Positions 1-64,000 of a stretch of DNA of 64,000 bases are shown piece after piece. The first letter of the stretch is position 1. Every line of letters begins with the position of its first letter. Source of the DNA: Octopus sinensis (lineage: Eukaryota); the NCBI RefSeq assembly GCF_006345805.1, contig NC_042997.1:41416001-41480000 (forward strand), given 5' to 3'. Both the position numbers and the translations under genes were made by a program. The notes under the pieces were generated by a model. That model saw only the letters and a program-made list of their open reading frames with translations, ran no database searches and was not told the DNA's origin.

Positions 1-3000
1 TGGGGTCTGGGAAGCCAGGGGCTGCACCAGGCTCCAGTCTGATCTGGCAGTGTTTCTACAGCTGGATGCCCTTCCTAACGCCAATCACTCTGCGAGTGTA
101 GTGGGTGCTCTTTACATGCCACCTGCACAGGTGCCAGCGGGGGGTCTGGCATCGGCCACGATCGGTTGGAGCTTTTAATGTGCCACCGGCACGGAAGCCA
201 GCCAAGGCAGCGCTGGCATCGGCCACGTTCGGATGGTGCTTTTTATGTGCCACCGGCACAGAAGCCAGTCGAGGCGGCGCTGGTAACGGCCACATTCGGA
301 TGGTGCTTTTTATGTGCCACCGGCACAGGTATCACAACTACTATTTCCATTGATATTTGTTTCGATGTTCATGTACATGCACTTGACTCAACAGGTCTCC
401 TCAAGCACAGCGAGATGGTCTGGGACCCATGGTACTTTCAATGGCCAGGGGCTATTGGAACTGGTGCCGGAAGCATCCCGGGTCTTTGCAGTCACAGCAC
501 ATCTCCTGAGATCTCGGTCCTTCGCCATTGCCTCAGTGAAGCCCAACGCTCTGAGGTCATGCTTGACTACCTCATCCCATGTCTTCCTGGGTCTACCTCT
601 CCCCCTGATTCCTTCAACTGTTTGGGAGCGGCACTTCTTCACACATCTCTCCTCATCCATCCGCAGTACATGACCATACCATCGCAAGCGTCGCTCTTGC
701 ACACCACATCTGATGCTTCTTATGTCTAGCAGTTCTCTCAGGGTGCTTACACTCTGTCGTGTATTAACACTGACATTACACATCCAGCGGATCATGCTAG
801 CTTCATTTCTTTCAAGTCTACGCATGTCCTCTGCAGTCACGACCCATGTTTCACTACCGTGAAGCATGGCAGTTCGCACACATGCATCATACAATCTACC
901 TTTCACTCTGAGTGAGAGACCCTTTGTCGCCAGTAGGGGTAGGAGCTTTCTGAACCTTGCCCAGGCTATTCGTATTCTAGTGGTGACACTCTCTTAGCAT
1001 CCACCTCCACTACTAACTTGGTCACCTAGGTAGCGGAAACTATCAACTACTTCTAGTTTCTCCCCCTGGAGTGTGATGGAATCTGTTTTCTGAGTATTTG
1101 TGGTGTCTATTGTCCCTGTGCATCTGCCACACATGAAAACTATCTTATCAGTTAATTTCCCTTTGATGTTGCTGCACCTCTTATGCGTCCATAGCTTACA
1201 TTGGGTGCATCTTATGGAGTTTCTACATACACTTTTCCTACAGATTGAGCGGGGCCACTTGCCCGATGGGGTGTGTGCTGAGTTCGCTTTTCTGCTTACT
1301 ATAACTTTGGTCTTTGCTACATTTACTCTAAGGCCCTTTGATTCTAACCCTTGTTTCCACACCCAAAATTTCTTTTCTAGTTTTGGTAGTGATTCTGATA
1401 TGAGAGCCAGGTCATCAGCATAGAGGAGCTCCCAGGGACAACCTGTTTTGAATTCCTCTGTTGTTGCCTGGAGGACTATGATGAATAAAAGGGGACTGAG
1501 GGCTGAGCCTTGGTGTACACCTACTTCTACCCGGAATTCTTCACTATATTCGTTGCCAATCCTAACCTTGCTGACAGCCTCTCTGTATAGGGCCTGTACA
1601 GCCCTTATTAGCCATTTGTCAATCTCCAGTTTCCACATAGACCACCAGATAAGGGATCAGGGGAACCTGTCAAAGGCTTTCTCCAAGTCCACAAAAGCTA
1701 TGTAGAGGGGTTTATCTTTAGCTAGGTACTTCTCCTGCAGTTGTCGGACCAGGAATATAGCATCAGTGGTGCTTCTACCCGGCACAAAACCGAACTGCAT
1801 CTCATCTAAGCAAATTCTCTCCCTAATGAGATGGGTTATGACCCTCTCTGTGACCTTCATCACCTGATCCAACAGTTTAATATCCCTGTAGTTATTTCTA
1901 TCTAGAGCGTCACCTTTACTCTTGTAGCAGTTGACTATATGGTGCTGCTACGCTAGTCATTGGGTATAGCTCCGTTATGTACTACCTGGTTTACAATGCA
2001 GGTGACTAAGCCATACCCCACACCACCAGATGCTTTAAGCATCTCAGCAGTGATTCCTGATGGCCCAGGGGTTTTTCCTAGCTTCATATCCTTAATTGCT
2101 TTAACTACTAGGGAGCTGTCGATTTGGATAGTTGGTCCCTCTTCTGGGTCAACATTTGGAAGTCTCTTCTCCTCCGATTCATTCTCCACATTCGGCAGTC
2201 TTTCATAATGGCTTTTCCAAGCCTCTTTCTTTTCAGAATCACTAAAAGCAAGTGCACCATCATCCATTCGAACACATTTCTCTCCTGTGGCATCACAATT
2301 TTCTCTCACACACTGTCTTGCAATCCGAAATACCTCAGTTCTTTGGTCCTCATGTCTCTGGACATTGGCAAACTTCTTCTTTTCTGCTTCACTCTTGGCT
2401 ATGTATACCTGCCACCCAGCCTCCTTTCTGGCTACATGTTACTGTTCCTTGCTACCACCATCCTTCAAGGCTTTCTAGGCCTGTTTCTTTGCTCTAATGG
2501 CTTTGTCTACTGTTCTATTCCACCACCATGTAATTCTGGGCCTGGAAGAGACTTTGCACCATCCACAGACTTGGTCTGTGGCACTCAGTAAGCTGTCCCA
2601 TAGGAATTTCCAGCTACCTTCTATGTCCGACATCTGTAACTCCTCCTCCCTGTCATCAAATTTCTTGCTGAGAATGTCCCTAAATCTTTGACCATGTGAA
2701 GGCTTCTTTAGCTTCCATATTCTTTTTTTCTGGATTGGTCTGCTTCTAGGTATCCTTCTGGCCTCAAGCCTAAAGTCACTAATATGCTAGGGAGTACATT
2801 CTTCACCCGGGAGGGTCTTTGTATTGAAGAGCAACCATGCGTCCCGCTGTCTGGTGAGGATGAAATCAATCTGGCTTACAGAGTTTCCTCATTGATAGGT
2901 TGTAAGGTGGCTGTCTGGCTTCCTGAAGTTAGAGTTGCAGATTAAAAGGTTACATGCATCACAGAATTCCAGTGGCCTAGTCCCCTCATTGTTTCGGGTG

Positions 3001-3054
3001 CCAATACTATGGCTACCATGTACCCCAGTGAAGATACCAGATTCCCACCCAACA
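1..3054 (-). mobile_element. RTE-clade LINE, 5'-truncated and frameshifted (end of APE endonuclease, RT, C-terminus, 3' UTR)
   Basis: ORFs 1657-1872 (QFGFVPGRSTTDAIF..FVDLEKAFD), 994-1638 (GVHQGSALSP..LLYADD) and 388-906 (LHGSETW..RLRWYGHV..RGRPRKTW). 3' UTR motif GTTGGCGTTAGGAAGGGCATCCAGC on the minus strand near 55-85. Confidence 0.93.
105..330 (-). repeat. 67-bp tandem array (about 4 units) in RTE 3' UTR
   Basis: GTGCCACCGGCAC recurs near 116, 180, 247 and 314. Confidence 0.85.
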
Positions 3055-3180
3055 TACATATATATATATATATACAGATAGATAGATAGATAGATAGATA
3101 GATATTTTAAAGAATATATTTCTATTTTAAAAGATTCTTTACGTATATATATTAATTAATTATTTTATTATTGTAGTTAT

Positions 3181-3287
3181 TTTTAACCTGATGAGTGGCT
3201 ATATTTATATTGAAATGATTTTACTACTAATACTATTTTTACTATAATCATTTCTTAAATATAACCACGAAACATGTGTCGTCATTC
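3181..3287 (+). ncRNA. Type I hammerhead ribozyme-like motif (Penelope type), weak stem I
   Basis: CTGATGA 3188-3194; long stem II (GTGGCTATATTTA/TAAATATAACCAC and GAAATGATT/AATCATTTC); GAAAC-ATGT-GTC 3269-3280. Stem I has only about 2 bp. Confidence 0.5.
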
Positions 3288-3329
3288 TACCAAATATATA
3301 CATTTTATTTATCATTTTGCACCTTATTT

Positions 3330-3787
3330 AATCATCGGTATATCAGTTCGATCTGATATCCTGAAGAAGTTGGAGTGCTTCCTGTTCCTATAAACGAACG
3401 TCTAATGACTGTAAGATTGCACCTGAAAGGTGGGTGGTTTGCTACTCTAGTAAGTGCCTAAGCACTCGCTTTGACTAGTTGCAATGAAGATAAAGCTATT
3501 TTTATACCCAGCTGAGAGCCATACTTAGGAAAATCCTCAATTCTGAGTCATTCTATTGGGAGATTTCAAAGCCAGGGTTGGAACAGACCGGCAAACATGG
3601 AACTCTCTAGAGCATTTTGGAGTAGGGAAAATGAATAGCAATGGTCTCATGCTGCTGGAGCTTTGCAATAAACATGGACTTTACATCGCAGGCACTCACT
3701 TTATGCACAAAGGAGATCACACAACAACGTGGATGCATCCAAGGTCTAAAGTTTGGCACCGATAGGATTTTTCATCACCTGCAAGCA
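3330..3787 (+). mobile_element. RTE-BovB-like APE endonuclease fragment
   Basis: Reads PINERLMTVRL..TLVSA..GDFKARVG..HFGVGKMNSNGLMLLELC..TWMHPRSK..WH, with stops and frameshifts. Confidence 0.85.
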
Positions 3788-3924
3788 TTAGGGTTTTAGG
3801 TATAATGATAACACTTGAGTATAAGTGACGTTGAATCATTATATTCTCCCTTACTCAGAGAAAAGCCAAAATAAATAATAGAACCTAAGAGAAAGCTTAA
3901 GGTTTAAAACCGAAAACCGCCATA
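3788..3924. repeat. About 137-bp dispersed repeat; inverted copy at 36847-36982
   Basis: TTAGGGTTTTAGGTATAATGATAACAC...CCGCCATA matches the reverse complement of 36847-36982; the first ~80 nt are identical. Confidence 0.9.
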
Positions 3925-4489
3925 ATATATACATATGCAAACTTTACTTCCAACTTAATGTAGAGGTCATGTTAGAACAGAGAGTACTCCATTATTTGCC
4001 TCAAAAGGACCTCCCACAGGGCCTTGGGTGCATAAAATTACTCATATTTATATTTTTAAGAGACGAGAACCATCTGCTATAATCACTATTACTGCTAGAT
4101 GACATTATTTCATCTTGCCTGGATTCTTCAGTAGGAGACATCTAGTTGTGACATAACAGCCAAATCTTTTGACCATATATAGAATTTCAGTATCTGTTAA
4201 GGCACTGATTTTGCAAATAGCCAGCAAGTCTATGAAAAAGGTAATTAACAGCAACAGAAGCAATAGTAATACCAACAGGCAATTTTTATATCCAACTAAA
4301 TGTGGATGTTGTGTTTGAGCACCAAATACTGCGTTATTTACCATGAGAGGATGTCTCATATGGATGTCTGGTGCATAAAAGCACTCATATATTGTTGGCA
4401 GACAAGACTCGTCTGCTTAGGTGCTAGGACTGCCACACACTCACACAACAACAACAAATACTGTTCTTCTAGAATGTCAGCTGTGCCAC

Positions 4490-4870
4490 AACAGGCCTCT
4501 TTTCAATTCCCGTCCACCAAATCCACTGGAAGGTTTGGGCCAAACCCAGGTCTATAATGAATGACTTGCCCAAAATACCTTGCCAGGGAACTGAACCAGA
4601 AATCATGTGGAACATCAACCTTTTAACCATAACCAACCACATCTTCTACAATAATATATATATATATATAATATCATCATTGTCATCATTTCACCTCTGT
4701 TTTTGATGCTGGCAAGGCCGGAGAGCTGTCCAAGTACCAATTTTCTCTTTTGGTATAGTTTCTATGGCTGGATTCCCTTCCTTTCCAGAATGCCAACCAC
4801 TTTAGAGAATGCACTGGGTGCTTTTTCTGGGACACCGTCACAGGAGCTGGTGCCACGTAAAAAGTGGGGT
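4490..4870 (-). mobile_element. Decayed SINE (family B) followed by an RTE-tail fragment
   Basis: CCAAATCCACT..GACTTGCCCAA..GAACTGAACC matches the reverse of SINE 23861; GGCTGGATTCCCTTCC..GCCAACCACT matches the RTE tail. Confidence 0.6.
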
Positions 4871-5060
4871 TGCCAAGTTACTTGCAAGACAAAGACTTTT
4901 AGTTGAGACGGAGAGTGAAACCAAGGGAAGTGGATGGATGCCAGAGGAGAGGTTAGAGCATGAGAGAGGGACAGGATAGTTGCCTTGCTATACACTAAAT
5001 AGTGTAATTACTCTTTCTGTGCCAATTAATTTGAACAGAAACAAAATGGTAAATTCTTAC

Positions 5061-5309
5061 CTGTACTGATGGCAGGAATTGCAATTGATGTATAAGACAT
5101 TTCTTCAAGACCTGCCAAACAATTTCGAACAGCTCTTGAAAGGTGAAAAATTTCCTCAGTTTGTCCATCATTCCAAACGGGTCCAACAACATGAAGGATA
5201 GCCTTGCATTTGAGTTTACCAGCTTTAGTTGACACTACTTCTCCAGGTGTCAGTTCACTCTTTCTTTCTTTCATAATTCTGTTAGATTCAGCTTGAATTC
5301 CAAACCCAC
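5061..5309 (-). CDS. PARP14: Macrodomain exon (C-terminal half of a macro domain), PARP14/PARP9/PARP15-like; symbol is family-level only
   Basis: tctttgcAG acceptor and G/gtaag donor; 249 nt, phase 1-1; translates GGFGIQAESNRIMKERKSELTPGEVVSTKAGKLKCKAILHVVGPVW..SIAIPAISTG, with the macro motifs T.AG.L.CK.I.H.VGP.W and SIAIPAISTG. Confidence 0.85.
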
Positions 5310-5984
5310 CTGCAAAGATATTTGCATTCTTATGTTCCTGTTTAATACATGTTAATATGTGTTAATATGTGTAATATATTAATATATTATTTCAATACCT
5401 CAGCGAAAAAATATGAATCTCAGAAGATGCTCAGATAAGAAGTTTTGTCTTTTCAACCTCGTCACTTACTCTTCTATTTCTGCACAAATCATAAACCCCT
5501 TGTTAGTTCTTTTCATTATTCTACCTATTTCATTACCATGTAGACATGTAAATATAGTTTCAATAGTTTCGTCTTCCCTGTTTTTGCCTTTAATATAACC
5601 TTAGCTCAAGCAATTCCTTAACCGCAACATATTCATTCATTCATCTATGAAAGTCTATCACACAGTCACTTTATTTCTCTAATTTTGTCTTAGACTGGCT
5701 CTCAGATTCTTCAATTCTATTTTACTCTTATCAACATTTGCTGTCTCGTTAAATTAACTATGCCACACAAATCCCAAAAGAATATTTTTCTACCTCGTGT
5801 TCTGAACATCTCTACCCACCCTCTCTCTCTGTCTTTGTCTCGCTCTCACTCTGACTGTGTGTCTCTCTCTTTTTCGATTACCACTCGCCTCGCCAAGACT
5901 TCCTCCTCTTCCACCAACACCACCACCCTATATATACTAGTGCATGCACTCGGATTCCCCAATTCGATTTTTAATAAGATGGTG

Positions 5985-7815
5985 GTGGAACAATGTTGTT
6001 GACAGGGCTATTAGAGAAAAGAAACAGGCTTGGAAAGACTGGAAGAACGGTGGTAGCAGGGAAGTGTATCAGACTCCCAGAAGGGAAGCTAGGTGGCAGG
6101 TTTATTTAGTCAGAAGGGAAGCAGATAAGGAAAAATTTGCCAATGTTCTGCGCCGTGAGGATCAAAGACTTGAGGTATTTCGTGTTGCAAGACAGTGTGT
6201 GAGAGAGAATCGTGATGTTGTAGGAGAGAAATGTGTTCGCATGGATGATGGTTCTCTTGCACTAAATGAGGCCGCAAAGAGAGAGATTTGTAGATGCCAC
6301 AATGAAAGGTTGCTGAATAAAGAAAATGAATGGGAGAAAGAGGGTCTGCTGAATGTTGACCTCACAGAGCGACCAGCTATCCGAGTTGACAGTACCTTGG
6401 TAGATAAAGCAATTAAGAGTATGAAGACCGGGAAAGCCACTGGCCCATCAGGCAGGCAAACCACAAATCCCTTCAGGTAGATGGCCCTGCTCGATCTGTA
6501 GAAATGGCGTAGGTAGAAACTCTATAAGATGTACCCAGCGTAAGCTATGGACACATAAGAGGTGCAACAATATCGAAAGAAGGCTAAGTGGGAAGATAGT
6601 TTTTGTATGTGGCAGATGCTCAGGAGCAATAAATACTGAAAATGTGCAGAGAAGAACTTCTGCCACATTCCAGGGAGAAAAACTAGTAATTGATAGCTTC
6701 CGTTACCTAGGTGACCATGTCAGTAGCTGTAGGTGGGAATGCACTGAAAGTGTAGCTGCTAGAATAAGAATAGCCTGGGCAAAGTTCAGAGAACTCTTAC
6801 CTCTGCTGGTGAGTAAAAGGTAGATTGTATGACGCATGTGTATCAACAGCCATGCTACTTGGCAGTGAAACATAGGCTATGACTGCTCACGATTTGCGTA
6901 GGCTCACAAGGAATAAAGCCAATATGATCCGCTGGATGTGTAATGTCAGTGTGCATACTCGACAGAGTGTAACTACCTTGAGAGAAAAGTTGGACCTAAG
7001 AAGCATCAGATTGGGGTGCAAGAGAGATGACAGTACTGGTATAGTCATGTGGCGAGAATGGATGAGGACAGCAGTGTGAAAAAGTGCCACACCCTAGCAT
7101 TTAAGGGAACCTGTGGAAGAGGTAGACCCAGGAAGACCTGGTTCGAAGTGGTGAAGCATGACCTTCGAACATTAGGCATCACCGAGGCAATGACTGGTGA
7201 CCGAGACTTTTGGAAATATGCTGTGCTTGAGAAGACCTTGCAAGCCAAATGAGACCATAACTTTGCGTCCTATGCCAGGGGTGTAACCAGCCCACTTATG
7301 TGTACCTTTCCTTCTTTGGACACTAAACTCTGCTTGCAAAGACCTGTTGAGGCAAGTGAAATCGAAATCAGATTTGATGACTGGCATCCCTGCTAGTGGA
7401 GCACTATGAGCACCATCCATGAGTGATCGTTGCCAGAGCAGCTAACTGGTTTCCATGGCGGTGGCACATAAAAAGCACCATTCGAGCGTGATTGTTACCA
7501 GCGTTGTCTTAGTGGCACTTGTGCTGGTGGCATGTGAAAAAACATTTGAGTGAGGTCGTTGCGAGTGCCACTGGATTGGCACATAACAAACACCATTTGA
7601 GCGTGGCTGTTGCCTCAAGCTAACTAGGTTCTGTGTTGGCGGCATGTAAACGCACCCACTACACTCTCAGAGTGGTTGGCGTTAGGAAGGGCATCCAGCT
7701 GCAGAAACTCTGCAAGATCAAGATTGGAGTCTGGTGCAGCCATCTGGTTTGCCAGTCCTCAGTCAAATTGTCCAACCCATGCTAGCATGGAAAGCAGATC
7801 TTAAACGATGATTAT
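5985..7815 (+). mobile_element. RTE LINE with RT core internally deleted; C-terminus and 3' UTR retained
   Basis: 5944-6480 ORF is the pre-RT region ending KATGPSG; at ~6450 it jumps to PSGRWPCSIC..; then RGRPRKTW, hairpin repeats at 7440-7650, and the tail GTTGGCGTTAGGAAGGGCATCCAGC ~7675-7700 with GAT/TAT repeats. Confidence 0.88.
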
Positions 7816-8074
7816 TATTATTTTTATTATAAATATATTTTGTTATATATATCAATATATATATTACATTTTAATTCTATTTTACTTGTATACACACACA
7901 CACACACGTATATGTATATATTTTTTTTCTTCACAAACCCTTTTGATTGGAATTTGACCCACTTCTTTTTTTTGGTTTCTTCTCTACTTCCTTCCAAAAA
8001 GAAAAGCTCTACTTTGTATTTTGTCCCTTCTGTATTCAGCCTCGTGTGGCCAATAAAGAAACACATATATACAA

Positions 8075-8365
8075 CAGACTGTTAGTGTATTGAGAGAGAA
8101 GTTTGGCAGAAGAAGAATTGGATGCAGTCTGTGAGAGAAGACAGTGCTGGTTTGGCCATGTGATGTGGATGGATGCTGACAGCTCCACAAAAAGTGCCGT
8201 ACATTCAAAGTGGATGGAACTTGTGTAAGAGGGAGACCCAGTAAAACAGAGGACGAAGTTCTGAAGGAGAACCTCCGAACGGTGAACCTTGTGGATGAGA
8301 TGACAAAGGACTGAGATATCTGGTGCCTTGCTGTGCTCAAGAAGACCTGACCTCCACAGCAGAAG
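8075..8365 (+). mobile_element. RTE C-terminal fragment
   Basis: Degenerate ..KCRTFKVDGTCVRGRPSKT..; homologous to 6960-7240. Confidence 0.7.
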
Positions 8366-8849
8366 TGTATCAACTTTATGCTTAGAGAAAATTGGAAGTG
8401 TCTAACATTTTGAGCCTACTCTTTGACAGAAAGAATAGAAGAAGAGAGAGAGAAGAGAAGAAACCCATGTCAGAGTGTCACTACAAGCTGAAATGATGGG
8501 AGGAGGAAGAGGTTGCTGAAGGTGTCAGTGGCTCTGGCAACCAAGGGAGACATCTATGAGAGCTGATTTTAAGTACGAATAACAAGGGAGACAACAATGA
8601 ACTTGGCACGTGTATGTGAGCACACATGTGTATGAGACTACTGTGTATAAGTATCTATGCATGAGTGTATGTATGTCCATGCTTTTGGTTTATGTGTGTG
8701 TGTATAAGGCTATGCGATGTAACTGTGTGTGCAAGCAAGTGGATGTATATAAAGCTATTGTGTGCATGTATACTGTGTGTGTGTGTTCATGCGTGTTGGT
8801 ACGTACATGTGTATGTATATGTGTGTGTGTGTGTCTGTGCACCATAATT

Positions 8850-9030
8850 TAGTGTCCATGGCTGGGTGTCCTTCCTGTAGCCAAGTGTCACATGTTTCCA
8901 AATGAGGGAATATTTCTCCATGGTCAGACATGTTTTTCATGGAAGACTGGAAATGACACAACATCACTTGTGTGATGGTGATGTTCATTTACAACCATCG
9001 TGTGCTGTCAACACCTGGCTACTCACCCTC
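8850..9030 (-). mobile_element. Short RTE-tail-derived repeat (same family as 59485-59730)
   Basis: GGCTGGGTGTCCTTCC..CAGACATGTTTT..GGAAGACTGGAAATG is shared with 59570-59670. Confidence 0.6.
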
Positions 9031-9184
9031 ACACACACACACACATATATATATGTATGTATTACAAAATATAAAGTTATATCTTGAGTGACAACAACAC
9101 TCAAGATATACAACGGACTGGAAATAGAAGTGCTCCAATGAGCTGTATACACCTTTTATAAAAAAGTATATATGTATGTATAAA

Positions 9185-9350
9185 TGATGAGCTTCTTTCA
9201 GTTTCTATCAACGAAATCCACTCCCAAGGCTTTGGCCAACCACTGACCTATAACAGAAGACACTTGTCCAAAATGCTGTGAGTGGAATTGAACCTGAAAC
9301 CACGTGATCAGGAAGTTAGCTTCTCAACCACACTTGGATCTATGTTTGTT
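9185..9350 (-). mobile_element. tRNA-derived SINE family B, partial
   Basis: Reverse complement matches 23861-24005 (GGGCTTCTTTCAGTTTC..AATCCACT..GAAGACACTTG). Confidence 0.7.
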
Positions 9351-9379
9351 CTAGCGGTGTCACCCATAATTATGACCCT

Positions 9380-10300
9380 AGTATCGATCTATTGTCTTTC
9401 AATCTGTTTTAGGGTTAGGGTTAGGGGTGGGGGAAGGGTATCTTTTTTTCTTCACAAATGTAAATAAACCCAATGTGTTTCTTAAACAAGGGACATATTC
9501 ATATGGCATAGAATGCTTTTTAACTCAACAGATGCCAGTGATTGGTTGAAATTGCAGAAATTGAAGAAATTAAAGATCAAATATCTTACAAACCATAGAA
9601 TTTTCTCAATAAAGCCAAGAGAAAAAGATGTTTTATAAACACATTCTACCAGTATACGAAGTTTAACATTTTTTAGTTAACTAGAAACTATGTTAAAAAC
9701 TGCCATTCAAACTGAAAAGATCCAAATAATGTTTTCTTTTGACACATTCTACCAGTATACGAAGTTTTAGAGTGTTTAGTTAACTAGAAACTGTGTTGAA
9801 AACTGCCGTTCAAAAGGAAAAGACCCCCTTTATGTTTGTCCCCTCTGTGGGTAGTAAAGAAAAAGAAAAGAAAAAAAAAAGAATGAGATGGCATTTGGTA
9901 AATTCCATAAATTCACTGAACGTACACATGGCAGAGACATAAAGGGACCCGTCTGCCCCTTTAGATAAAAAAAAATTGTTTTTATGGAATCCCACGTTTT
10001 CGGCTATGGAGATTTCCGATTTTGAAAAGAATAACTGTTTGTAAAATTTCAATTAAAGAAGACCAAAAAAAAAAAACCCAGAGATTACCGCAACCCCCCG
10101 AATCAGAAGATAGTCGAAGTATATCGCTGGGTCATTTGGGCGATATGAAGTGGTCTGGCATTGACGGATCTATGTTTCGAGAAATTTATGGATTTACAGC
10201 GAAGAAAAGATTCCCAGAATTTCTTATAACATTTCTCAAACCCTTTTGCCCAAGTTTATTCCCAACGGCCGTCATGAAAACAAAAACACTTTCATTTCAC
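9380..10300. repeat. Unclassified interspersed repeat with (TTAGGG)3 and an internal ~103-bp direct duplication
   Basis: TTAGGG x3 at 9409-9426; ACACATTCTACCAGTATACGAAG...AAACTGCC..TCAAA at 9639 and 9742. Confidence 0.5.
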
Positions 10301-10346
10301 TTTGTCACATATTACTCTGAGGAAATTACTCTGAAAGAAACCTTTC

Positions 10347-10880
10347 ACAGATATATTTACCAAAATTACATAAAAATATCTTGAAATACTAAAGAGTAAA
10401 TAAATTCAATAAAATCGCCATTGGCTTCAACCATGGCCTCCAGATGACTTCGGAATCTCCTGCAACTCTTTTGGACGGTCTCCTTGTTTAAGTTGGCGAA
10501 TGCTGCCATAATCCTTGCCTTCAGTTCATACTTGGTAATACAATTGTTTGGCAGCCTCATGAGGCTGCCAGACAATTCTTGCGACCACATCACTCCTAAA
10601 GTCTGGTCACCTAGCTCCCCAGATTGCCATCCACTTGGCTATTATGTGTGGGACGCAGTTGAGCGAGAAGCCAATAAAAATCCTTGTATTACCAAGTATG
10701 AACTGAAGGCAAGGATTATAGCAGCATTCGCCAACTTATACAAGGAGACCGTAGAGAAGAGTTGCAGAAGATTCCGAAGTCATTTGGAGGCTGTGGTTGA
10801 AGCCAATGGCGATTTTATTGAGTAAATTTACTCTTTATTATTTCAAGATATTTTTATGTAATTTTGGTAAATATGTCTGT
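10347..10880. mobile_element. Foldback of a Tc1/mariner transposase 3' end (197-bp inverted arms)
   Basis: Plus strand reads W.PSSPDCHPLGYYVW..KETVEKSCRRFRSHLEAVVEANGDFIE; 10347-10543 is the reverse complement of 10684-10880. Confidence 0.88.
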
Positions 10881-11144
10881 TAAAATGAGATGACAGTGTT
10901 ATTTTCATTTTTGAGTAATTTAGATGACAGTTTATTTACTACACAGTTTTCTACAGTTTTCTTTATATTGCTCTTGATGCATCATCATCATCATCATCAT
11001 TCCTTCTTTCTTCAAATTTTCTTCTGTTTCTCGGCAAGTGTTTTCCGTACACCTAGGGCAGAGAAGCTCATTGTATGCATTCCCAGATTACACACGCAAA
11101 TTCACAGGTAAAATATGTATTTAAAAAATTAATAAATAAATAAA

Positions 11145-12335
11145 TTCCTGAATGGATGTTGTTTTCACAGCGATAGTGCTCTTCTCAGTACATGAGCCGT
11201 TCCAGTTAACACGATTTTTTGCACTTCCTGTAGGGATGGTAAGCCTGGTATCATTTTCAAATAGGTTTCAGTACCTTTTTTTAAATCATTCCTAGAGATC
11301 CCACAATCACTGGAAATGTAGTCACCTTGAGATGCCACATTTTTTCAATTTCTATTAGCAAGTCTATTTATATTTACTAATCATGTCAAATATCTTTCGC
11401 TGCTATATTGTGATCGCAAGGAATACTCATGTCAATTAATAAACACATCCTTTTTGTTTGATCTTTTATGATAATATGCGGTTTATTAGCTTTTATAGTC
11501 TTGTCGGTCTGCACGGGGAAGTCCCATAGAATCGACACATTTTCTTCTTCAGTCACAGCTTCAGGATGGTGTTTATACCATTTGCCAGCGGTTTTGATTT
11601 TCTAATGCCGACATATTGTTCAGTGTAAATACCGGCTGACTCTATCATGTCTTGCTTTATATTCTACAGGTGCTAAGACTCTACACCCTGAGATTAGGTG
11701 GTCTATTGTTTCAATCTCATCGTTACAGAATCAGCATTTTGGGTCAGCTCCATTTTTTATCACATTGGCTTGGTAGTTCCGGGTTAATATGCATTGGTCT
11801 TGAGCAGCTAATATGAAACCTTCACTCTCTGCTTTTAGCCCTGAGCTTCGTAACCATTGGTGCGTGTGTTTCTGGTCGACATCAGCTTGTTTGCTACGGG
11901 CCACATACTTGCCATGGAGAGGTTTCTGTTCCCATCTGCTAGCTAATTTTTCATGCGCTTTTGTCTTTGCAATTAATTTTATTTTCTTTGCAGCAGCAGT
12001 TGGCGCATTTCCTTCAGCCTGATCAATCTGGTAGGTATCTAAGAGATCAGTAGCGAATTTTTTGCTCTCTTTGAGAATAGAGTGAATTTTTTTCGGTCTT
12101 TCATGTTTTTCAACAAGTTTTAGCATCCAATCGTTGGTTGCTTCAAGGTATTTGGCCAGTTCGATTGTGGTGGTTTTGTATGTAAGTTCAAGCTGGATCA
12201 AACCTCGTCCTCCCTGAGCTCTGGGAAGGTAAAGGCGATCCACGTCTGCCTTTGGATGGTGCATCTTATTACAAGTCAGTAGCTTGCGGATTCTTCTTTC
12301 AATTTTCATTATTTCACTGGTATTCCAGTTAAGCA

Positions 12336-12336
<1 letters not shown>
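11145..12336 (-). mobile_element. R4/Dong-clade LINE 3' part (post-RT region, CCHC finger, restriction-like endonuclease)
   Basis: HHPKADVDRLYLPRAQGGRGL, LHGKY, WLRSSGLKAESEGFILAAQDQ; then C..C/H/C, ILWDFPVQTD..ANKP, VQKIVLTGTAHVLR*; (TTA)n at the 5' flank. Confidence 0.9.
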
Positions 12337-12369
<33 letters not shown>

Positions 12370-12865
12370 TGGATCCGGCTATCAGCTGAATCCATTGTGA
12401 AGATTGCCCCGCCGCTCTCTTTTGATTGGGAGAGGAAGGCAATTTTTATTTGTCTAGTGGCTGTAGCGAAAGAGGTAGTATGGTGGATCCGTTTGAAAGG
12501 GATAAAGACAGGTGCCTTTCTCTTTAGCCAAGTCCACATCAACTTTTTCAAGTTTCATTTGAAAAGGAAATTGAGGGTGGAGAGGGAAGTGTTGCCTTGT
12601 AGCAAGTTTGTTGAAAGGTGGGTGAATGGTGGAATAATGACCAGTGTGAAAGGACCAATTCTGAGCGTGGACCTGTAAACAAAAGAAGGGTTCTTTCCTT
12701 GTCGTTCAGGTACCTGTGGCTTGTATGGTTTTTTTTCACAAGGCCCTTCATGCGCTTCCCCTATTGGGAGTTTTAAATTGTTGCAAAACCCATTGTATCG
12801 TCTTTTATGTTGTATATGTTTAATGTAATTTTATGTAAGCCCTTGTGGCCAATAAACGAATTTAT
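12370..12865 (+). mobile_element. Tx1 (L1-clade) LINE 3' end
   Basis: ORF 12397-12678 (FICLVAVAKEVVWW.RLKG..FFKFHLKRKLRVER..FVERWV) resembles Tx1 ORF2 C-termini; ends CCCTTGTGGCCAATAAACGAA plus (TTA)n. Confidence 0.6.
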
Positions 12866-12879
12866 TATTATTATTATTA

Positions 12880-13395
12880 TTATTTCCTTTGCACAGCTTT
12901 AACACGGGAGATGTACCACGGTGTCACATGTTCACTACCTGTGAACTAAGGTAACACCTCTTATTTTTCGAGCACCTTCCAGAGTATTCAAGCGGTTCCA
13001 AGAAGTGCTGTTTTCTGCAAGTGCTCCACCGTTATTGCAGCCCCTATTTGTTCCATGTACTTCTCAAGATTTTTACTCACTATTTCCAGGGCTCCAACAA
13101 TTATTATTACTACTACCACCTTTTTCATCAACCACAACTGCTTAACCTCCCAAGTTAACCTCATATCTATCGACTTTTCTTTTTTCCTTGTCACATACCT
13201 TATTGTCTGCTGGGCATACTGTATCTATGATCCAGCATCGTTTGCTTTCTTTCTCAATTAAGACTATGTTTGGCTTCCTATTCTTTATCTCATGGTCGCA
13301 CTGAATCATAAAATCCCACAGGATCTTTACATTATCATTTTCGATGATGATGCAAAGAACCTGTGGGAATTTATGTTTCAGTGCTATCATGAGAT
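12880..13395 (-). mobile_element. R4/Dong LINE family A, 3' end
   Basis: KILWDFMIQCDHEIKNRKPNIVLI; VIIIVGALEIV..LQKTALLGTA; 3' UTR shared with 32330-32420; TAA repeats on both flanks. Confidence 0.85.
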
Positions 13396-13397
13396 AG

Positions 13398-13433
<36 letters not shown>

Positions 13434-13457
13434 TATTATTATTATTATTATTATTAT

Positions 13458-15085
13458 TATTCCATGTTTGACTTTTGCTTTATATTTGTACAAGTTGGCT
13501 CCAAGTCTCACCCAGAGACCTCAAGAGACAACAGGTTGGAAGTTCACGTTGTTGTTATGCCTAGTGTGCCATATATTTGGTTGTTTTTTTTGGTGTTGTA
13601 CTAGTGGATGTCTAAAAAAAATGTTTGTTTTAAACCTTGAGATTACATAGAAAGTATTTTGCGTAGGATATGAGCAGTTCCCATGAGCACTATCTTTTGA
13701 ATTTCTGCCATTTTGGGGTTTCCTGGTATCTGAGTTAGGTAGCAATCAGCCCCTTTTGCTATCATTCCCAGGGCACCTATGACAACAGGTATTGTTTTAG
13801 TCTTCAGGTTCCACATTTTGCTGATTTCTATTTCAAGATCTTTATATTTGCTCAGTTTTTGGTAGGTTTTGACAGATACGTTTATATCGATTGGGACAGT
13901 CATATCAATGGGGAGGCATGTTCTTTGTCTGAAGTCTTTCAATATGATGTCTGGCCTATTTGCATCTATCTTTCTGTCAGTTTGAATGGGGAAGTTCCAG
14001 TGGAGTGAGATGTGGTCATTTTTAAGCACTGGGGGTGGTTTGTGCTCCCACCAGTTTTTTCATGGGGCAAATCCAGGTTTTTGCAGATTACCCAGTGAAT
14101 ATATTATGCAGGTCTATCATGCCTGTTGTTGACATACACGGCATGTTGGGCTACTGCTGTTCTTTAATATGTTGGCCTGGTAGTTTCTTGTTGGTAGGCA
14201 TTGATCTTGAGCTGCTATGATAAACCCCTCTGTTTCAGATTTTAAGCCAGAGGCCATTAGCCATTGATGGGTCAGGGCTTTGTCAACATCTGCATTATTC
14301 GCTCTCTTTGGGTATTTGCCATAGAGAGATTTTTCTTGCCATTTATCATTCAGAATATCTAAGGCCGCAGTTTCAGCACGGGTTTTCATGCGCTTAGCTT
14401 TTTCTGTGCCCGTTTCTTGTATGTCTATGTCTAATTCCAAAATTTGTTGTATTCGGAATTCACTTAGATATTCCTTTGCCTGTTTTGTTACTGAGTATGA
14501 TGCTTTCTTGTTTTCATGTTTTGAGACAAGTTTTAACATCCAGTCCTCAGAGTTTTTCAGGTAGGTGTCTAGGCCAATTGTAGCAATCTTCATTGTTATT
14601 GCCAATTGTAAAAGTCCACAGCCTCCCTCTTTTCTTGGCAGATAAAGTCGTTCTGTATCTGCCTTAGGGTGGTGCATTCTATGCATTGTCAACAGTTTTC
14701 GTATTTTTCTGTCAAGATTACATATTTCAGTAATTGACCAGTTAACGATATTGAAACTGTAAGTCACGACTGGTATGGCTAATGTATTGATCGCTTAGAT
14801 CCTGTTTCTCGCATTCAGCTCTGTCTTGAGTATTGCTCTTAATCTGTGATAGCATTCTCTCCTGATCCTTTCCTTCATCTCTGAATGCCTTATTCCGTCC
14901 CCTTCAAATACCACTAGGTACTTGTATTTCTCTGCTGGGTCTAATTTTCTTTTATAACATTCTGCTGGTCAAGGTTAACGTTAGATGTTTCTGTCATTTT
15001 TCCTTTGATAAAGGTAGCTTTTGCACATTTATCGAGGCCAAATTGCATTCTGATGTCATCACTGAATTGTTTGACAATCGCCAGT
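13458..15085 (-). mobile_element. R4/Dong LINE family B (RT end to 3' UTR)
   Basis: ORFs 14117-14767 and 13643-14029 (WNFPIQTDRKIDANRPDII..KYKDLEIEI..PVVIGALG); QFSDDIRMQFGLDKCAK near 15020-15080; (TTA)n at both ends. Confidence 0.92.
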
Positions 15086-15099
15086 AAGCCCTATTATTA

Positions 15100-16782
15100 T
15101 TATTATCGCTTTATCACAGGTTTTGTTTGAGATCCTGGAGTATTGCATGCGTAGCGGGCTTACTACCTGCAGCCTACAGTGCCTGTTATTCGTTCTTTTC
15201 ACCTATCTAATACTTTCCTGATTATTCTGGCCGAGACAAGGAAGCAGACCTTATTTAACAATTCCACTGGGCAGTCTATTCCAATTTCCTTTATATTCTT
15301 CTTGATGCCTCCTGATACTGTTCCGAAGGACTAAACAATATTATTATCATATTATATAACTGTTCAATATTTAGTAGACTGGAAGGAAATTTCTATTGCA
15401 TCACTTGTAACACCTCCGAGTTGCTGGGGTCTGTGTAGTATTGCATGTTCTTTTCTGCTGCTGGGAGTGTGCGAATTCTTCCGGTACAGTATTGCGTTAG
15501 CTTTTTCTTTCCTTGAGGTATGGTGCTGTCTTTTATTGTGTTACTGCTTGTATTGTGTGTTGAGTGTGCAATGCGTTGGTTCCCGAGGTTGCTGGTGGGA
15601 GTTTATTTCCCTGGGTAAATGCTGTATAGAGTGTGTCTTGTACCTGTGAGTTGTTTTGTTTAGGTTTCATTATTGGATTGATAGTGTGTTGCATAGGATG
15701 TGGCCTGTTCCTAGCAGGGCTATTTTTGGGACAGTTTGTAGTGTTGAGGATCCAGATAAAGCTTTTACATTTTTATTCTTATGATTTTTTTTTATCATGC
15801 CCAATGATATTATTATTATTAGTATTGTTTTTGCGTTTATGCCCCATATTTTGAATACTTCAATTTAGAGCTTTTCTCTGTTTCTTTTTTGACACTATTT
15901 TGAAGGAACTGCAATGTCTATCAGTAAGCAGGTGTTTTTTTCCCCAATCCTTGACTATTATGTTTGGGCGATTAGCTTATATTTCTTTGTCAGTTAAAAC
16001 AGCATATCCCAGATGACTGTGGCCTGATCGTTGTCTTGGACGTTGCTTGGCACATGCTTATACCACCTGTTGTCAATTTTGATGTAATGTTGGCCTATTG
16101 TCCTGTGGATATAATTGCTTACTTTGTCATGTCTGTATATATATTCAGACATGGCAAGGACTGGGCAATCCGTATCTGTGTTGATTGCACATTCAGCATT
16201 TGGTTGAGGCCTGTTTTCAGTATTTTGTTTTATAATTGTTTGGAGTTAGGCATTGGTCTTCTGCAATGAGAATCAGTCCTACCGTTTCGGCTTTTAGTCC
16301 AGAGCTTTTGAGCCATTGTTGGATTTTACTTAGGCTCACTTCCTCTCTGTCAAGCCTTGCAGGGTATTGGCCATGAAGTCATTTTTCTCTCCATTTCTCT
16401 CCATGGACAATCCTTACCACATTGTCATGATGTCTCTTATATTCTTTCTGGGCTAGTGGCGTACATTGATTGATAATATACCATATGGTTTCACCATTTT
16501 TTCCACAAATTCTGCACTTATCATTTTCTGATGTGTTGTCTATTCTATATTTGATATAATTGGTTATTAATGCTTGATCTTAGGCAGCACAGATTAGAGC
16601 CTTCGTTTCCGGTTTTAAATCACATTTAGTCATCCATAGCCATCGTTTTTCTCTGTCTGTCTTATCTTCAACATCCCCATGAAATTGTCCATGCATTGTT
16701 TTCTTTACTCACCTATTTTCAATTACATTCATTCTCAATTGCTTGTACAATGCTTTATCTTTGCAATCTTCCATCCTAATGG
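15100..16782 (-). mobile_element. Mosaic of R4/Dong fragments (family C 3' end, probable N-terminal region, B-like/A chimera)
   Basis: 15105-15340 is homologous to 27960-28270; 16100-16385 reads QWLKSSGLKAET; 16400-16775 reads MEDCKDKAL..KCRICGKNGETIWY..HHDNV. Confidence 0.75.
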
Positions 16783-17185
16783 AGAATTTGTGGAAAAAAT
16801 GGTGAAACCATATGGTATATTATCAATCAATGTACGCCACTAGCCCAGAAAGAATATAAGAGACATCATGACAATGTGGTAAGGATTGTCCATGGAGAGA
16901 AATGGAGAGAAAAATGACTTCATGGCCAATACCCTGCAAGGCTTGACAGAGAGGAAGTGAGCCTAAGTAAAATCCAACAATGGTTCAAAAGCTCTGGACT
17001 AAAAGCCGAAACGGTAGGACTGATTCTCATTGCAGAAGACCAATGCCTAACTCCAAACAATTATAAAACAGGCCTCAACCAAATGCTGAATGTGCAATCA
17101 ACACAGATACGGATTGCCCAGTCCTTGCCATGTCTGAATATATATACAGACATGACAAAGTAAGCAATTATATCCACTGGACAAT
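16097..17185. repeat. Near-perfect inverted duplication (arms 16097-16513 and 16783-17185, 269-bp spacer)
   Basis: Arms are reverse complements apart from a 14-nt deletion and a few substitutions. Confidence 0.92.
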
Positions 17186-17189
17186 ACTC

Positions 17190-17460
17190 CATCGCTCCTA
17201 ACTGTCGCTATGAAGGTTTCCTTACTTTGGGCTTAATATCTCATTAAGCTCTCGAGTTCGATACGCACACAGTCTTCCATAACAATCCGTCCTCTTCCTC
17301 CATTTGTTCTCTTCGTGTATAGATGATCAATGTCTGCACGTTGATGATGGGCTCCATGCATCATCAGGAGCTTTCTTGACTTCCTGTCCATCAACTTTAC
17401 TTCCTCCTCTGCTCACTTCAGGATTCCAGCGACATACTGAACTACTGTGACTGCGGGCAA
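17190..17460 (-). mobile_element. R4/Dong family C fragment
   Basis: Homologous to 29082-29360. Confidence 0.8.
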
Positions 17461-17611
17461 GTTTATTTTTCTACCTGTCCGACGCGTTGGGTTTTTCTTC
17501 CTGAACGAAAATAACACCCGATGGAGGCCTCACTTCCACTCATGTTCATTTCTTCAACTCTACTCACTTTTTTGTCCCACATGCACACAACACACACAAA
17601 CAAGCACAAAC

Positions 17612-17665
<54 letters not shown>

Positions 17666-17788
17666 TGAATTATATATATATATATATATATTGGTGAATT
17701 GAGTTTCGCCATGGGCTCTTAGGAGCACAGTTCGATTGTTTTTTGCTCTGCCTCTGTTCTGTTTTTGTTTTCCAACGGATTTCCTTTT

Positions 17789-17875
17789 TTCTTCCTGAAG
17801 AGAAAGACACAATATGGTCCCATTATTCTATCGGATTTTGGTAATTTGTGCCTTTCGAAACACGTGTAGAATGAA
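17789..17875 (+). ncRNA. Type I hammerhead ribozyme (minimal, Penelope type)
   Basis: Stem I TTCTTC/GAA(T)GAA; core CTGAAGA 17795-17801; stem II GAAAGACACAA/TTGTGCCTTTC; GAAA 17857-17860; short stem III AC-ACGT-GT; cleavage triplet GTA 17866-17868. Confidence 0.7.
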
Positions 17876-18154
17876 ATAAAACGATTTCTGTTCAATCTGC
17901 GTTCAGCTCCAATTCTTCAATTCACCAATAATGTTTTAATTTTAATTTCAATTATCCGCACCAACGCACGGTTGCAACGCCAGATGGTTGTACCTCCAAC
18001 CGTGCTGTTCACTGCTGTGATTTTTGCTACTAAGGTATCGGTTAAACTTTTGATTAATCTACTACAAGATTATTCATCTTTCTATTTCACATATATATAT
18101 ATATATATATATATGCAAATGCGCATATATGTTATTTTGAAATGTATATGTATG

Positions 18155-18222
<68 letters not shown>

Positions 18223-18259
18223 TGTATGTATGTATCCATGTATATGTGTGTGTGTATGT

Positions 18260-18890
18260 ATGTATATATTTATACCTTGAAGACAGCTGCTGCTCGTGAA
18301 GTGAGAGATGCCACGCTGAGTTATCTATGGACTAATGCTGCTCCGTTTGTGCTTGCTTTTCAGAGTGTCCTTATACTTCAGTTAAGGCCTTCTTTGTTTG
18401 TGTGAACTGTACGTGAGCTCGCCATATACAATTCGTTTTTTTACAATAGGACAATTTATATTATTTAATCTCAGCCGAAGCAATTAATCTGATAACATGG
18501 CCAGTGCAGTGTAATATGGACTCAAAGCTTCATGAGCGAGTTCCTTGCAGCACTTCGTGGTCTGCCATCCTGTCTTATCAGCAAATGCCTATGGTCCTTG
18601 TGCGAAAATGTCCTGGCTGTTTGATGTGCCGGCGGCATGGGTTCTATGCTTCTCACCAAAAGAGCAGTTTAGAGACAACTACAGCCTTGTAGACCTTAAA
18701 CTTTGTTGACAGTCTGATGCCTTTCTGCTGGAGTACTTTCACTTTCAGTCTTCTAAATACCTGGCTGGCCTCGTGGATTTTGGGTGAAATTTCTATGTCA
18801 AGTGATCCATTGGGGGAGATTGTGCTGCCAAGGTACTCGTAATTATCCACACACTTCAGCTGAACTCCCGATATGGCCGAGCCTGTATGA
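18260..18890 (-). mobile_element. RTE-BovB fragment (post-RT), decayed
   Basis: YEYLGSTIS..SLDIEI..ASQVF.RL..TKFKVYKAVVVSKLL and IVYGELT..YKDTLK. Confidence 0.8.
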
Positions 18891-19022
18891 TTCTTTATAG
18901 GTATTTATATCCGTTTTTTGTATAGACTAATGCAGATCACTATTATTAAAATTATACAATGTGATTAAATAATTCAAACAAATTACTAAAAAGGTTTAAA
19001 CAGTTTTATTTTACCACAAATA

Positions 19023-21230
19023 TTAGTAAATTAACACACTGGTCTGTGGCGCATTCTCATCTTCGAATATATTAATTGTATCAATAAGTTTGTCTGAGAG
19101 AGAAATGGCAAAATCAAATTTAATATTAATTATTGACAATAATTTAGGTATCATAGAAGTCATCAATATCAAAGTAATCTTTGTGAAAACTGATAAGTCA
19201 AGATCATTTCGATTTATTATATTGTTGCAAGCAAAGAAGAAAGATACGATTAGAAACAGTTTCACAATGGATTTACCAATCTCGTATCTCAAAGGAAAAT
19301 GATGGCTAACAATTGTCTTGAGCAATTTAGCATTTATGAATTCCTCTCCGTATTTTTCCTGAACTAAATTTGGACGGAACATTTTAGTGAATTTTATAGA
19401 CTGAAATATTATTGACTGATACCGCTTTAGAAAGGCGTTCACAATTGCAATACCATAAACGAAAAACATGGCAAGAAACCATATGTAACCTACACAATCG
19501 GGTTTAGCAAGTACTACGATAGCTATGGTGAATATGTAGTTGCTTAAGATTTGAAAACTTACAAGAAATATGTAGATTGAACAAATCGCCCATGATATAT
19601 AAAATGGCAACGATAGAAATGTTAAAGGTACAGCAACTATCTTGAAAATATAATTGGGACTCAGATAGAGTGGGAAAATATAAACTTTGGAATAACTTAA
19701 TGGTAAAGTTAAAATCCAATAAACAATTGGGATTCCGTAATAAACGAGGCACAGAAATAATTCACAGACAGAAAATATAGCAAATAAAATTGTGATCGCA
19801 ATAAAAAACCAAAGCAATAGGAATTTCCAGAAAATATTTCTGTTGTAGTAATATAACCAAATTTTCTTTATACGGTTAATCCAAGTATAAACTATTAAAT
19901 GCCAGAAATTTGGGTTTAAAGCAGTAGAAATATTAGCTTTCATTATTGCATAAAGTAGATCATAATCCTGTTCTGTAGAAATATTTAAGCTGCCATATTT
20001 CTCTAATAATCTGATATTTTGAATGAGAAACGTGCAAGTGGATCTTTGATGTAATGTATAATATGCGAGAGTCTCACTTAAACGACTGGGAAGAACGAAG
20101 AGAATACAGTTGAAAAATATGTAGCCGATGAACCACAAAAAGGGACCCCCGAGGAAGCCACCTGTATTTTCATAACTTTCTGGAATTCCTAATATTAGGG
20201 CGCGAAAACCTAATGGTATGCGGTCTTGTATAAATATTTTTGTTGTTTCATATAAAAAGAAGTAATACATCAAAAGATCCAGGAGAATTACTGAAAGAAA
20301 AAACATAATGCAAAAGAATCTTCTTAGTCTTGAGGCAAAGAAAGAAGAATAATGGAAACAAAATAAGCAAGACAGAAAATGAGAGAAACTGTAAATACTA
20401 TGTTTTCCATTGATCCATTCTGATTCGTATGGCATTGTGTTTCGATAGTAATATGAAGGTAATTTGGCTTTTGAAACAAAACTAATAAGCAATGGGAAAA
20501 ATATCCACAAAACTGTTCCAACAATATTTTCATAATTGACAAACATACTATTTTCAATATTATTTCCTAAACAAATAGATTTGGGGTGATAAAGATTACT
20601 TTCGTTTTTATAGAGTTTACAGCAATAGTTCTTCACTATCTCCCGATTTATACCAATTCTACTGCAAGCTTCATATGCGTGAGGGCTGTTCTTCTTCATG
20701 TCTTGAGACAAATTTACAAAAAAACACATGTATCCTGATTTTCCCATTTGCAATTTATCGATAAATACGAGTTTCTTCAATTCCTTGAAAATCAAATATA
20801 TTATATCGCGTCTGTGAATATTTTGTTTTCTACATTTTATATCGATATTAATTCTTGGATAAGCAATATAGACATCTAACAAATTCAAAGAGTAAATTGA
20901 AAAATCATAGTAGAAATTTTTATATGCTATTAAACCGTCTGGTTCGTCTGGAATCCAGGTAAATTGTCTCGCGTTTGCAAAATAATCCAATGGTACAGGA
21001 TTAAGAAGGTCATCAAGTGTCTTGTTTGATAAATGGAATTCAAAATTGAAAACCTTTTTTTCCAATTTTACTAAACGAGATAAAATCTCACTGACATTGG
21101 GAGGGATTTTAATTTCACAAGCATTGTCGAGTTCCTTCGCATCGATGTTTAGTGATGTCAGTGTGATAATAAGAATGATTGAAAGAATAAGAGAACTGGT
21201 TGCTGTTATTGTCGTCTGCATGGCAGCCAT
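19023..21230 (-). CDS. Uncharacterised 735-aa membrane protein: signal peptide, ~200-aa Cys-containing ectodomain, roughly 9-11 TM segments; single coding exon
   Basis: Uninterrupted 2208-nt ORF in AT-rich DNA; hydrophobic N-terminus (LILSIILIITLTSLNIDA); sequons NVS, NKT, NLS, NES; many hydrophobic stretches; splice acceptor ttttattacAG about 10 nt upstream of the ATG (near 21241); conserved paralog at 33257-34123. Confidence 0.9.
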   Translation of the reverse strand: MAAMQTTITATSSLILSIILIITLTSLNIDAKELDNACEIKIPPNVSEILSRLVKLEKKVFNFEFHLSNKTLDDLLNPVPLDYFANARQFTWIPDEPDGLIAYKNFYYDFSIYSLNLLDVYIAYPRINIDIKCRKQNIHRRDIIYLIFKELKKLVFIDKLQMGKSGYMCFFVNLSQDMKKNSPHAYEACSRIGINREIVKNYCCKLYKNESNLYHPKSICLGNNIENSMFVNYENIVGTVLWIFFPLLISFVSKAKLPSYYYRNTMPYESEWINGKHSIYSFSHFLSCLFCFHYSSFFASRLRRFFCIMFFLSVILLDLLMYYFFLYETTKIFIQDRIPLGFRALILGIPESYENTGGFLGGPFLWFIGYIFFNCILFVLPSRLSETLAYYTLHQRSTCTFLIQNIRLLEKYGSLNISTEQDYDLLYAIMKANISTALNPNFWHLIVYTWINRIKKIWLYYYNRNIFWKFLLLWFFIAITILFAIFSVCELFLCLVYYGIPIVYWILTLPLSYSKVYIFPLYLSPNYIFKIVAVPLTFLSLPFYISWAICSIYIFLVSFQILSNYIFTIAIVVLAKPDCVGYIWFLAMFFVYGIAIVNAFLKRYQSIIFQSIKFTKMFRPNLVQEKYGEEFINAKLLKTIVSHHFPLRYEIGKSIVKLFLIVSFFFACNNIINRNDLDLSVFTKITLILMTSMIPKLLSIINIKFDFAISLSDKLIDTINIFEDENAPQTSVLIY

Positions 21231-21325
21231 ATTTCGTTATCTGTAATAAAAAGAAAATAGAATACATAAAACAATGAAGATTCATTTTAGGTTCATTACT
21301 CCATAGATATTTCAAACAGAAAATA

Positions 21326-21706
21326 TCTCTCTCTATATAAACGGCAGTTTGTCTGTGCGTGTTTCTGGTGTCTGTTTGCTTGTACCTTCACCTGACCACG
21401 GCTTTCAACCGATTCTGATGAAACTTGACACACACATAGCCCAATGTCATAATTCAAAACTAACGCAGCGAAAATTTTGAAAAGTTCCCCAGTTCTGAAA
21501 AAAATCGATAAATTCGACATGGGGTCGAGAATAAAAAAAAAACAAACCACAGACTGTCTAGGGGACGCAACTCAACCTTTTTTTACTCTCAAAAAAAATT
21601 TACCATCATTTGTTTCCATTTTTTGCTATTTTTTGGCTATAACTCTCTAAAAATGCTTTATAGTTATTTCCTTACAAACCTGAGCAACGCCGGGTGATAC
21701 TGCTAG
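21326..21706 (+). mobile_element. Complete non-autonomous Helitron
   Basis: Host A then 5' TC; GTTTGTCTGT and CCGATTCTGATGAAACTT motifs; 3' GC-rich GAGCAACGCCGGGTGATACTG then CTAG, followed by host T. Confidence 0.85.
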
Positions 21707-22226
21707 TTCATTATAAAACTGAAAGTAAATTTTTTTTTTTTTTCAATTTTAAATATAAATATTAATGTCTGGATATTTTAGTTGTATTTTGCATTTTCCA
21801 CACCCCTAATTATCTATCTTTAACATTTCCAGGTTTGTTGATTATTTAAATTTATTGGAGCACAAGAAATGACAGATCTTGTATGGAATGTGTTGTTTCC
21901 TAGTTCAAGAATTATATAATTTTAATCAAAAGAGCAAAATTAACATCACTGCTGAATCAAGTGATATGATATTTGAAATGAAAATATAAATGTATGAATA
22001 TAAAATAAATAAATAGTTATAAAAATTTTAGACGAAAGGCAATGTTAAAAAGCGCGAAACTGTTAGGACATGCCGGCCATTGACGGAAGAGGAAATCAGC
22101 TGCGACTATTGCATGTGTCTTGATCTGGTCCAGTTTCCCATTTGTTATGTTTTCGTCTAGTTTTCCGTATGTTGTGTTTTTGTTGGTTTTTTGCTTGCTG
22201 TGTGTTATACATATACATATCTATTT

Positions 22227-22274
<48 letters not shown>

Positions 22275-22456
22275 GGAGAGTTTGCAAAAAAAACAAAAAA
22301 AACAAAGACAGGTGGTGTACAAAACAAACAAATGTATTAATATAACGGTTAGGAATAGAAAAAGATTTGTATGTTTCGAGCCTACGCTCTTCTACAGAAA
22401 AGGATACACAAAAAACAAGGAGAGAAAAAAATGTGTGCAGTGGCTAACGATCTATT

Positions 22457-22487
<31 letters not shown>

Positions 22488-22769
22488 AAGTATATATTTG
22501 AATAATGTGGGAAAACGAATTTCCAAATTGACCAGGTACACACTCTTTAACATTATATGCATTTTAATCTGGAGAATATATATACCGTGTATTCAACATC
22601 ACCATATCGTGCAGTGGCGTCGTGATTATAATATATTTATATAGAAATATAAAAAATATATAATAATATAAATTAATAATAGTTCAGTTATTGGGATTTC
22701 AATCAATAAGATTTGTGGGTATTCCATTTGAGATAATGCAAAAATAACATAACGTGTATTTATGTCGGA

Positions 22770-23760
22770 GCCTATCTCTGTCACGAACGGGGTAAAACAT
22801 GATGATATACATTAAACACATCAGCGAATCTTGATGATGAAGTGTCACTACGCATTCAGAAATTCAGTTTTGCTTTTGGCAAATTAGAAGACCGCCTATG
22901 GTCTAGACATGCGACAAAGATTAAGGTATACAATACATGTATCTTAACCTCTTTGTTGAATGCTTGGGAAACCTGGACTGTGTATCGTAAGCACTTAAAA
23001 CTTATGGAACGTTTTCATCAACAATGTCTGAGAAGGATTTTGAGGATCAGCTGGAAAATGTTTGTGAGTGACGATGAAGAGGCTTGAAAGAGGGAAATGC
23101 TTCAGTATTGAAGCTTTGCTATTGCAGTACAGATTGAGATGGAGTGAACACTTAGCGAGAATGACAAACAACAGAATGCCTAAACAGCTTTTTTACGGAG
23201 AATTGGTGACAGGTAAGCGCCCGTCCCACAAACCAAAGATGTGGTACAAAGATTGTCTGAAGTCAGGATTGAATAAGATAAACGTTCCAATTGACAACTG
23301 TGAAGATTTAGCGCATTGCCAAGAAAAATGGAAAAAATTTCGTATGAAGGCAAAAATGAATTTGAAAGAAAGAGAATGGAGCATGGCAAGATCAAAAGAA
23401 AAATGAAACAAAGTGACAGGAATGATATTCTAACAAACATTGATGAACGTGGTCATCATACATGGGATGAACGTGGAAAGAGTTGTCTTAGTAAGGCTGG
23501 GTTAAAGAGCCACATGAAATCCCACATGGCACAACCGCGCATTGATTATAGATGGACAAAAGATTTCGAATGCATCCTCTGTCATAAAGTATGCAGATTG
23601 AAAAGTGGCTTGAAGAGGCACAGTAAAGTTCATGGAGCTGTAAACTATACAATTACCAAGTTTTCTTGCGCTAATTGTTAACAAACATGCAAGTCTTTGG
23701 CAGGCCTCAAAGATCACATTCGTGCAGCTCATTGATGATATTCTAGGGCATAAAAAAGTC
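22770..23760 (+). mobile_element. RTE-BovB 3' part with three C2H2-like fingers
   Basis: AFGKLEDRLW..ETWTVY..FHQQCLRRIL; QYRLRWSEHLARM..LFYGEL; then KSCLSKAGLKSHMKSH, CILCHKVCRLKSGLKRHSKVH, CANC..CKSLAGLKDHIRAAH. Confidence 0.85.
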
Positions 23761-23860
23761 AGGAAATGGCTCTACTTGAAATCGAGTCGGCTACTATCAT
23801 ATATGCAAATATGTGTGTGCGTGTGAGTATGTGTGTGTGTCTGTGTCTGTGTGTGTGTCT

Positions 23861-24264
23861 GGCTGTGTGTTAAGAAGCTTGCTTCCCAACCACATGGTTC
23901 TGGGTTCAGTCCCACTTCGTGGCACCTTGGGCAAGTGTCTTCTACTATAGCCTCGGGCCGACCAAAGCCTTGAGTGGATTTGGTAGACGGAAACAGAAAG
24001 AAGCCCGTGGAATATATATATATATATATACACATATATATGTGTATGTGTGTGTGTGTAAATGTTTATGTATCTGTGTTTATCCCCCCCCCCAACATCG
24101 CTTGACAACCGATGCTGGTGTGTTTACGTCCCCGTAACTTAACGGTTCGGCAAAAGAGACCGATAGGATAAGTACTAGGCTTACAAAGAATAAGTCCTGG
24201 GGTTGATTTGCTCGACTAAAGGCGGTGCTCCAGCATGGCCTTAGTCATATTTACTGAAACAAGT

Positions 24265-24267
<3 letters not shown>
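23861..24267 (+). mobile_element. tRNA-derived SINE family B, near full length
   Basis: B-box-like GGTTCAGTCCC; body GGCACCTTGGGCAAGTGTCTTC; internal (TA)/(TG)n; tail ..GCATGGCC..ACTGAAACAAGTAAA. Other copies or parts at 43280-43470, 55700-55860 and 59735-59895. Confidence 0.85.
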
Positions 24268-24309
<42 letters not shown>

Positions 24310-24620
24310 TAATATAATAATGAGCGTAGTGTTTTGTATATTTGTCCAGAATCACGTCGGACGTGGAGGAGGAGAGAAAATAGTAATTCAGTGAAGAAGT
24401 GGTGAGAGTAAGAGCTCTGACTGAGAGGGAGTGAGAGAAAGTAATAGCAATGAGAGAAAGGAAGGAGTGATAGTTGAATAAGGAAGGAAGGGGTGAAAAA
24501 AATTAGCGTTCATCTGTGTGTGTGTGTACAAAGGGAGTTTGTATGTGTGATTATTATGTACCTTATTTGTATATGAAATACTACAATTAGCCATCATTAT
24601 GGACGGCATGTGGTCATCTA

Positions 24621-24677
<57 letters not shown>

Positions 24678-24678
<1 letters not shown>

Positions 24679-25065
24679 TAGCAGTATCGCCCGGCGTTGC
24701 TCAGGTTTGTTTCGACCCTTTAGAATTGGAATTTTTGAAAAGTAAAAATTTTTCCATTATGTAGCTTGTTATTCTCTTTAAGTGAACATTTTTCTGGTTG
24801 AAATACACCGACAAATGGCGACAAAGCGGTCAAAAAGACGTAAAAAATTAGGTATTTTCATAGAAAAAAAAAGCACCTTTTTGATGTAAATAATTTTTGG
24901 TGTTAACATGGTCCGATTTGAATTTTATCTTCTACGGAAGGTAGAGCAAGCCTTCTTCTATCATACTCTCAATATTGGTCAACTTGCGCCGCAGGGTCCC
25001 GGAGGAGATAGTGTTAGTTGAAGGCTACCAAACCTGCCACACACAGACAACTTCAGCCTTATATA
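24678..25065 (-). mobile_element. Non-autonomous Helitron
   Basis: 3' end AAACCTGAGCAACGCCGGGCGATACTGCTAG is nearly identical to that of 21326-21706; 5' end lies in (TA)n next to GTTGTCTGTGTG. Confidence 0.8.
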
Positions 25066-25399
25066 TATATACATATGGAAAGAAGAGGTGTATTTCTTGC
25101 AGGAAGAAATAGAGAAGATGTTTGCGAAAAGGCACCAGAATTTGAAAAGCTTGTAATTGTTTTTAAATAAATTTATTTATTTAAAATTTATTTATTTATT
25201 CCAAACTAGTTTCAGCAATATGTTGTTTATCAATGATACAAATGTACAGAAAACAAAGCGATTTTAACAGGGTTTAAAATTACGAACTAGAGAACGATGT
25301 TTAAATGATTAAATGTTGACAAAATTCAATGTCAGGGGTAAATAATATCAAAAATGAACAGTACGTGCACACACACATATACATAATTTAGGGTGCTTA

Positions 25400-25980
25400 G
25401 GCTGCGAGCTGGCTGAAACGTTAGCACGCCAGGCGAAATGCTTAGCGGTATTTCGTCTGCCGTTACGTTTCTGAGTTCAAATTCCGCCGAGGTCAACTTT
25501 GCCCTTCGTCCTTTCGGGGTCGATTAAATAAGTACCAGTTACTCACTGGAGGTCAATATAATCGACTTAATCCGTTTGTCCTTGTTTGTCCTCATTGTGT
25601 TTAGACCCTTGTGGGTAGTAAAGAAATAGGTATTTCGTCTGCCGTTATGTTCTGAGTTCAAATTCCACTGAGGTCGACTTTGCCTTTCATCCTCTCGGGG
25701 TCGATTAAAATAAGTACTAGTTACGCACTGGGGTCGATATAATCGACTTAATCCGTTTGTCTTTCCTTGTTTGTCTCCTCTATGTTTAGCCCCTAGTGGG
25801 TAATAAAGAAATAGGTATTTTGTCTGCCGCTATGTTCTGAGTTCAAATTCCGCCGAGGTCAACTTCACCTTTCATCTTTTCAGGGTCTATAAATTAAGTA
25901 CCAGTTGCATGGTGGGGTTATTCTAATCCACTGGCTGCCTCCCCCAAAATTTCGGTCTTTGTGCCTAGAGTAGAAAAGAA
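25400..25980 (+). mobile_element. tRNA-derived SINE family A, head-to-tail trimer
   Basis: GGCTGCGAGCTGG..GTTAGCA head, GAGTTCAAATTCC B-box, TTTCATCCT..GGGGTCGAT..AAGTACCAG core repeated three times. Confidence 0.85.
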
Positions 25981-26414
25981 TAATTAAGAGTGCTGAGAGC
26001 AATACGACTACAACCAAAAAATTTCTCTGACACATATTAATTGAAATCGGGGCAATGAGTCCCTGTCCCAATAACGAACTAATTGTTTTGTGGTTATAGT
26101 TGTCTTCTGACTGCCATTTCTAGCGTGCTGGTGATACTTGTAGCATTCTTAATTATTAATTATGGTATGTCACTTGAGATGACCCGTCCTTTTATTCTTG
26201 TCTCTTTTTCGTATCATCTGTCTGGATGTTTTGCGTCCTTGTCCCTTTTTTTGTATTCCTTTATATACATACATACATGCATATATATATATACATATAC
26301 ACACACATACACACACATATATATATATATATACATACATACATACATACATACACACATACATACATACACATACATACATATATATATAATATATTAT
26401 ATATATATATGTGT

Positions 26415-26656
26415 GTGTCTTGAATGGCACAACACCATAATAACAACAATGGACTATAATAACTGCTATAATTAAATCATCCATAGTCTGATATAATATT
26501 TCGGAATATAGAAATTCCTTCTTCAGTTATCCCTAGGAATTCATTGAGTCACTGCTAATCCCTAGGAATTTTGATATTCCAAAATATTATATCAGACTAT
26601 GGATGATTAAATTGTAATGTTGTTAGTTTAGTGCATTGTTGTGCCATTCAAGTCAC
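26415..26656. repeat. About 240-bp hairpin (MITE-like)
   Basis: CTTGAATGGCACAAC (26419) vs GTTGTGCCATTCAAG (ends 26652); inner ~40-bp arms AATCATCCATAGTCTGATATAATATTT / AATATTATATCAGACTATGGATGATT. Confidence 0.75.
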
Positions 26657-26706
26657 ATTATATTTTACAAACAATATACAATGCTTCCAGCGAATAACAA
26701 TACCTT

Positions 26707-26767
<61 letters not shown>

Positions 26768-26999
26768 TTGAGGGAATATTATTCCTAACTTACAGGGAAA
26801 AACTCAATTTAGAAATACTAAATCAAATTTCACAAAATATAATATATATATATAAAAATTAGAAAACAAAACACCTTTTATCAATTCAAAATTTAAAAAA
26901 TTAACAATTAAATTACATCATCTAGAAAATTACATATATGTAATTACAGATGGTGTAATTTAATTGTTGATTTTGAATTGATAAAAGGTGATTTTTTTC

Positions 27000-27078
<79 letters not shown>

Positions 27079-27384
27079 CAGACAGACAGACAGGGTGCTA
27101 ATGAAGCGGAGGGTGAAAGCAATGGATAGTGCGAAAAGGTAATTTTACCTTGAAACATTCAGATTAGTAGATTTATAAAATGTAACAACCAGCGCAGTTG
27201 AGCCGGGATTGACATAAGCTTTTATAAGATGAAAAGTTACATTGGACACTGACTTGTGTATATGTGAGAAGCAGGAATCAGAATGTGAAATGAAGCAGGA
27301 AACAGAATGTTTTGGGACAAGGATGCTTATCGTTAACTAATTATTATTATTATTATCATTATTAATAATTACTTGTATTATTAA

Positions 27385-27570
27385 GGCGGCGAGCTAGCAG
27401 AATCGTTAGCACGCCGGACAAAATGCTTAGTGTTATTTCATCTACTGTTACGTTCTGAGTTCACATTCCACCGAGGTTGACTTTGCCTTTCATCCTTTCG
27501 GGCATGATAAAATTAGTAGCAGTTATGCACTGGTACTAATTTGAAGCCTTGTGCTTCCAGTTGAAAGGAT
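27385..27570 (+). mobile_element. SINE family A
   Basis: GGCGGCGAGCTAGCAGAATCGTTAGCACGCCGG head and TTTCATCCTTTCGGG core. Confidence 0.8.
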
Positions 27571-27889
27571 TATTATTAATTTTCTGTATTTAGAAATACT
27601 TTGTATCCATTTAACCCAAATTTTTATCTTGTATCCTATATAAGTTCCAGTTTTCGTAATTTCCTAATTGATGCATTCCCATGATTGCTGATGTAATTAA
27701 AATGATTAAAGTGTTGACTGATATTGCTATTTCTGATAATCGCATAATTATTTCTAGTAAATCGTGTAATATTTGCTGACATAATTATGTGAAAATATAA
27801 CCTCACCTAAAGCCGAATTTGCAGTTGTAAACAAATTGATGTCCGTGTGTTATAAATAAATATATCTAAAAATTTCTTTTATAAATTTC

Positions 27890-28352
27890 ATAATACAGCC
27901 GAATGAATACTACTGCAATAACATTGAGAGGAATTTACGTAATATATATGAGGTCACTATGTGTATGGTCATTTGTGATTCACTTACTTTAGGATTCCAG
28001 GAATTAAGGCTACAAATTTGTTTGCTCCCAATTGGTATTATCATTATTATTTGCTCATTGTCACAGGTTTTGTTGGAGTCTTGCATGCGTAGCGGCCTTA
28101 TTACCTGCAACCTACGCTACCATGCTATTCGTTCATTTCAGCTAATAATTTTCCTGATTATTCTGGTCATGCCAAGGAGGCCAACGTTTTGTAACAGTTC
28201 TACTGGACACTCTATTCCAATTTCCTATTTTATTCCTCTTAATGCCTTCTGATACTGTTCCCAAGGAACCAACAATAATTGGCACTATCTTCACCATTTT
28301 CCAAAGCCTGGCTATTTCATACTTACAAGAGATGATTGTATCTATCTATCTA

Positions 28353-28387
<35 letters not shown>

Positions 28388-29580
28388 ATCTATCTATCCA
28401 TCTATCTATCTATCTATCTATATCTATCTATCTCTCTATCTATCTATCTCCATCCATCCATCCATCCATCCATCCATCCATCCATCTATCTATCTATCTA
28501 TCTATCTATCTGTCTATCTATCATTTCACCTTCCTTATTGACTATTCGTGGGCATGCAACTTCAACTGTAGAGCATACGTGGTGCATCTTGTCCACTACC
28601 TGTAAGTCCGGTCTATTATGCAGTAGTACCTGATCTGTTTGGATTGGGAAATCCCAAAGGATTTTGTTAGTCTCCGTCTCCGCCACTCCCTGCGGTTTGT
28701 TCTCATACCACGTCTTTCCTCTCTCTAGCCCCCACTTTTCAATGTAGCACTTTCACTACCTGGTAGTATCGCCACGACTTCTAGTGGTTTGTGGGCAAAT
28801 CTTAAGCATTCCTTCTCTGTTGCAGATTCGGCACAACGGAGACACTTGCTCATTCCTAAGGTTGACCCTTCAGTTCGTGGCCAAAGCTTGGTCTTGTGCT
28901 GCCGGTCTCTTTTTTTAGGGTTCCTTTCATCAACCAATCCCACCTACTTTTCCCAGCAACTTCTGTTGTGGCTACATGGAATTGATTGTGTAGTCCCTTC
29001 TTGCGTAATTCTTCCTCATGTCCCTTTTGGTACTTCTTCCTTTGTTTTCCCTTTTCTCACTGCTATCAATACTCACTCGTTCCTAACTGTCGCTATGAAG
29101 GTTTCCTTACTTTGGGCTTAATATCTCATTAAGCGCTCAAGTTTGATACGCACGCAGTCTTCCATAACTATCAGTCCCTTTCCTCCATTTGCTCTCTTCA
29201 TGTATAGACGATCAATGTCTGCACATTGATGATGGGCTTCATAAATCGTCAGGAGCTTTCTTGACTTCCTGTCCATCTCCTTTAGCTCCTCCTGTGTCCA
29301 CTTCAGGATTCCAGCGCCATACCGAACTACTGTGACTACGCGTAAGTTTATTGCCGAAGTTTTGTTTCTGGTGTGCAGTTTTGAGGCCAATAGTTTTCTC
29401 ACTCTCTGCATGTACTCTCTTTTTGTCTTTTCCTTCATGTCGTGGTATTTGAGTCCATCCGCATCAAGTATTCTCGGGTATTTATAGTTGGACTGAGGTT
29501 GAACTGCGTTCATCGTTTCACCACTTGGTAGCCATATGCCTTCTGTTCTGGCAAGCCTTCCTCGTCTCATCGCCATCGCA
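27890..29580 (-). mobile_element. R4/Dong LINE family C, interrupted by (TATC/CATC)n at 28337-28520
   Basis: ORFs 29118-29576 (AINL.VVTVVRYGAGILKW..ADIDRLYMKRANGGKGLI) and 28498-28686 (KILWDFPIQTD..HNRPD). Confidence 0.88.
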
Positions 29581-29989
29581 GCACATTTTGATAGTCTGAA
29601 CTACATCTTTATATCATCGAAGAGGTGAAAATCAGGAGAAGAATCTTCCAGGAGAACAGTGTCCCCCCCCCACTGATATTCTCTTGATTGAAATACTACA
29701 GAAAACAAAGTTGGGTTATGATCTGTGGAAAGGTAAAGGCGCGAGAGAGGAGACGAAGGGGTAGCAGGCAGTTAAGCTAGCCAAAATTCTAGCGTATGGA
29801 CGAATTTATGTATACAAATCTAAATTTTGGAGAGGACCTAGCATAACTAAGATATATAAATTTACGAAATACGACAGGATGGCAATTTAACAGCTCTCCC
29901 CCAAAATCTGTACGCCTTTTCTATTACTTTCTATGTTTACTAAAACTTTGAGATGTTTATAGATATTTTTATGTCTTATCTATGTAGCG

Positions 29990-30032
<43 letters not shown>

Positions 30033-30049
30033 ATTATTATTATTATTAT

Positions 30050-32235
30050 TATTATATGTTTGACTTTTACTTTGTATTTGTACAAGTTGACTCCAAGTCT
30101 CACCCAGAGATTTCGAGAGACAACAAGTTTGAAGTATTATGCTTAGTGTGTCACATATTTGGTTTTGCACAAAGTATTGTTCTAGAGAATGTTTAAGAAA
30201 ACATAAGAAAATTATGAGTTTGTTTTAACATTTGAGATTACATAGACAGTACCTTATGTAGGATATGGGCTGTTCCCATGGGCACTATTATTTGAATTTC
30301 TGCTATTTTGGGGTTTCCTGATATCAGAGCTAGGTAGGAATCAGCCCATTATGCTATCATTTCTAGGACACCTATGTCAACAGGTATTGTTTTAGTCTTG
30401 AGGTTCCACATTTTGCCAATTTCTGTTTCAAGATCTTTATACTTGCTGAGTTGCTGGTAAGTCATGACATACCTATATGTCGATTGGAACATGATTCCTG
30501 CGCCATACCGAACTACTGTGACTACGCGTGAGTTTATTGCCGAACATGATTTTTGTCTGAAGTCTTTCGATATAATGTCTGGCCTATTCGCATCTATTTT
30601 TCTGTCAGTTTGAACGGTGACTTTCCTGAGGAGTGAGATGTGGTCATTTTCAAGCACTGGAGGTGGTTTGTGTTCCCACCAGTTTTTATCCTGGGGCAGG
30701 TCCAGGTTCTGAAAATTACCCAGTGAATATACTGTGCTGCTCTATTATGCCTGTTGGGATACTCTGTAGGCGCAAGAAGACAGGACATAGATCAATGGTT
30801 TCATTTTGTTGTTTACATACACGACATGTTGGGCTACTGCTATTCTTTAATATGTTGGCCTGGTAGTTCCTTTCAGGTAGACATTGATCTTGGGCTGCTA
30901 TGATAAAGCCTTCTGTTTCTGATTTTAAGCCAGAAGACACTAACCATTCATGAGTAATGGCTTTGTCAATACCGGCATTATTAGCTCCCTTTTGGTATTT
31001 ACCACTGAGAGGCCATTTATCCGTAAGAATATCTAAGAAAGCAGTTTTAGCACGGGTCTTCATACGCTTAGCTTTTTCTGTGCTTGTTTCTGGGATTTGT
31101 TGTACTAGGAATTCACTTAGACAATCCTTTGCCTGTTTTGTTACTCAGTATGATGCTTTCTTGTTTTCATGCTTTAAGACAAGTTTTAACATCCAGTCAT
31201 CAGAGTTTTCCAGGTAGGTGTTGAGGCCAATTGTGACAATTTTCATAGCTAATTCCAGCTGTAAAAGTCCATCTTCCTTAGGGTGGTGCATTCTATGCAT
31301 TGTCAACAATTTTCAGATTTTTCTGTCAAGATTACAGATTCCAGTGATTGACCAGTTAACGATATTGAAACTATAAGTCACGACCGGTATGGCTAAAGTA
31401 TTGATCGCTTTGATCCTGTTTCTTGTATTTAGCTCTGTCTTCAGTATTGCTTTTACCCTGCGATAACATTCTCTTCTGATCCTTTCCCTCATCATTGAAT
31501 GTTTTATTCCATCACCTTCAAATATCCCTAAGTATTTTTAGCTCTTCGCTGACTCTAACTCCTTTATGATATTCTGCTGGTGAAGATTAACGTTGGATGT
31601 TTCTGTCATTTTTCGTGTTATAAAAGTAGCTTTTGCACATCTATCGAAACCAAATTGAATCCTGGCGTCATCACTGAATTGTTTAACAATTGCTAGTAAA
31701 CCTTGTAGTTGTTAGTAAGTTTTTCCAAAGAACTTTAAATCAACCATGTAAAAGAGATGATTTATATTTTTATCAAACATTTTATACCCATATTGTACAT
31801 CATTGAGCAATTTAGAGAGAGGTATTAAGGCTAGACACAGGAGGAGTGGTGATAGTGAGTAACCTTGGAAAATGCCACATGAAATTCTTACAACTCCAGC
31901 ATTGAGAAATTCATTGTCACTGTTAAAAGTCAGTATTATTCTCTATGATCTCATACTTACAGACAAGACGTTTTGCAGAGTCGGTGCTATTTTATACATT
32001 TCTAGTCATTTTGTAATCCAGCTATGTTGTAGAATATCAAAAGCATTTTTATAATCTAGCCAGGCTTTCGACATTCATGTGTTGTTTGTGATAATATCTT
32101 GAGGTTCCACATTTTGCCAGTTTCTGTTTCAAGATCTTTATACTTGCTGAGTTGTTGGTAGGTCTTGACAGATACGTTTATGTCGATTGAGACAATCATA
32201 TCAAAGAGTAGGCATTATTTTTACCTGAAGTCCTT
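30050..32235 (-). mobile_element. R4/Dong LINE family B copy (RT to 3' UTR) plus an extra RLE fragment at 32092-32235
   Basis: GIFQGYSLSPLL near 31840-31880; ORFs 31313-31495, 30716-31063 and 30349-30657 are homologous to 13458-15085; (TTA)n at 29994-30054. Confidence 0.9.
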
Positions 32236-32329
32236 CCATACAATGTTTGGCCTATTATTCTTATTCTTATTCTTCTTATCATCATCATCATCATCATCGT
32301 TATCATTATTATTATTATTATTTTGTTGT

Positions 32330-33234
32330 CTTTGCACAGCTTCTAATGCTGGAGATGTACTACGGTGTCAGCTGTCCACTACCACTGAACTAAGGTAACA
32401 CCCCTTATTTTTTGAGCACCATCTGGAATATTCGATCGGTTCCAAGCAGTGCTGTTTTCTACAAGTGCTCCGCCCTTATTGCAGCCCGATTTGTTTCATA
32501 TATTTCTCAAGATTTTTACTCACTTTTCCCAGAGGTCCAACAATTATTGATATTACTACCACCTTTTTCATCGACCACAACAGCTTAACCTCCCAAGCTA
32601 ACCTGTTATATATATATCGACTTTTCTTTCTTCTTTATCGCATAACTTCTTGTCAGCTGGGCACGCTATATCTATGATCCAGCATCGTTTGCTTTCTTTC
32701 TCAATTAAGACTATTTCTGGTTTCCTATCCTCTATCTCATTGTCGCACTCAATCATAAAATCCCATAGGATCTTTACATTATCATTTTCGATGATGATTT
32801 CGGGTTTATATTTATACCACTGTTTTACTTTGTCGAGTCTATACCTGTTGCAAAGTGTCCAATGGACAATCTTTGCTCTATTTTCATGAACTCTCTTATA
32901 TTCTTTATGGGTTACTGGCGCTCTTTGACTGGTAATACGCCATACGGTTTCACCATTTTGTTTACAAACTCTGTACTTATCACTTTATGCAGTGTTGTCT
33001 ATTCTGTATTTGATGCAATTGGTTTTTAATGCTTGCTCTTAGGCAGCACAGATTAGAGTCTCTGTTCTCGGTTTTAAATCACTTTTAGTAATCCAAAGCC
33101 ATCTTTTTTCTCTGTCTGTCTTATTTTCAATATCCCTATGAAATTTTCCATTCATTCTTTTCTTTATCCACCTATTTTCAGTTTCATTCATTCTCAAGTA
33201 CTTGTACAATGCTTTATCTTTGCAATCTTCCATC
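32330..33234 (-). mobile_element. R4/Dong LINE family A, 3' ~900 bp
   Basis: MEDCKDKAL..SDLKPRTETLICAA, CCHC finger and RLE; 3' UTR as at 12880. Confidence 0.88.
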
Positions 33235-33256
33235 TGGCATTTAATAATCTTCCATC

Positions 33257-34123
33257 TGGTATTTAATAATTTATACTTGGATTAATCGTATAAAGAAAAT
33301 TTGGTTATATTACTACGAGAGAAATATTTTCTGGAAATTCATTACACTTTGGCTCTTTGTTTCCATTACAATTTTATTTGCTGTATTTTCTGTCTGTGAA
33401 TTATTTCTGTGCCTCGTTTATTATGGAATACCAATTGTTTATTTGATTTCAACTTTACCTTTCAGCTATTCCAATGTTTATATTTTCCCACTCTATAGGA
33501 ATAATAATCATATTTTTGAGATTGCTGCTGTACTTTTTACTATTCTATCGTTTCCATTTTATATATTATGGGCTCTTTATTCAATCTATATATTTCTTTC
33601 AAGTTTCCAAATTCTTTGCAATTACATATTTACGATAGCTGTTACGGTTCTTGCTAAACCTGATAATGTCGGGGACGTATGGTTTGTTGCCATGTTTTTC
33701 GTGTATACCGTTGCAATTGTGAAAGCCATTATAAAGCAGTATCAATCAGTTATAGTTCAGTCTATAAAACTCACCAAAACCGTTTGTCCAAGATTGGTTC
33801 AGGTAAAATATGGAGAGGAATTCATAAATGCCAAGCTGTTCAAGACAATTGTTAACCATCATTTTCCATTGAGATACGAGATTGGTAAATCCATTATAAA
33901 ACTGTTTCTAATCGTATCTTTTTTCTTTGCTTGCAACAATATAATAAGTCGAGAAGACTTGGACTTATTAGCATTCACAATGATTACTTTGATATTGATG
34001 ACGTCTATTATACCTAAATTTTTGTCTATAATAAACGCAAACCTCAGGTTAACAATAACCATGTTTGATAAAATTATCGAAACAATTAATGTCTATGCCG
34101 GAGATGCTTATCAAGTTATTTGA
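33257..34123 (+). pseudogene. 5'-truncated paralog of the 735-aa membrane protein (matches from about residue 443 to the end); frame fully open
   Basis: No stop from TGG 33257 to TGA 34123. WYLIIYTWINRIKKIWLYYY..HHFPLRYEIGKS aligns with WHLIVYTWINRIKKIWLYYY..HHFPLRYEIGKS; the start of the 3' UTR is also homologous. Confidence 0.85.
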
Positions 34124-36029
34124 TATTCTTTGGTAAAATCAAAAGTACTTCAGAGTGCTTTATGGATTATTAACTACATTGTATAATATAATACTACTAC
34201 TAATAATAATATTGCTGGTTCAGGACATTCTCACAGTCACAACGACACTCAGCTCCGTCCTCCCCTCTCACTCTCTCATATATGTATATATATGTAGTGG
34301 TCTATGTAGCTAACTAGTTGAATGATGTCCCTTGCAAGAAGGTTTATAGAGTAATCTCCCTTCACTGAAGTTCTGGAAACATCTGTGCCACGAGAGCGGA
34401 TTCTTTATTATTCAAGAAGCTTAGCATTTCTCTTGGAAGTTTCTAGAATATCTAGCGTTCCATTAATAAAAAAAGCTTGCTAACCCTGCTCTCACTTCTC
34501 AGTCGATTAGACGTAGAGCCATTCACGTCATTTCTATGTCCGTCTGTTTCTCTGCGCCACATGGCTGAAAACCATCCCTTAGCTGTTATTTCCATATTTC
34601 CTATCTCTGATCTGTCTTGCATAGATTATTTCATTCAATTAGATTCTACATTTTGATTATGTATCATCAACGACCATTAAATAAAATACATTTTTACGTA
34701 GTAAATATTGTTCTTGAATTTATTCATGATCTCTGTATGAAACCTTGTAATAACATACACGCAGCCATATGACCACCTGGAACTGAATATATATTCCCAC
34801 TACATAAATTGATGGCCCCGACGTGATACGAAGACGCAGCCTTCTGTTACTACTCATCAGTCAACCAGATGAAGTTCGTGCCAGTCACGAGGCCAAACAT
34901 CCCTGAAAGTTTCATGCGAATCCATCCACCGGTTCTTGAGAATCTTGTCCACGGACAGAATAATAAACATGACTTTAAAAATACCTCTTCCTTAAGGAAG
35001 GCGGATATAATAAAAGAACAAGGTAAACAATAGATTGTTGATCTACGGAATTATTGATCAGTTATGCTCTGTTGCTTATTACACACCAACAAACAAATGA
35101 GTAACCCTCACCACACCAACCAAGTCCGCCGAAAAATAAAATGGAAACAATGTCTAGAGACAGATGAAATGAGTATAAATGAATTAGTCTGGAAGAGGAG
35201 CGGAGAGCTGAGAGTAGAAACGTGGTAGCAGGAAGAGGAGCTGAGAATAAATTAATTAACCAATAATTACATCGCAACCAATCAGTTGCTCAATGAGATA
35301 TGAGGGGGGTCAATCAATGAATGTCACAGATACTTGTTCACAGGAAAGTAGGGGGTCGTTCATTGGGAAGGAAAATCTGGTGAGAAGTAAAGGGTTTGAT
35401 TCAGATTGCAGGATTTATGAAATGATATGATGGAATTATTGCCTTTTGATTTAAACTGAAACCAAAGGGATCAATGGTGGGAATTTTGTGATAGTAACAA
35501 AATTGAAGACAGGAACGCAGCAAAAAGAGAATTGATTGTCGGATGGTAGAACACAAAACTGCCTTTCTATGTAGGTAACTTATTGACTTTTACCATCAAA
35601 CTTACAACAGAGAAGTAAACATACCAAATTGATTGCACTGGTAGAAGAAAAAAAAACTGATACTCAAAAATAATATCGATCACATGGCGATAAACTGCTG
35701 ATTAATTGCTTGTTAGAATCTCAGGTGTAACATTTATACAAACTGTATGAACCATTAAGTGCCAGGTGACTGCAAAAGTGTGATAATATCAGAGTTGAAC
35801 AAGCATCTGGGAAGACTTTGTGCACCTGTTGACCATCTTTTAATTAGCAAAGTTATGAGGTGTGGTGGCATAGGAGGAATCTGGTCATAGTCTCTCTGGC
35901 GTAGCTAACAGGGGAAGAAGTGGAGCACATTTTCCAAAATTAGCCATGTGTCACAGTATTGTTTTTATGTGCTAATTCTCCCTAATTTTAGAACCAGGTT
36001 TCGCCCTTACATAGTCTATCCGGATTACG

Positions 36030-36800
36030 AGAACGGTTGAAGTCTACTCTCACTCATCGATGAACCTTTGACCTGCTACAATTTTAAATACCATTATCAA
36101 GGCCATATACAAGCTGACGTCGTTCTGGGCTACCATTTCGAACTTTGAGTGGTTCTATTCTCACTGATAAGATAGGCTGTTGTAATGACTATTTCAAGAG
36201 GACAGTGTCTCTCTGATGCCATTTATACTTTCAGTGTGGCCTCGTCCTCTTCGTTGAGAATATCTGAAGGCTATGCGGTTAATCGACAGGAAGACAGAAA
36301 CCCCTTTCTAATGCAATTTCATTTTGTGTATGATCTGAAAATATTTGCCAAAAATGAGGAAGATATGAAGGAAACCCTAAGCCGAGTTGAGACTTTCCAA
36401 AAAGATACAGGGATGAACTTTGACCAGAATAACTGTTCTTAAATTGTAAAATGAGGGAGAACTACAACTCCATCGAGTCATTTTATTACGAACGGCTTGA
36501 ATGCTTCTCCGACATCTGATGAGAGATATCAATGATACTTAATGCCGCATGAAACTAAGTTATTAGGGAATAAAACAACAGGATAAAGGAAATATGGCCC
36601 TCACGACTTTCTATACATAATAGATCAATAGTGTACAGTGTGTTTATTGTACCAGTGACCATAACAAATATTTGGGTTGTTAGATCGAGTGTTGGATGAA
36701 ATCCGAGTTGTAGATGTTATAACACGAAACTTATTAATCTATTAGCGGGACCTGTGAATACTTCATGGCATTAAATGGTAAACCTATTGGGTTATTCCTG
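36030..36800 (+). mobile_element. Highly decayed R4/Dong RT fragment
   Basis: YDLKIFAKNEEDMKETLSRVETFQKDTGMNF resembles the xDDLKLFAK..FS.D.GM.F motif. Confidence 0.6.
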
Positions 36801-36846
36801 AGAATTTCATCCAAAAAACCTGAAAGTGTAATCTGTGTTGTGTCTC

Positions 36847-36982
36847 TATGGCGGCTTTTGTTTTAAACCTTAAGCTTTCTCTCAGGTTATATTATTTTAT
36901 TTGGCTTTTCTCTGAGTAAGGGAGAATATAATGATTCAACGTCACTTATACTCAAGTGTTATCATTATACCTAAAACCCTAA
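36847..36982. repeat. Inverted copy of 3788-3924
   Basis: Direct reverse-complement match. Confidence 0.9.
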
Positions 36983-37899
36983 CTACAGTTATAACGTCAT
37001 AGAGACATACACGCATGAAACGCTATGAATATTAACGACATGTATGTTAAATATTTTCTTTGTGTTCTTTAAACCGCTATAAGAAAACATAAATTAAGGA
37101 TTACAGAAATGCATACTTATTTATGCTCAGTTGAAAAACAAACGTGAAGAGAAACATTTTCTTTTAATTAGTTTTATTATATGAATATAACATTTTATAT
37201 TATTTACAGTAGGAAAGATAACTTTCTCGTGAAGAAGAACGACTATAATTTCATTAACTAATTTCTCAATTCTAGCTAATACATTAACCAACAAATCAAA
37301 ATAGACTTGTGATTAACTTAGACATGGCATGAAAATTACCGATGTCTCAAAAGAGTGAGTGTCGTGGAGTTCAGTGACATCCAACAAACACTGAAATTTT
37401 TCCCAAAATCCAGGGTTTTTATAACTGCTCAACTTGACTAAAAAGAATCGAAATCCATGACAAATATTCTTTACGAAACTTTTAGAATCTTTATATGAGT
37501 AGCTATATTAACCAATGGAAAAAAACGAAAATAATAATTGTTCGGCAAAGACATTACGTCATATTGCCAATTTGCGCCACATTTCAAAATGGCTAAAATG
37601 GTTATTGCTATATCTCTATTGAAAGATTGTCGCTCATCTGCTATTCATTGAAAATGAATACGATGATTACTTAATGCGCTTTATATACTTTGTGCACAAT
37701 TTTATAGACTTAATACACAGCACTCATAAAATAAATATTCACTCTTATTTTTCCATTTTCCCCATTAACAGAAAAATTACATTTTAATATTCTCATTGTC
37801 ACAATTTCATATCTAGAAAACAAAAAATAATTATAGTAAAAACATTTATTTTATATGGAAAATATAGGGGTCACAACTTCACGGGGGTGAAAATTTAAT

Positions 37900-38210
37900 G
37901 TAACACTAGACTACCCGTGACCCGTAGGTCACCTGGAATCTGAGTTTCCCAGCAACGGATGTTTGTTTCATGTTTTTTTTCTCTCTCTCTCTTTTCTAGG
38001 TTGTTTTGTATGCTTTCAACGAAAGTGACATCGAAATTAAGCGTAAACGGCTCGTTTCCCCGGAAAAGGAAAGATTTCGTTGCTATTTCTTGCACACCCT
38101 GATACCTCATAACAGGTATTTTGAGTCTTTTATCGCAAATAGCTGCTACATGGTATCAGGGCGTGCTAGAAATAGCAGCCAAATCTTTGGAGCTGGGATA
38201 TGTTGACTGC
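37900..38210. repeat. Unclassified repeat with internal hairpin; related copy at 50020-50270
   Basis: AGATTTCGTTGCTATTTCTTGCACACCCTGATACC pairs with GGTATCAGGGCGTGCTAGAAATAGCAGCCAAATCT; 37980-38070 is the reverse complement of 50110-50190. Confidence 0.65.
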
Positions 38211-38294
38211 ATTCGAAAAAAATTTGTAATGGTATTCCCTTGGGGCAATCTTTCGCTTTGACTCTCAGAACTGTCATCCAGATCAGCTGATTTT

Positions 38295-38750
38295 GTTCGT
38301 TAATTTCCGTAAAATTGTTTTATTTATTTACAATTGTTTTAAAGTGAAATAGAGGAGAACATGAAAGATGTATGAACGCGTATATGAAATGGACGTGTGT
38401 GTGTGTGTGTGTATGAGAGAGAGAGTGCCACTTACGCATACATGAGAACACACACGTTCACTCACTCACTCTCGCTCATTCTCTTTCTCTCTCTCCCACA
38501 CACCCACAAACACACATGCACACGTACATACAAAAAAGATGTACGCATATGTATTGATGTATGTACGTATACATGACAAAACACCCCTTCGCTTTCTCTC
38601 TTCCCCCCCCCCCACCCTCTCTCCCTCTTCCACACACACACGTCCATTTCCTATACACGTACACACATCTTTCACTTTCTTCTCTCATTCACTCTAAAAC
38701 AAATGTAAATAAATAAAAAACAAATTATGGAAATTAACGACCTGAAAATA
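38295..38750. repeat. Imperfect foldback (~460 bp) with microsatellite-rich centre
   Basis: CGTTAATTTCC..TGAAAGATGT..GAAATGGACGTGTGTG (38295-38410) mirrors 38635-38750. Confidence 0.7.
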
Positions 38751-38952
38751 ATTAAAAATCCATTAAAATAGTGTTTGAAGAATGCTAAAATATAAATTCT
38801 TGCTTAACAAACAACTTATATTTTTGAAATGCCATTCAGTTAAAAATATTTCCAAATCATTAAAATATTGTGTACGTCAAAAGTCAATGTTTTTTTTTTT
38901 CTTTTTGCTCAGAGTGCGCGAAGACTATGTGTATGTATATGTCACAGACAGT

Positions 38953-39335
38953 GGAGGCGCAATGGCTCAGTGGTTAAGGTAGTGGACTCACGGTCGTAGG
39001 ATCGAAGTTTCAATTCCCAGACCGGGCGTTGTGAGTGTTTATTGAGCAAAAACACCCACAGCTCCACGAGGCTCTGGTAGGGGATAGTGGCGAACCTTGT
39101 CGTACTCTTTCACCACAGCTTTCTCTCACTCTCTCTTCCTGTTTCTGTTGTACCTGTATTTCTAAGGGCCACCCTTGTCACACTCTGTATCACGCTGAAT
39201 CTCCCCCCCGAGAACTACGTTAAGGCGCACACATGTCTGTGGAGTGCTTAGCCATTTGCATGTTCATTTCCCGACGAGGCTGTTCCGATGATTGGATTAA
39301 CTGGAACTCTCGTCATAGTAACCGACGGATTGCTG
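38953..39335 (+). mobile_element. tRNA-derived SINE family C
   Basis: A-box TGGCTCAGTGG and B-box GTTTCAATTCC followed by a long non-tRNA body; decayed reverse copies at 62400-62580 and 62940-63215. Confidence 0.8.
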
Positions 39336-39742
39336 CAATATGTCACAGATGGAGGCCGTGTGTTTGTGTTGATTGACACCCCATCACTTTCGTTATATGT
39401 GTATGTATTCTGTATGTGTGTATGTGTGTTGATGTCACGGAAGCTATGCTTTTTCTTTTTTTTCAAGAAATAGACAAAAATTGTGTTTACTCCTTTTCAT
39501 TAATAATGTCACAAAAAATGTCACAAATATTGTACTGTCGATGCTAAGTATGAAAATAAATATGCAAGAAAAAGAAAAGATTAAGATAAAATATACTATT
39601 TCTGAGATATTTCGAGTACCAACAAACATCCATAGAGTTTTAGTATTATTATGATGGCATACGCTGCAAACCACATCGTTGGTAACTTATGAGCCAATGC
39701 GATGGGTCAGAGCCAATACACATTTCAATTTGCATAAATCTT

Positions 39743-40035
39743 TTAATCCACTACTTCTTTGCAGATTATGTTCTTTGTGTAAGTTATCGCTCTTTTCTTC
39801 CCTTCTTTGTCAGTGTTGACAGCTTTAACTCACGCATTGGATAATTTGCAAACCCTTGAGAATGCAACATATTGCTGACCATGGCCGAATACAGGTTCAG
39901 GCAAGAACAGCCCCCACTCGATCAAATGTCTGCCCTTGTGATTTGTGGATAGCCACTGCATAAGACAGGCAAAGGGGAAACTGGTTTCTTTCGGAAGTGA
40001 ATGGCAAGTTTGGGATGTGCATGTGTTAAGTAATA
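39743..40035 (-). mobile_element. Helitron PIF1-like helicase C-terminal fragment
   Basis: NLPFTSERNQFPLCLSYAVAIHKSQGQTFDRVG / LFLPEPVFGHGQQYVAFSRV..TKNIICKEV* (helicase motifs V-VI) with a frameshift. Confidence 0.85.
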
Positions 40036-41160
40036 GGTGATATTAAAAAAATTTAGTTCAATTCCCCAAAAAATTATTTTTCTCCATCCACTCACCGTCG
40101 CCACCTCCACCACCAGCTCTAGCACCAACAACAGTAGCCGTCCAAGAATTTGGGCCTGGAGATTTCTATTTCCAGCGACCTCGAGGGCCACCTCCCAATA
40201 GTGTCGAGCGTCAACGAAGAGCCCTCGACTACAACAAGACGACCAAAGATTTTTTTTATCTAAGGTCTGGGATCTCCCGCCTTTAAGCCCTAGACCATCA
40301 CCTTAATCACCCTTAACCGTCTTGTTGCTTAACAACAACAACAACAACAACCAGAAACAGTAGCAGCACCACTTTCTCTCTCTCTCTCTCCCGCTGAGCC
40401 TTTCTTTAACTGTGTTCTAAGCTAAATATGTGACTGAAAACGTTGACAACCGATGTTTTTATTCATAAAAGATTCATTTGTCCAGTTGCTTAAATCCGTC
40501 AAGGTGAATTACTCTTATGACAATGTGTATCAGTTATTTCCCCTGAATTGCAATACCTGCGATGATGAACTGTCAATGAGGCAGAGGTTACGGAAAACTG
40601 AAATAAGATGGTCAAAGAGGATTAATGATTTCTAATTTAGGAATAAGGCCAGCAATTATGCGTGTATTTATCCAATACAATTGAATAAATAGACATACTT
40701 GAATGTTTACTGGCTGATGTCTGTCAATTGTATATCCTCTCCGTTTTCTTATTTGCTGTATAAATCATGGGTAAATCACTTTTTTACCTCCGCCCATATA
40801 TAATACTCAATTGCAAGTGCAATAACTAGCACTTGGCTATGAATAATTGGGTACTCTACAAGCAGTATATTGGATAGGTACTATCCCTTAGTTGGTTTGT
40901 CAACTTCTAATAGCTCACGAAGACATTATTATAGTATGTAAGATCTGTTGAAGATTATTGTTAATACAATAATATTGTTGTTACTGATAAGCATAGACGT
41001 GTTTATATGTTCTAATGTATTTATATACGTATATGACGTATGGTATATCCACTGGAATATATTGTTTAATTGTGTTCATTAATGTATTTTGCGCATGTGA
41101 ATACTATATATGCTTTGCTTATGTATGTATATATGTATATTTGTATATATATATATATAT

Positions 41161-41970
41161 ATCATCATCATCGTTTAACGTCCGTTTTCCGTGCTAGCGC
41201 GGGTTGGACGGTTCGACCGGGATCTGGGAAGCCAGGGGCTGCACCAGGCTCATCTGATCTGGCAGAGTTTCTACAGCTGGATGCCCTTCCTAACGCCAAC
41301 CACTCCGCGAGTGTAGTGGGTGCTTTTTACGTGCCACCTGCACAGGTGCCAGGGGGGTCCGGCATCGGCCACGATCGGTTGGAGCTTTTAACGTGCCACC
41401 AGCACGGAAGCCAGCTAAGGCGGCGCTGGCAACGGCCACGTTAGGATGGTGCTTTTTATGTGCCACCGGCACAGGAGCCAGTCGGGGCGGCGCTGGCATC
41501 GGCCACGTTCGGATGGTGCTTTTTATGTGCCACTGGCACAGGAGCCAGTCGGGGCGGCGCTGGCATCGGCCACGTTCGGATGGTGCTTTTTATGTGCCAC
41601 CGGCACAGAAGCCAGTCAGGGCGGCGCTGGAATCGGCCACGTTTGGATGGTGCTTTTTATGTGCCACCGGCACTGAAGCCAGTCGGGGCAGCGCTGGCAT
41701 CGACCACGTTCAGATGGTGCTTTTTATGTGCCACCGGCACAGGAGCCAGTAGGGGCGGCGCTGGCTGGCGTCAGCCACGTTCAGATGGTGCTTTTTATGT
41801 GCCACTGGCACAGAAGCCAGTCGGGGCGGCGCTGGCATCAGCCACATTCGGATGGTGCTTTTTATGTGCCAGCGGCACAGGTATCACAACTACTATTTCC
41901 ATTGATATTTATATTTATTTCGATGTTCATGTTCATGTACTTGACTCAACAGGTCTCCTCAAGCACAGCG
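41161..41970 (-). mobile_element. RTE 3' end with expanded 67-bp array (about 9 units, 41330-41880)
   Basis: Very similar to 1-420; (GAT)n tail at 41161; unit spacing 41461, 41528, 41595. Confidence 0.9.
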
Positions 41971-41990
41971 AGACGTTCCGGGTTCCAGGG

Positions 41991-42036
<46 letters not shown>

Positions 42037-43569
42037 AGTAACAACAATTAAGATTCAAGTGAATTCCAATGAGTTCAAATGAATGCGGTACTTAACTTAG
42101 ATGCACCAGAAATCTATATGGTATTAACCATAAAATAATGTGGGGTGATTATAAACAAGAAAAAAGCAACAAGACTGGATTAGTTGTTCAGTACAATTGT
42201 TTCATACGAAGAACAGCTTTATTAAAAGCTGCAAATATTGCAGCAAATACAAGTGTCCTGTATTCATCAGCCAAAACACATATGAGTTTTCCAAACATCC
42301 TAGGGGTGAGGCTACACTCATGAAGTATCGAAGAGAGTTCAATAAAAAGCAAAGTTAGATTGTAAGCAGACTTCACAAGTTCTCTAAAGATGCACAGTTT
42401 TATAAAAGGTTTTTAGTTTCACAGAAAAGGTAAATCCATCCATAATAATGCAGGTGTAATTTCCGGAGATATTAGGAGATATTTCATACTCAGAGACGAT
42501 GAATTTATCCATAATAATGTAGATGTAATTTCCTGATATATGAGAAGATGCTGATCACACTTCTGTTCATTTCACATACATATATGTAAGGATGTATGTA
42601 TATGTATATATATATGTATGTATGTATATGTATATATGTATATTTTGATATTTGTTTATTGTTTATTTTAATATATTAAGTAATATGTGTATCATGTTTA
42701 GTATATTAATATTAATATTAATATTTTTAAAGTTCATTATAACCTCTGACGAGGCCTATGGTTTTTTAATATATAAGTATTATATTTTTTAAATGCCTAC
42801 AACTTTAGTATGTTGAAATCTATAGGCAATGAAAATTAGATTCACTTTTGACCATAGGTAAAAAGAGCTGTAAGAAGCAGTTTATGGATTTCATTAATTT
42901 ATACTATGACTTTTAAAATCTTTATTTGTATTACTATCTTATCTATTGATTTATATAATATTTTTGTATGCTTTTGATGTTCTCATTTGTAAAATGAATA
43001 AATAATCCAACATTATAATATCCGTAAGTTGATGAACAAACCAAATTTGTTTCTCCATTTTCTTATTTGTATTATAAATTTACGGTAAAAATATTTCTCT
43101 ACCTTCACCCGTTTAATACAATAAATGAGTTAATTGCTTTGCAATTAAAAACATTTATGTATTAAGAATTTGGGTACTTTACCAACAGTATATTGGATAA
43201 ATGATATCCCATAGTGGGTTACACCCATAACCCCTATCTTACTTTGTACTATATGTGTGTGTGTGTGTGTGTGTGTCTCCGTCCATCCCCCGCTATTGCT
43301 TGGTGCGTCTTTATCCCCGCAACCTAGCGTTCAGCAAAAAGAAAAAAAAACGAGAGAATAAGTACTAGGCTTACAAAGAATAAGTTCTGGTGTCAATTTC
43401 TTCAACTTTAAAAACCCTTCAAGGCGGTCCTCCTGCATGGCCGCAGTCAAATTACTGAAACAAGTAAAAGAATACATACTGACACATATCGCATATATCT
43501 ACTAAATGAACTTTGAACTGAAAAAAGATATCGTTATGTGTCTCATTGTGTGCTGTTGTGAGCACTCAC

Positions 43570-43671
43570 CTACTTTCTTATTCATATCAATTCTCATATA
43601 ATCGTCAACTACGTCATTTGTAGAAAATTTCTTAAAATATCCATTTTTCTGAAAGTTATGAGGAAACAAAC
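43570..43671 (-). other. Candidate 102-nt phase 1-1 exon of an unidentified gene
   Basis: ctatcaacAG acceptor, G/gtgagt donor, open frame LFPHNFQKNGYFKKFSTNDVVDDYMRIDMNKKV; no recognised homology. Confidence 0.3.
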
Positions 43672-44499
43672 CTGTTGATAGGGTGCACATTTAAGTAGGT
43701 AAGACTCTGTGTATACCCACAGAAGGTTTGTGGGTGGGGGGAAACATGCCAATCAGTGGCCACCACTGGGGAAAACCAGGTAAGTTTTACTGAGGTCATT
43801 GACAAAAATGAAAGTGAAATCTTCCCTAACCTACTTTCATTGTGTATTTCCTATTAAAACAATTTATTTCTCTCTTTATCAGCCACTTCCTTTTTTATAT
43901 TTCGTCTGTTGCAAATAATAATAAACTGTTATCACAAAGTTCTCATGAAAGCAAATCATGAAAAAGAGGACAAAGGGAAGTGATTTTCTCGGAAAAACAT
44001 TGATATCATACAAAATTGTAAAACCAATCAACGACTTAAAAACCATCAGATAAATATTCAAGTTTCAATTTTGCTCTGAGTTGTTACGAGGTAAGTTTGC
44101 GCTTTACAACTTCCTAATTTGATTTCTGTAAACCCATTTTTCGATTGCTTTACATATTCTTCACAAAGTCACTTTCAATACTTTTCACTACATCATAACC
44201 ACACAACTTTGCCCCATGACTTTGTTTTCTCATAACTTTCAGAAAAATTGATGTTTTTTATTTTTTTTATTTTCGTGAAATGTTCTGCAAATACCTTTCA
44301 GATGCAGGGTCGGATTTAAACCATAGGGGGCACGAGGCACTTCAAGATCGATGAGCCCCTTATACACAAGAATTAAAATCTTAGAAAATTGCCAAATTTA
44401 AATCTCAAAACCCATCTCCTTCAAATAATTGAATTTGATGATTTAGGAGAGAAAGTTTAAACAAATGACCGAAAATGTCGCTTTATAGATACACTTTTT

Positions 44500-44970
44500 C
44501 ATGCTGGTCGCTTTGCGCATCATATAGAGTTGAACTTGATACTCAAGAGGAGCTTGGCCCGGGAAAACATCCCATACATCTTAGAACCATCTGGATTGTC
44601 CAGATGTGACAAGAGGAGATCTGACAGCCTCACTCTATGCCCCTGGTCCCTTGTCTGGGATGTCACAGTTAGCGACTCCTTTGCTTCTTCTCACATCTTG
44701 GATGCTGCGGTCAGGGCGAGATCCACAGCTTCTGCGACCGAGCGGAACAAAATCCTGAAATACTGCGATCTGTCGGCCAACTACATTTTCCATCGTGTGG
44801 CGTTCAAGACGTCTAGTGGAGTCAGGCCACTGCGAGATTCCTGTCTTCACTGGCAACTCACCTGGCAGAGGTAACTGGTGAGGCTCATGAGGGCGCTTGG
44901 CTGTTCCAGCGTAGCAGCTTCGCCATCATCTGCGGCAACGCTGCAAGTGTACTGGTGTGTCTCAATAACC
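44500..44970 (+). mobile_element. CRE-clade non-LTR retrotransposon C-terminal (RLE) fragment
   Basis: EPSGLSRCDKRRSDSLTLCPW..LVWDVTVSDSFASSH..ERNKILKY.DL..YIF..AFKT; GNAASVL near 44935. Confidence 0.8.
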
Positions 44971-45670
44971 AGTAGAAAGGTTTCCCAGCGCCCTCAACTT
45001 TTCAACCCAAGGTGGTAAATTGTTTTGTTCTTTTGTTTTTTTCTTTTTTCTCTTTCTTTCTTTTTTTCTTTTTTTTTTTTTCAATTGTATTCTCTGTTTT
45101 GTCCAGTTTTCTAGTTTAATTTTGTAAAACAGTAAACACTGAGAAGGCAATAAAAATCATAACTTGCAATTTAAAAAAAAAGAACTTCAAGTTTCGTTTT
45201 TCACACATCCACTTGCGGTAGGGAAGAGTGGGGTAAGGTTTTTTCTTTCTTTTAATGTGAGTTACATATGTTTCAGAATGTAGAAGATAAAATGACAGAA
45301 ATCATTTTTGTTGTTGCTGTTCCAAAGACAGGATGAGTGAGAGAGAGAGAGAGAGATACAGAGAAAGAGAGAGAGAGAGACAGACAGACAAAGAGAAAGA
45401 GAGAGCGGGGTAGAGATACCAACATTTCAAAGACGTGGATTTAAAAAGTTCTATTTTTAAAACGGCTTCCCTTCATTGTTTTGTAATGTGTTAAAAAAAA
45501 AAAGAAAGAAAGTGGGGCACACCTTGATAAAAACAGGAAAATTCAAACAGCTATTTCCAAAAGTCTGCTTTTCCAGTTTCCATTAAGAGTAGGTGGGGTA
45601 CAATGAGTAACATTTACTGCATTTTTGACTTCGAAGTAAATATATTTTTTAAAAATATTCACTACCTTAC

Positions 45671-45887
45671 CAAAACTCTATCAACGGAGTAAAGACCTTC
45701 TCTAAACTCAGTAAAACCTATGATATATTCAGAATAATATTTCAGAAAATTATCACTGTTTTTTTCGGCATATAAAAGACAAATATAGGCGGGGCAAAAT
45801 GGGTAAGACAAGACTAGGTAAATATGCTTTTCCATTTCCCCAGAATTAAATTTGCCAAAAGAGTCATACACATAAACATCCGTCCTT
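45671..45887 (-). other. Candidate coding exon of an unidentified gene
   Basis: Open, non-repetitive frame TDVYVYDSFGKF..YPFCPAYICLLY..REGLYSVDRVL ending at a TTG/gtaagg donor; the acceptor (ctAAG) is weak. Confidence 0.3.
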
Positions 45888-46166
45888 AGACATCAGAAAG
45901 ATCAGAAATGCAACAAAATCTTAAATATCTTTGTCAAATGAAAGAGGATTTTGGAAAAATAGCACATAATATGAAATTAATGAAACTCAACGAAATCTAA
46001 AAACTCAACATAAAATATTCTTTATAGCTTCTTCCTTATAGCTTCTTTGCCAAAAATTATCGACATATTTTATTTGTTACCTCATTTACAATTGGGTCAA
46101 GTTTGAGGAAAAATTCCTTCAAAATAATATCTATTACCTACGTTCCAAACTCTCAGCTACGCAAAC

Positions 46167-48150
46167 CAGGGGTTCTCAAGCTTTTTTTTTTACCTGAGAA
46201 CCCCTTTGATTCCTATTTTACTCCTTGGGACCCTCCCCCATACCCATTCGATGTTTAAAAAAGTCAAATTAGGACTTGTATAAAAGTCGTTAAAATATCT
46301 TGTGTACTATGGACCTATAACCAATTTCTTAACAACTAAATTCTACGGAAAATGAATGTTTCCAAGTAAAATAAATATACATGTATATATTTATTTACAT
46401 AAGGTAGTACTTTAGTGTTAATTTCTTTAATGCAAGTCTGGTGGTTGGTGCTGCTTTGCTAGTTTTAAATTGTTCTGCTCTTATGTTGTCAATGATAATT
46501 GAAGATCACCTTTTTCTACAACGTCGATTCAATTATGAGCTGTTCACAGTAAATTAGCGACATGGCTGAAACCAGATTCAACAAGGTAAGATAAAGGAAA
46601 AGTAGTAAAGTACAACTGCACTCCCCCACCAGAATAATGGATACTTTGTAGCAGTGTCATTTTTTTTACCATACATTACGTTCTCCATCTTTAAATCTTG
46701 CTTGAAATATTTCATCGTTCTGCAATTCAATGAGATTCTCCTGCAAATAGATATCTACATCAGCAACATGAAATGTCACCCAACACGGTATATTTAACTG
46801 CAGCAGGTCATTAAACTGACCTTGCATATCATTATGCAAGTTTTTCAAATGTTCAGTAAACATGGTCGTCCTTGTGCAGATTACTGTTAATTGATTCCAA
46901 ACAGGGAAATTCTAATAATACACAGCATACAATATTTATTTCCTAGAGCTGTACTTTCCCCAGAAAAGCAGCAATCGCTCCTTTGGAGGATATGAGGTCA
47001 AAGTCTTCTTGAAGCTGTTTGTCAGATATATTTTATCAAATTTTTCTGATAAATAAAATATATCGCATTTAGCTGCAACCATTCGTGGAGTGAAAGTGCA
47101 GTTGTACTTTTAGCTGGAATCATTTGTTGGCTGCGATTGTTGTTAGCCAGGAATGAGACAATAATATACCAAAGTACAAAAAAAAATGACGCAGACAGTT
47201 TGATAACCATATCATGTTCGTGTGAATTACAAAGCATTCAATTTCTCCATTTTGATTACAGAATTCATGAAATATGTGATCTTGTAAATGATATTACAAT
47301 ATTAAGGGGATCGTGCAGATGTGCTCTTGATTGTTTCACAAGTAGGTGTTACTGGTGTTATCACACAGTGTATAGAAAATTCAGCATTTATTCAACAGGC
47401 ACTAAAATCTCTGTATCTGCCAATCATGGGCGGAGCACAGTCATTAGCACAAACTCTCACATTTCCCAGGGGAATATTATGTTCCTCGAAATAAGTTAGT
47501 GCCTTTGAAAATTTGTTTTGCCTTTAGTATCTGTTTTAAGATGTTTGGTAAAATGAATTTCCTCTCTGAATTCATTACACCCCACCACCACCACCACCAC
47601 CACCACCACCACCACCACCACCACCACCACCACCACCACCACCACCACCAAAAAAAACCGATTATATGCCAATACTATAGCTTTACTGTCTCTCAGGGTA
47701 GATTCATCAGGTTGAAGAAGAAATTTCTTTACTTGCAGTTTGGCTACAGGTTGCTTCTCTCCATCTTAGCCATTTCATCGACGCACCGTGACACTGATGA
47801 GTTGCTTAAATGAATCTTACAAGTAATCTCAGTAGCATTTTGTTTCATAAATGATGACACTATGACAGATACCGCTGGCAAAATTAGTTTCACCAATATT
47901 ATGGGGTTTCCCAATCTTTGCTATCATTTTAGAAATTTCATAGGATTCCAGTCAACCATTATGATTTTGACAAAGTTGATTACTAAATAACTTATTCTCC
48001 ATTTTCCTTGCTTGGAATTCTTTGCGCAGTTTTCTAAAATATTCAACTGGATTGTTTTAGTTGTCTTTGAACTTGGTCTCTGAAGGAATTCTGAGCTGGC
48101 TTGGCTGAGACATTGTTTTCCCTTCATTCTGTGCTGATACAGCCACAAGA
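46167..48150 (-). mobile_element. hAT Charlie/Buster (SCAND3/ZBED5-like) transposon remnant
   Basis: TIR-like CAGGGGTTCTCAA at 46167; EHLKNLHNDMQGQFNDLLQLNIP..LQENLIELQND; IAKIGKPHNIGET/LILPAV; (CAC)n expansion at ~47583-47650. Confidence 0.85.
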
Positions 48151-49137
48151 CAGATATTCAATGGAATATGGTCGGCATTTCCTCTTAGTCGGAGAAGCAG
48201 AATTTTTATTAAAGCACCCCGTATAACCCCTCGTAACTTTACTATTTTTTTTAATTTTCAGAAAATTTTTCTTCTACACATGGAAATTCAAAAGATTAGG
48301 CAAATAAAATTTTTGTATGGGATTTAGGCAATTTAGCTGTTGTTTTTAGCACATCGCACAGCCTCTTGATTTCTTCTTCATTTCTTTGTTACTATAATGT
48401 ATTGATATTCTTCAAGAATGGTCCACTGCTGGAATTTAAGCAAAACGTTCTGAGTTTCTGTATTTTAAACTCTGATTTTTAAAAAAAAATTGGAAAGAAG
48501 TAGGAAATTTTTAGGATTTATGTGGTTTAAAATAAGAATTATTTTTTTTTCCCTTTTTTTTTTGCAATAAGTATATGAATTCCAGTGCATAGAACACAAA
48601 TTCACAAAACTTTTCCAAAAAATAAAAACCACAAGCACCTGCTACCTTCATTTCTACTTTCTGTTGTATTTTCTTTTAAATCGGAATTTTAAAATATAGA
48701 TAGTCCGAATTTTTGACTCAAATCCACCCTTGGGTGCATCATCATTCCACTAAACGTGTTTATGGGGAGAAAAATATTGCAAAATATTAATACATGCCAG
48801 TGACAAAGAGACAAAGAATGTATCAGCTAAATCAACCTTAAATCACACACAATTTTTTTCATAATCATTTGAATTCTCATGTGTAGAAGACAAAACATAG
48901 AAAGAAGTTATATGCAATATTATATTTATCAGTAATGGATTAGAAGTTCCTTTTCTTAGAACGTATGATAAAATACCAGTTATAGAAGATATGGAAAAGT
49001 TCTTACCTCTGTCCTAAAAAACTGACTAACTCAGAGATCAGTCTTGCGAAAATACGTTGAAATCAACTTGTTGCTAAGAACTGAGATATTATTTCTTTTG
49101 TCTGTCTGTCTGTCTGTCTGTCTCTCTGTCTCTCTCT

Positions 49138-49540
49138 CAGAGCTGGGCATAAGTCCGTTAATCGTTAATTAACAAAGTTAATATTTTGGTTAACGATTTA
49201 ACTTTTAAGTTAACTTTAAAAATCATTACCGAACTAATTAACTTCCGTTACATTTAGCTTCCACTAACCCCAAAATTTCAATAAAACCAGTAAACGTTTC
49301 TATTGTTTAATGATTGTCTTATCATATTTAATATTGTACGCGTCATTCAGTGAGCAAGTGTTGGTGGACTTGTTTGTCAAGTACAACACATCCGTCCCTT
49401 CCAGTGCTGCAGTTGAACGTTTATTTTCCATAGACAAAGACATCTTGAGTGTCAAGAGATCATCCTTGTCTGATGAAAATTTTAGTTTGCTAATTTTCAA
49501 GAAGGGCAACAAAATAGTGGAGAAGAGGAAAAGTTGAATC
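49138..49540 (+). mobile_element. Internally deleted hAT element (end plus hATC dimerisation domain)
   Basis: CAGAGCTGGGCA start with many TTAAC subterminal motifs; LFVKYNTSVPSSAAVERLFS..RSSLSDENFSLLIF.K.N. Confidence 0.75.
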
Positions 49541-49693
49541 ATGCATATATCATGTTTTCCAATTTTTAAAGAAAGTTTTTTTATGATCACCTTATCAGTA
49601 AACTTCTTTTAGTTTAATACTAATATTATGTTTCATTTGAGTTTTATTTTTTACCTTTTCTGGCTCTAAAACCCTTTAAAAACCTTAAAAAGG

Positions 49694-49851
49694 GCCAAAA
49701 CTATGAAATCAGCCTTTTTTTAGGCCCTTTGAAATTTAAAACTATAAAATCAGGATTTTTAACTCTTAAGCAAAAAAAAACCAAAAAAACAAAAAACTAT
49801 ATAGTTTTTGGGTTCTAAAGCCCTCAAAAAGGCTGATTTTATAGTTTTGGC
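49694..49851. repeat. Imperfect palindrome with ~55-bp arms
   Basis: GCCAAAACTATGAAATCAGCCTTTTT vs AAAAAGGCTGATTTTATAGTTTTGGC. Confidence 0.75.
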
Positions 49852-50932
49852 ACTTTTAACCCTTTAGTGTTTAAAATGGCCAAAACCCGTTGTGAATTCT
49901 CATAGCTTTGAGATAATGTAAGGGCTTTTCTTCTAGAAAGTAGAGAACTGGGTGAAAAGCACAAATAACTGAGGAGGATGTCAACATAGAAAATATTGAC
50001 TTCCATAAAGTGGAAAAAATAAATGGAAGGGAAAACGCTGGTAAATATTTCGGTGTCAATGGAAATAATTGTTATGTGGTAGTAGGGCATGCTAGAAATA
50101 ACAGCCAAATCTTTTCTGGAAAAAGGAGCCATTTATGCATGATTTCAATGTCACATTCATTGAAAGCATGCAAAATAATTTGGAAAAGAAAAAAAAGGGC
50201 TCGCGAAACAAAACTCCCTTTGTGGGAAACTTCAAGGTCTCTACCATCCCTCCCACCTTTCTTTTCTGGAAAAAAAGTAGCTTGGGGTGAGTTTGACTTC
50301 ATCCCGTCAAAAAACAGCTTCTAAGCAACTGGTTGTTTTAATGGCGGAAGAAAGAGGGGAATTCCATTAGAAAAAGTTTTAATCGATTTTCTCAGTATGT
50401 AGAGGGGGGGGGGGCTAGGAAAAAAATACAAACTGCATTCCACTCTATGCACCCATCTCCACATGTGTGCCATTTTTCACACAAATTCATTCAGCCGTTT
50501 GGTTGTGAACCTCAAGACAAGAAAGAATACAACGATCGCCCATGTCCAATTTATATTATAGATATATATAGATTGGTAAACCATCCTGTTGCTAAGGCAA
50601 CTTATTCCTTTCTGATTAAATTCAACTTTGAGGGTTCTTTATGTAATGCATTGGTAAGGCACCAAAGAATAGCTTGTTGAGAATTTGCTGAGCCTTGTTG
50701 ATTGGCCAGTTGTAACCCAAAAGTTGCACATTAGTCTGTTAAAACACAAAGTGAAAAAAAGCAGCAACAGGTTTGGTTTCCTTGCTTTCCACATTTTAGC
50801 TGGAGTCATGGTGACTGGCATTGTGACAGGAGTACCACAACCCCAACGAAACAATTGACCAATCACCATTGTCGTATAATGTGGTTCAAAACCAAGGGTT
50901 GGACACATAATAATCTACTTCATTTTCTTCTA

Positions 50933-51960
50933 TCTTATATATTAAAAGGCAAGTTGTCTGTCTGTCTGTTGTGTGAACCACTTCTACTCCTACAATTTTC
51001 AACTGAATTTCACTAGATTTGACATGTGTACTCTCTTTGACTTAGGACACTTTTTCTTATGATTTTTTCCTTGAAATTCCACACCCCCAACATAAATAGA
51101 CTACTCTCAATTCACCTAGGATTTGAACCCACCACATCTATGCAATGGTATGTGTTTAATCTTATATATTAAAAGGCAAGTTGGCTGTCTGTTTCTGTGT
51201 GTATGTTGTGTGAACCACTTCTACTCCTACAATTTTCAACCGAATTTCACCAAATTTGACATGTGTCCTCTCTTTGACTTGGGACGCTTTTTCATATAAT
51301 TTTTTCCTCAAAATTCTGCACTCCCAGCATAAATAGACTACTCTCAATTCGCCTAGGATTTGGCTTGAGCCAGTGAAAAAACGTGACATGCCCAACTGGA
51401 AAAAATCAATACTTTGTCAGCTGTGGCAAACTCTTATCGACTGCTTGCACAGTACTACCAGCAATCTTCATTTGCAAGCTACGATTTGCCTCTGTTTTCA
51501 TATGAGTGCTTTTTTCCATATAATTATTCCAATTTAAACTAGCCACTTCAAAACTCTTACCCAAAATCAATTCGATCTGCTTGAAAAACATTTTTACAAA
51601 CTACAGGTTACAATTTTTTGGGTGCTATACATTCACCGCTTTTTCCTTAGGACTTTTTCTGTTGTATAAACTGATAATTTTCCACCATACCTCGACGCAA
51701 AAGTTCCAATATAGGTGGGCAAACAAATGCTGCAAAGAAAAGTAAACGCATGCATGCAAATGAATCTGCTGAAGACGCCGCCAGGAGGAACTCTCTCAAT
51801 GCACTTAGGATGGCTTCAGTGCGAAGAAGGGAAAGTGAGGAGCGGCGTTGTGAATGGTTAGCACAACGAGCCGTCCAGAGCAATGAGCAATGTTCAGCAC
51901 GCCGAACAAGAAATGCTTCCTCTACTACTACTGTATGAGCTGCAGCACAATGTGCAACAT
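50933..51960 (+). mobile_element. Helitron 5' region: duplicated 5' end plus start of the RepHel ORF
   Basis: TCTTATATATTAAAAGGCAAGTTG at 50933 and 51160, each after a host A; frame from 51687 reads (I)PRRKSSNIGGQTNAAKKSKRMHANESAE..RRRESEERR, typical of Helitron N-termini. Confidence 0.7.
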
Positions 51961-52259
51961 AAACTTGTTTTTAGGTGATTTCTGTAATGTTTATGAGGTG
52001 GTCAAGTCACAGAGTCTGTAGAGCACCAGATAGGTTGATTTGTGGCAATCCTTCTGACTCTTTGCGATGCTGAAATCAATTTTGTCTTTGATCACTTTGG
52101 AGTCAATAAACAAAGTATTGGGGTCAATTCTTCTCAGCCTCTCACTTTTTCTTTCTGTTTCTCTCTCCCTCTTTTTAGAAGAAACCAGTTTTGGTCATTC
52201 TTGCAGAAGGATGGCCTTGACATCATCCTCCTCATTGTTTAATGTCCTCTTTCCATGAT

Positions 52260-52955
52260 GGCATAGGTTGGATTGTTTGAAATGGAGCTGGCCAGGCTCC
52301 AGTTGTCTGTTGTGGCATGGTATCTACAGCTAGATGTCCTTCCTAATGCCAACCACTTAACAGAATGTGCTGGGTGCATTTTACATGCCACTGGCAAGGG
52401 TGTGTTGACACAACCCCAGCGTGGGAGTGTTTTTATGTTGCACCCACCCCTGAAAGGACAAGCTTTTTACTTAGCTTCACATGATTTTTCAAGTACAGCA
52501 AATCACCACATCTCCTGGTCCCTCCGGGTTTAAAAATACCCAAGACATGCCATTTCTGACCATAGTGCCCCATACAACCCTATCAAGGAATTGAGGGCCC
52601 AACACAAAGCTGTATTTATAAATTAGGTTCATCTGGTTGAGTTTGGTGGGTGAATGGTTGGGGTGTTCTTTTGTTGAATGTATTCTATATGATGTTGTGG
52701 CATTAATCAGGCTAATCAGATTGGTACTTTTGGTTGTTATTGTTGTTGTGGTCATTGTCATTGTTTGGAAAATGTGGACAAAATGCTCAGTGACATTTCA
52801 TCCATCTTTATGTTCTGGGTTCTAATTCCACTGAGGTCAATTTCACCTTTCATCTCCTCAGGGTCAATAAAGTAAGTACCAGTTATACACTAGGGTTTAT
52901 CTAATTGATTAACTCTCCCCCAAAGTTTCAAGCCTTGTGCCTATAGAAGAAAGAA
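52260..52955. mobile_element. RTE-tail fragment (52260-52520, minus) and partial SINE A (52811-52955, plus)
   Basis: CAGCTAGATGTCCTTCCTAATGCCAACC; TTTCATCTCCTCAGGGTCAATAAAGTAAGTACCAG. Confidence 0.65.
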
Positions 52956-53400
52956 TTGTTTGGAAAATGTGTATTTAGATGAAGTTTGTCATACTAAATG
53001 GCATTTGTGTGGCTGTTTTATTGCAAAACATCTTTTTAAAGATTTTAAAGCTGGATTCGTTCAGAGGTGTGACTTTCAGATTTCATGGACATATGTTAGA
53101 ACTCTGGTTTCTGTGAGTGAAATTAGCATTGTTCAATCAGGAATGCCATAACTTCTTTGCAGATATTCTCAAGACAAGACGATTTTAGCAAATGTATTCG
53201 TCTATTTTAAAAATGGGAGAACTTTTGAAAAACTTTGGCTGTTATTTGTAGCATATCTGGACTGTTTGAAGGCTATATGTATTTCAGGTTTACATCAGGC
53301 ATGTAAAGTGGATGTTTATGATGTGGATAGCATTATATTGTTACATGGATGGTGAATAACTTGTATTTATCTAGCATTAAATCTTGGTTTTATTTTGCAG

Positions 53401-53598
53401 GAATATCTGCCACGAGTATGGAAGGAGAAGATGAGGGCAGAACGATATTGGTGTCAGGAATCCCAACTGATTTCCGTTTGGAAGCCATTCAGTCTTATTT
53501 TGAGAACAAGAGTAGATCAAGTGGAGGACCTATTAAAGGAAAGCCAGAACGGATCCAAGATTCTGAGGAAGTTATTATCACTTTTGAATCGGAAAAAG
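53401..53598 (+). CDS. PARP14: PARP14-like gene, RRM-like exon (ATG at 53418); symbol is family-level only
   Basis: tattttgcAG acceptor and G/gttag donor; MEGEDEGRTILVSGIPT..IQSYFENKSRSSGGPI..EVIITFE resembles the YFEN.RRSGGG RRM of PARP14/PARP10. Confidence 0.82.
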
Positions 53599-54286
53599 GT
53601 TAGAAGAAATATTCTTTATTTCATGAAATCATTTACAGACATCATCATTGTCATCATTTAATATCTGTTGTCCATGCTTGCATAGGTTGGACAATTTGCA
53701 CATAATTACTGTGAACACATTAGATTAATATAAAGCAATGTTAAAAATCATCATCATCGTCATTTAACATTCATTTTCCATATTTGCTTGCATTGAATAG
53801 TTTGACAGGATCTGGTGAGCAGCATTGACCTCTGGGGTCAGCTTTGGCATGGTTTCTATTGCTCAGTGCCCTTCCTAATGCCAACCACTTTACAGAGTGG
53901 ACTGGGGACAATTTTCCTGCCATCATTACTAGTGAGGTTGCCAAGTAATGTCCAAGACAGGAAAAAAAAAAAAGGAAAAACACTCCTTCTACTAAATGGA
54001 GTGAGGAACCGAAAGGGTTATGTAGGGGTTATGCTAGGTATTGAAAGGCTAAAGTGTGATCAAGGAGGTACAATAGAGAAACTGTAGAGCAGTGTTCTAT
54101 TCCAAGTTGTCACACCATTCTGTATCCGCTCATTAAAATTCTTTAGTCATCAACAATCTGGCAGTCATGGGTAGGCTTTTATAACGAAGAGGTCTCAAAA
54201 CTGAAACGTGCTTGGAGTTGTCTCTCTGCTGCTAAATTCATTCCTTCACCTTAACCTGAAGGAATATCAAATGGCATATATATATA

Positions 54287-54317
<31 letters not shown>

Positions 54318-55148
54318 CACCTGATCACGTGACCGACCAGGCTATCAGATGCTGCTACAAATCGGTGGTCACAATGCGCTTTGCATTGTTTTAGCCTTCA
54401 AATGACGCCACCCCGCTGGCTAAGTGAGCAGGCCAATATATATATATATATATATATAAATATTTTTTTTTATTTATAAAAATTTAAATTTCAAGGTTAT
54501 GTTCCTCTCGTTTCTTGGCATGGGTCTGTCACGAAGATAATGAGTCTCTCTTTTCATTAAGGGACTAATTTTAATTGAAATTTTGCAGTGCACTTCATTA
54601 AATGTTTTGACATATTCTGATATTCAAATATTCTACTCTTTATTTGGAAAATAGGCTTACATATTGGTCTGCTCAGGATAAAGCTTTTTATTGGCAATTG
54701 TCTTTGTGAATGACTACTGTTTCCTCTAAGTACTGTATGTGCGTATACACATAAGTGTGTATATGTTTATCTGATCACACACACACACATCCTATGATGG
54801 CCACAGTTTCTCTCTTCCAAATATCAGTCACAAGGCTCTGGTCATCTTGAGGCTGTGGTAGAAGATACTTGCTCAATGTGCTGTTGAACTAGAGCCAGTT
54901 AATTGTACAGGGAACCTCATAATCCTTTCAGCTATCGAACAAAGGGGCCTCTAAGTGATGACTTGATCTGCTAGAAAAGGCAGTTAAATCTTCTTCATGT
55001 ACCACCTAACATCATAAACAAGGAAGGACACTTGGACATGTTTATGACCAGAAAGTGTCTGACCTGGTTCTACACCAACACAACCATGCCCTCCACTCAT
55101 TAATAATGACATTATATTCTCAATTTCTTCTGCTATTTTGATTTTCAG

Positions 55149-55385
55149 ATGCAGAAAATGTTGTCCAAAGGAAGGTCCATAATGTAAGCAAACATAAACT
55201 TCATGTGGACTGGTATAAAAATCTAGTCTGGCAAGAAGATGCAGTGATTGTGTCAAATGGCCCCAAAGACATGTCGGAAAAAATGTTAATTGATTTTTTG
55301 GAAAAGACAGGAAAATTGGATATTGTATATGTTTCCCCTGGAAGAAAAGCTGGAACTTTTCTTGTGTATTGCCAAAATGAAATTG
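55149..55385 (+). CDS. PARP14: PARP14-like gene, next exon (RRM end plus following RRM)
   Basis: attttcAG acceptor and G/gtaagt donor; 237 nt, phase 1-1, joins in frame: DAENVVQRKVHNVSKHKLHV..MLIDFLEKTG..GTFLVYC. Confidence 0.8.
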
Positions 55386-56697
55386 GTAAGTTTCTTCAAG
55401 TTTAATTTGTTTTGAAAAAGATTTCTTGAATTTTGTTTTGTTAATAGGATTGGTATATCTTTTGTGTTTTAATTGTTTTAGTCTAATGACTCAGGCCATG
55501 CTGGGGCACCACCTTGAAGATCTTTTTTAGTTAAATGAATCGACCCTAGTGGTTCTTAATTTTTAAAACCTAGAAACTTTTATCATTCCATTTTGCTGAT
55601 CTGTTAAGTTACAGGAACATAAACACATTGACACCAGTCATCAAGCAGTAGCGGGTAACAAATAGACACAACGACACAAACACACACACACACACATACA
55701 TACTGGGCTTCTTTCAGTTTCCATCTACCAAATTCACTCACAATGCCTTGGTTGAACTGAGGCTACAGTAGAAGATTCTCACCCAAAGTGCCACACAGTG
55801 GGACTGAACCCAGAACCATGTGGTTGGGAAGCAAACTTCTTAGCACACAGCCCTGTCTGCACCTATTTATATCTTTTATTTCTTCCCAGATTTTGCTTTT
55901 TGGTTTCTCACATTTATCAGGAAAGGAAGAAATTTGTCAGGAATGATGGTTATCAGGCAGGAAATCAGAAATATTAGAGATGATGTTTTATCAGTGAAAC
56001 TGATTCCAGTATTTGACCGTTCCTTCAGTTTCTAAACATTGGAAAGAGGGAAAGTAAATGGAATATTTTACCATCTTTGTTTGATTGATAGAGGGAACTT
56101 GTTACAAATGTAATTTCTATCTAAAACAAAATGGAAAGAAAACTGAGTCTTTACCTTGTAAATGCATATTACTGAATAATAATACAAATATATAGTTTAA
56201 TTCTAAAACAAAATATATTTTGTTAGTCTTGGGAGGGTCATTGTGCCAATGATAAACACATGCACAGGTCTGCCTGTCTTTTACTTTTAATTATAGTTTC
56301 AATATAAAACGAATATGTTGAGTAATGATACTCTCATAATATTGAACACATCAAACTAAAATTTTCAAATCAATAAAATTCTACAAAGGACTTTCCACAC
56401 AGGATTATATATTCGGTTGATGTGATTTTTTCTTTTGTCTGTTGTTTCACCTCTCCATTTTATTTACCTTTTCTCACTACAGACTCTGAAACATTTCTTC
56501 TTTCTTCTAGCACTTTCATCTTTATAATTCAGAGCATTCCTTAACTATTTAGCATTCAGATTAATCTGTCAAGCTTTCTGCTTATTTATTCACATCATTT
56601 CGTATTAATCATGCATTATCTCATAGCTTTGAAATTTTGACGAGGTAATTGTTAATTTTTAGAATGATATTGTATGGTTGGTGTAAGAGGCCAGATA

Positions 56698-57225
56698 TCA
56701 TCATCATCATCATCATCATTGTTTAAAGTCCGCTTTCCATGCTGGTATGGGTTGGACGATTTTGACTGAAGGCTGGCAAACCAGATGGCTGCACCAGGCT
56801 CCAATCTTGATCTGGCAGAGTTTCTACAGTTGGATGCCCTTCCTAATGCCAGCCACTCCGATAGTGTAGTGGGTGCTTTTACGTGCCACCGGCATGGGGG
56901 CCAGTTAGGCGGTACTGGCAACCTCGCACAAATTTTTTTATACATGCCACCAGCACAGGTGCCAGTAAGGTGATGTTGGTAACGATCACGCTCGAATGGT
57001 GCCCTTTTACGTGCCACTGGCACAGAAGCCAGTTGGCTGCTCTGGCAACGATCACACTCGGATGGTGCTCTTGGCACCCTACTAGCACGGGCGCAAGTGC
57101 CAGTAAGGTGATGCTGGTAACGATCACACTCGAATGGTGCCTTTTATGTGCCACTGGCACGGATGCCGGTTAGCCGCTCTGTCAATGATCACGCTCGTAT
57201 GATGCTCTTTGCACCCTGCTAGTAG
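56698..57225 (-). mobile_element. RTE 3' end, second subfamily with a diverged GTGCCA hairpin array
   Basis: (GAT)n tail, CAGTTGGATGCCCTTCCTAATGCC, and repeats similar to 7440-7650. Confidence 0.85.
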
Positions 57226-57789
57226 ATATGGCCTGTTTAAATGTTCAGGGGTTAAACATTCTGCATTCTCATTTCTTTGCATTTCTTAACATCTTCTGGA
57301 GTCTTTATATTCTTCATCCTTACCCTGACTCATCTCAATTCTCTGCACACCTTCTTTCTACCTGTGTTTCTATGCTGCTGTGTGTGCATTGTCCATTGCC
57401 TTACACCCTGTTGATGCTGTTAAAGTATTGTTTTGAACTGATGAACAGAGAGATGAGGCAAGGATTGCAGAGGACCAGTGTTCAAAGGAGAAAGAATCTG
57501 GTATAATTGAGGGGATGGAGTTGGATACAAGAAGGGTGACATGAGATGGAACAATGAGTGGATCAAAGAGCCTGAATGGCAATGGTATAAAATCAACCAG
57601 AGAGACGAAACAGGGGCCCTCATAGCAGTGATAGAAAAGACAGTAGAATAGATCCTGGAGTTTATTTAGAGAGACAAGAGTTTAGTTACTTTATTTGCCA
57701 TTTGCTTTCGAAGCTCCCTTTGCTAGTTTTGGCTTGCTGCTGCTGCTGCTGCTGATGGTGGTGGTGGTGGTGGTGGTAGGTGTTGGTGA

Positions 57790-57820
<31 letters not shown>

Positions 57821-58459
57821 GACGACGATGATAACAATGATGATGATGATGATATTGTTAAAATAGACATTTTGTTGTGATGATGTAGAAGAATGACAAA
57901 CAGGTAAAACATCAAAATTTGTTGTTTTTTTTAAATGGCTCAGTGAAGAAGAAGAGAGGGCAATTGATCGATATATTGTGAGGTAAAAGGGTCAACAGCC
58001 TTGACCTTTTGAGGGTCAAACTCCTTCATTGATGAGATTGATCTGGTTGTATTAGTCAATGGTCTGCAGGAAAAGTTTTGGAGAATTGCCAATCATTGAT
58101 GTTTGGATACAGTGGTCATTAAAAGAGGGGTCAGTATGGGGTGGTGGTGGTGGTGGTGGTGGTGAGGAGATACATTGTAAGGTTTATGAGAAGAGAGGAG
58201 ACAGCTGTGTTTGTGTTGAGTATACCTGGTGCTAATATAAGTCATTAAGAACTATAGTGATTGTTGTTGTGACGATGGGATGAGAGGGGAGAACATCTAC
58301 AAATGAACCATTGCATCATGAAGTTGTCTTCTACATGGTGATGGAATCTTCTCTTTAGTTTACAAGAAGATATTCCATGGTAGAAAATGAGAGCAGCAAG
58401 TATATTTAACACACTGCTTCTTGCTTTGATAACTGTCGATAAATATCGAAATCGAAGAA

Positions 58460-59030
58460 GGTGGCCAGCTGGTCGAAATGTTAGCATGCTGGACAAAATG
58501 CTTAGCTGCATTTCATCTGTCTTCATGCTTTGTGTTCAAATTCTGCTGAGAATAACTTTGCCTTTCTCAGGGTTCAAGAAATAAGTACCAGCTGAATACT
58601 GGGGTCAATGCAATCAACTAACCCTTCCCTCCAAATTGCTGGCCTTGTGTCACAATTTGAAATCAAGAGACATTTGGAGATGTGCTGTGCTTGAGAGGAT
58701 CCGTCAAGCCAAGTGCACCACAGCTGGTGGCACATAAAGAGCATCTTTTGAATGTTGGGCCTCACGGAGGCAAAGTGGCTGAGTTCTTTTCGAGTGTTGG
58801 GCCTCACAGAGGCAATGACCAAGATTTTTGGTATTATGTCATGTTTTGGAAGATCCATCATGGCATGTAAAGGGACCCATTACACTCTCAGAGTGGTTGG
58901 CGTTAGGAAAGGCATTCAGCCAAAGAAAACCATACCAAATAAGACTGGAGTCTGATGCAGCCTTCCAGCATGCCAGCCCAGTCAAACCGTCCAACCCATG
59001 CCAGCATGGACAACAGAACTTAAATATCCA
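58460..59030 (+). mobile_element. SINE A (58460-58665) followed by an RTE 3' fragment (58670-59030)
   Basis: GTTAGCATGCTGGACAAAATGCTTAG head; GTTGGCGTTAGGAAAGGCATTCAGC tail. Confidence 0.75.
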
Positions 59031-59484
59031 ATGATGATCTATCTTTAGAAATGGTTGGGTAGTTATATGTATTTTTAGTGAAATAGTTTGTTTTTGTTTT
59101 TTTTGTCTAAGTAGCTTCATCACTAACTTGTCTCTGATATTGTCATGTCTTTAACCAAAGTACAATATTCTAGAATACAAGAATGAGCCCAGACGAGAAA
59201 TGTTGAAATTCCCATCTCTACCTTAAAATACACACTTTTAATGATCTGAAGACCTTTACACAGTTGATCAGGCTGATAGAAATAGCAGGAAAGTATCCCT
59301 CCCATTACACTCTGCCTTCTTCAAAACAGAAGCTACCATTCTAGATATTGGAATGGTCGTGGTTGGATTGCCTTTCATCATAAATCTGCTCAATCAAATT
59401 TTGTTTCTTATGTTTTTCACTTTAGTTATCCCTAAATAGAAATACCTTTTACATTTAAGGATCAGTAAACATTAACTAAAGACC

Positions 59485-59895
59485 CATGATCATCATCACT
59501 GTTTTAACGTCCACTTTTCCATGCTTGCATGGGTTGGACAGCATTTGATGATGAGTTGGATTTTTTCTGCAGTTGGATGCCCTTCTTGTTGCCAACCCTC
59601 ACCTATTTCCAAGTAAGGTAATGTTTCCCAGTGACCAGACATGTTTTAAGGAAGATTGGAAATGAAGGACACTGCTTGTATGACAGGGACACTCGTTTAC
59701 AACAAGCAAGGAGACAGTAACATACAGACGGACAAATGGCTTCTTTCAGTCTTCGTCTACCAAATCCACTCATAAGGCTTTGGTCAACCCAAGGCTATAG
59801 TAGAATACATTTTTTCCAAGTGTTACACAGTGGGACTGAACCCAAAACCATATGGCTGGGAAGCAACCATCTTACCACAAAGCCACACCTGTGCC
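59485..59895 (-). mobile_element. RTE-tail repeat plus SINE B
   Basis: TTAACGTCCACTTTTCCATGC..GCAGTTGGATGCCCTTC; GGCTTCTTTCAGTCTTCGTCTACCAAATCCACT. Confidence 0.75.
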
Positions 59896-60060
59896 TATAT
59901 GGAGTTGTTAAATAATTGGAACTGCATTTTAATGCTAAAATCTCCAAATTTGAAGAATTCTCAAAATCATTTCAATCTAAAATGTGTTAAAACATCAGTA
60001 AATTGACTTTAATTTGATTCTTTTACCAAAATGTATTTCCATTCATTGTATTTATTGCAG

Positions 60061-60294
60061 ATTTTGAGTGTGTTCAGAGGATGTGCAAAAAAAAACCCTT
60101 AAAAGGAAATCAACTGACAGTGGATAGAATTAAGGAAATAAACAGTGTTCAAGTGAAAAATGTTTCTTCAAATGTCAGCTCTGACAGTCTTCAAAGATAT
60201 TTTGGAAACAGAAAAAAAAGTTCTGGTGGAGATATTTCTTCAGTTCAACAACTAACCTCTGATACTTACATTGTAAGTTTTAAAGAGGCGTATG
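60061..60294 (+). CDS. PARP14: PARP14-like gene, third exon (RRM)
   Basis: tttattgcAG acceptor and G/gtaagt donor; 234 nt, phase 1-1: DFECVQRMCKKKPLKGNQLTV..SVQVKNV..LQRYFGNRKKSSGGDISSV..YIVSFKE. Confidence 0.85.
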
Positions 60295-60354
60295 GTAAGT
60301 AATTTTTTTCTCCTCTCTTTGTCTAATCTACCTATCAGAGTCAGTTATTAGCAT

Positions 60355-60945
60355 TCTTTTAATTCAGGTTTTGTTGGAACTCCTGTAGGCTTGCTATCCG
60401 CAGCCTACGGTACCATGCTATCTGTTCTGTTCAGCCATGTAATATTTTCTTGATGATAATGGCTGTGACAAGAAGGCAGACTTTTGGTAATAGCTCTACT
60501 TGGCGCTCTGTCCTCATTTCCTCTTTATATCTTCTGATACTGTCCCCAGGGCCCCAATAATAATTAGTATTATCTCCATCTTTCATAGTCAAGCACATTT
60601 AAGAGGATTGTCTACTTGTTCACCTAACTAATTGTGGGTCAAAGGCGTATGCAACATCAGTTATAGAGCACATGTGGTTCACCTTGTCCACAACGACCAG
60701 GCCTGGCTTGTTGTACTCAAGCACTTGGCCCTTTCTGCATTGAAAAATCCCACAAGATTTTACAGGTCTCTGACTCTGTGATTCTCTGTGGTTTCTGTTT
60801 GTACCATGTTTTGCTTCTCTCTAACCCCAACTTTCCTTATACTTTCCAATGCAGCACATTTGCAACCTCATCATGTCACCACAACTCATATTGGTTTGGG
60901 GCAAGTTGAGAGCATTCATTCACTGTAAGGGCAATGGCTTCATCA
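60355..60945 (-). mobile_element. R4/Dong 3' fragment
   Basis: Homologous to 27980-28720 (CCHC finger to RLE); (TTA)n at 60948. Confidence 0.75.
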
Positions 60946-60967
60946 AATTATTATTATTATTATTAAG

Positions 60968-62051
60968 TGAGAGAGTAGTGCATGCCATCAAAGTGATACT
61001 GGGGTAAAATATATGAAGCCCAGAATACCCATCATGACTACCCATCTGATAAGGGTACACCAGGCACATGCATCACAACCATATGTGCGCGACATGGTGA
61101 TCTCATGTCAAGATAAACAGCGCATAACCTTGCATGTGGAGCCCAGCTAGAATTTTCTTCTGGTCGAGTAACCCATCCTGCTCAAAAGGTCCCCAAATAA
61201 GGGTTGTTTAAGGATGTTGAACGAAACACCCATGCTTCCAGAGGTGAATTATTCAAACCCCAAAGAATCCCGCTCAACACATGGTTATGATGCTCCCCCA
61301 CTACTTCTGCTCATGATCAGAGATGCACATATCGTCAGCCACTAAGGGACATGGTCAACTGGTTACGGTCAAACAACTGACAAGCAAATCCGTGGTATTG
61401 AGCAGAATATTTGCTGTAACCCATCTTTTATAGCAAGACAAAATAAGGTACATGATATCACTTCCAATCAGTTAAGATCAGAAGCCCGAGAGCCACTGCC
61501 TGGTACTGCATCAAGGCATATTATTATAATTGTTGTTGTTGTTATTGAGAGAACAGTGCATGCCATCAAAGTGACACTGATGTAAAATATACAAAGGTAC
61601 ACCAGGCACATGCATCACAACTATATGTGCACAACATGGTGATCTCATATCAAGATAAACAGAGCATGATCTTGCAGGTGAGGCCTAGTTAGAATTTTCT
61701 TCAGGTTGAGTAGCTCATCCCACTCAAAAGGTCACTGAACAAGGTTTTTATAAGGATGATGAATAAAACACCCATGTTTCCATGTTTCAGAGGTGAATTA
61801 TTCAAACCCCAAAGAATTTTTCTCAACACATGGTTATAATGCTCCTCCACTACTTCTGTTCATGAGAGATGCACATATTGGCAGCCATCAAGGGACATGC
61901 TCAACTGGTTAAGGACAAGCAAATCTGTGGTATGAGCAGAATATTTTCTGTAGCCCATCTTTTCATACCAAGACAAAACAATGTGGATGATAACACTTCC
62001 CAATCATTTAAGATCAAATGCCAAGAGAGCAACTGTCTGGTACGGCATCAC
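60968..62051. repeat. Two tandem diverged copies (~550 and ~505 bp) of an unclassified element bounded by TTA/TTG repeats
   Basis: GAGAG..GTGCATGCCATCAAAGTGA..GGTAC.GCATCA at 60968-61518 and 61547-62051. Confidence 0.8.
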
Positions 62052-64000
62052 ATTATTATCAGTATCAATAACATTAATATGCTTAGTTTTGTTTGTTTTT
62101 GTATGTATGTACGCGTGGCGTGTGTCACACTTATTGCAAAGAAGTGAGTGGTAAAGCGAGAGAGAGGAAAAAAGAGAGAGAGAGAATAAGAGAAAGAGAG
62201 AGAGAGAGAGAGTGAGAGTGAAAGAGAGAGAGAGTGAGAGGCAGTGATTGGTGTTGGTGTTTGTATTGTTTTGAATGTTGATATGTTACATACACACATT
62301 GTTAAATCAAAAGAGAGGAGGGACACAGAGGAAGTGAGAGAGAAAGTGATAGAAATAGTAGATACATAGATCCAAAGAAAAGTTGATACATAGACACGTA
62401 GTTAAATCAAAGCAAATAACTGCAGCAAGTATTGGATGTCACTATCGCTTTTCATTACCACACGAGGATAAGATTAACTCGCAAGTGGCTGAGTACTCCA
62501 CGGACATGCATATCATTATCTCAGCCTCACACAGAAATTGACAAGGCTTGCCCCTTTGAATTACAGCTAGAATTCATTTTGGCCAGCTGAGTGAACTGGA
62601 GCAAGACAGACCTTCAAGAGATTGGAAGAAAACAAATAAAGATCTTATATAGGGGCAGGAAAATCATTTTAATCTTTAGGTTCAATATGGATGTTAATCC
62701 AATCATAACAGTGGCATTTGTGGGCCTCACAGATCAGGAGGCAAAGCCCCCAGATCACAGGCTGTTATTATCAAACTGAGTGTGAGTCGAGGGTGAATAC
62801 ACGACGGAATAGCAATAATTTCGTCTTAGCTTTCATTGATAATGCTAAACACACGACATTTTTGACTTACGATTTGGAGCATTTCCTTTTCTTTCACTCT
62901 TTTTAAAAAATGGCCCTCCATTAGTTATGATGATGAGGTTCCTGTTTATCTGATCAACGAAACAGTCTGCTCATAAAATTAACATGCAAGTGGCTGAATA
63001 CTCCACAGACATGCATACCATAAGTTAGTTCTCAGGAAGATTCAGCCTCACACAGAATGTTACAGGGCTGACCCCTTTGAATTACAGCTACGACTCACTT
63101 TTGAAAGCTGAGTACACTGCAGCAAAGTGAAGTAGAGTACCTTGCTCAAAAACACAGTGCACCGCAGGGAATCATTCTCGTGACTTTACGATCATGGGCC
63201 GAATACACCTAAGCACCTTCACCCTCTTAACCGTAGAGAAAAGGAATGAAGTGAGAGAGACAGAGAAAGGAAAGCCTCAGTCATTTAAAATGACAATTAG
63301 ACTGGAATACGATCGATCTTTCCTTGCTTCTTTACTCTTAACAATGAAGAAGAGGGAAAGTCTTTCATTCTGGCAGTTCTAGAACAATCCACTGTTACTT
63401 CTCTCTTCTTTCCTCCCATCTCCAGTACTTATTCACCTCCTTTCATAGTTCTTCATGTCTTTTAGTTGGGGGGAAAGACCACGTTAATTATTTTCAGGCA
63501 TGTTTAATGTTTTCTCCACAAACTACAATCAAGCCCCCACTCTGTTCTTTTTCTTTTCATACGAAAACTAATCCAAATTTCGAACAGGGTACAGCTGTGA
63601 AAAGAGCCCAGAAAAATGAGTAATACCCCCTACAAAATGGGTGGGGGAGAAAAGTTGCCGACAGGTGGCTACATGAAGTTCAACTCTATACTTTAAAGAG
63701 TGTCTTCTACTAAAGAGTGTCTACTGACCAAAGCCTCATGAGTGAATTTGGTAGATGGAAACTGAAAGAAGCCCATCATATATATATTAATGGGGAAAGC
63801 TTGGTCTGCAATGTTTGCAGTCGTGAATGCTTGTCAAGAGCAGGCCTCGTCACTCACCAACAGAGCCACAAATGCAAAATATAAGTTAGTCCAAGAGTGC
63901 ACAATGTTCCTGAAGGTCAGCAATGGTCTTCCTTGGTCACACCTAATTAAACACACACACTCTCTCTCACAATGATAAAAAGAAATATAATTTATGGTCT

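What the first reader, a model, noticed from the sequence alone, without database searches (positions are those of the whole stretch)
19023..21230. Intronless 735-aa multi-pass membrane protein of unrecognised family
Seen: signal peptide, ~200-aa ectodomain with 7 Cys and four N-glycosylation sequons, then about 9-11 hydrophobic segments with long loops, in one coding exon preceded by an acceptor (so a 5' UTR exon exists; one weak candidate is 27807-27865). It lacks Cys-loop, GPCR, cadherin or transporter motifs that I recognise. Inference: a lineage-expanded receptor or channel family; its position between PARP14-like sequences hints at an innate-immune role, which is speculative.
Basis: partly seen in the sequence, partly recalled or inferred. 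Interest (0 to 1): 0.75.

Follow-up and report, generated by a model that had tools for sequence, protein, structure and literature searches.

The report
Orphan spiralian nine-helix membrane glycoprotein
An intact octopus gene with a single coding exon encodes a 735-residue surface glycoprotein with nine membrane helices; it belongs to an undescribed family found across molluscs, annelids and ribbon worms, its confidently predicted fold resembles no solved structure, and its function is still unknown.

Summary
Window 19023-21230 (minus strand) is an uninterrupted 735-codon ORF in Octopus sinensis chromosome CM016859.1. It has a hydrophobic N-terminal signal, a ~200-aa ectodomain with 7 Cys and 4 sequons, and a multi-pass membrane domain. 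A splice acceptor 10 nt before the ATG is conserved in all five octopus paralogs examined.

The protein is not an octopus novelty. An exhaustive profile search found 190 representative clusters. Every named member is a spiralian (cephalopods, bivalves, gastropods, the annelid Owenia, the nemertean Tubulanus), and all are annotated 'uncharacterized'. The single-exon CDS is also seen in Mya and Tubulanus.

No Pfam, NCBIfam or PDB sequence match exists. A confident AlphaFold2 model (pLDDT 86, pTM 0.83) has no Foldseek neighbour in the PDB or BFVD. The automatic 'STRA6' label on two paralogs failed four tests.

Family-wide charge and sequon distribution supports an N-out/C-in nine-helix topology. 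The only conserved charge inside the membrane is a near-invariant Glu in TM4. Paralog dN/dS is ~0.42, with no excess in the ectodomain.

The innate-immune idea is not supported. My best guess is a channel- or transporter-like conduit coupled to its ectodomain, but this mechanism is inferred and weak.

The parts
19023..21230 (-). Complete single-exon CDS, 735 aa plus TAA stop
   Evidence: called as a 735-aa product in GCA_006345805.1.
21241..21272 (-). Splice acceptor (polypyrimidine tract followed by CAG) ending 10 nt upstream of the ATG; implies a 5'-UTR intron
   Evidence: The position is conserved in 5 octopus paralogs despite divergent upstream sequence.
21141..21230 (-). Residues 1-30: hydrophobic N-terminal signal peptide (or uncleaved signal anchor)
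   Evidence: Hydropathy, family-averaged hydropathy, helix 6-25 in the model. Cleavage was not tested.
20550..21140 (-). Residues 31-227: alpha/beta ectodomain with six family-conserved Cys (38, 133, 169, 203, 204, 220), a W90-x-W92 motif and 4 N-glycosylation sequons
   Evidence: Family means are 6.7 Cys and 4.5 sequons here, against 0.5 or fewer sequons in every other region.
19128..20549 (-). Residues 228-701: nine-helix membrane domain. Helices are 228-252, 297-325, 363-379, 466-499, 501-523, 527-575, 577-618, 647-675 and 679-701. Conserved cytoplasmic loops carry the S-R-x-R-R (300-304) and N-P-x-F-W (439-443) motifs; G-G-P (361-363) lies at the external end of TM3
   Evidence: AlphaFold2 model, pLDDT 86.4. 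Positive-inside count is 37 K+R inside against 4 outside.
19761..19763 (-). Codon of Glu490, the only near-invariant charged residue inside a membrane helix (TM4), within the motif P-x-Y-x3-C-x2-E-x2-L-C-x2-Y-Y-G-x-P
   Evidence: Glu in 60 of 61 diverse members and Asp in the other.
19026..19127 (-). Residues 702-735: cytoplasmic tail with a C-terminal helix (707-726)
19005..19010 (-). AATAAA polyadenylation signal 13 nt after the stop codon
   Evidence: sequence only; use not shown.
27807..27865 (-). Candidate only
   Evidence: No transcript evidence was available.
33255..34105 (+). Second, 5'-truncated copy of the same family. It corresponds to residues 443-725, is 74% identical in protein and 85% in DNA, and its frame is open for 291 codons
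   Evidence: Homology stops abruptly at 33255, next to a repeat that is also present at 16403-16775.

Best explanation
Shown: the ORF is an intact gene under purifying selection in Octopus sinensis. It encodes a member of a previously undescribed protein family that occurs across Spiralia (molluscs, annelids, nemerteans). The protein has an N-terminal signal, a disulfide-stabilised and N-glycosylated alpha/beta ectodomain of about 200 residues, nine membrane helices with the N-terminus outside and the C-terminus inside, and conserved helical cytoplasmic loops. Its predicted fold has no counterpart among solved structures. It is not a STRA6 relative, whatever the automatic database name says. 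Inferred: it most likely works as a membrane conduit, that is, an ion channel or a solute or lipid transporter. The permeation or coupling site would involve the near-invariant Glu490 and the neighbouring Cys and Tyr residues at the outer end of the TM4-TM5 hairpin. The conserved ectodomain would sit above that site and either deliver or sense one conserved ligand or substrate, as opposed to a diversified repertoire. The octopus paralogs would then be tissue or substrate variants of a single activity. My confidence is about 0.9 for the family, architecture and novelty statements, and about 0.3-0.35 for the conduit mechanism.
For: Real gene: the ORF is open for 735 codons (chance 1.3e-25); it is called in the public assembly; paralog dN/dS is 0.39-0.47; the acceptor before the ATG is conserved and there is an AATAAA after the stop codon. 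Family breadth: 190 representative clusters have E<=1e-3 and 125 have E<=1e-30, most of them full-length at 750-870 aa; named members are Octopus, Argonauta, Mya, Mytilus, Potamilus, Mactra, Ruditapes, Haliotis, Owenia and Tubulanus; the CDS is a single exon in Mya and Tubulanus too. Orphan status: no Pfam family for 61 members and no NCBIfam family; no PDB sequence hit with single-sequence or profile searches; the model has pLDDT 86.4 and pTM 0.83, and its best Foldseek E-value is 0.7 with TM<=0.10 against the PDB and 1.0 against BFVD; no paper was found. Topology: cytoplasmic loops carry 37 K+R against 4 in external loops, and sequons and conserved Cys are confined to the ectodomain. Conduit idea: Glu490 is the only conserved charge in the membrane (60/61) and lies in a conserved P-x-Y-x3-C-x2-E-x2-L-C-x2-YYG-x-P hairpin; conserved Pro and Gly kinks occur in TM1, TM3, TM5, TM7 and TM9; the helices are unusually long and fully hydrophobic, with TM6 averaging 52.6 residues and TM4 32.8; no invariant His, Asp, Ser or Lys set that would suggest an enzyme is present; the ectodomain is as conserved as the membrane core (dN/dS 0.35).
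Against: No functional or expression data of any kind are available for the octopus gene; the public look-up found it only on the genome assembly. No internal sequence repeat of the kind many transporters show was detected. The oligomeric state is unknown, so no pore can be pointed to. I could not inspect the model coordinates, so I cannot say whether Glu490 faces a cavity, a lipid or a subunit interface. A single conserved acidic residue also fits a structural salt bridge (for example with R301, R304 or R453) or a non-conducting receptor. 'No structural neighbour' rests on Foldseek with the whole chain against the PDB and BFVD only; AlphaFold DB was not available, and the ectodomain could not be searched on its own.
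Confidence: 0.55

Rival explanations
1. It is a diversified sensory or immune receptor. The ectodomain recognises variable external ligands or pathogens, and the gene's position next to PARP14-like genes reflects an innate-immune module.
For: Several paralogs per octopus genome (about 10 loci in O. sinensis). The single coding exon resembles many chemoreceptor families. It has a glycosylated, Cys-containing ectodomain. PARP14-like exons lie on both sides.
Against: The ectodomain is not the fast-evolving part (dN/dS 0.35, against 0.42-0.45 in the membrane regions), and no 40-codon window exceeds 0.7. The ectodomain core (W90, W92, S114, six Cys) is conserved across phyla. Three paralog loci have no PARP gene within 10 kb. 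The PARP14-like pieces in the window lie on opposite strands, 14 kb and more than 32 kb away.
Confidence: 0.15
2. It is a retinol receptor/transporter of the STRA6 family, as the automatic UniRef name of two close paralogs (P0008, P0009) says.
For: The name 'Receptor for retinol uptake STRA6' appears on two O. bimaculoides paralogs that are 67-70% identical to the window protein. Both proteins have roughly nine helices, N-out/C-in, and about 700 aa (for this protein; the STRA6 topology is from my knowledge of the 5SY1 structure paper).
Against: Pfam RBP_receptor (PF14752) matches 0 of 61 members, including P0009, and neither P0008 nor P0009, although it matches genuine STRA6 at E=2e-261. Family profiles do not hit 5SY1 in the PDB at E<=10, although 5SY1 is in that copy. 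hhalign probability is 0.2% against human STRA6 and 1.6% against a 14-sequence STRA6 profile. Foldseek with the confident model does not list 5SY1.
Confidence: 0.03
3. It is a membrane-embedded enzyme, for example an acyl- or glycosyl-transferase, or a lipid-modifying enzyme of the NRF-6/acyltransferase-3 type. Such enzymes also combine a Cys-containing N-terminal ectodomain with about 10 helices.
For: The overall layout (signal peptide, Cys-containing N-terminal domain, many helices) and the expansion in invertebrates resemble the NRF-6 family. That resemblance comes from memory and is only a lead. The helices are long and hydrophobic.
Against: There is no Pfam match to Acyl_transf_3, MBOAT or any other enzyme family in 61 members. 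No invariant His, Asp, Ser or Lys is present; the conserved residues are mostly Cys, Pro, Gly, Trp and Tyr, plus E490, R301, R304 and R453. No PDB structural neighbour was found.
Confidence: 0.1
4. It is a domesticated or still mobile gene of viral or transposon origin (an envelope-like membrane glycoprotein). That would explain the intronless CDS, the dispersed copies and the repeat-rich surroundings.
For: The CDS is intronless in every member examined. This copy lies about 164 Mb from the other paralogs. The window is full of reverse-transcriptase fragments, and a truncated copy abuts a repeat.
Against: There is no structural match in the viral structure library. A 5'-UTR intron acceptor is conserved. 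Distribution is broad and apparently vertical across three phyla, with purifying selection. No transposon gene is consistently adjacent.
Confidence: 0.03
5. It is a non-conducting structural, adhesion or scaffolding membrane protein (for example a tetraspanin-like organiser) with no transport activity.
For: The ectodomain and the cytoplasmic loops are both conserved. The cytoplasmic loop 386-463 is the most conserved part among paralogs (dN 0.07), which would suit a conserved intracellular partner.
Against: Nine helices with conserved Pro and Gly kinks and a near-invariant buried Glu are more than anchoring needs.
Confidence: 0.2

Closest known systems
STRA6 / RBP_receptor (Pfam PF14752; zebrafish structure PDB 5SY1)
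   Same: Similar size. About nine membrane helices with the N-terminus outside and the C-terminus inside, plus helical cytoplasmic segments. Two octopus paralogs carry this name in UniRef.
   Different: No sequence, profile or fold similarity. This family has a signal peptide and a ~200-aa disulfide-bonded alpha/beta ectodomain; as far as I know, STRA6 lacks both.
NRF-6 / acyltransferase-3 family of invertebrates (Pfam PF01757 with the NRF domain)
   Same: Signal peptide, Cys-containing N-terminal extracellular domain, about 10 helices, and lineage-specific expansion in invertebrates. This resemblance is recalled from memory.
   Different: No Pfam match in any of 61 members. No conserved catalytic-type His.
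Ectodomain-plus-multipass families such as SID-1/SIDT and the GOLD-domain seven-helix proteins (TMEM87, GPR107/108, Wntless)
   Same: General layout: signal peptide, a folded ectodomain of 200-300 residues, then a helical bundle.
   Different: Their ectodomains are all-beta, whereas here the model is mixed alpha/beta. No Pfam match and no Foldseek match to their solved structures. Helix number and the motifs differ.
Octopus chemotactile receptors and other Cys-loop ligand-gated channels
   Different: No Neur_chan Pfam domains. Nine helices instead of four. The family is shared with bivalves, annelids and nemerteans. The ectodomain is not fast-evolving.

Membership tests
STRA6 / RBP_receptor | Match to the Pfam model PF14752 above threshold | tested here: not met
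   0 of 61 members at E<=0.1. The window protein has no family at E<=10. P0008 and P0009 have none at E<=1. Positive control: human STRA6 gives E=2e-261.
STRA6 / RBP_receptor | Profile-profile similarity to genuine STRA6 sequences | tested here: not met
   hhalign probability 0.2% and 1.6%. Family HMMs do not find 5SY1, which is present in the library. Caveat: the STRA6 profile was shallow (mammals plus zebrafish).
STRA6 / RBP_receptor | Same fold as PDB 5SY1 | tested here: not met
   Foldseek with the pLDDT-86 model: best PDB hit has E=0.7 and TM<=0.10, and 5SY1 is not among the hits.
STRA6 / RBP_receptor | Binding of retinol-binding protein and calmodulin; retinol transport | not testable with these tools
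   Needs biochemistry.
New spiralian nine-helix glycoprotein family (defined here from alignment A2) | N-terminal signal followed by an ectodomain with conserved C38, C133, C169, C203, C204, C220 and W90-x-W92 | tested here: met
   All are present in the window protein. Each is conserved in at least 80% of 61 members.
New spiralian nine-helix glycoprotein family (defined here from alignment A2) | Motifs S-R-x-R-R before TM2, G-G-P before TM3, (N)-P-x-F-W with R453 in cytoplasmic loop 3, E490 with Y-Y-G-x-P at the TM4/TM5 turn, and P577, P646, P695 | tested here: met
   The window protein has SRLRR 300-304, GGP 361-363, NPNFW 439-443, R453, E490, YYGIP 497-501, P577, P646 and P695.
New spiralian nine-helix glycoprotein family (defined here from alignment A2) | Full-length HMM match to members from other phyla | tested here: met
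   The profile built from the octopus clade plus P0020 retrieves full-length bivalve, gastropod, annelid and nemertean proteins, with E down to 1e-134.
Cys-loop ligand-gated ion channels | Neurotransmitter-gated channel ligand-binding and transmembrane Pfam domains; four helices | tested here: not met
   No Pfam match. The model has nine helices.
GPCRs (7TM) | Seven-helix bundle matching a 7tm Pfam family or a solved GPCR | tested here: not met
   No Pfam match. The only GPCR hits in Foldseek have E>8 and TM about 0.08.
NRF-6 / acyltransferase-3 | Match to the Acyl_transf_3 / NRF Pfam models | tested here: not met
   No match in 61 members.

The most novel reading that the evidence does not exclude
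The family founds a new structural class of ion channel or transporter that is restricted to spiralian animals. A disulfide-bonded ectodomain gates or feeds a nine-helix conduit built around an invariant membrane glutamate, with no relative among any solved or curated membrane-protein family.
Probability: 0.3. Interest if true: 0.8.

Novelty: categorically new. Interest (0 to 1): 0.6.

Why it matters
If the predicted fold is truly without relatives, this is a new class of animal membrane protein. It is conserved for more than 500 million years in a third of the animal phyla, yet absent from every model organism, which is why it has stayed invisible. Such families are candidates for spiralian-specific physiology, such as sensing, ion or lipid handling, or larval or shell biology. 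The family now has testable handles: Glu490, the ectodomain, and a single-exon CDS that is easy to clone.

There is also a practical point. The 'STRA6' label on octopus paralogs is an annotation artefact. It could mislead work on retinoid signalling in cephalopods and should not be propagated.

Tried and rejected
- Single-sequence and 11-sequence profile searches against Pfam and the PDB found nothing.
- The first AlphaFold2 run, on the shallow octopus alignment, was unusable (pLDDT 39.9). Only the 61-sequence alignment gave a usable model.
- The second word-indexed homology search, with the diverse alignment, returned the same 20 proteins and added nothing.
- The STRA6 lead was followed to the end and rejected.
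- Foldseek against the viral structure library found nothing.
- NCBIfam found nothing.
- Scans of the viral and prokaryotic contig collections with the family alignment could not run, because no stretch is conserved enough.
- A search for an internal repeat (N-half against C-half, and hairpin against hairpin) by hhalign found nothing.
- dN/dS by region and in sliding windows showed no sign of positive selection.
- Literature searches by gene ID, run accession and topic found nothing relevant.
- Transcript evidence: two independent runs give contigs encoding the distant relative P0020 with nearly identical ends, as transcripts would, but without poly(A). This is suggestive only, and nothing equivalent was found for the octopus gene.
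- Spurious ORF or pseudogene: rejected on ORF length, purifying selection and the conserved acceptor.
Full report
**1. The observation**

The window holds an uninterrupted ORF at 19023..21230 on the minus strand, ATG to TAA, 735 aa. Stop codons make up 7.5% of random triplets in this AT-rich stretch, so 735 open codons have a chance probability of about 1e-25.

The protein-level description is accurate:
- The N-terminus is hydrophobic.
- Residues 33-232 hold seven Cys (38, 133, 169, 189, 203, 204, 220) and four N-x-S/T sequons (N45, N69, N173, N209).
- About ten hydropathy peaks follow.

Ten nucleotides upstream of the ATG there is a polypyrimidine tract ending in CAG. An exact look-up places the window on Octopus sinensis chromosome CM016859.1 (assembly GCA_006345805.1) at about 41.43 Mb, where the gene is called as a 735-aa product.

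**2. Gene structure**

The acceptor is at the same position in four other octopus loci. These are P0001, P0005 and P0007 in O. sinensis and P0002 in O. bimaculoides. P0007 keeps it even though everything upstream of its pyrimidine tract is an unrelated (ATCT)n microsatellite. This argues for a real, conserved 5'-UTR intron.

All five octopus CDSs are single exons. So are the CDS of a clam member (Mya arenaria, 849 aa in 2550 nt) and of a nemertean member (Tubulanus polymorphus, 808 aa in 2427 nt). The intronless CDS is therefore a family trait and not a recent retrocopy.

An AATAAA lies 13 nt after the stop codon.

**3. The family**

The first search found only octopod proteins, 53-90% identical, plus one 24%-identical protein (P0020) from an unidentified sample. 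P0020 shares motifs with the octopus proteins along its whole length.

An exhaustive hmmsearch with that alignment against 1.84 billion representatives found 190 clusters at E<=1e-3 and 125 at E<=1e-30. Most are full-length matches of 750-870 aa.

Every member that carries a name is a spiralian and is 'uncharacterized' or 'hypothetical':
- Cephalopods: Octopus, Argonauta.
- Bivalves: Mya, Mytilus, Potamilus, Mactra, Ruditapes.
- Gastropods: Haliotis.
- Annelid: Owenia fusiformis.
- Nemertean: Tubulanus.

O. sinensis has about ten loci. The three full-length paralogs I located lie at 205.0, 205.1 and 208.6 Mb on the same chromosome, about 164 Mb from this copy.

**4. Is it any known family?**

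Sequence and structure searches all came back empty:
- No Pfam family matches the window protein at E<=10, the eleven close relatives or 61 diverse members. The few E>0.01 singletons are noise.
- NCBIfam finds nothing.
- phmmer, an 11-sequence profile and a 61-sequence profile find no chain in the PDB.
- With the 61-sequence alignment, AlphaFold2 gives a confident model: mean pLDDT 86.4, pTM 0.83, and 405 residues at pLDDT 90 or above.
- Foldseek with that model finds no neighbour in 350,542 PDB chains (best E=0.7, TM-scores <=0.10).
- It finds none among predicted viral structures either (best E=1.0).

**5. The STRA6 lead**

Two O. bimaculoides paralogs (P0008, P0009) are named 'Receptor for retinol uptake STRA6' in UniRef. 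I tested this directly. This also shows that both libraries contain STRA6.

The tests all failed:
- PF14752 matches none of the 61 family members.
- The family profiles do not hit 5SY1.
- hhalign of the family profile gives probability 0.2% against human STRA6.
- hhalign gives 1.6% against a 14-sequence STRA6 alignment.
- Foldseek does not list 5SY1.

The only shared feature is a generic one: about nine helices, N-out and C-in. The label is an annotation artefact.

**6. Architecture**

The model shows these elements:
- A helix at 6-25, the signal.
- A mixed alpha/beta domain at 31-225, with six strands.
- Nine long helices: 228-252, 297-325, 363-379, 466-499, 501-523, 527-575, 577-618, 647-675 and 679-701.
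- A helical region at 384-462, a beta-hairpin at 623-633 and a C-terminal helix at 707-726.

Averaged over 61 members, the loops predicted to be cytoplasmic carry 37 Lys+Arg, against 4 in the external ones. The ectodomain carries 4.5 sequons and 6.7 Cys on average. Six of those Cys (38, 133, 169, 203, 204, 220) are conserved in at least 80% of members, and no other region averages more than 0.5 sequons. This supports an N-out/C-in nine-helix glycoprotein with three probable disulfides.

Conserved motifs:
- W90-x-W92 in the ectodomain.
- S-R-x-R-R at the cytoplasmic start of TM2.
- P339/G341 and G-G-P (361-363) around TM3.
- (N)-P-x-F-W (439-443) and R453 in cytoplasmic loop 3.
- P-x-Y-x3-C-x2-E-x2-L-C-x2-Y-Y-G-x-P across the TM4/TM5 turn.
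- P577, Y582 and Y592 at the TM6/TM7 turn.
- P646 and P695.

Glu490 is the only conserved charged residue inside a membrane helix. It is Glu in 60 of 61 members and Asp in the other. No invariant His, Asp, Ser or Lys set typical of an enzyme is present.

TM4 and TM6 are hydrophobic over 33 and about 50 residues, which is far more than a bilayer needs. Without the coordinates I could not tell whether they are tilted, kinked or protruding (notebook, unexplained). hhalign finds no internal repeat.

**7. Evolution**

Nei-Gojobori dN/dS among five octopus paralogs is 0.39-0.47 overall. By region it is 0.35 in the ectodomain, 0.42-0.43 in the two membrane blocks and 0.45 in the cytoplasmic parts. 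No 40-codon window exceeds 0.7.

The genes are therefore maintained by moderate purifying selection, and the ectodomain is not diversifying. The most conserved segments among paralogs are cytoplasmic loop 3 (dN 0.07) and the outer half of TM4. In codons ~381-440 and ~641-660 the synonymous divergence also drops to 0.10-0.17. That may reflect gene conversion or a nucleotide-level constraint; I did not follow this up.

**8. Context and the immune idea**

PARP14-like exons do flank the gene:
- A Macro domain at 5029-5361 (-), E=2.8e-20. It is part of a called Macro+PARP gene downstream on the same strand.
- PARP14-type RRMs at 53331-53600 and 60018-60299 (+).

However, the three paralog loci I examined have no other called gene within 10 kb. 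The Mya, Tubulanus and O. bimaculoides loci show no PARP either. The neighbourhood is therefore not a conserved feature of the family and gives no functional hint.

**9. Most likely mechanism (inferred)**

The evidence bearing on mechanism is this:
- The nine-helix domain has conserved kinks, a single invariant buried glutamate next to conserved Cys and Tyr at the outer TM4/TM5 turn, and over-long hydrophobic helices.
- It has no catalytic-type residues.
- It carries a conserved ectodomain and conserved cytoplasmic helices.

This fits a channel- or transporter-like conduit best (my estimate is about 0.3-0.35). In that reading the ectodomain delivers or senses one conserved ligand.

The alternatives are a non-conducting scaffold or receptor (about 0.2), a diversified sensory or immune receptor (about 0.15), a membrane enzyme (about 0.1), and a viral or transposon-derived glycoprotein or STRA6 (about 0.03 each). 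None of these is tested by function.

**10. Verdict**

The family lies outside every curated family and solved fold available here. I found no paper that mentions it.

Caveats:
- AlphaFold DB, PANTHER and HHpred libraries were not available.
- The ectodomain could not be searched on its own.
- There are no expression data for the octopus gene.

Noticed in passing
window 33255-34105 (+), open frame 33248-34120: A second, 5'-truncated copy of the same family. It covers residues 443-725, is 74% identical in protein and 85% in DNA to the full gene, and matches no annotated protein exactly (closest is P0014 at 90%). It is still open for 291 codons, with dN/dS 0.33-0.50 against the full-length paralogs. 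Homology stops abruptly at 33255, next to a repeat element.
   Followed up: partly
window 32862-33234 and 16403-16775: Two copies (85.5% identical, in opposite orientation) of an unclassified repeat. One forms the 5' boundary of the truncated paralog; the other lies about 2.2 kb downstream of the full gene.
   Followed up: no
window 5029-5361 (-); 53331-53600 (+); 60018-60299 (+): PARP14-like gene pieces on both strands: a Macro-domain exon (E=2.8e-20) that belongs to a called Macro+PARP gene downstream of the finding, and two PARP14-type RRM exons of a different gene on the plus strand. This suggests a local PARP14-like duplication.
   Followed up: partly
window 146-328, 41319-41881, 56959-57222: A GC-rich 67-bp tandem repeat (8.4 copies at 41.3-41.9 kb), or a related 137-bp unit, recurs at three places. 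It creates long spurious ORFs ('...GAFYVPPAQ...') and the GC peaks near 1 kb and 41 kb.
   Followed up: partly
window 391-2786 (-), 11734-14794 (-), 22806-23678 (+), 28501-31144 (-): Many retroelement fragments (for example RVT_1 at 997-1656, E=4e-13). The gene sits in a repeat-rich, gene-poor stretch.
   Followed up: partly
CDS codons ~381-440 and ~641-660 (window ~19911-20090 and ~19251-19310, -): Synonymous divergence among the octopus paralogs falls to 0.10-0.17 here, against 0.35-0.55 elsewhere. Possible causes are gene conversion or a constraint at the RNA level (cephalopods edit mRNAs extensively).
   Followed up: no
proteins P0016-P0019 (O. sinensis, O. vulgaris): Several annotated octopus proteins contain only parts of this family's sequence joined to other sequence (P0019 carries gelsolin domains). 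These are probably fused or partial gene models.
   Followed up: no
window 25447-25906: A 185-bp tandem repeat, 2.5 copies, 86% matches. Its nature is unknown.
   Followed up: no
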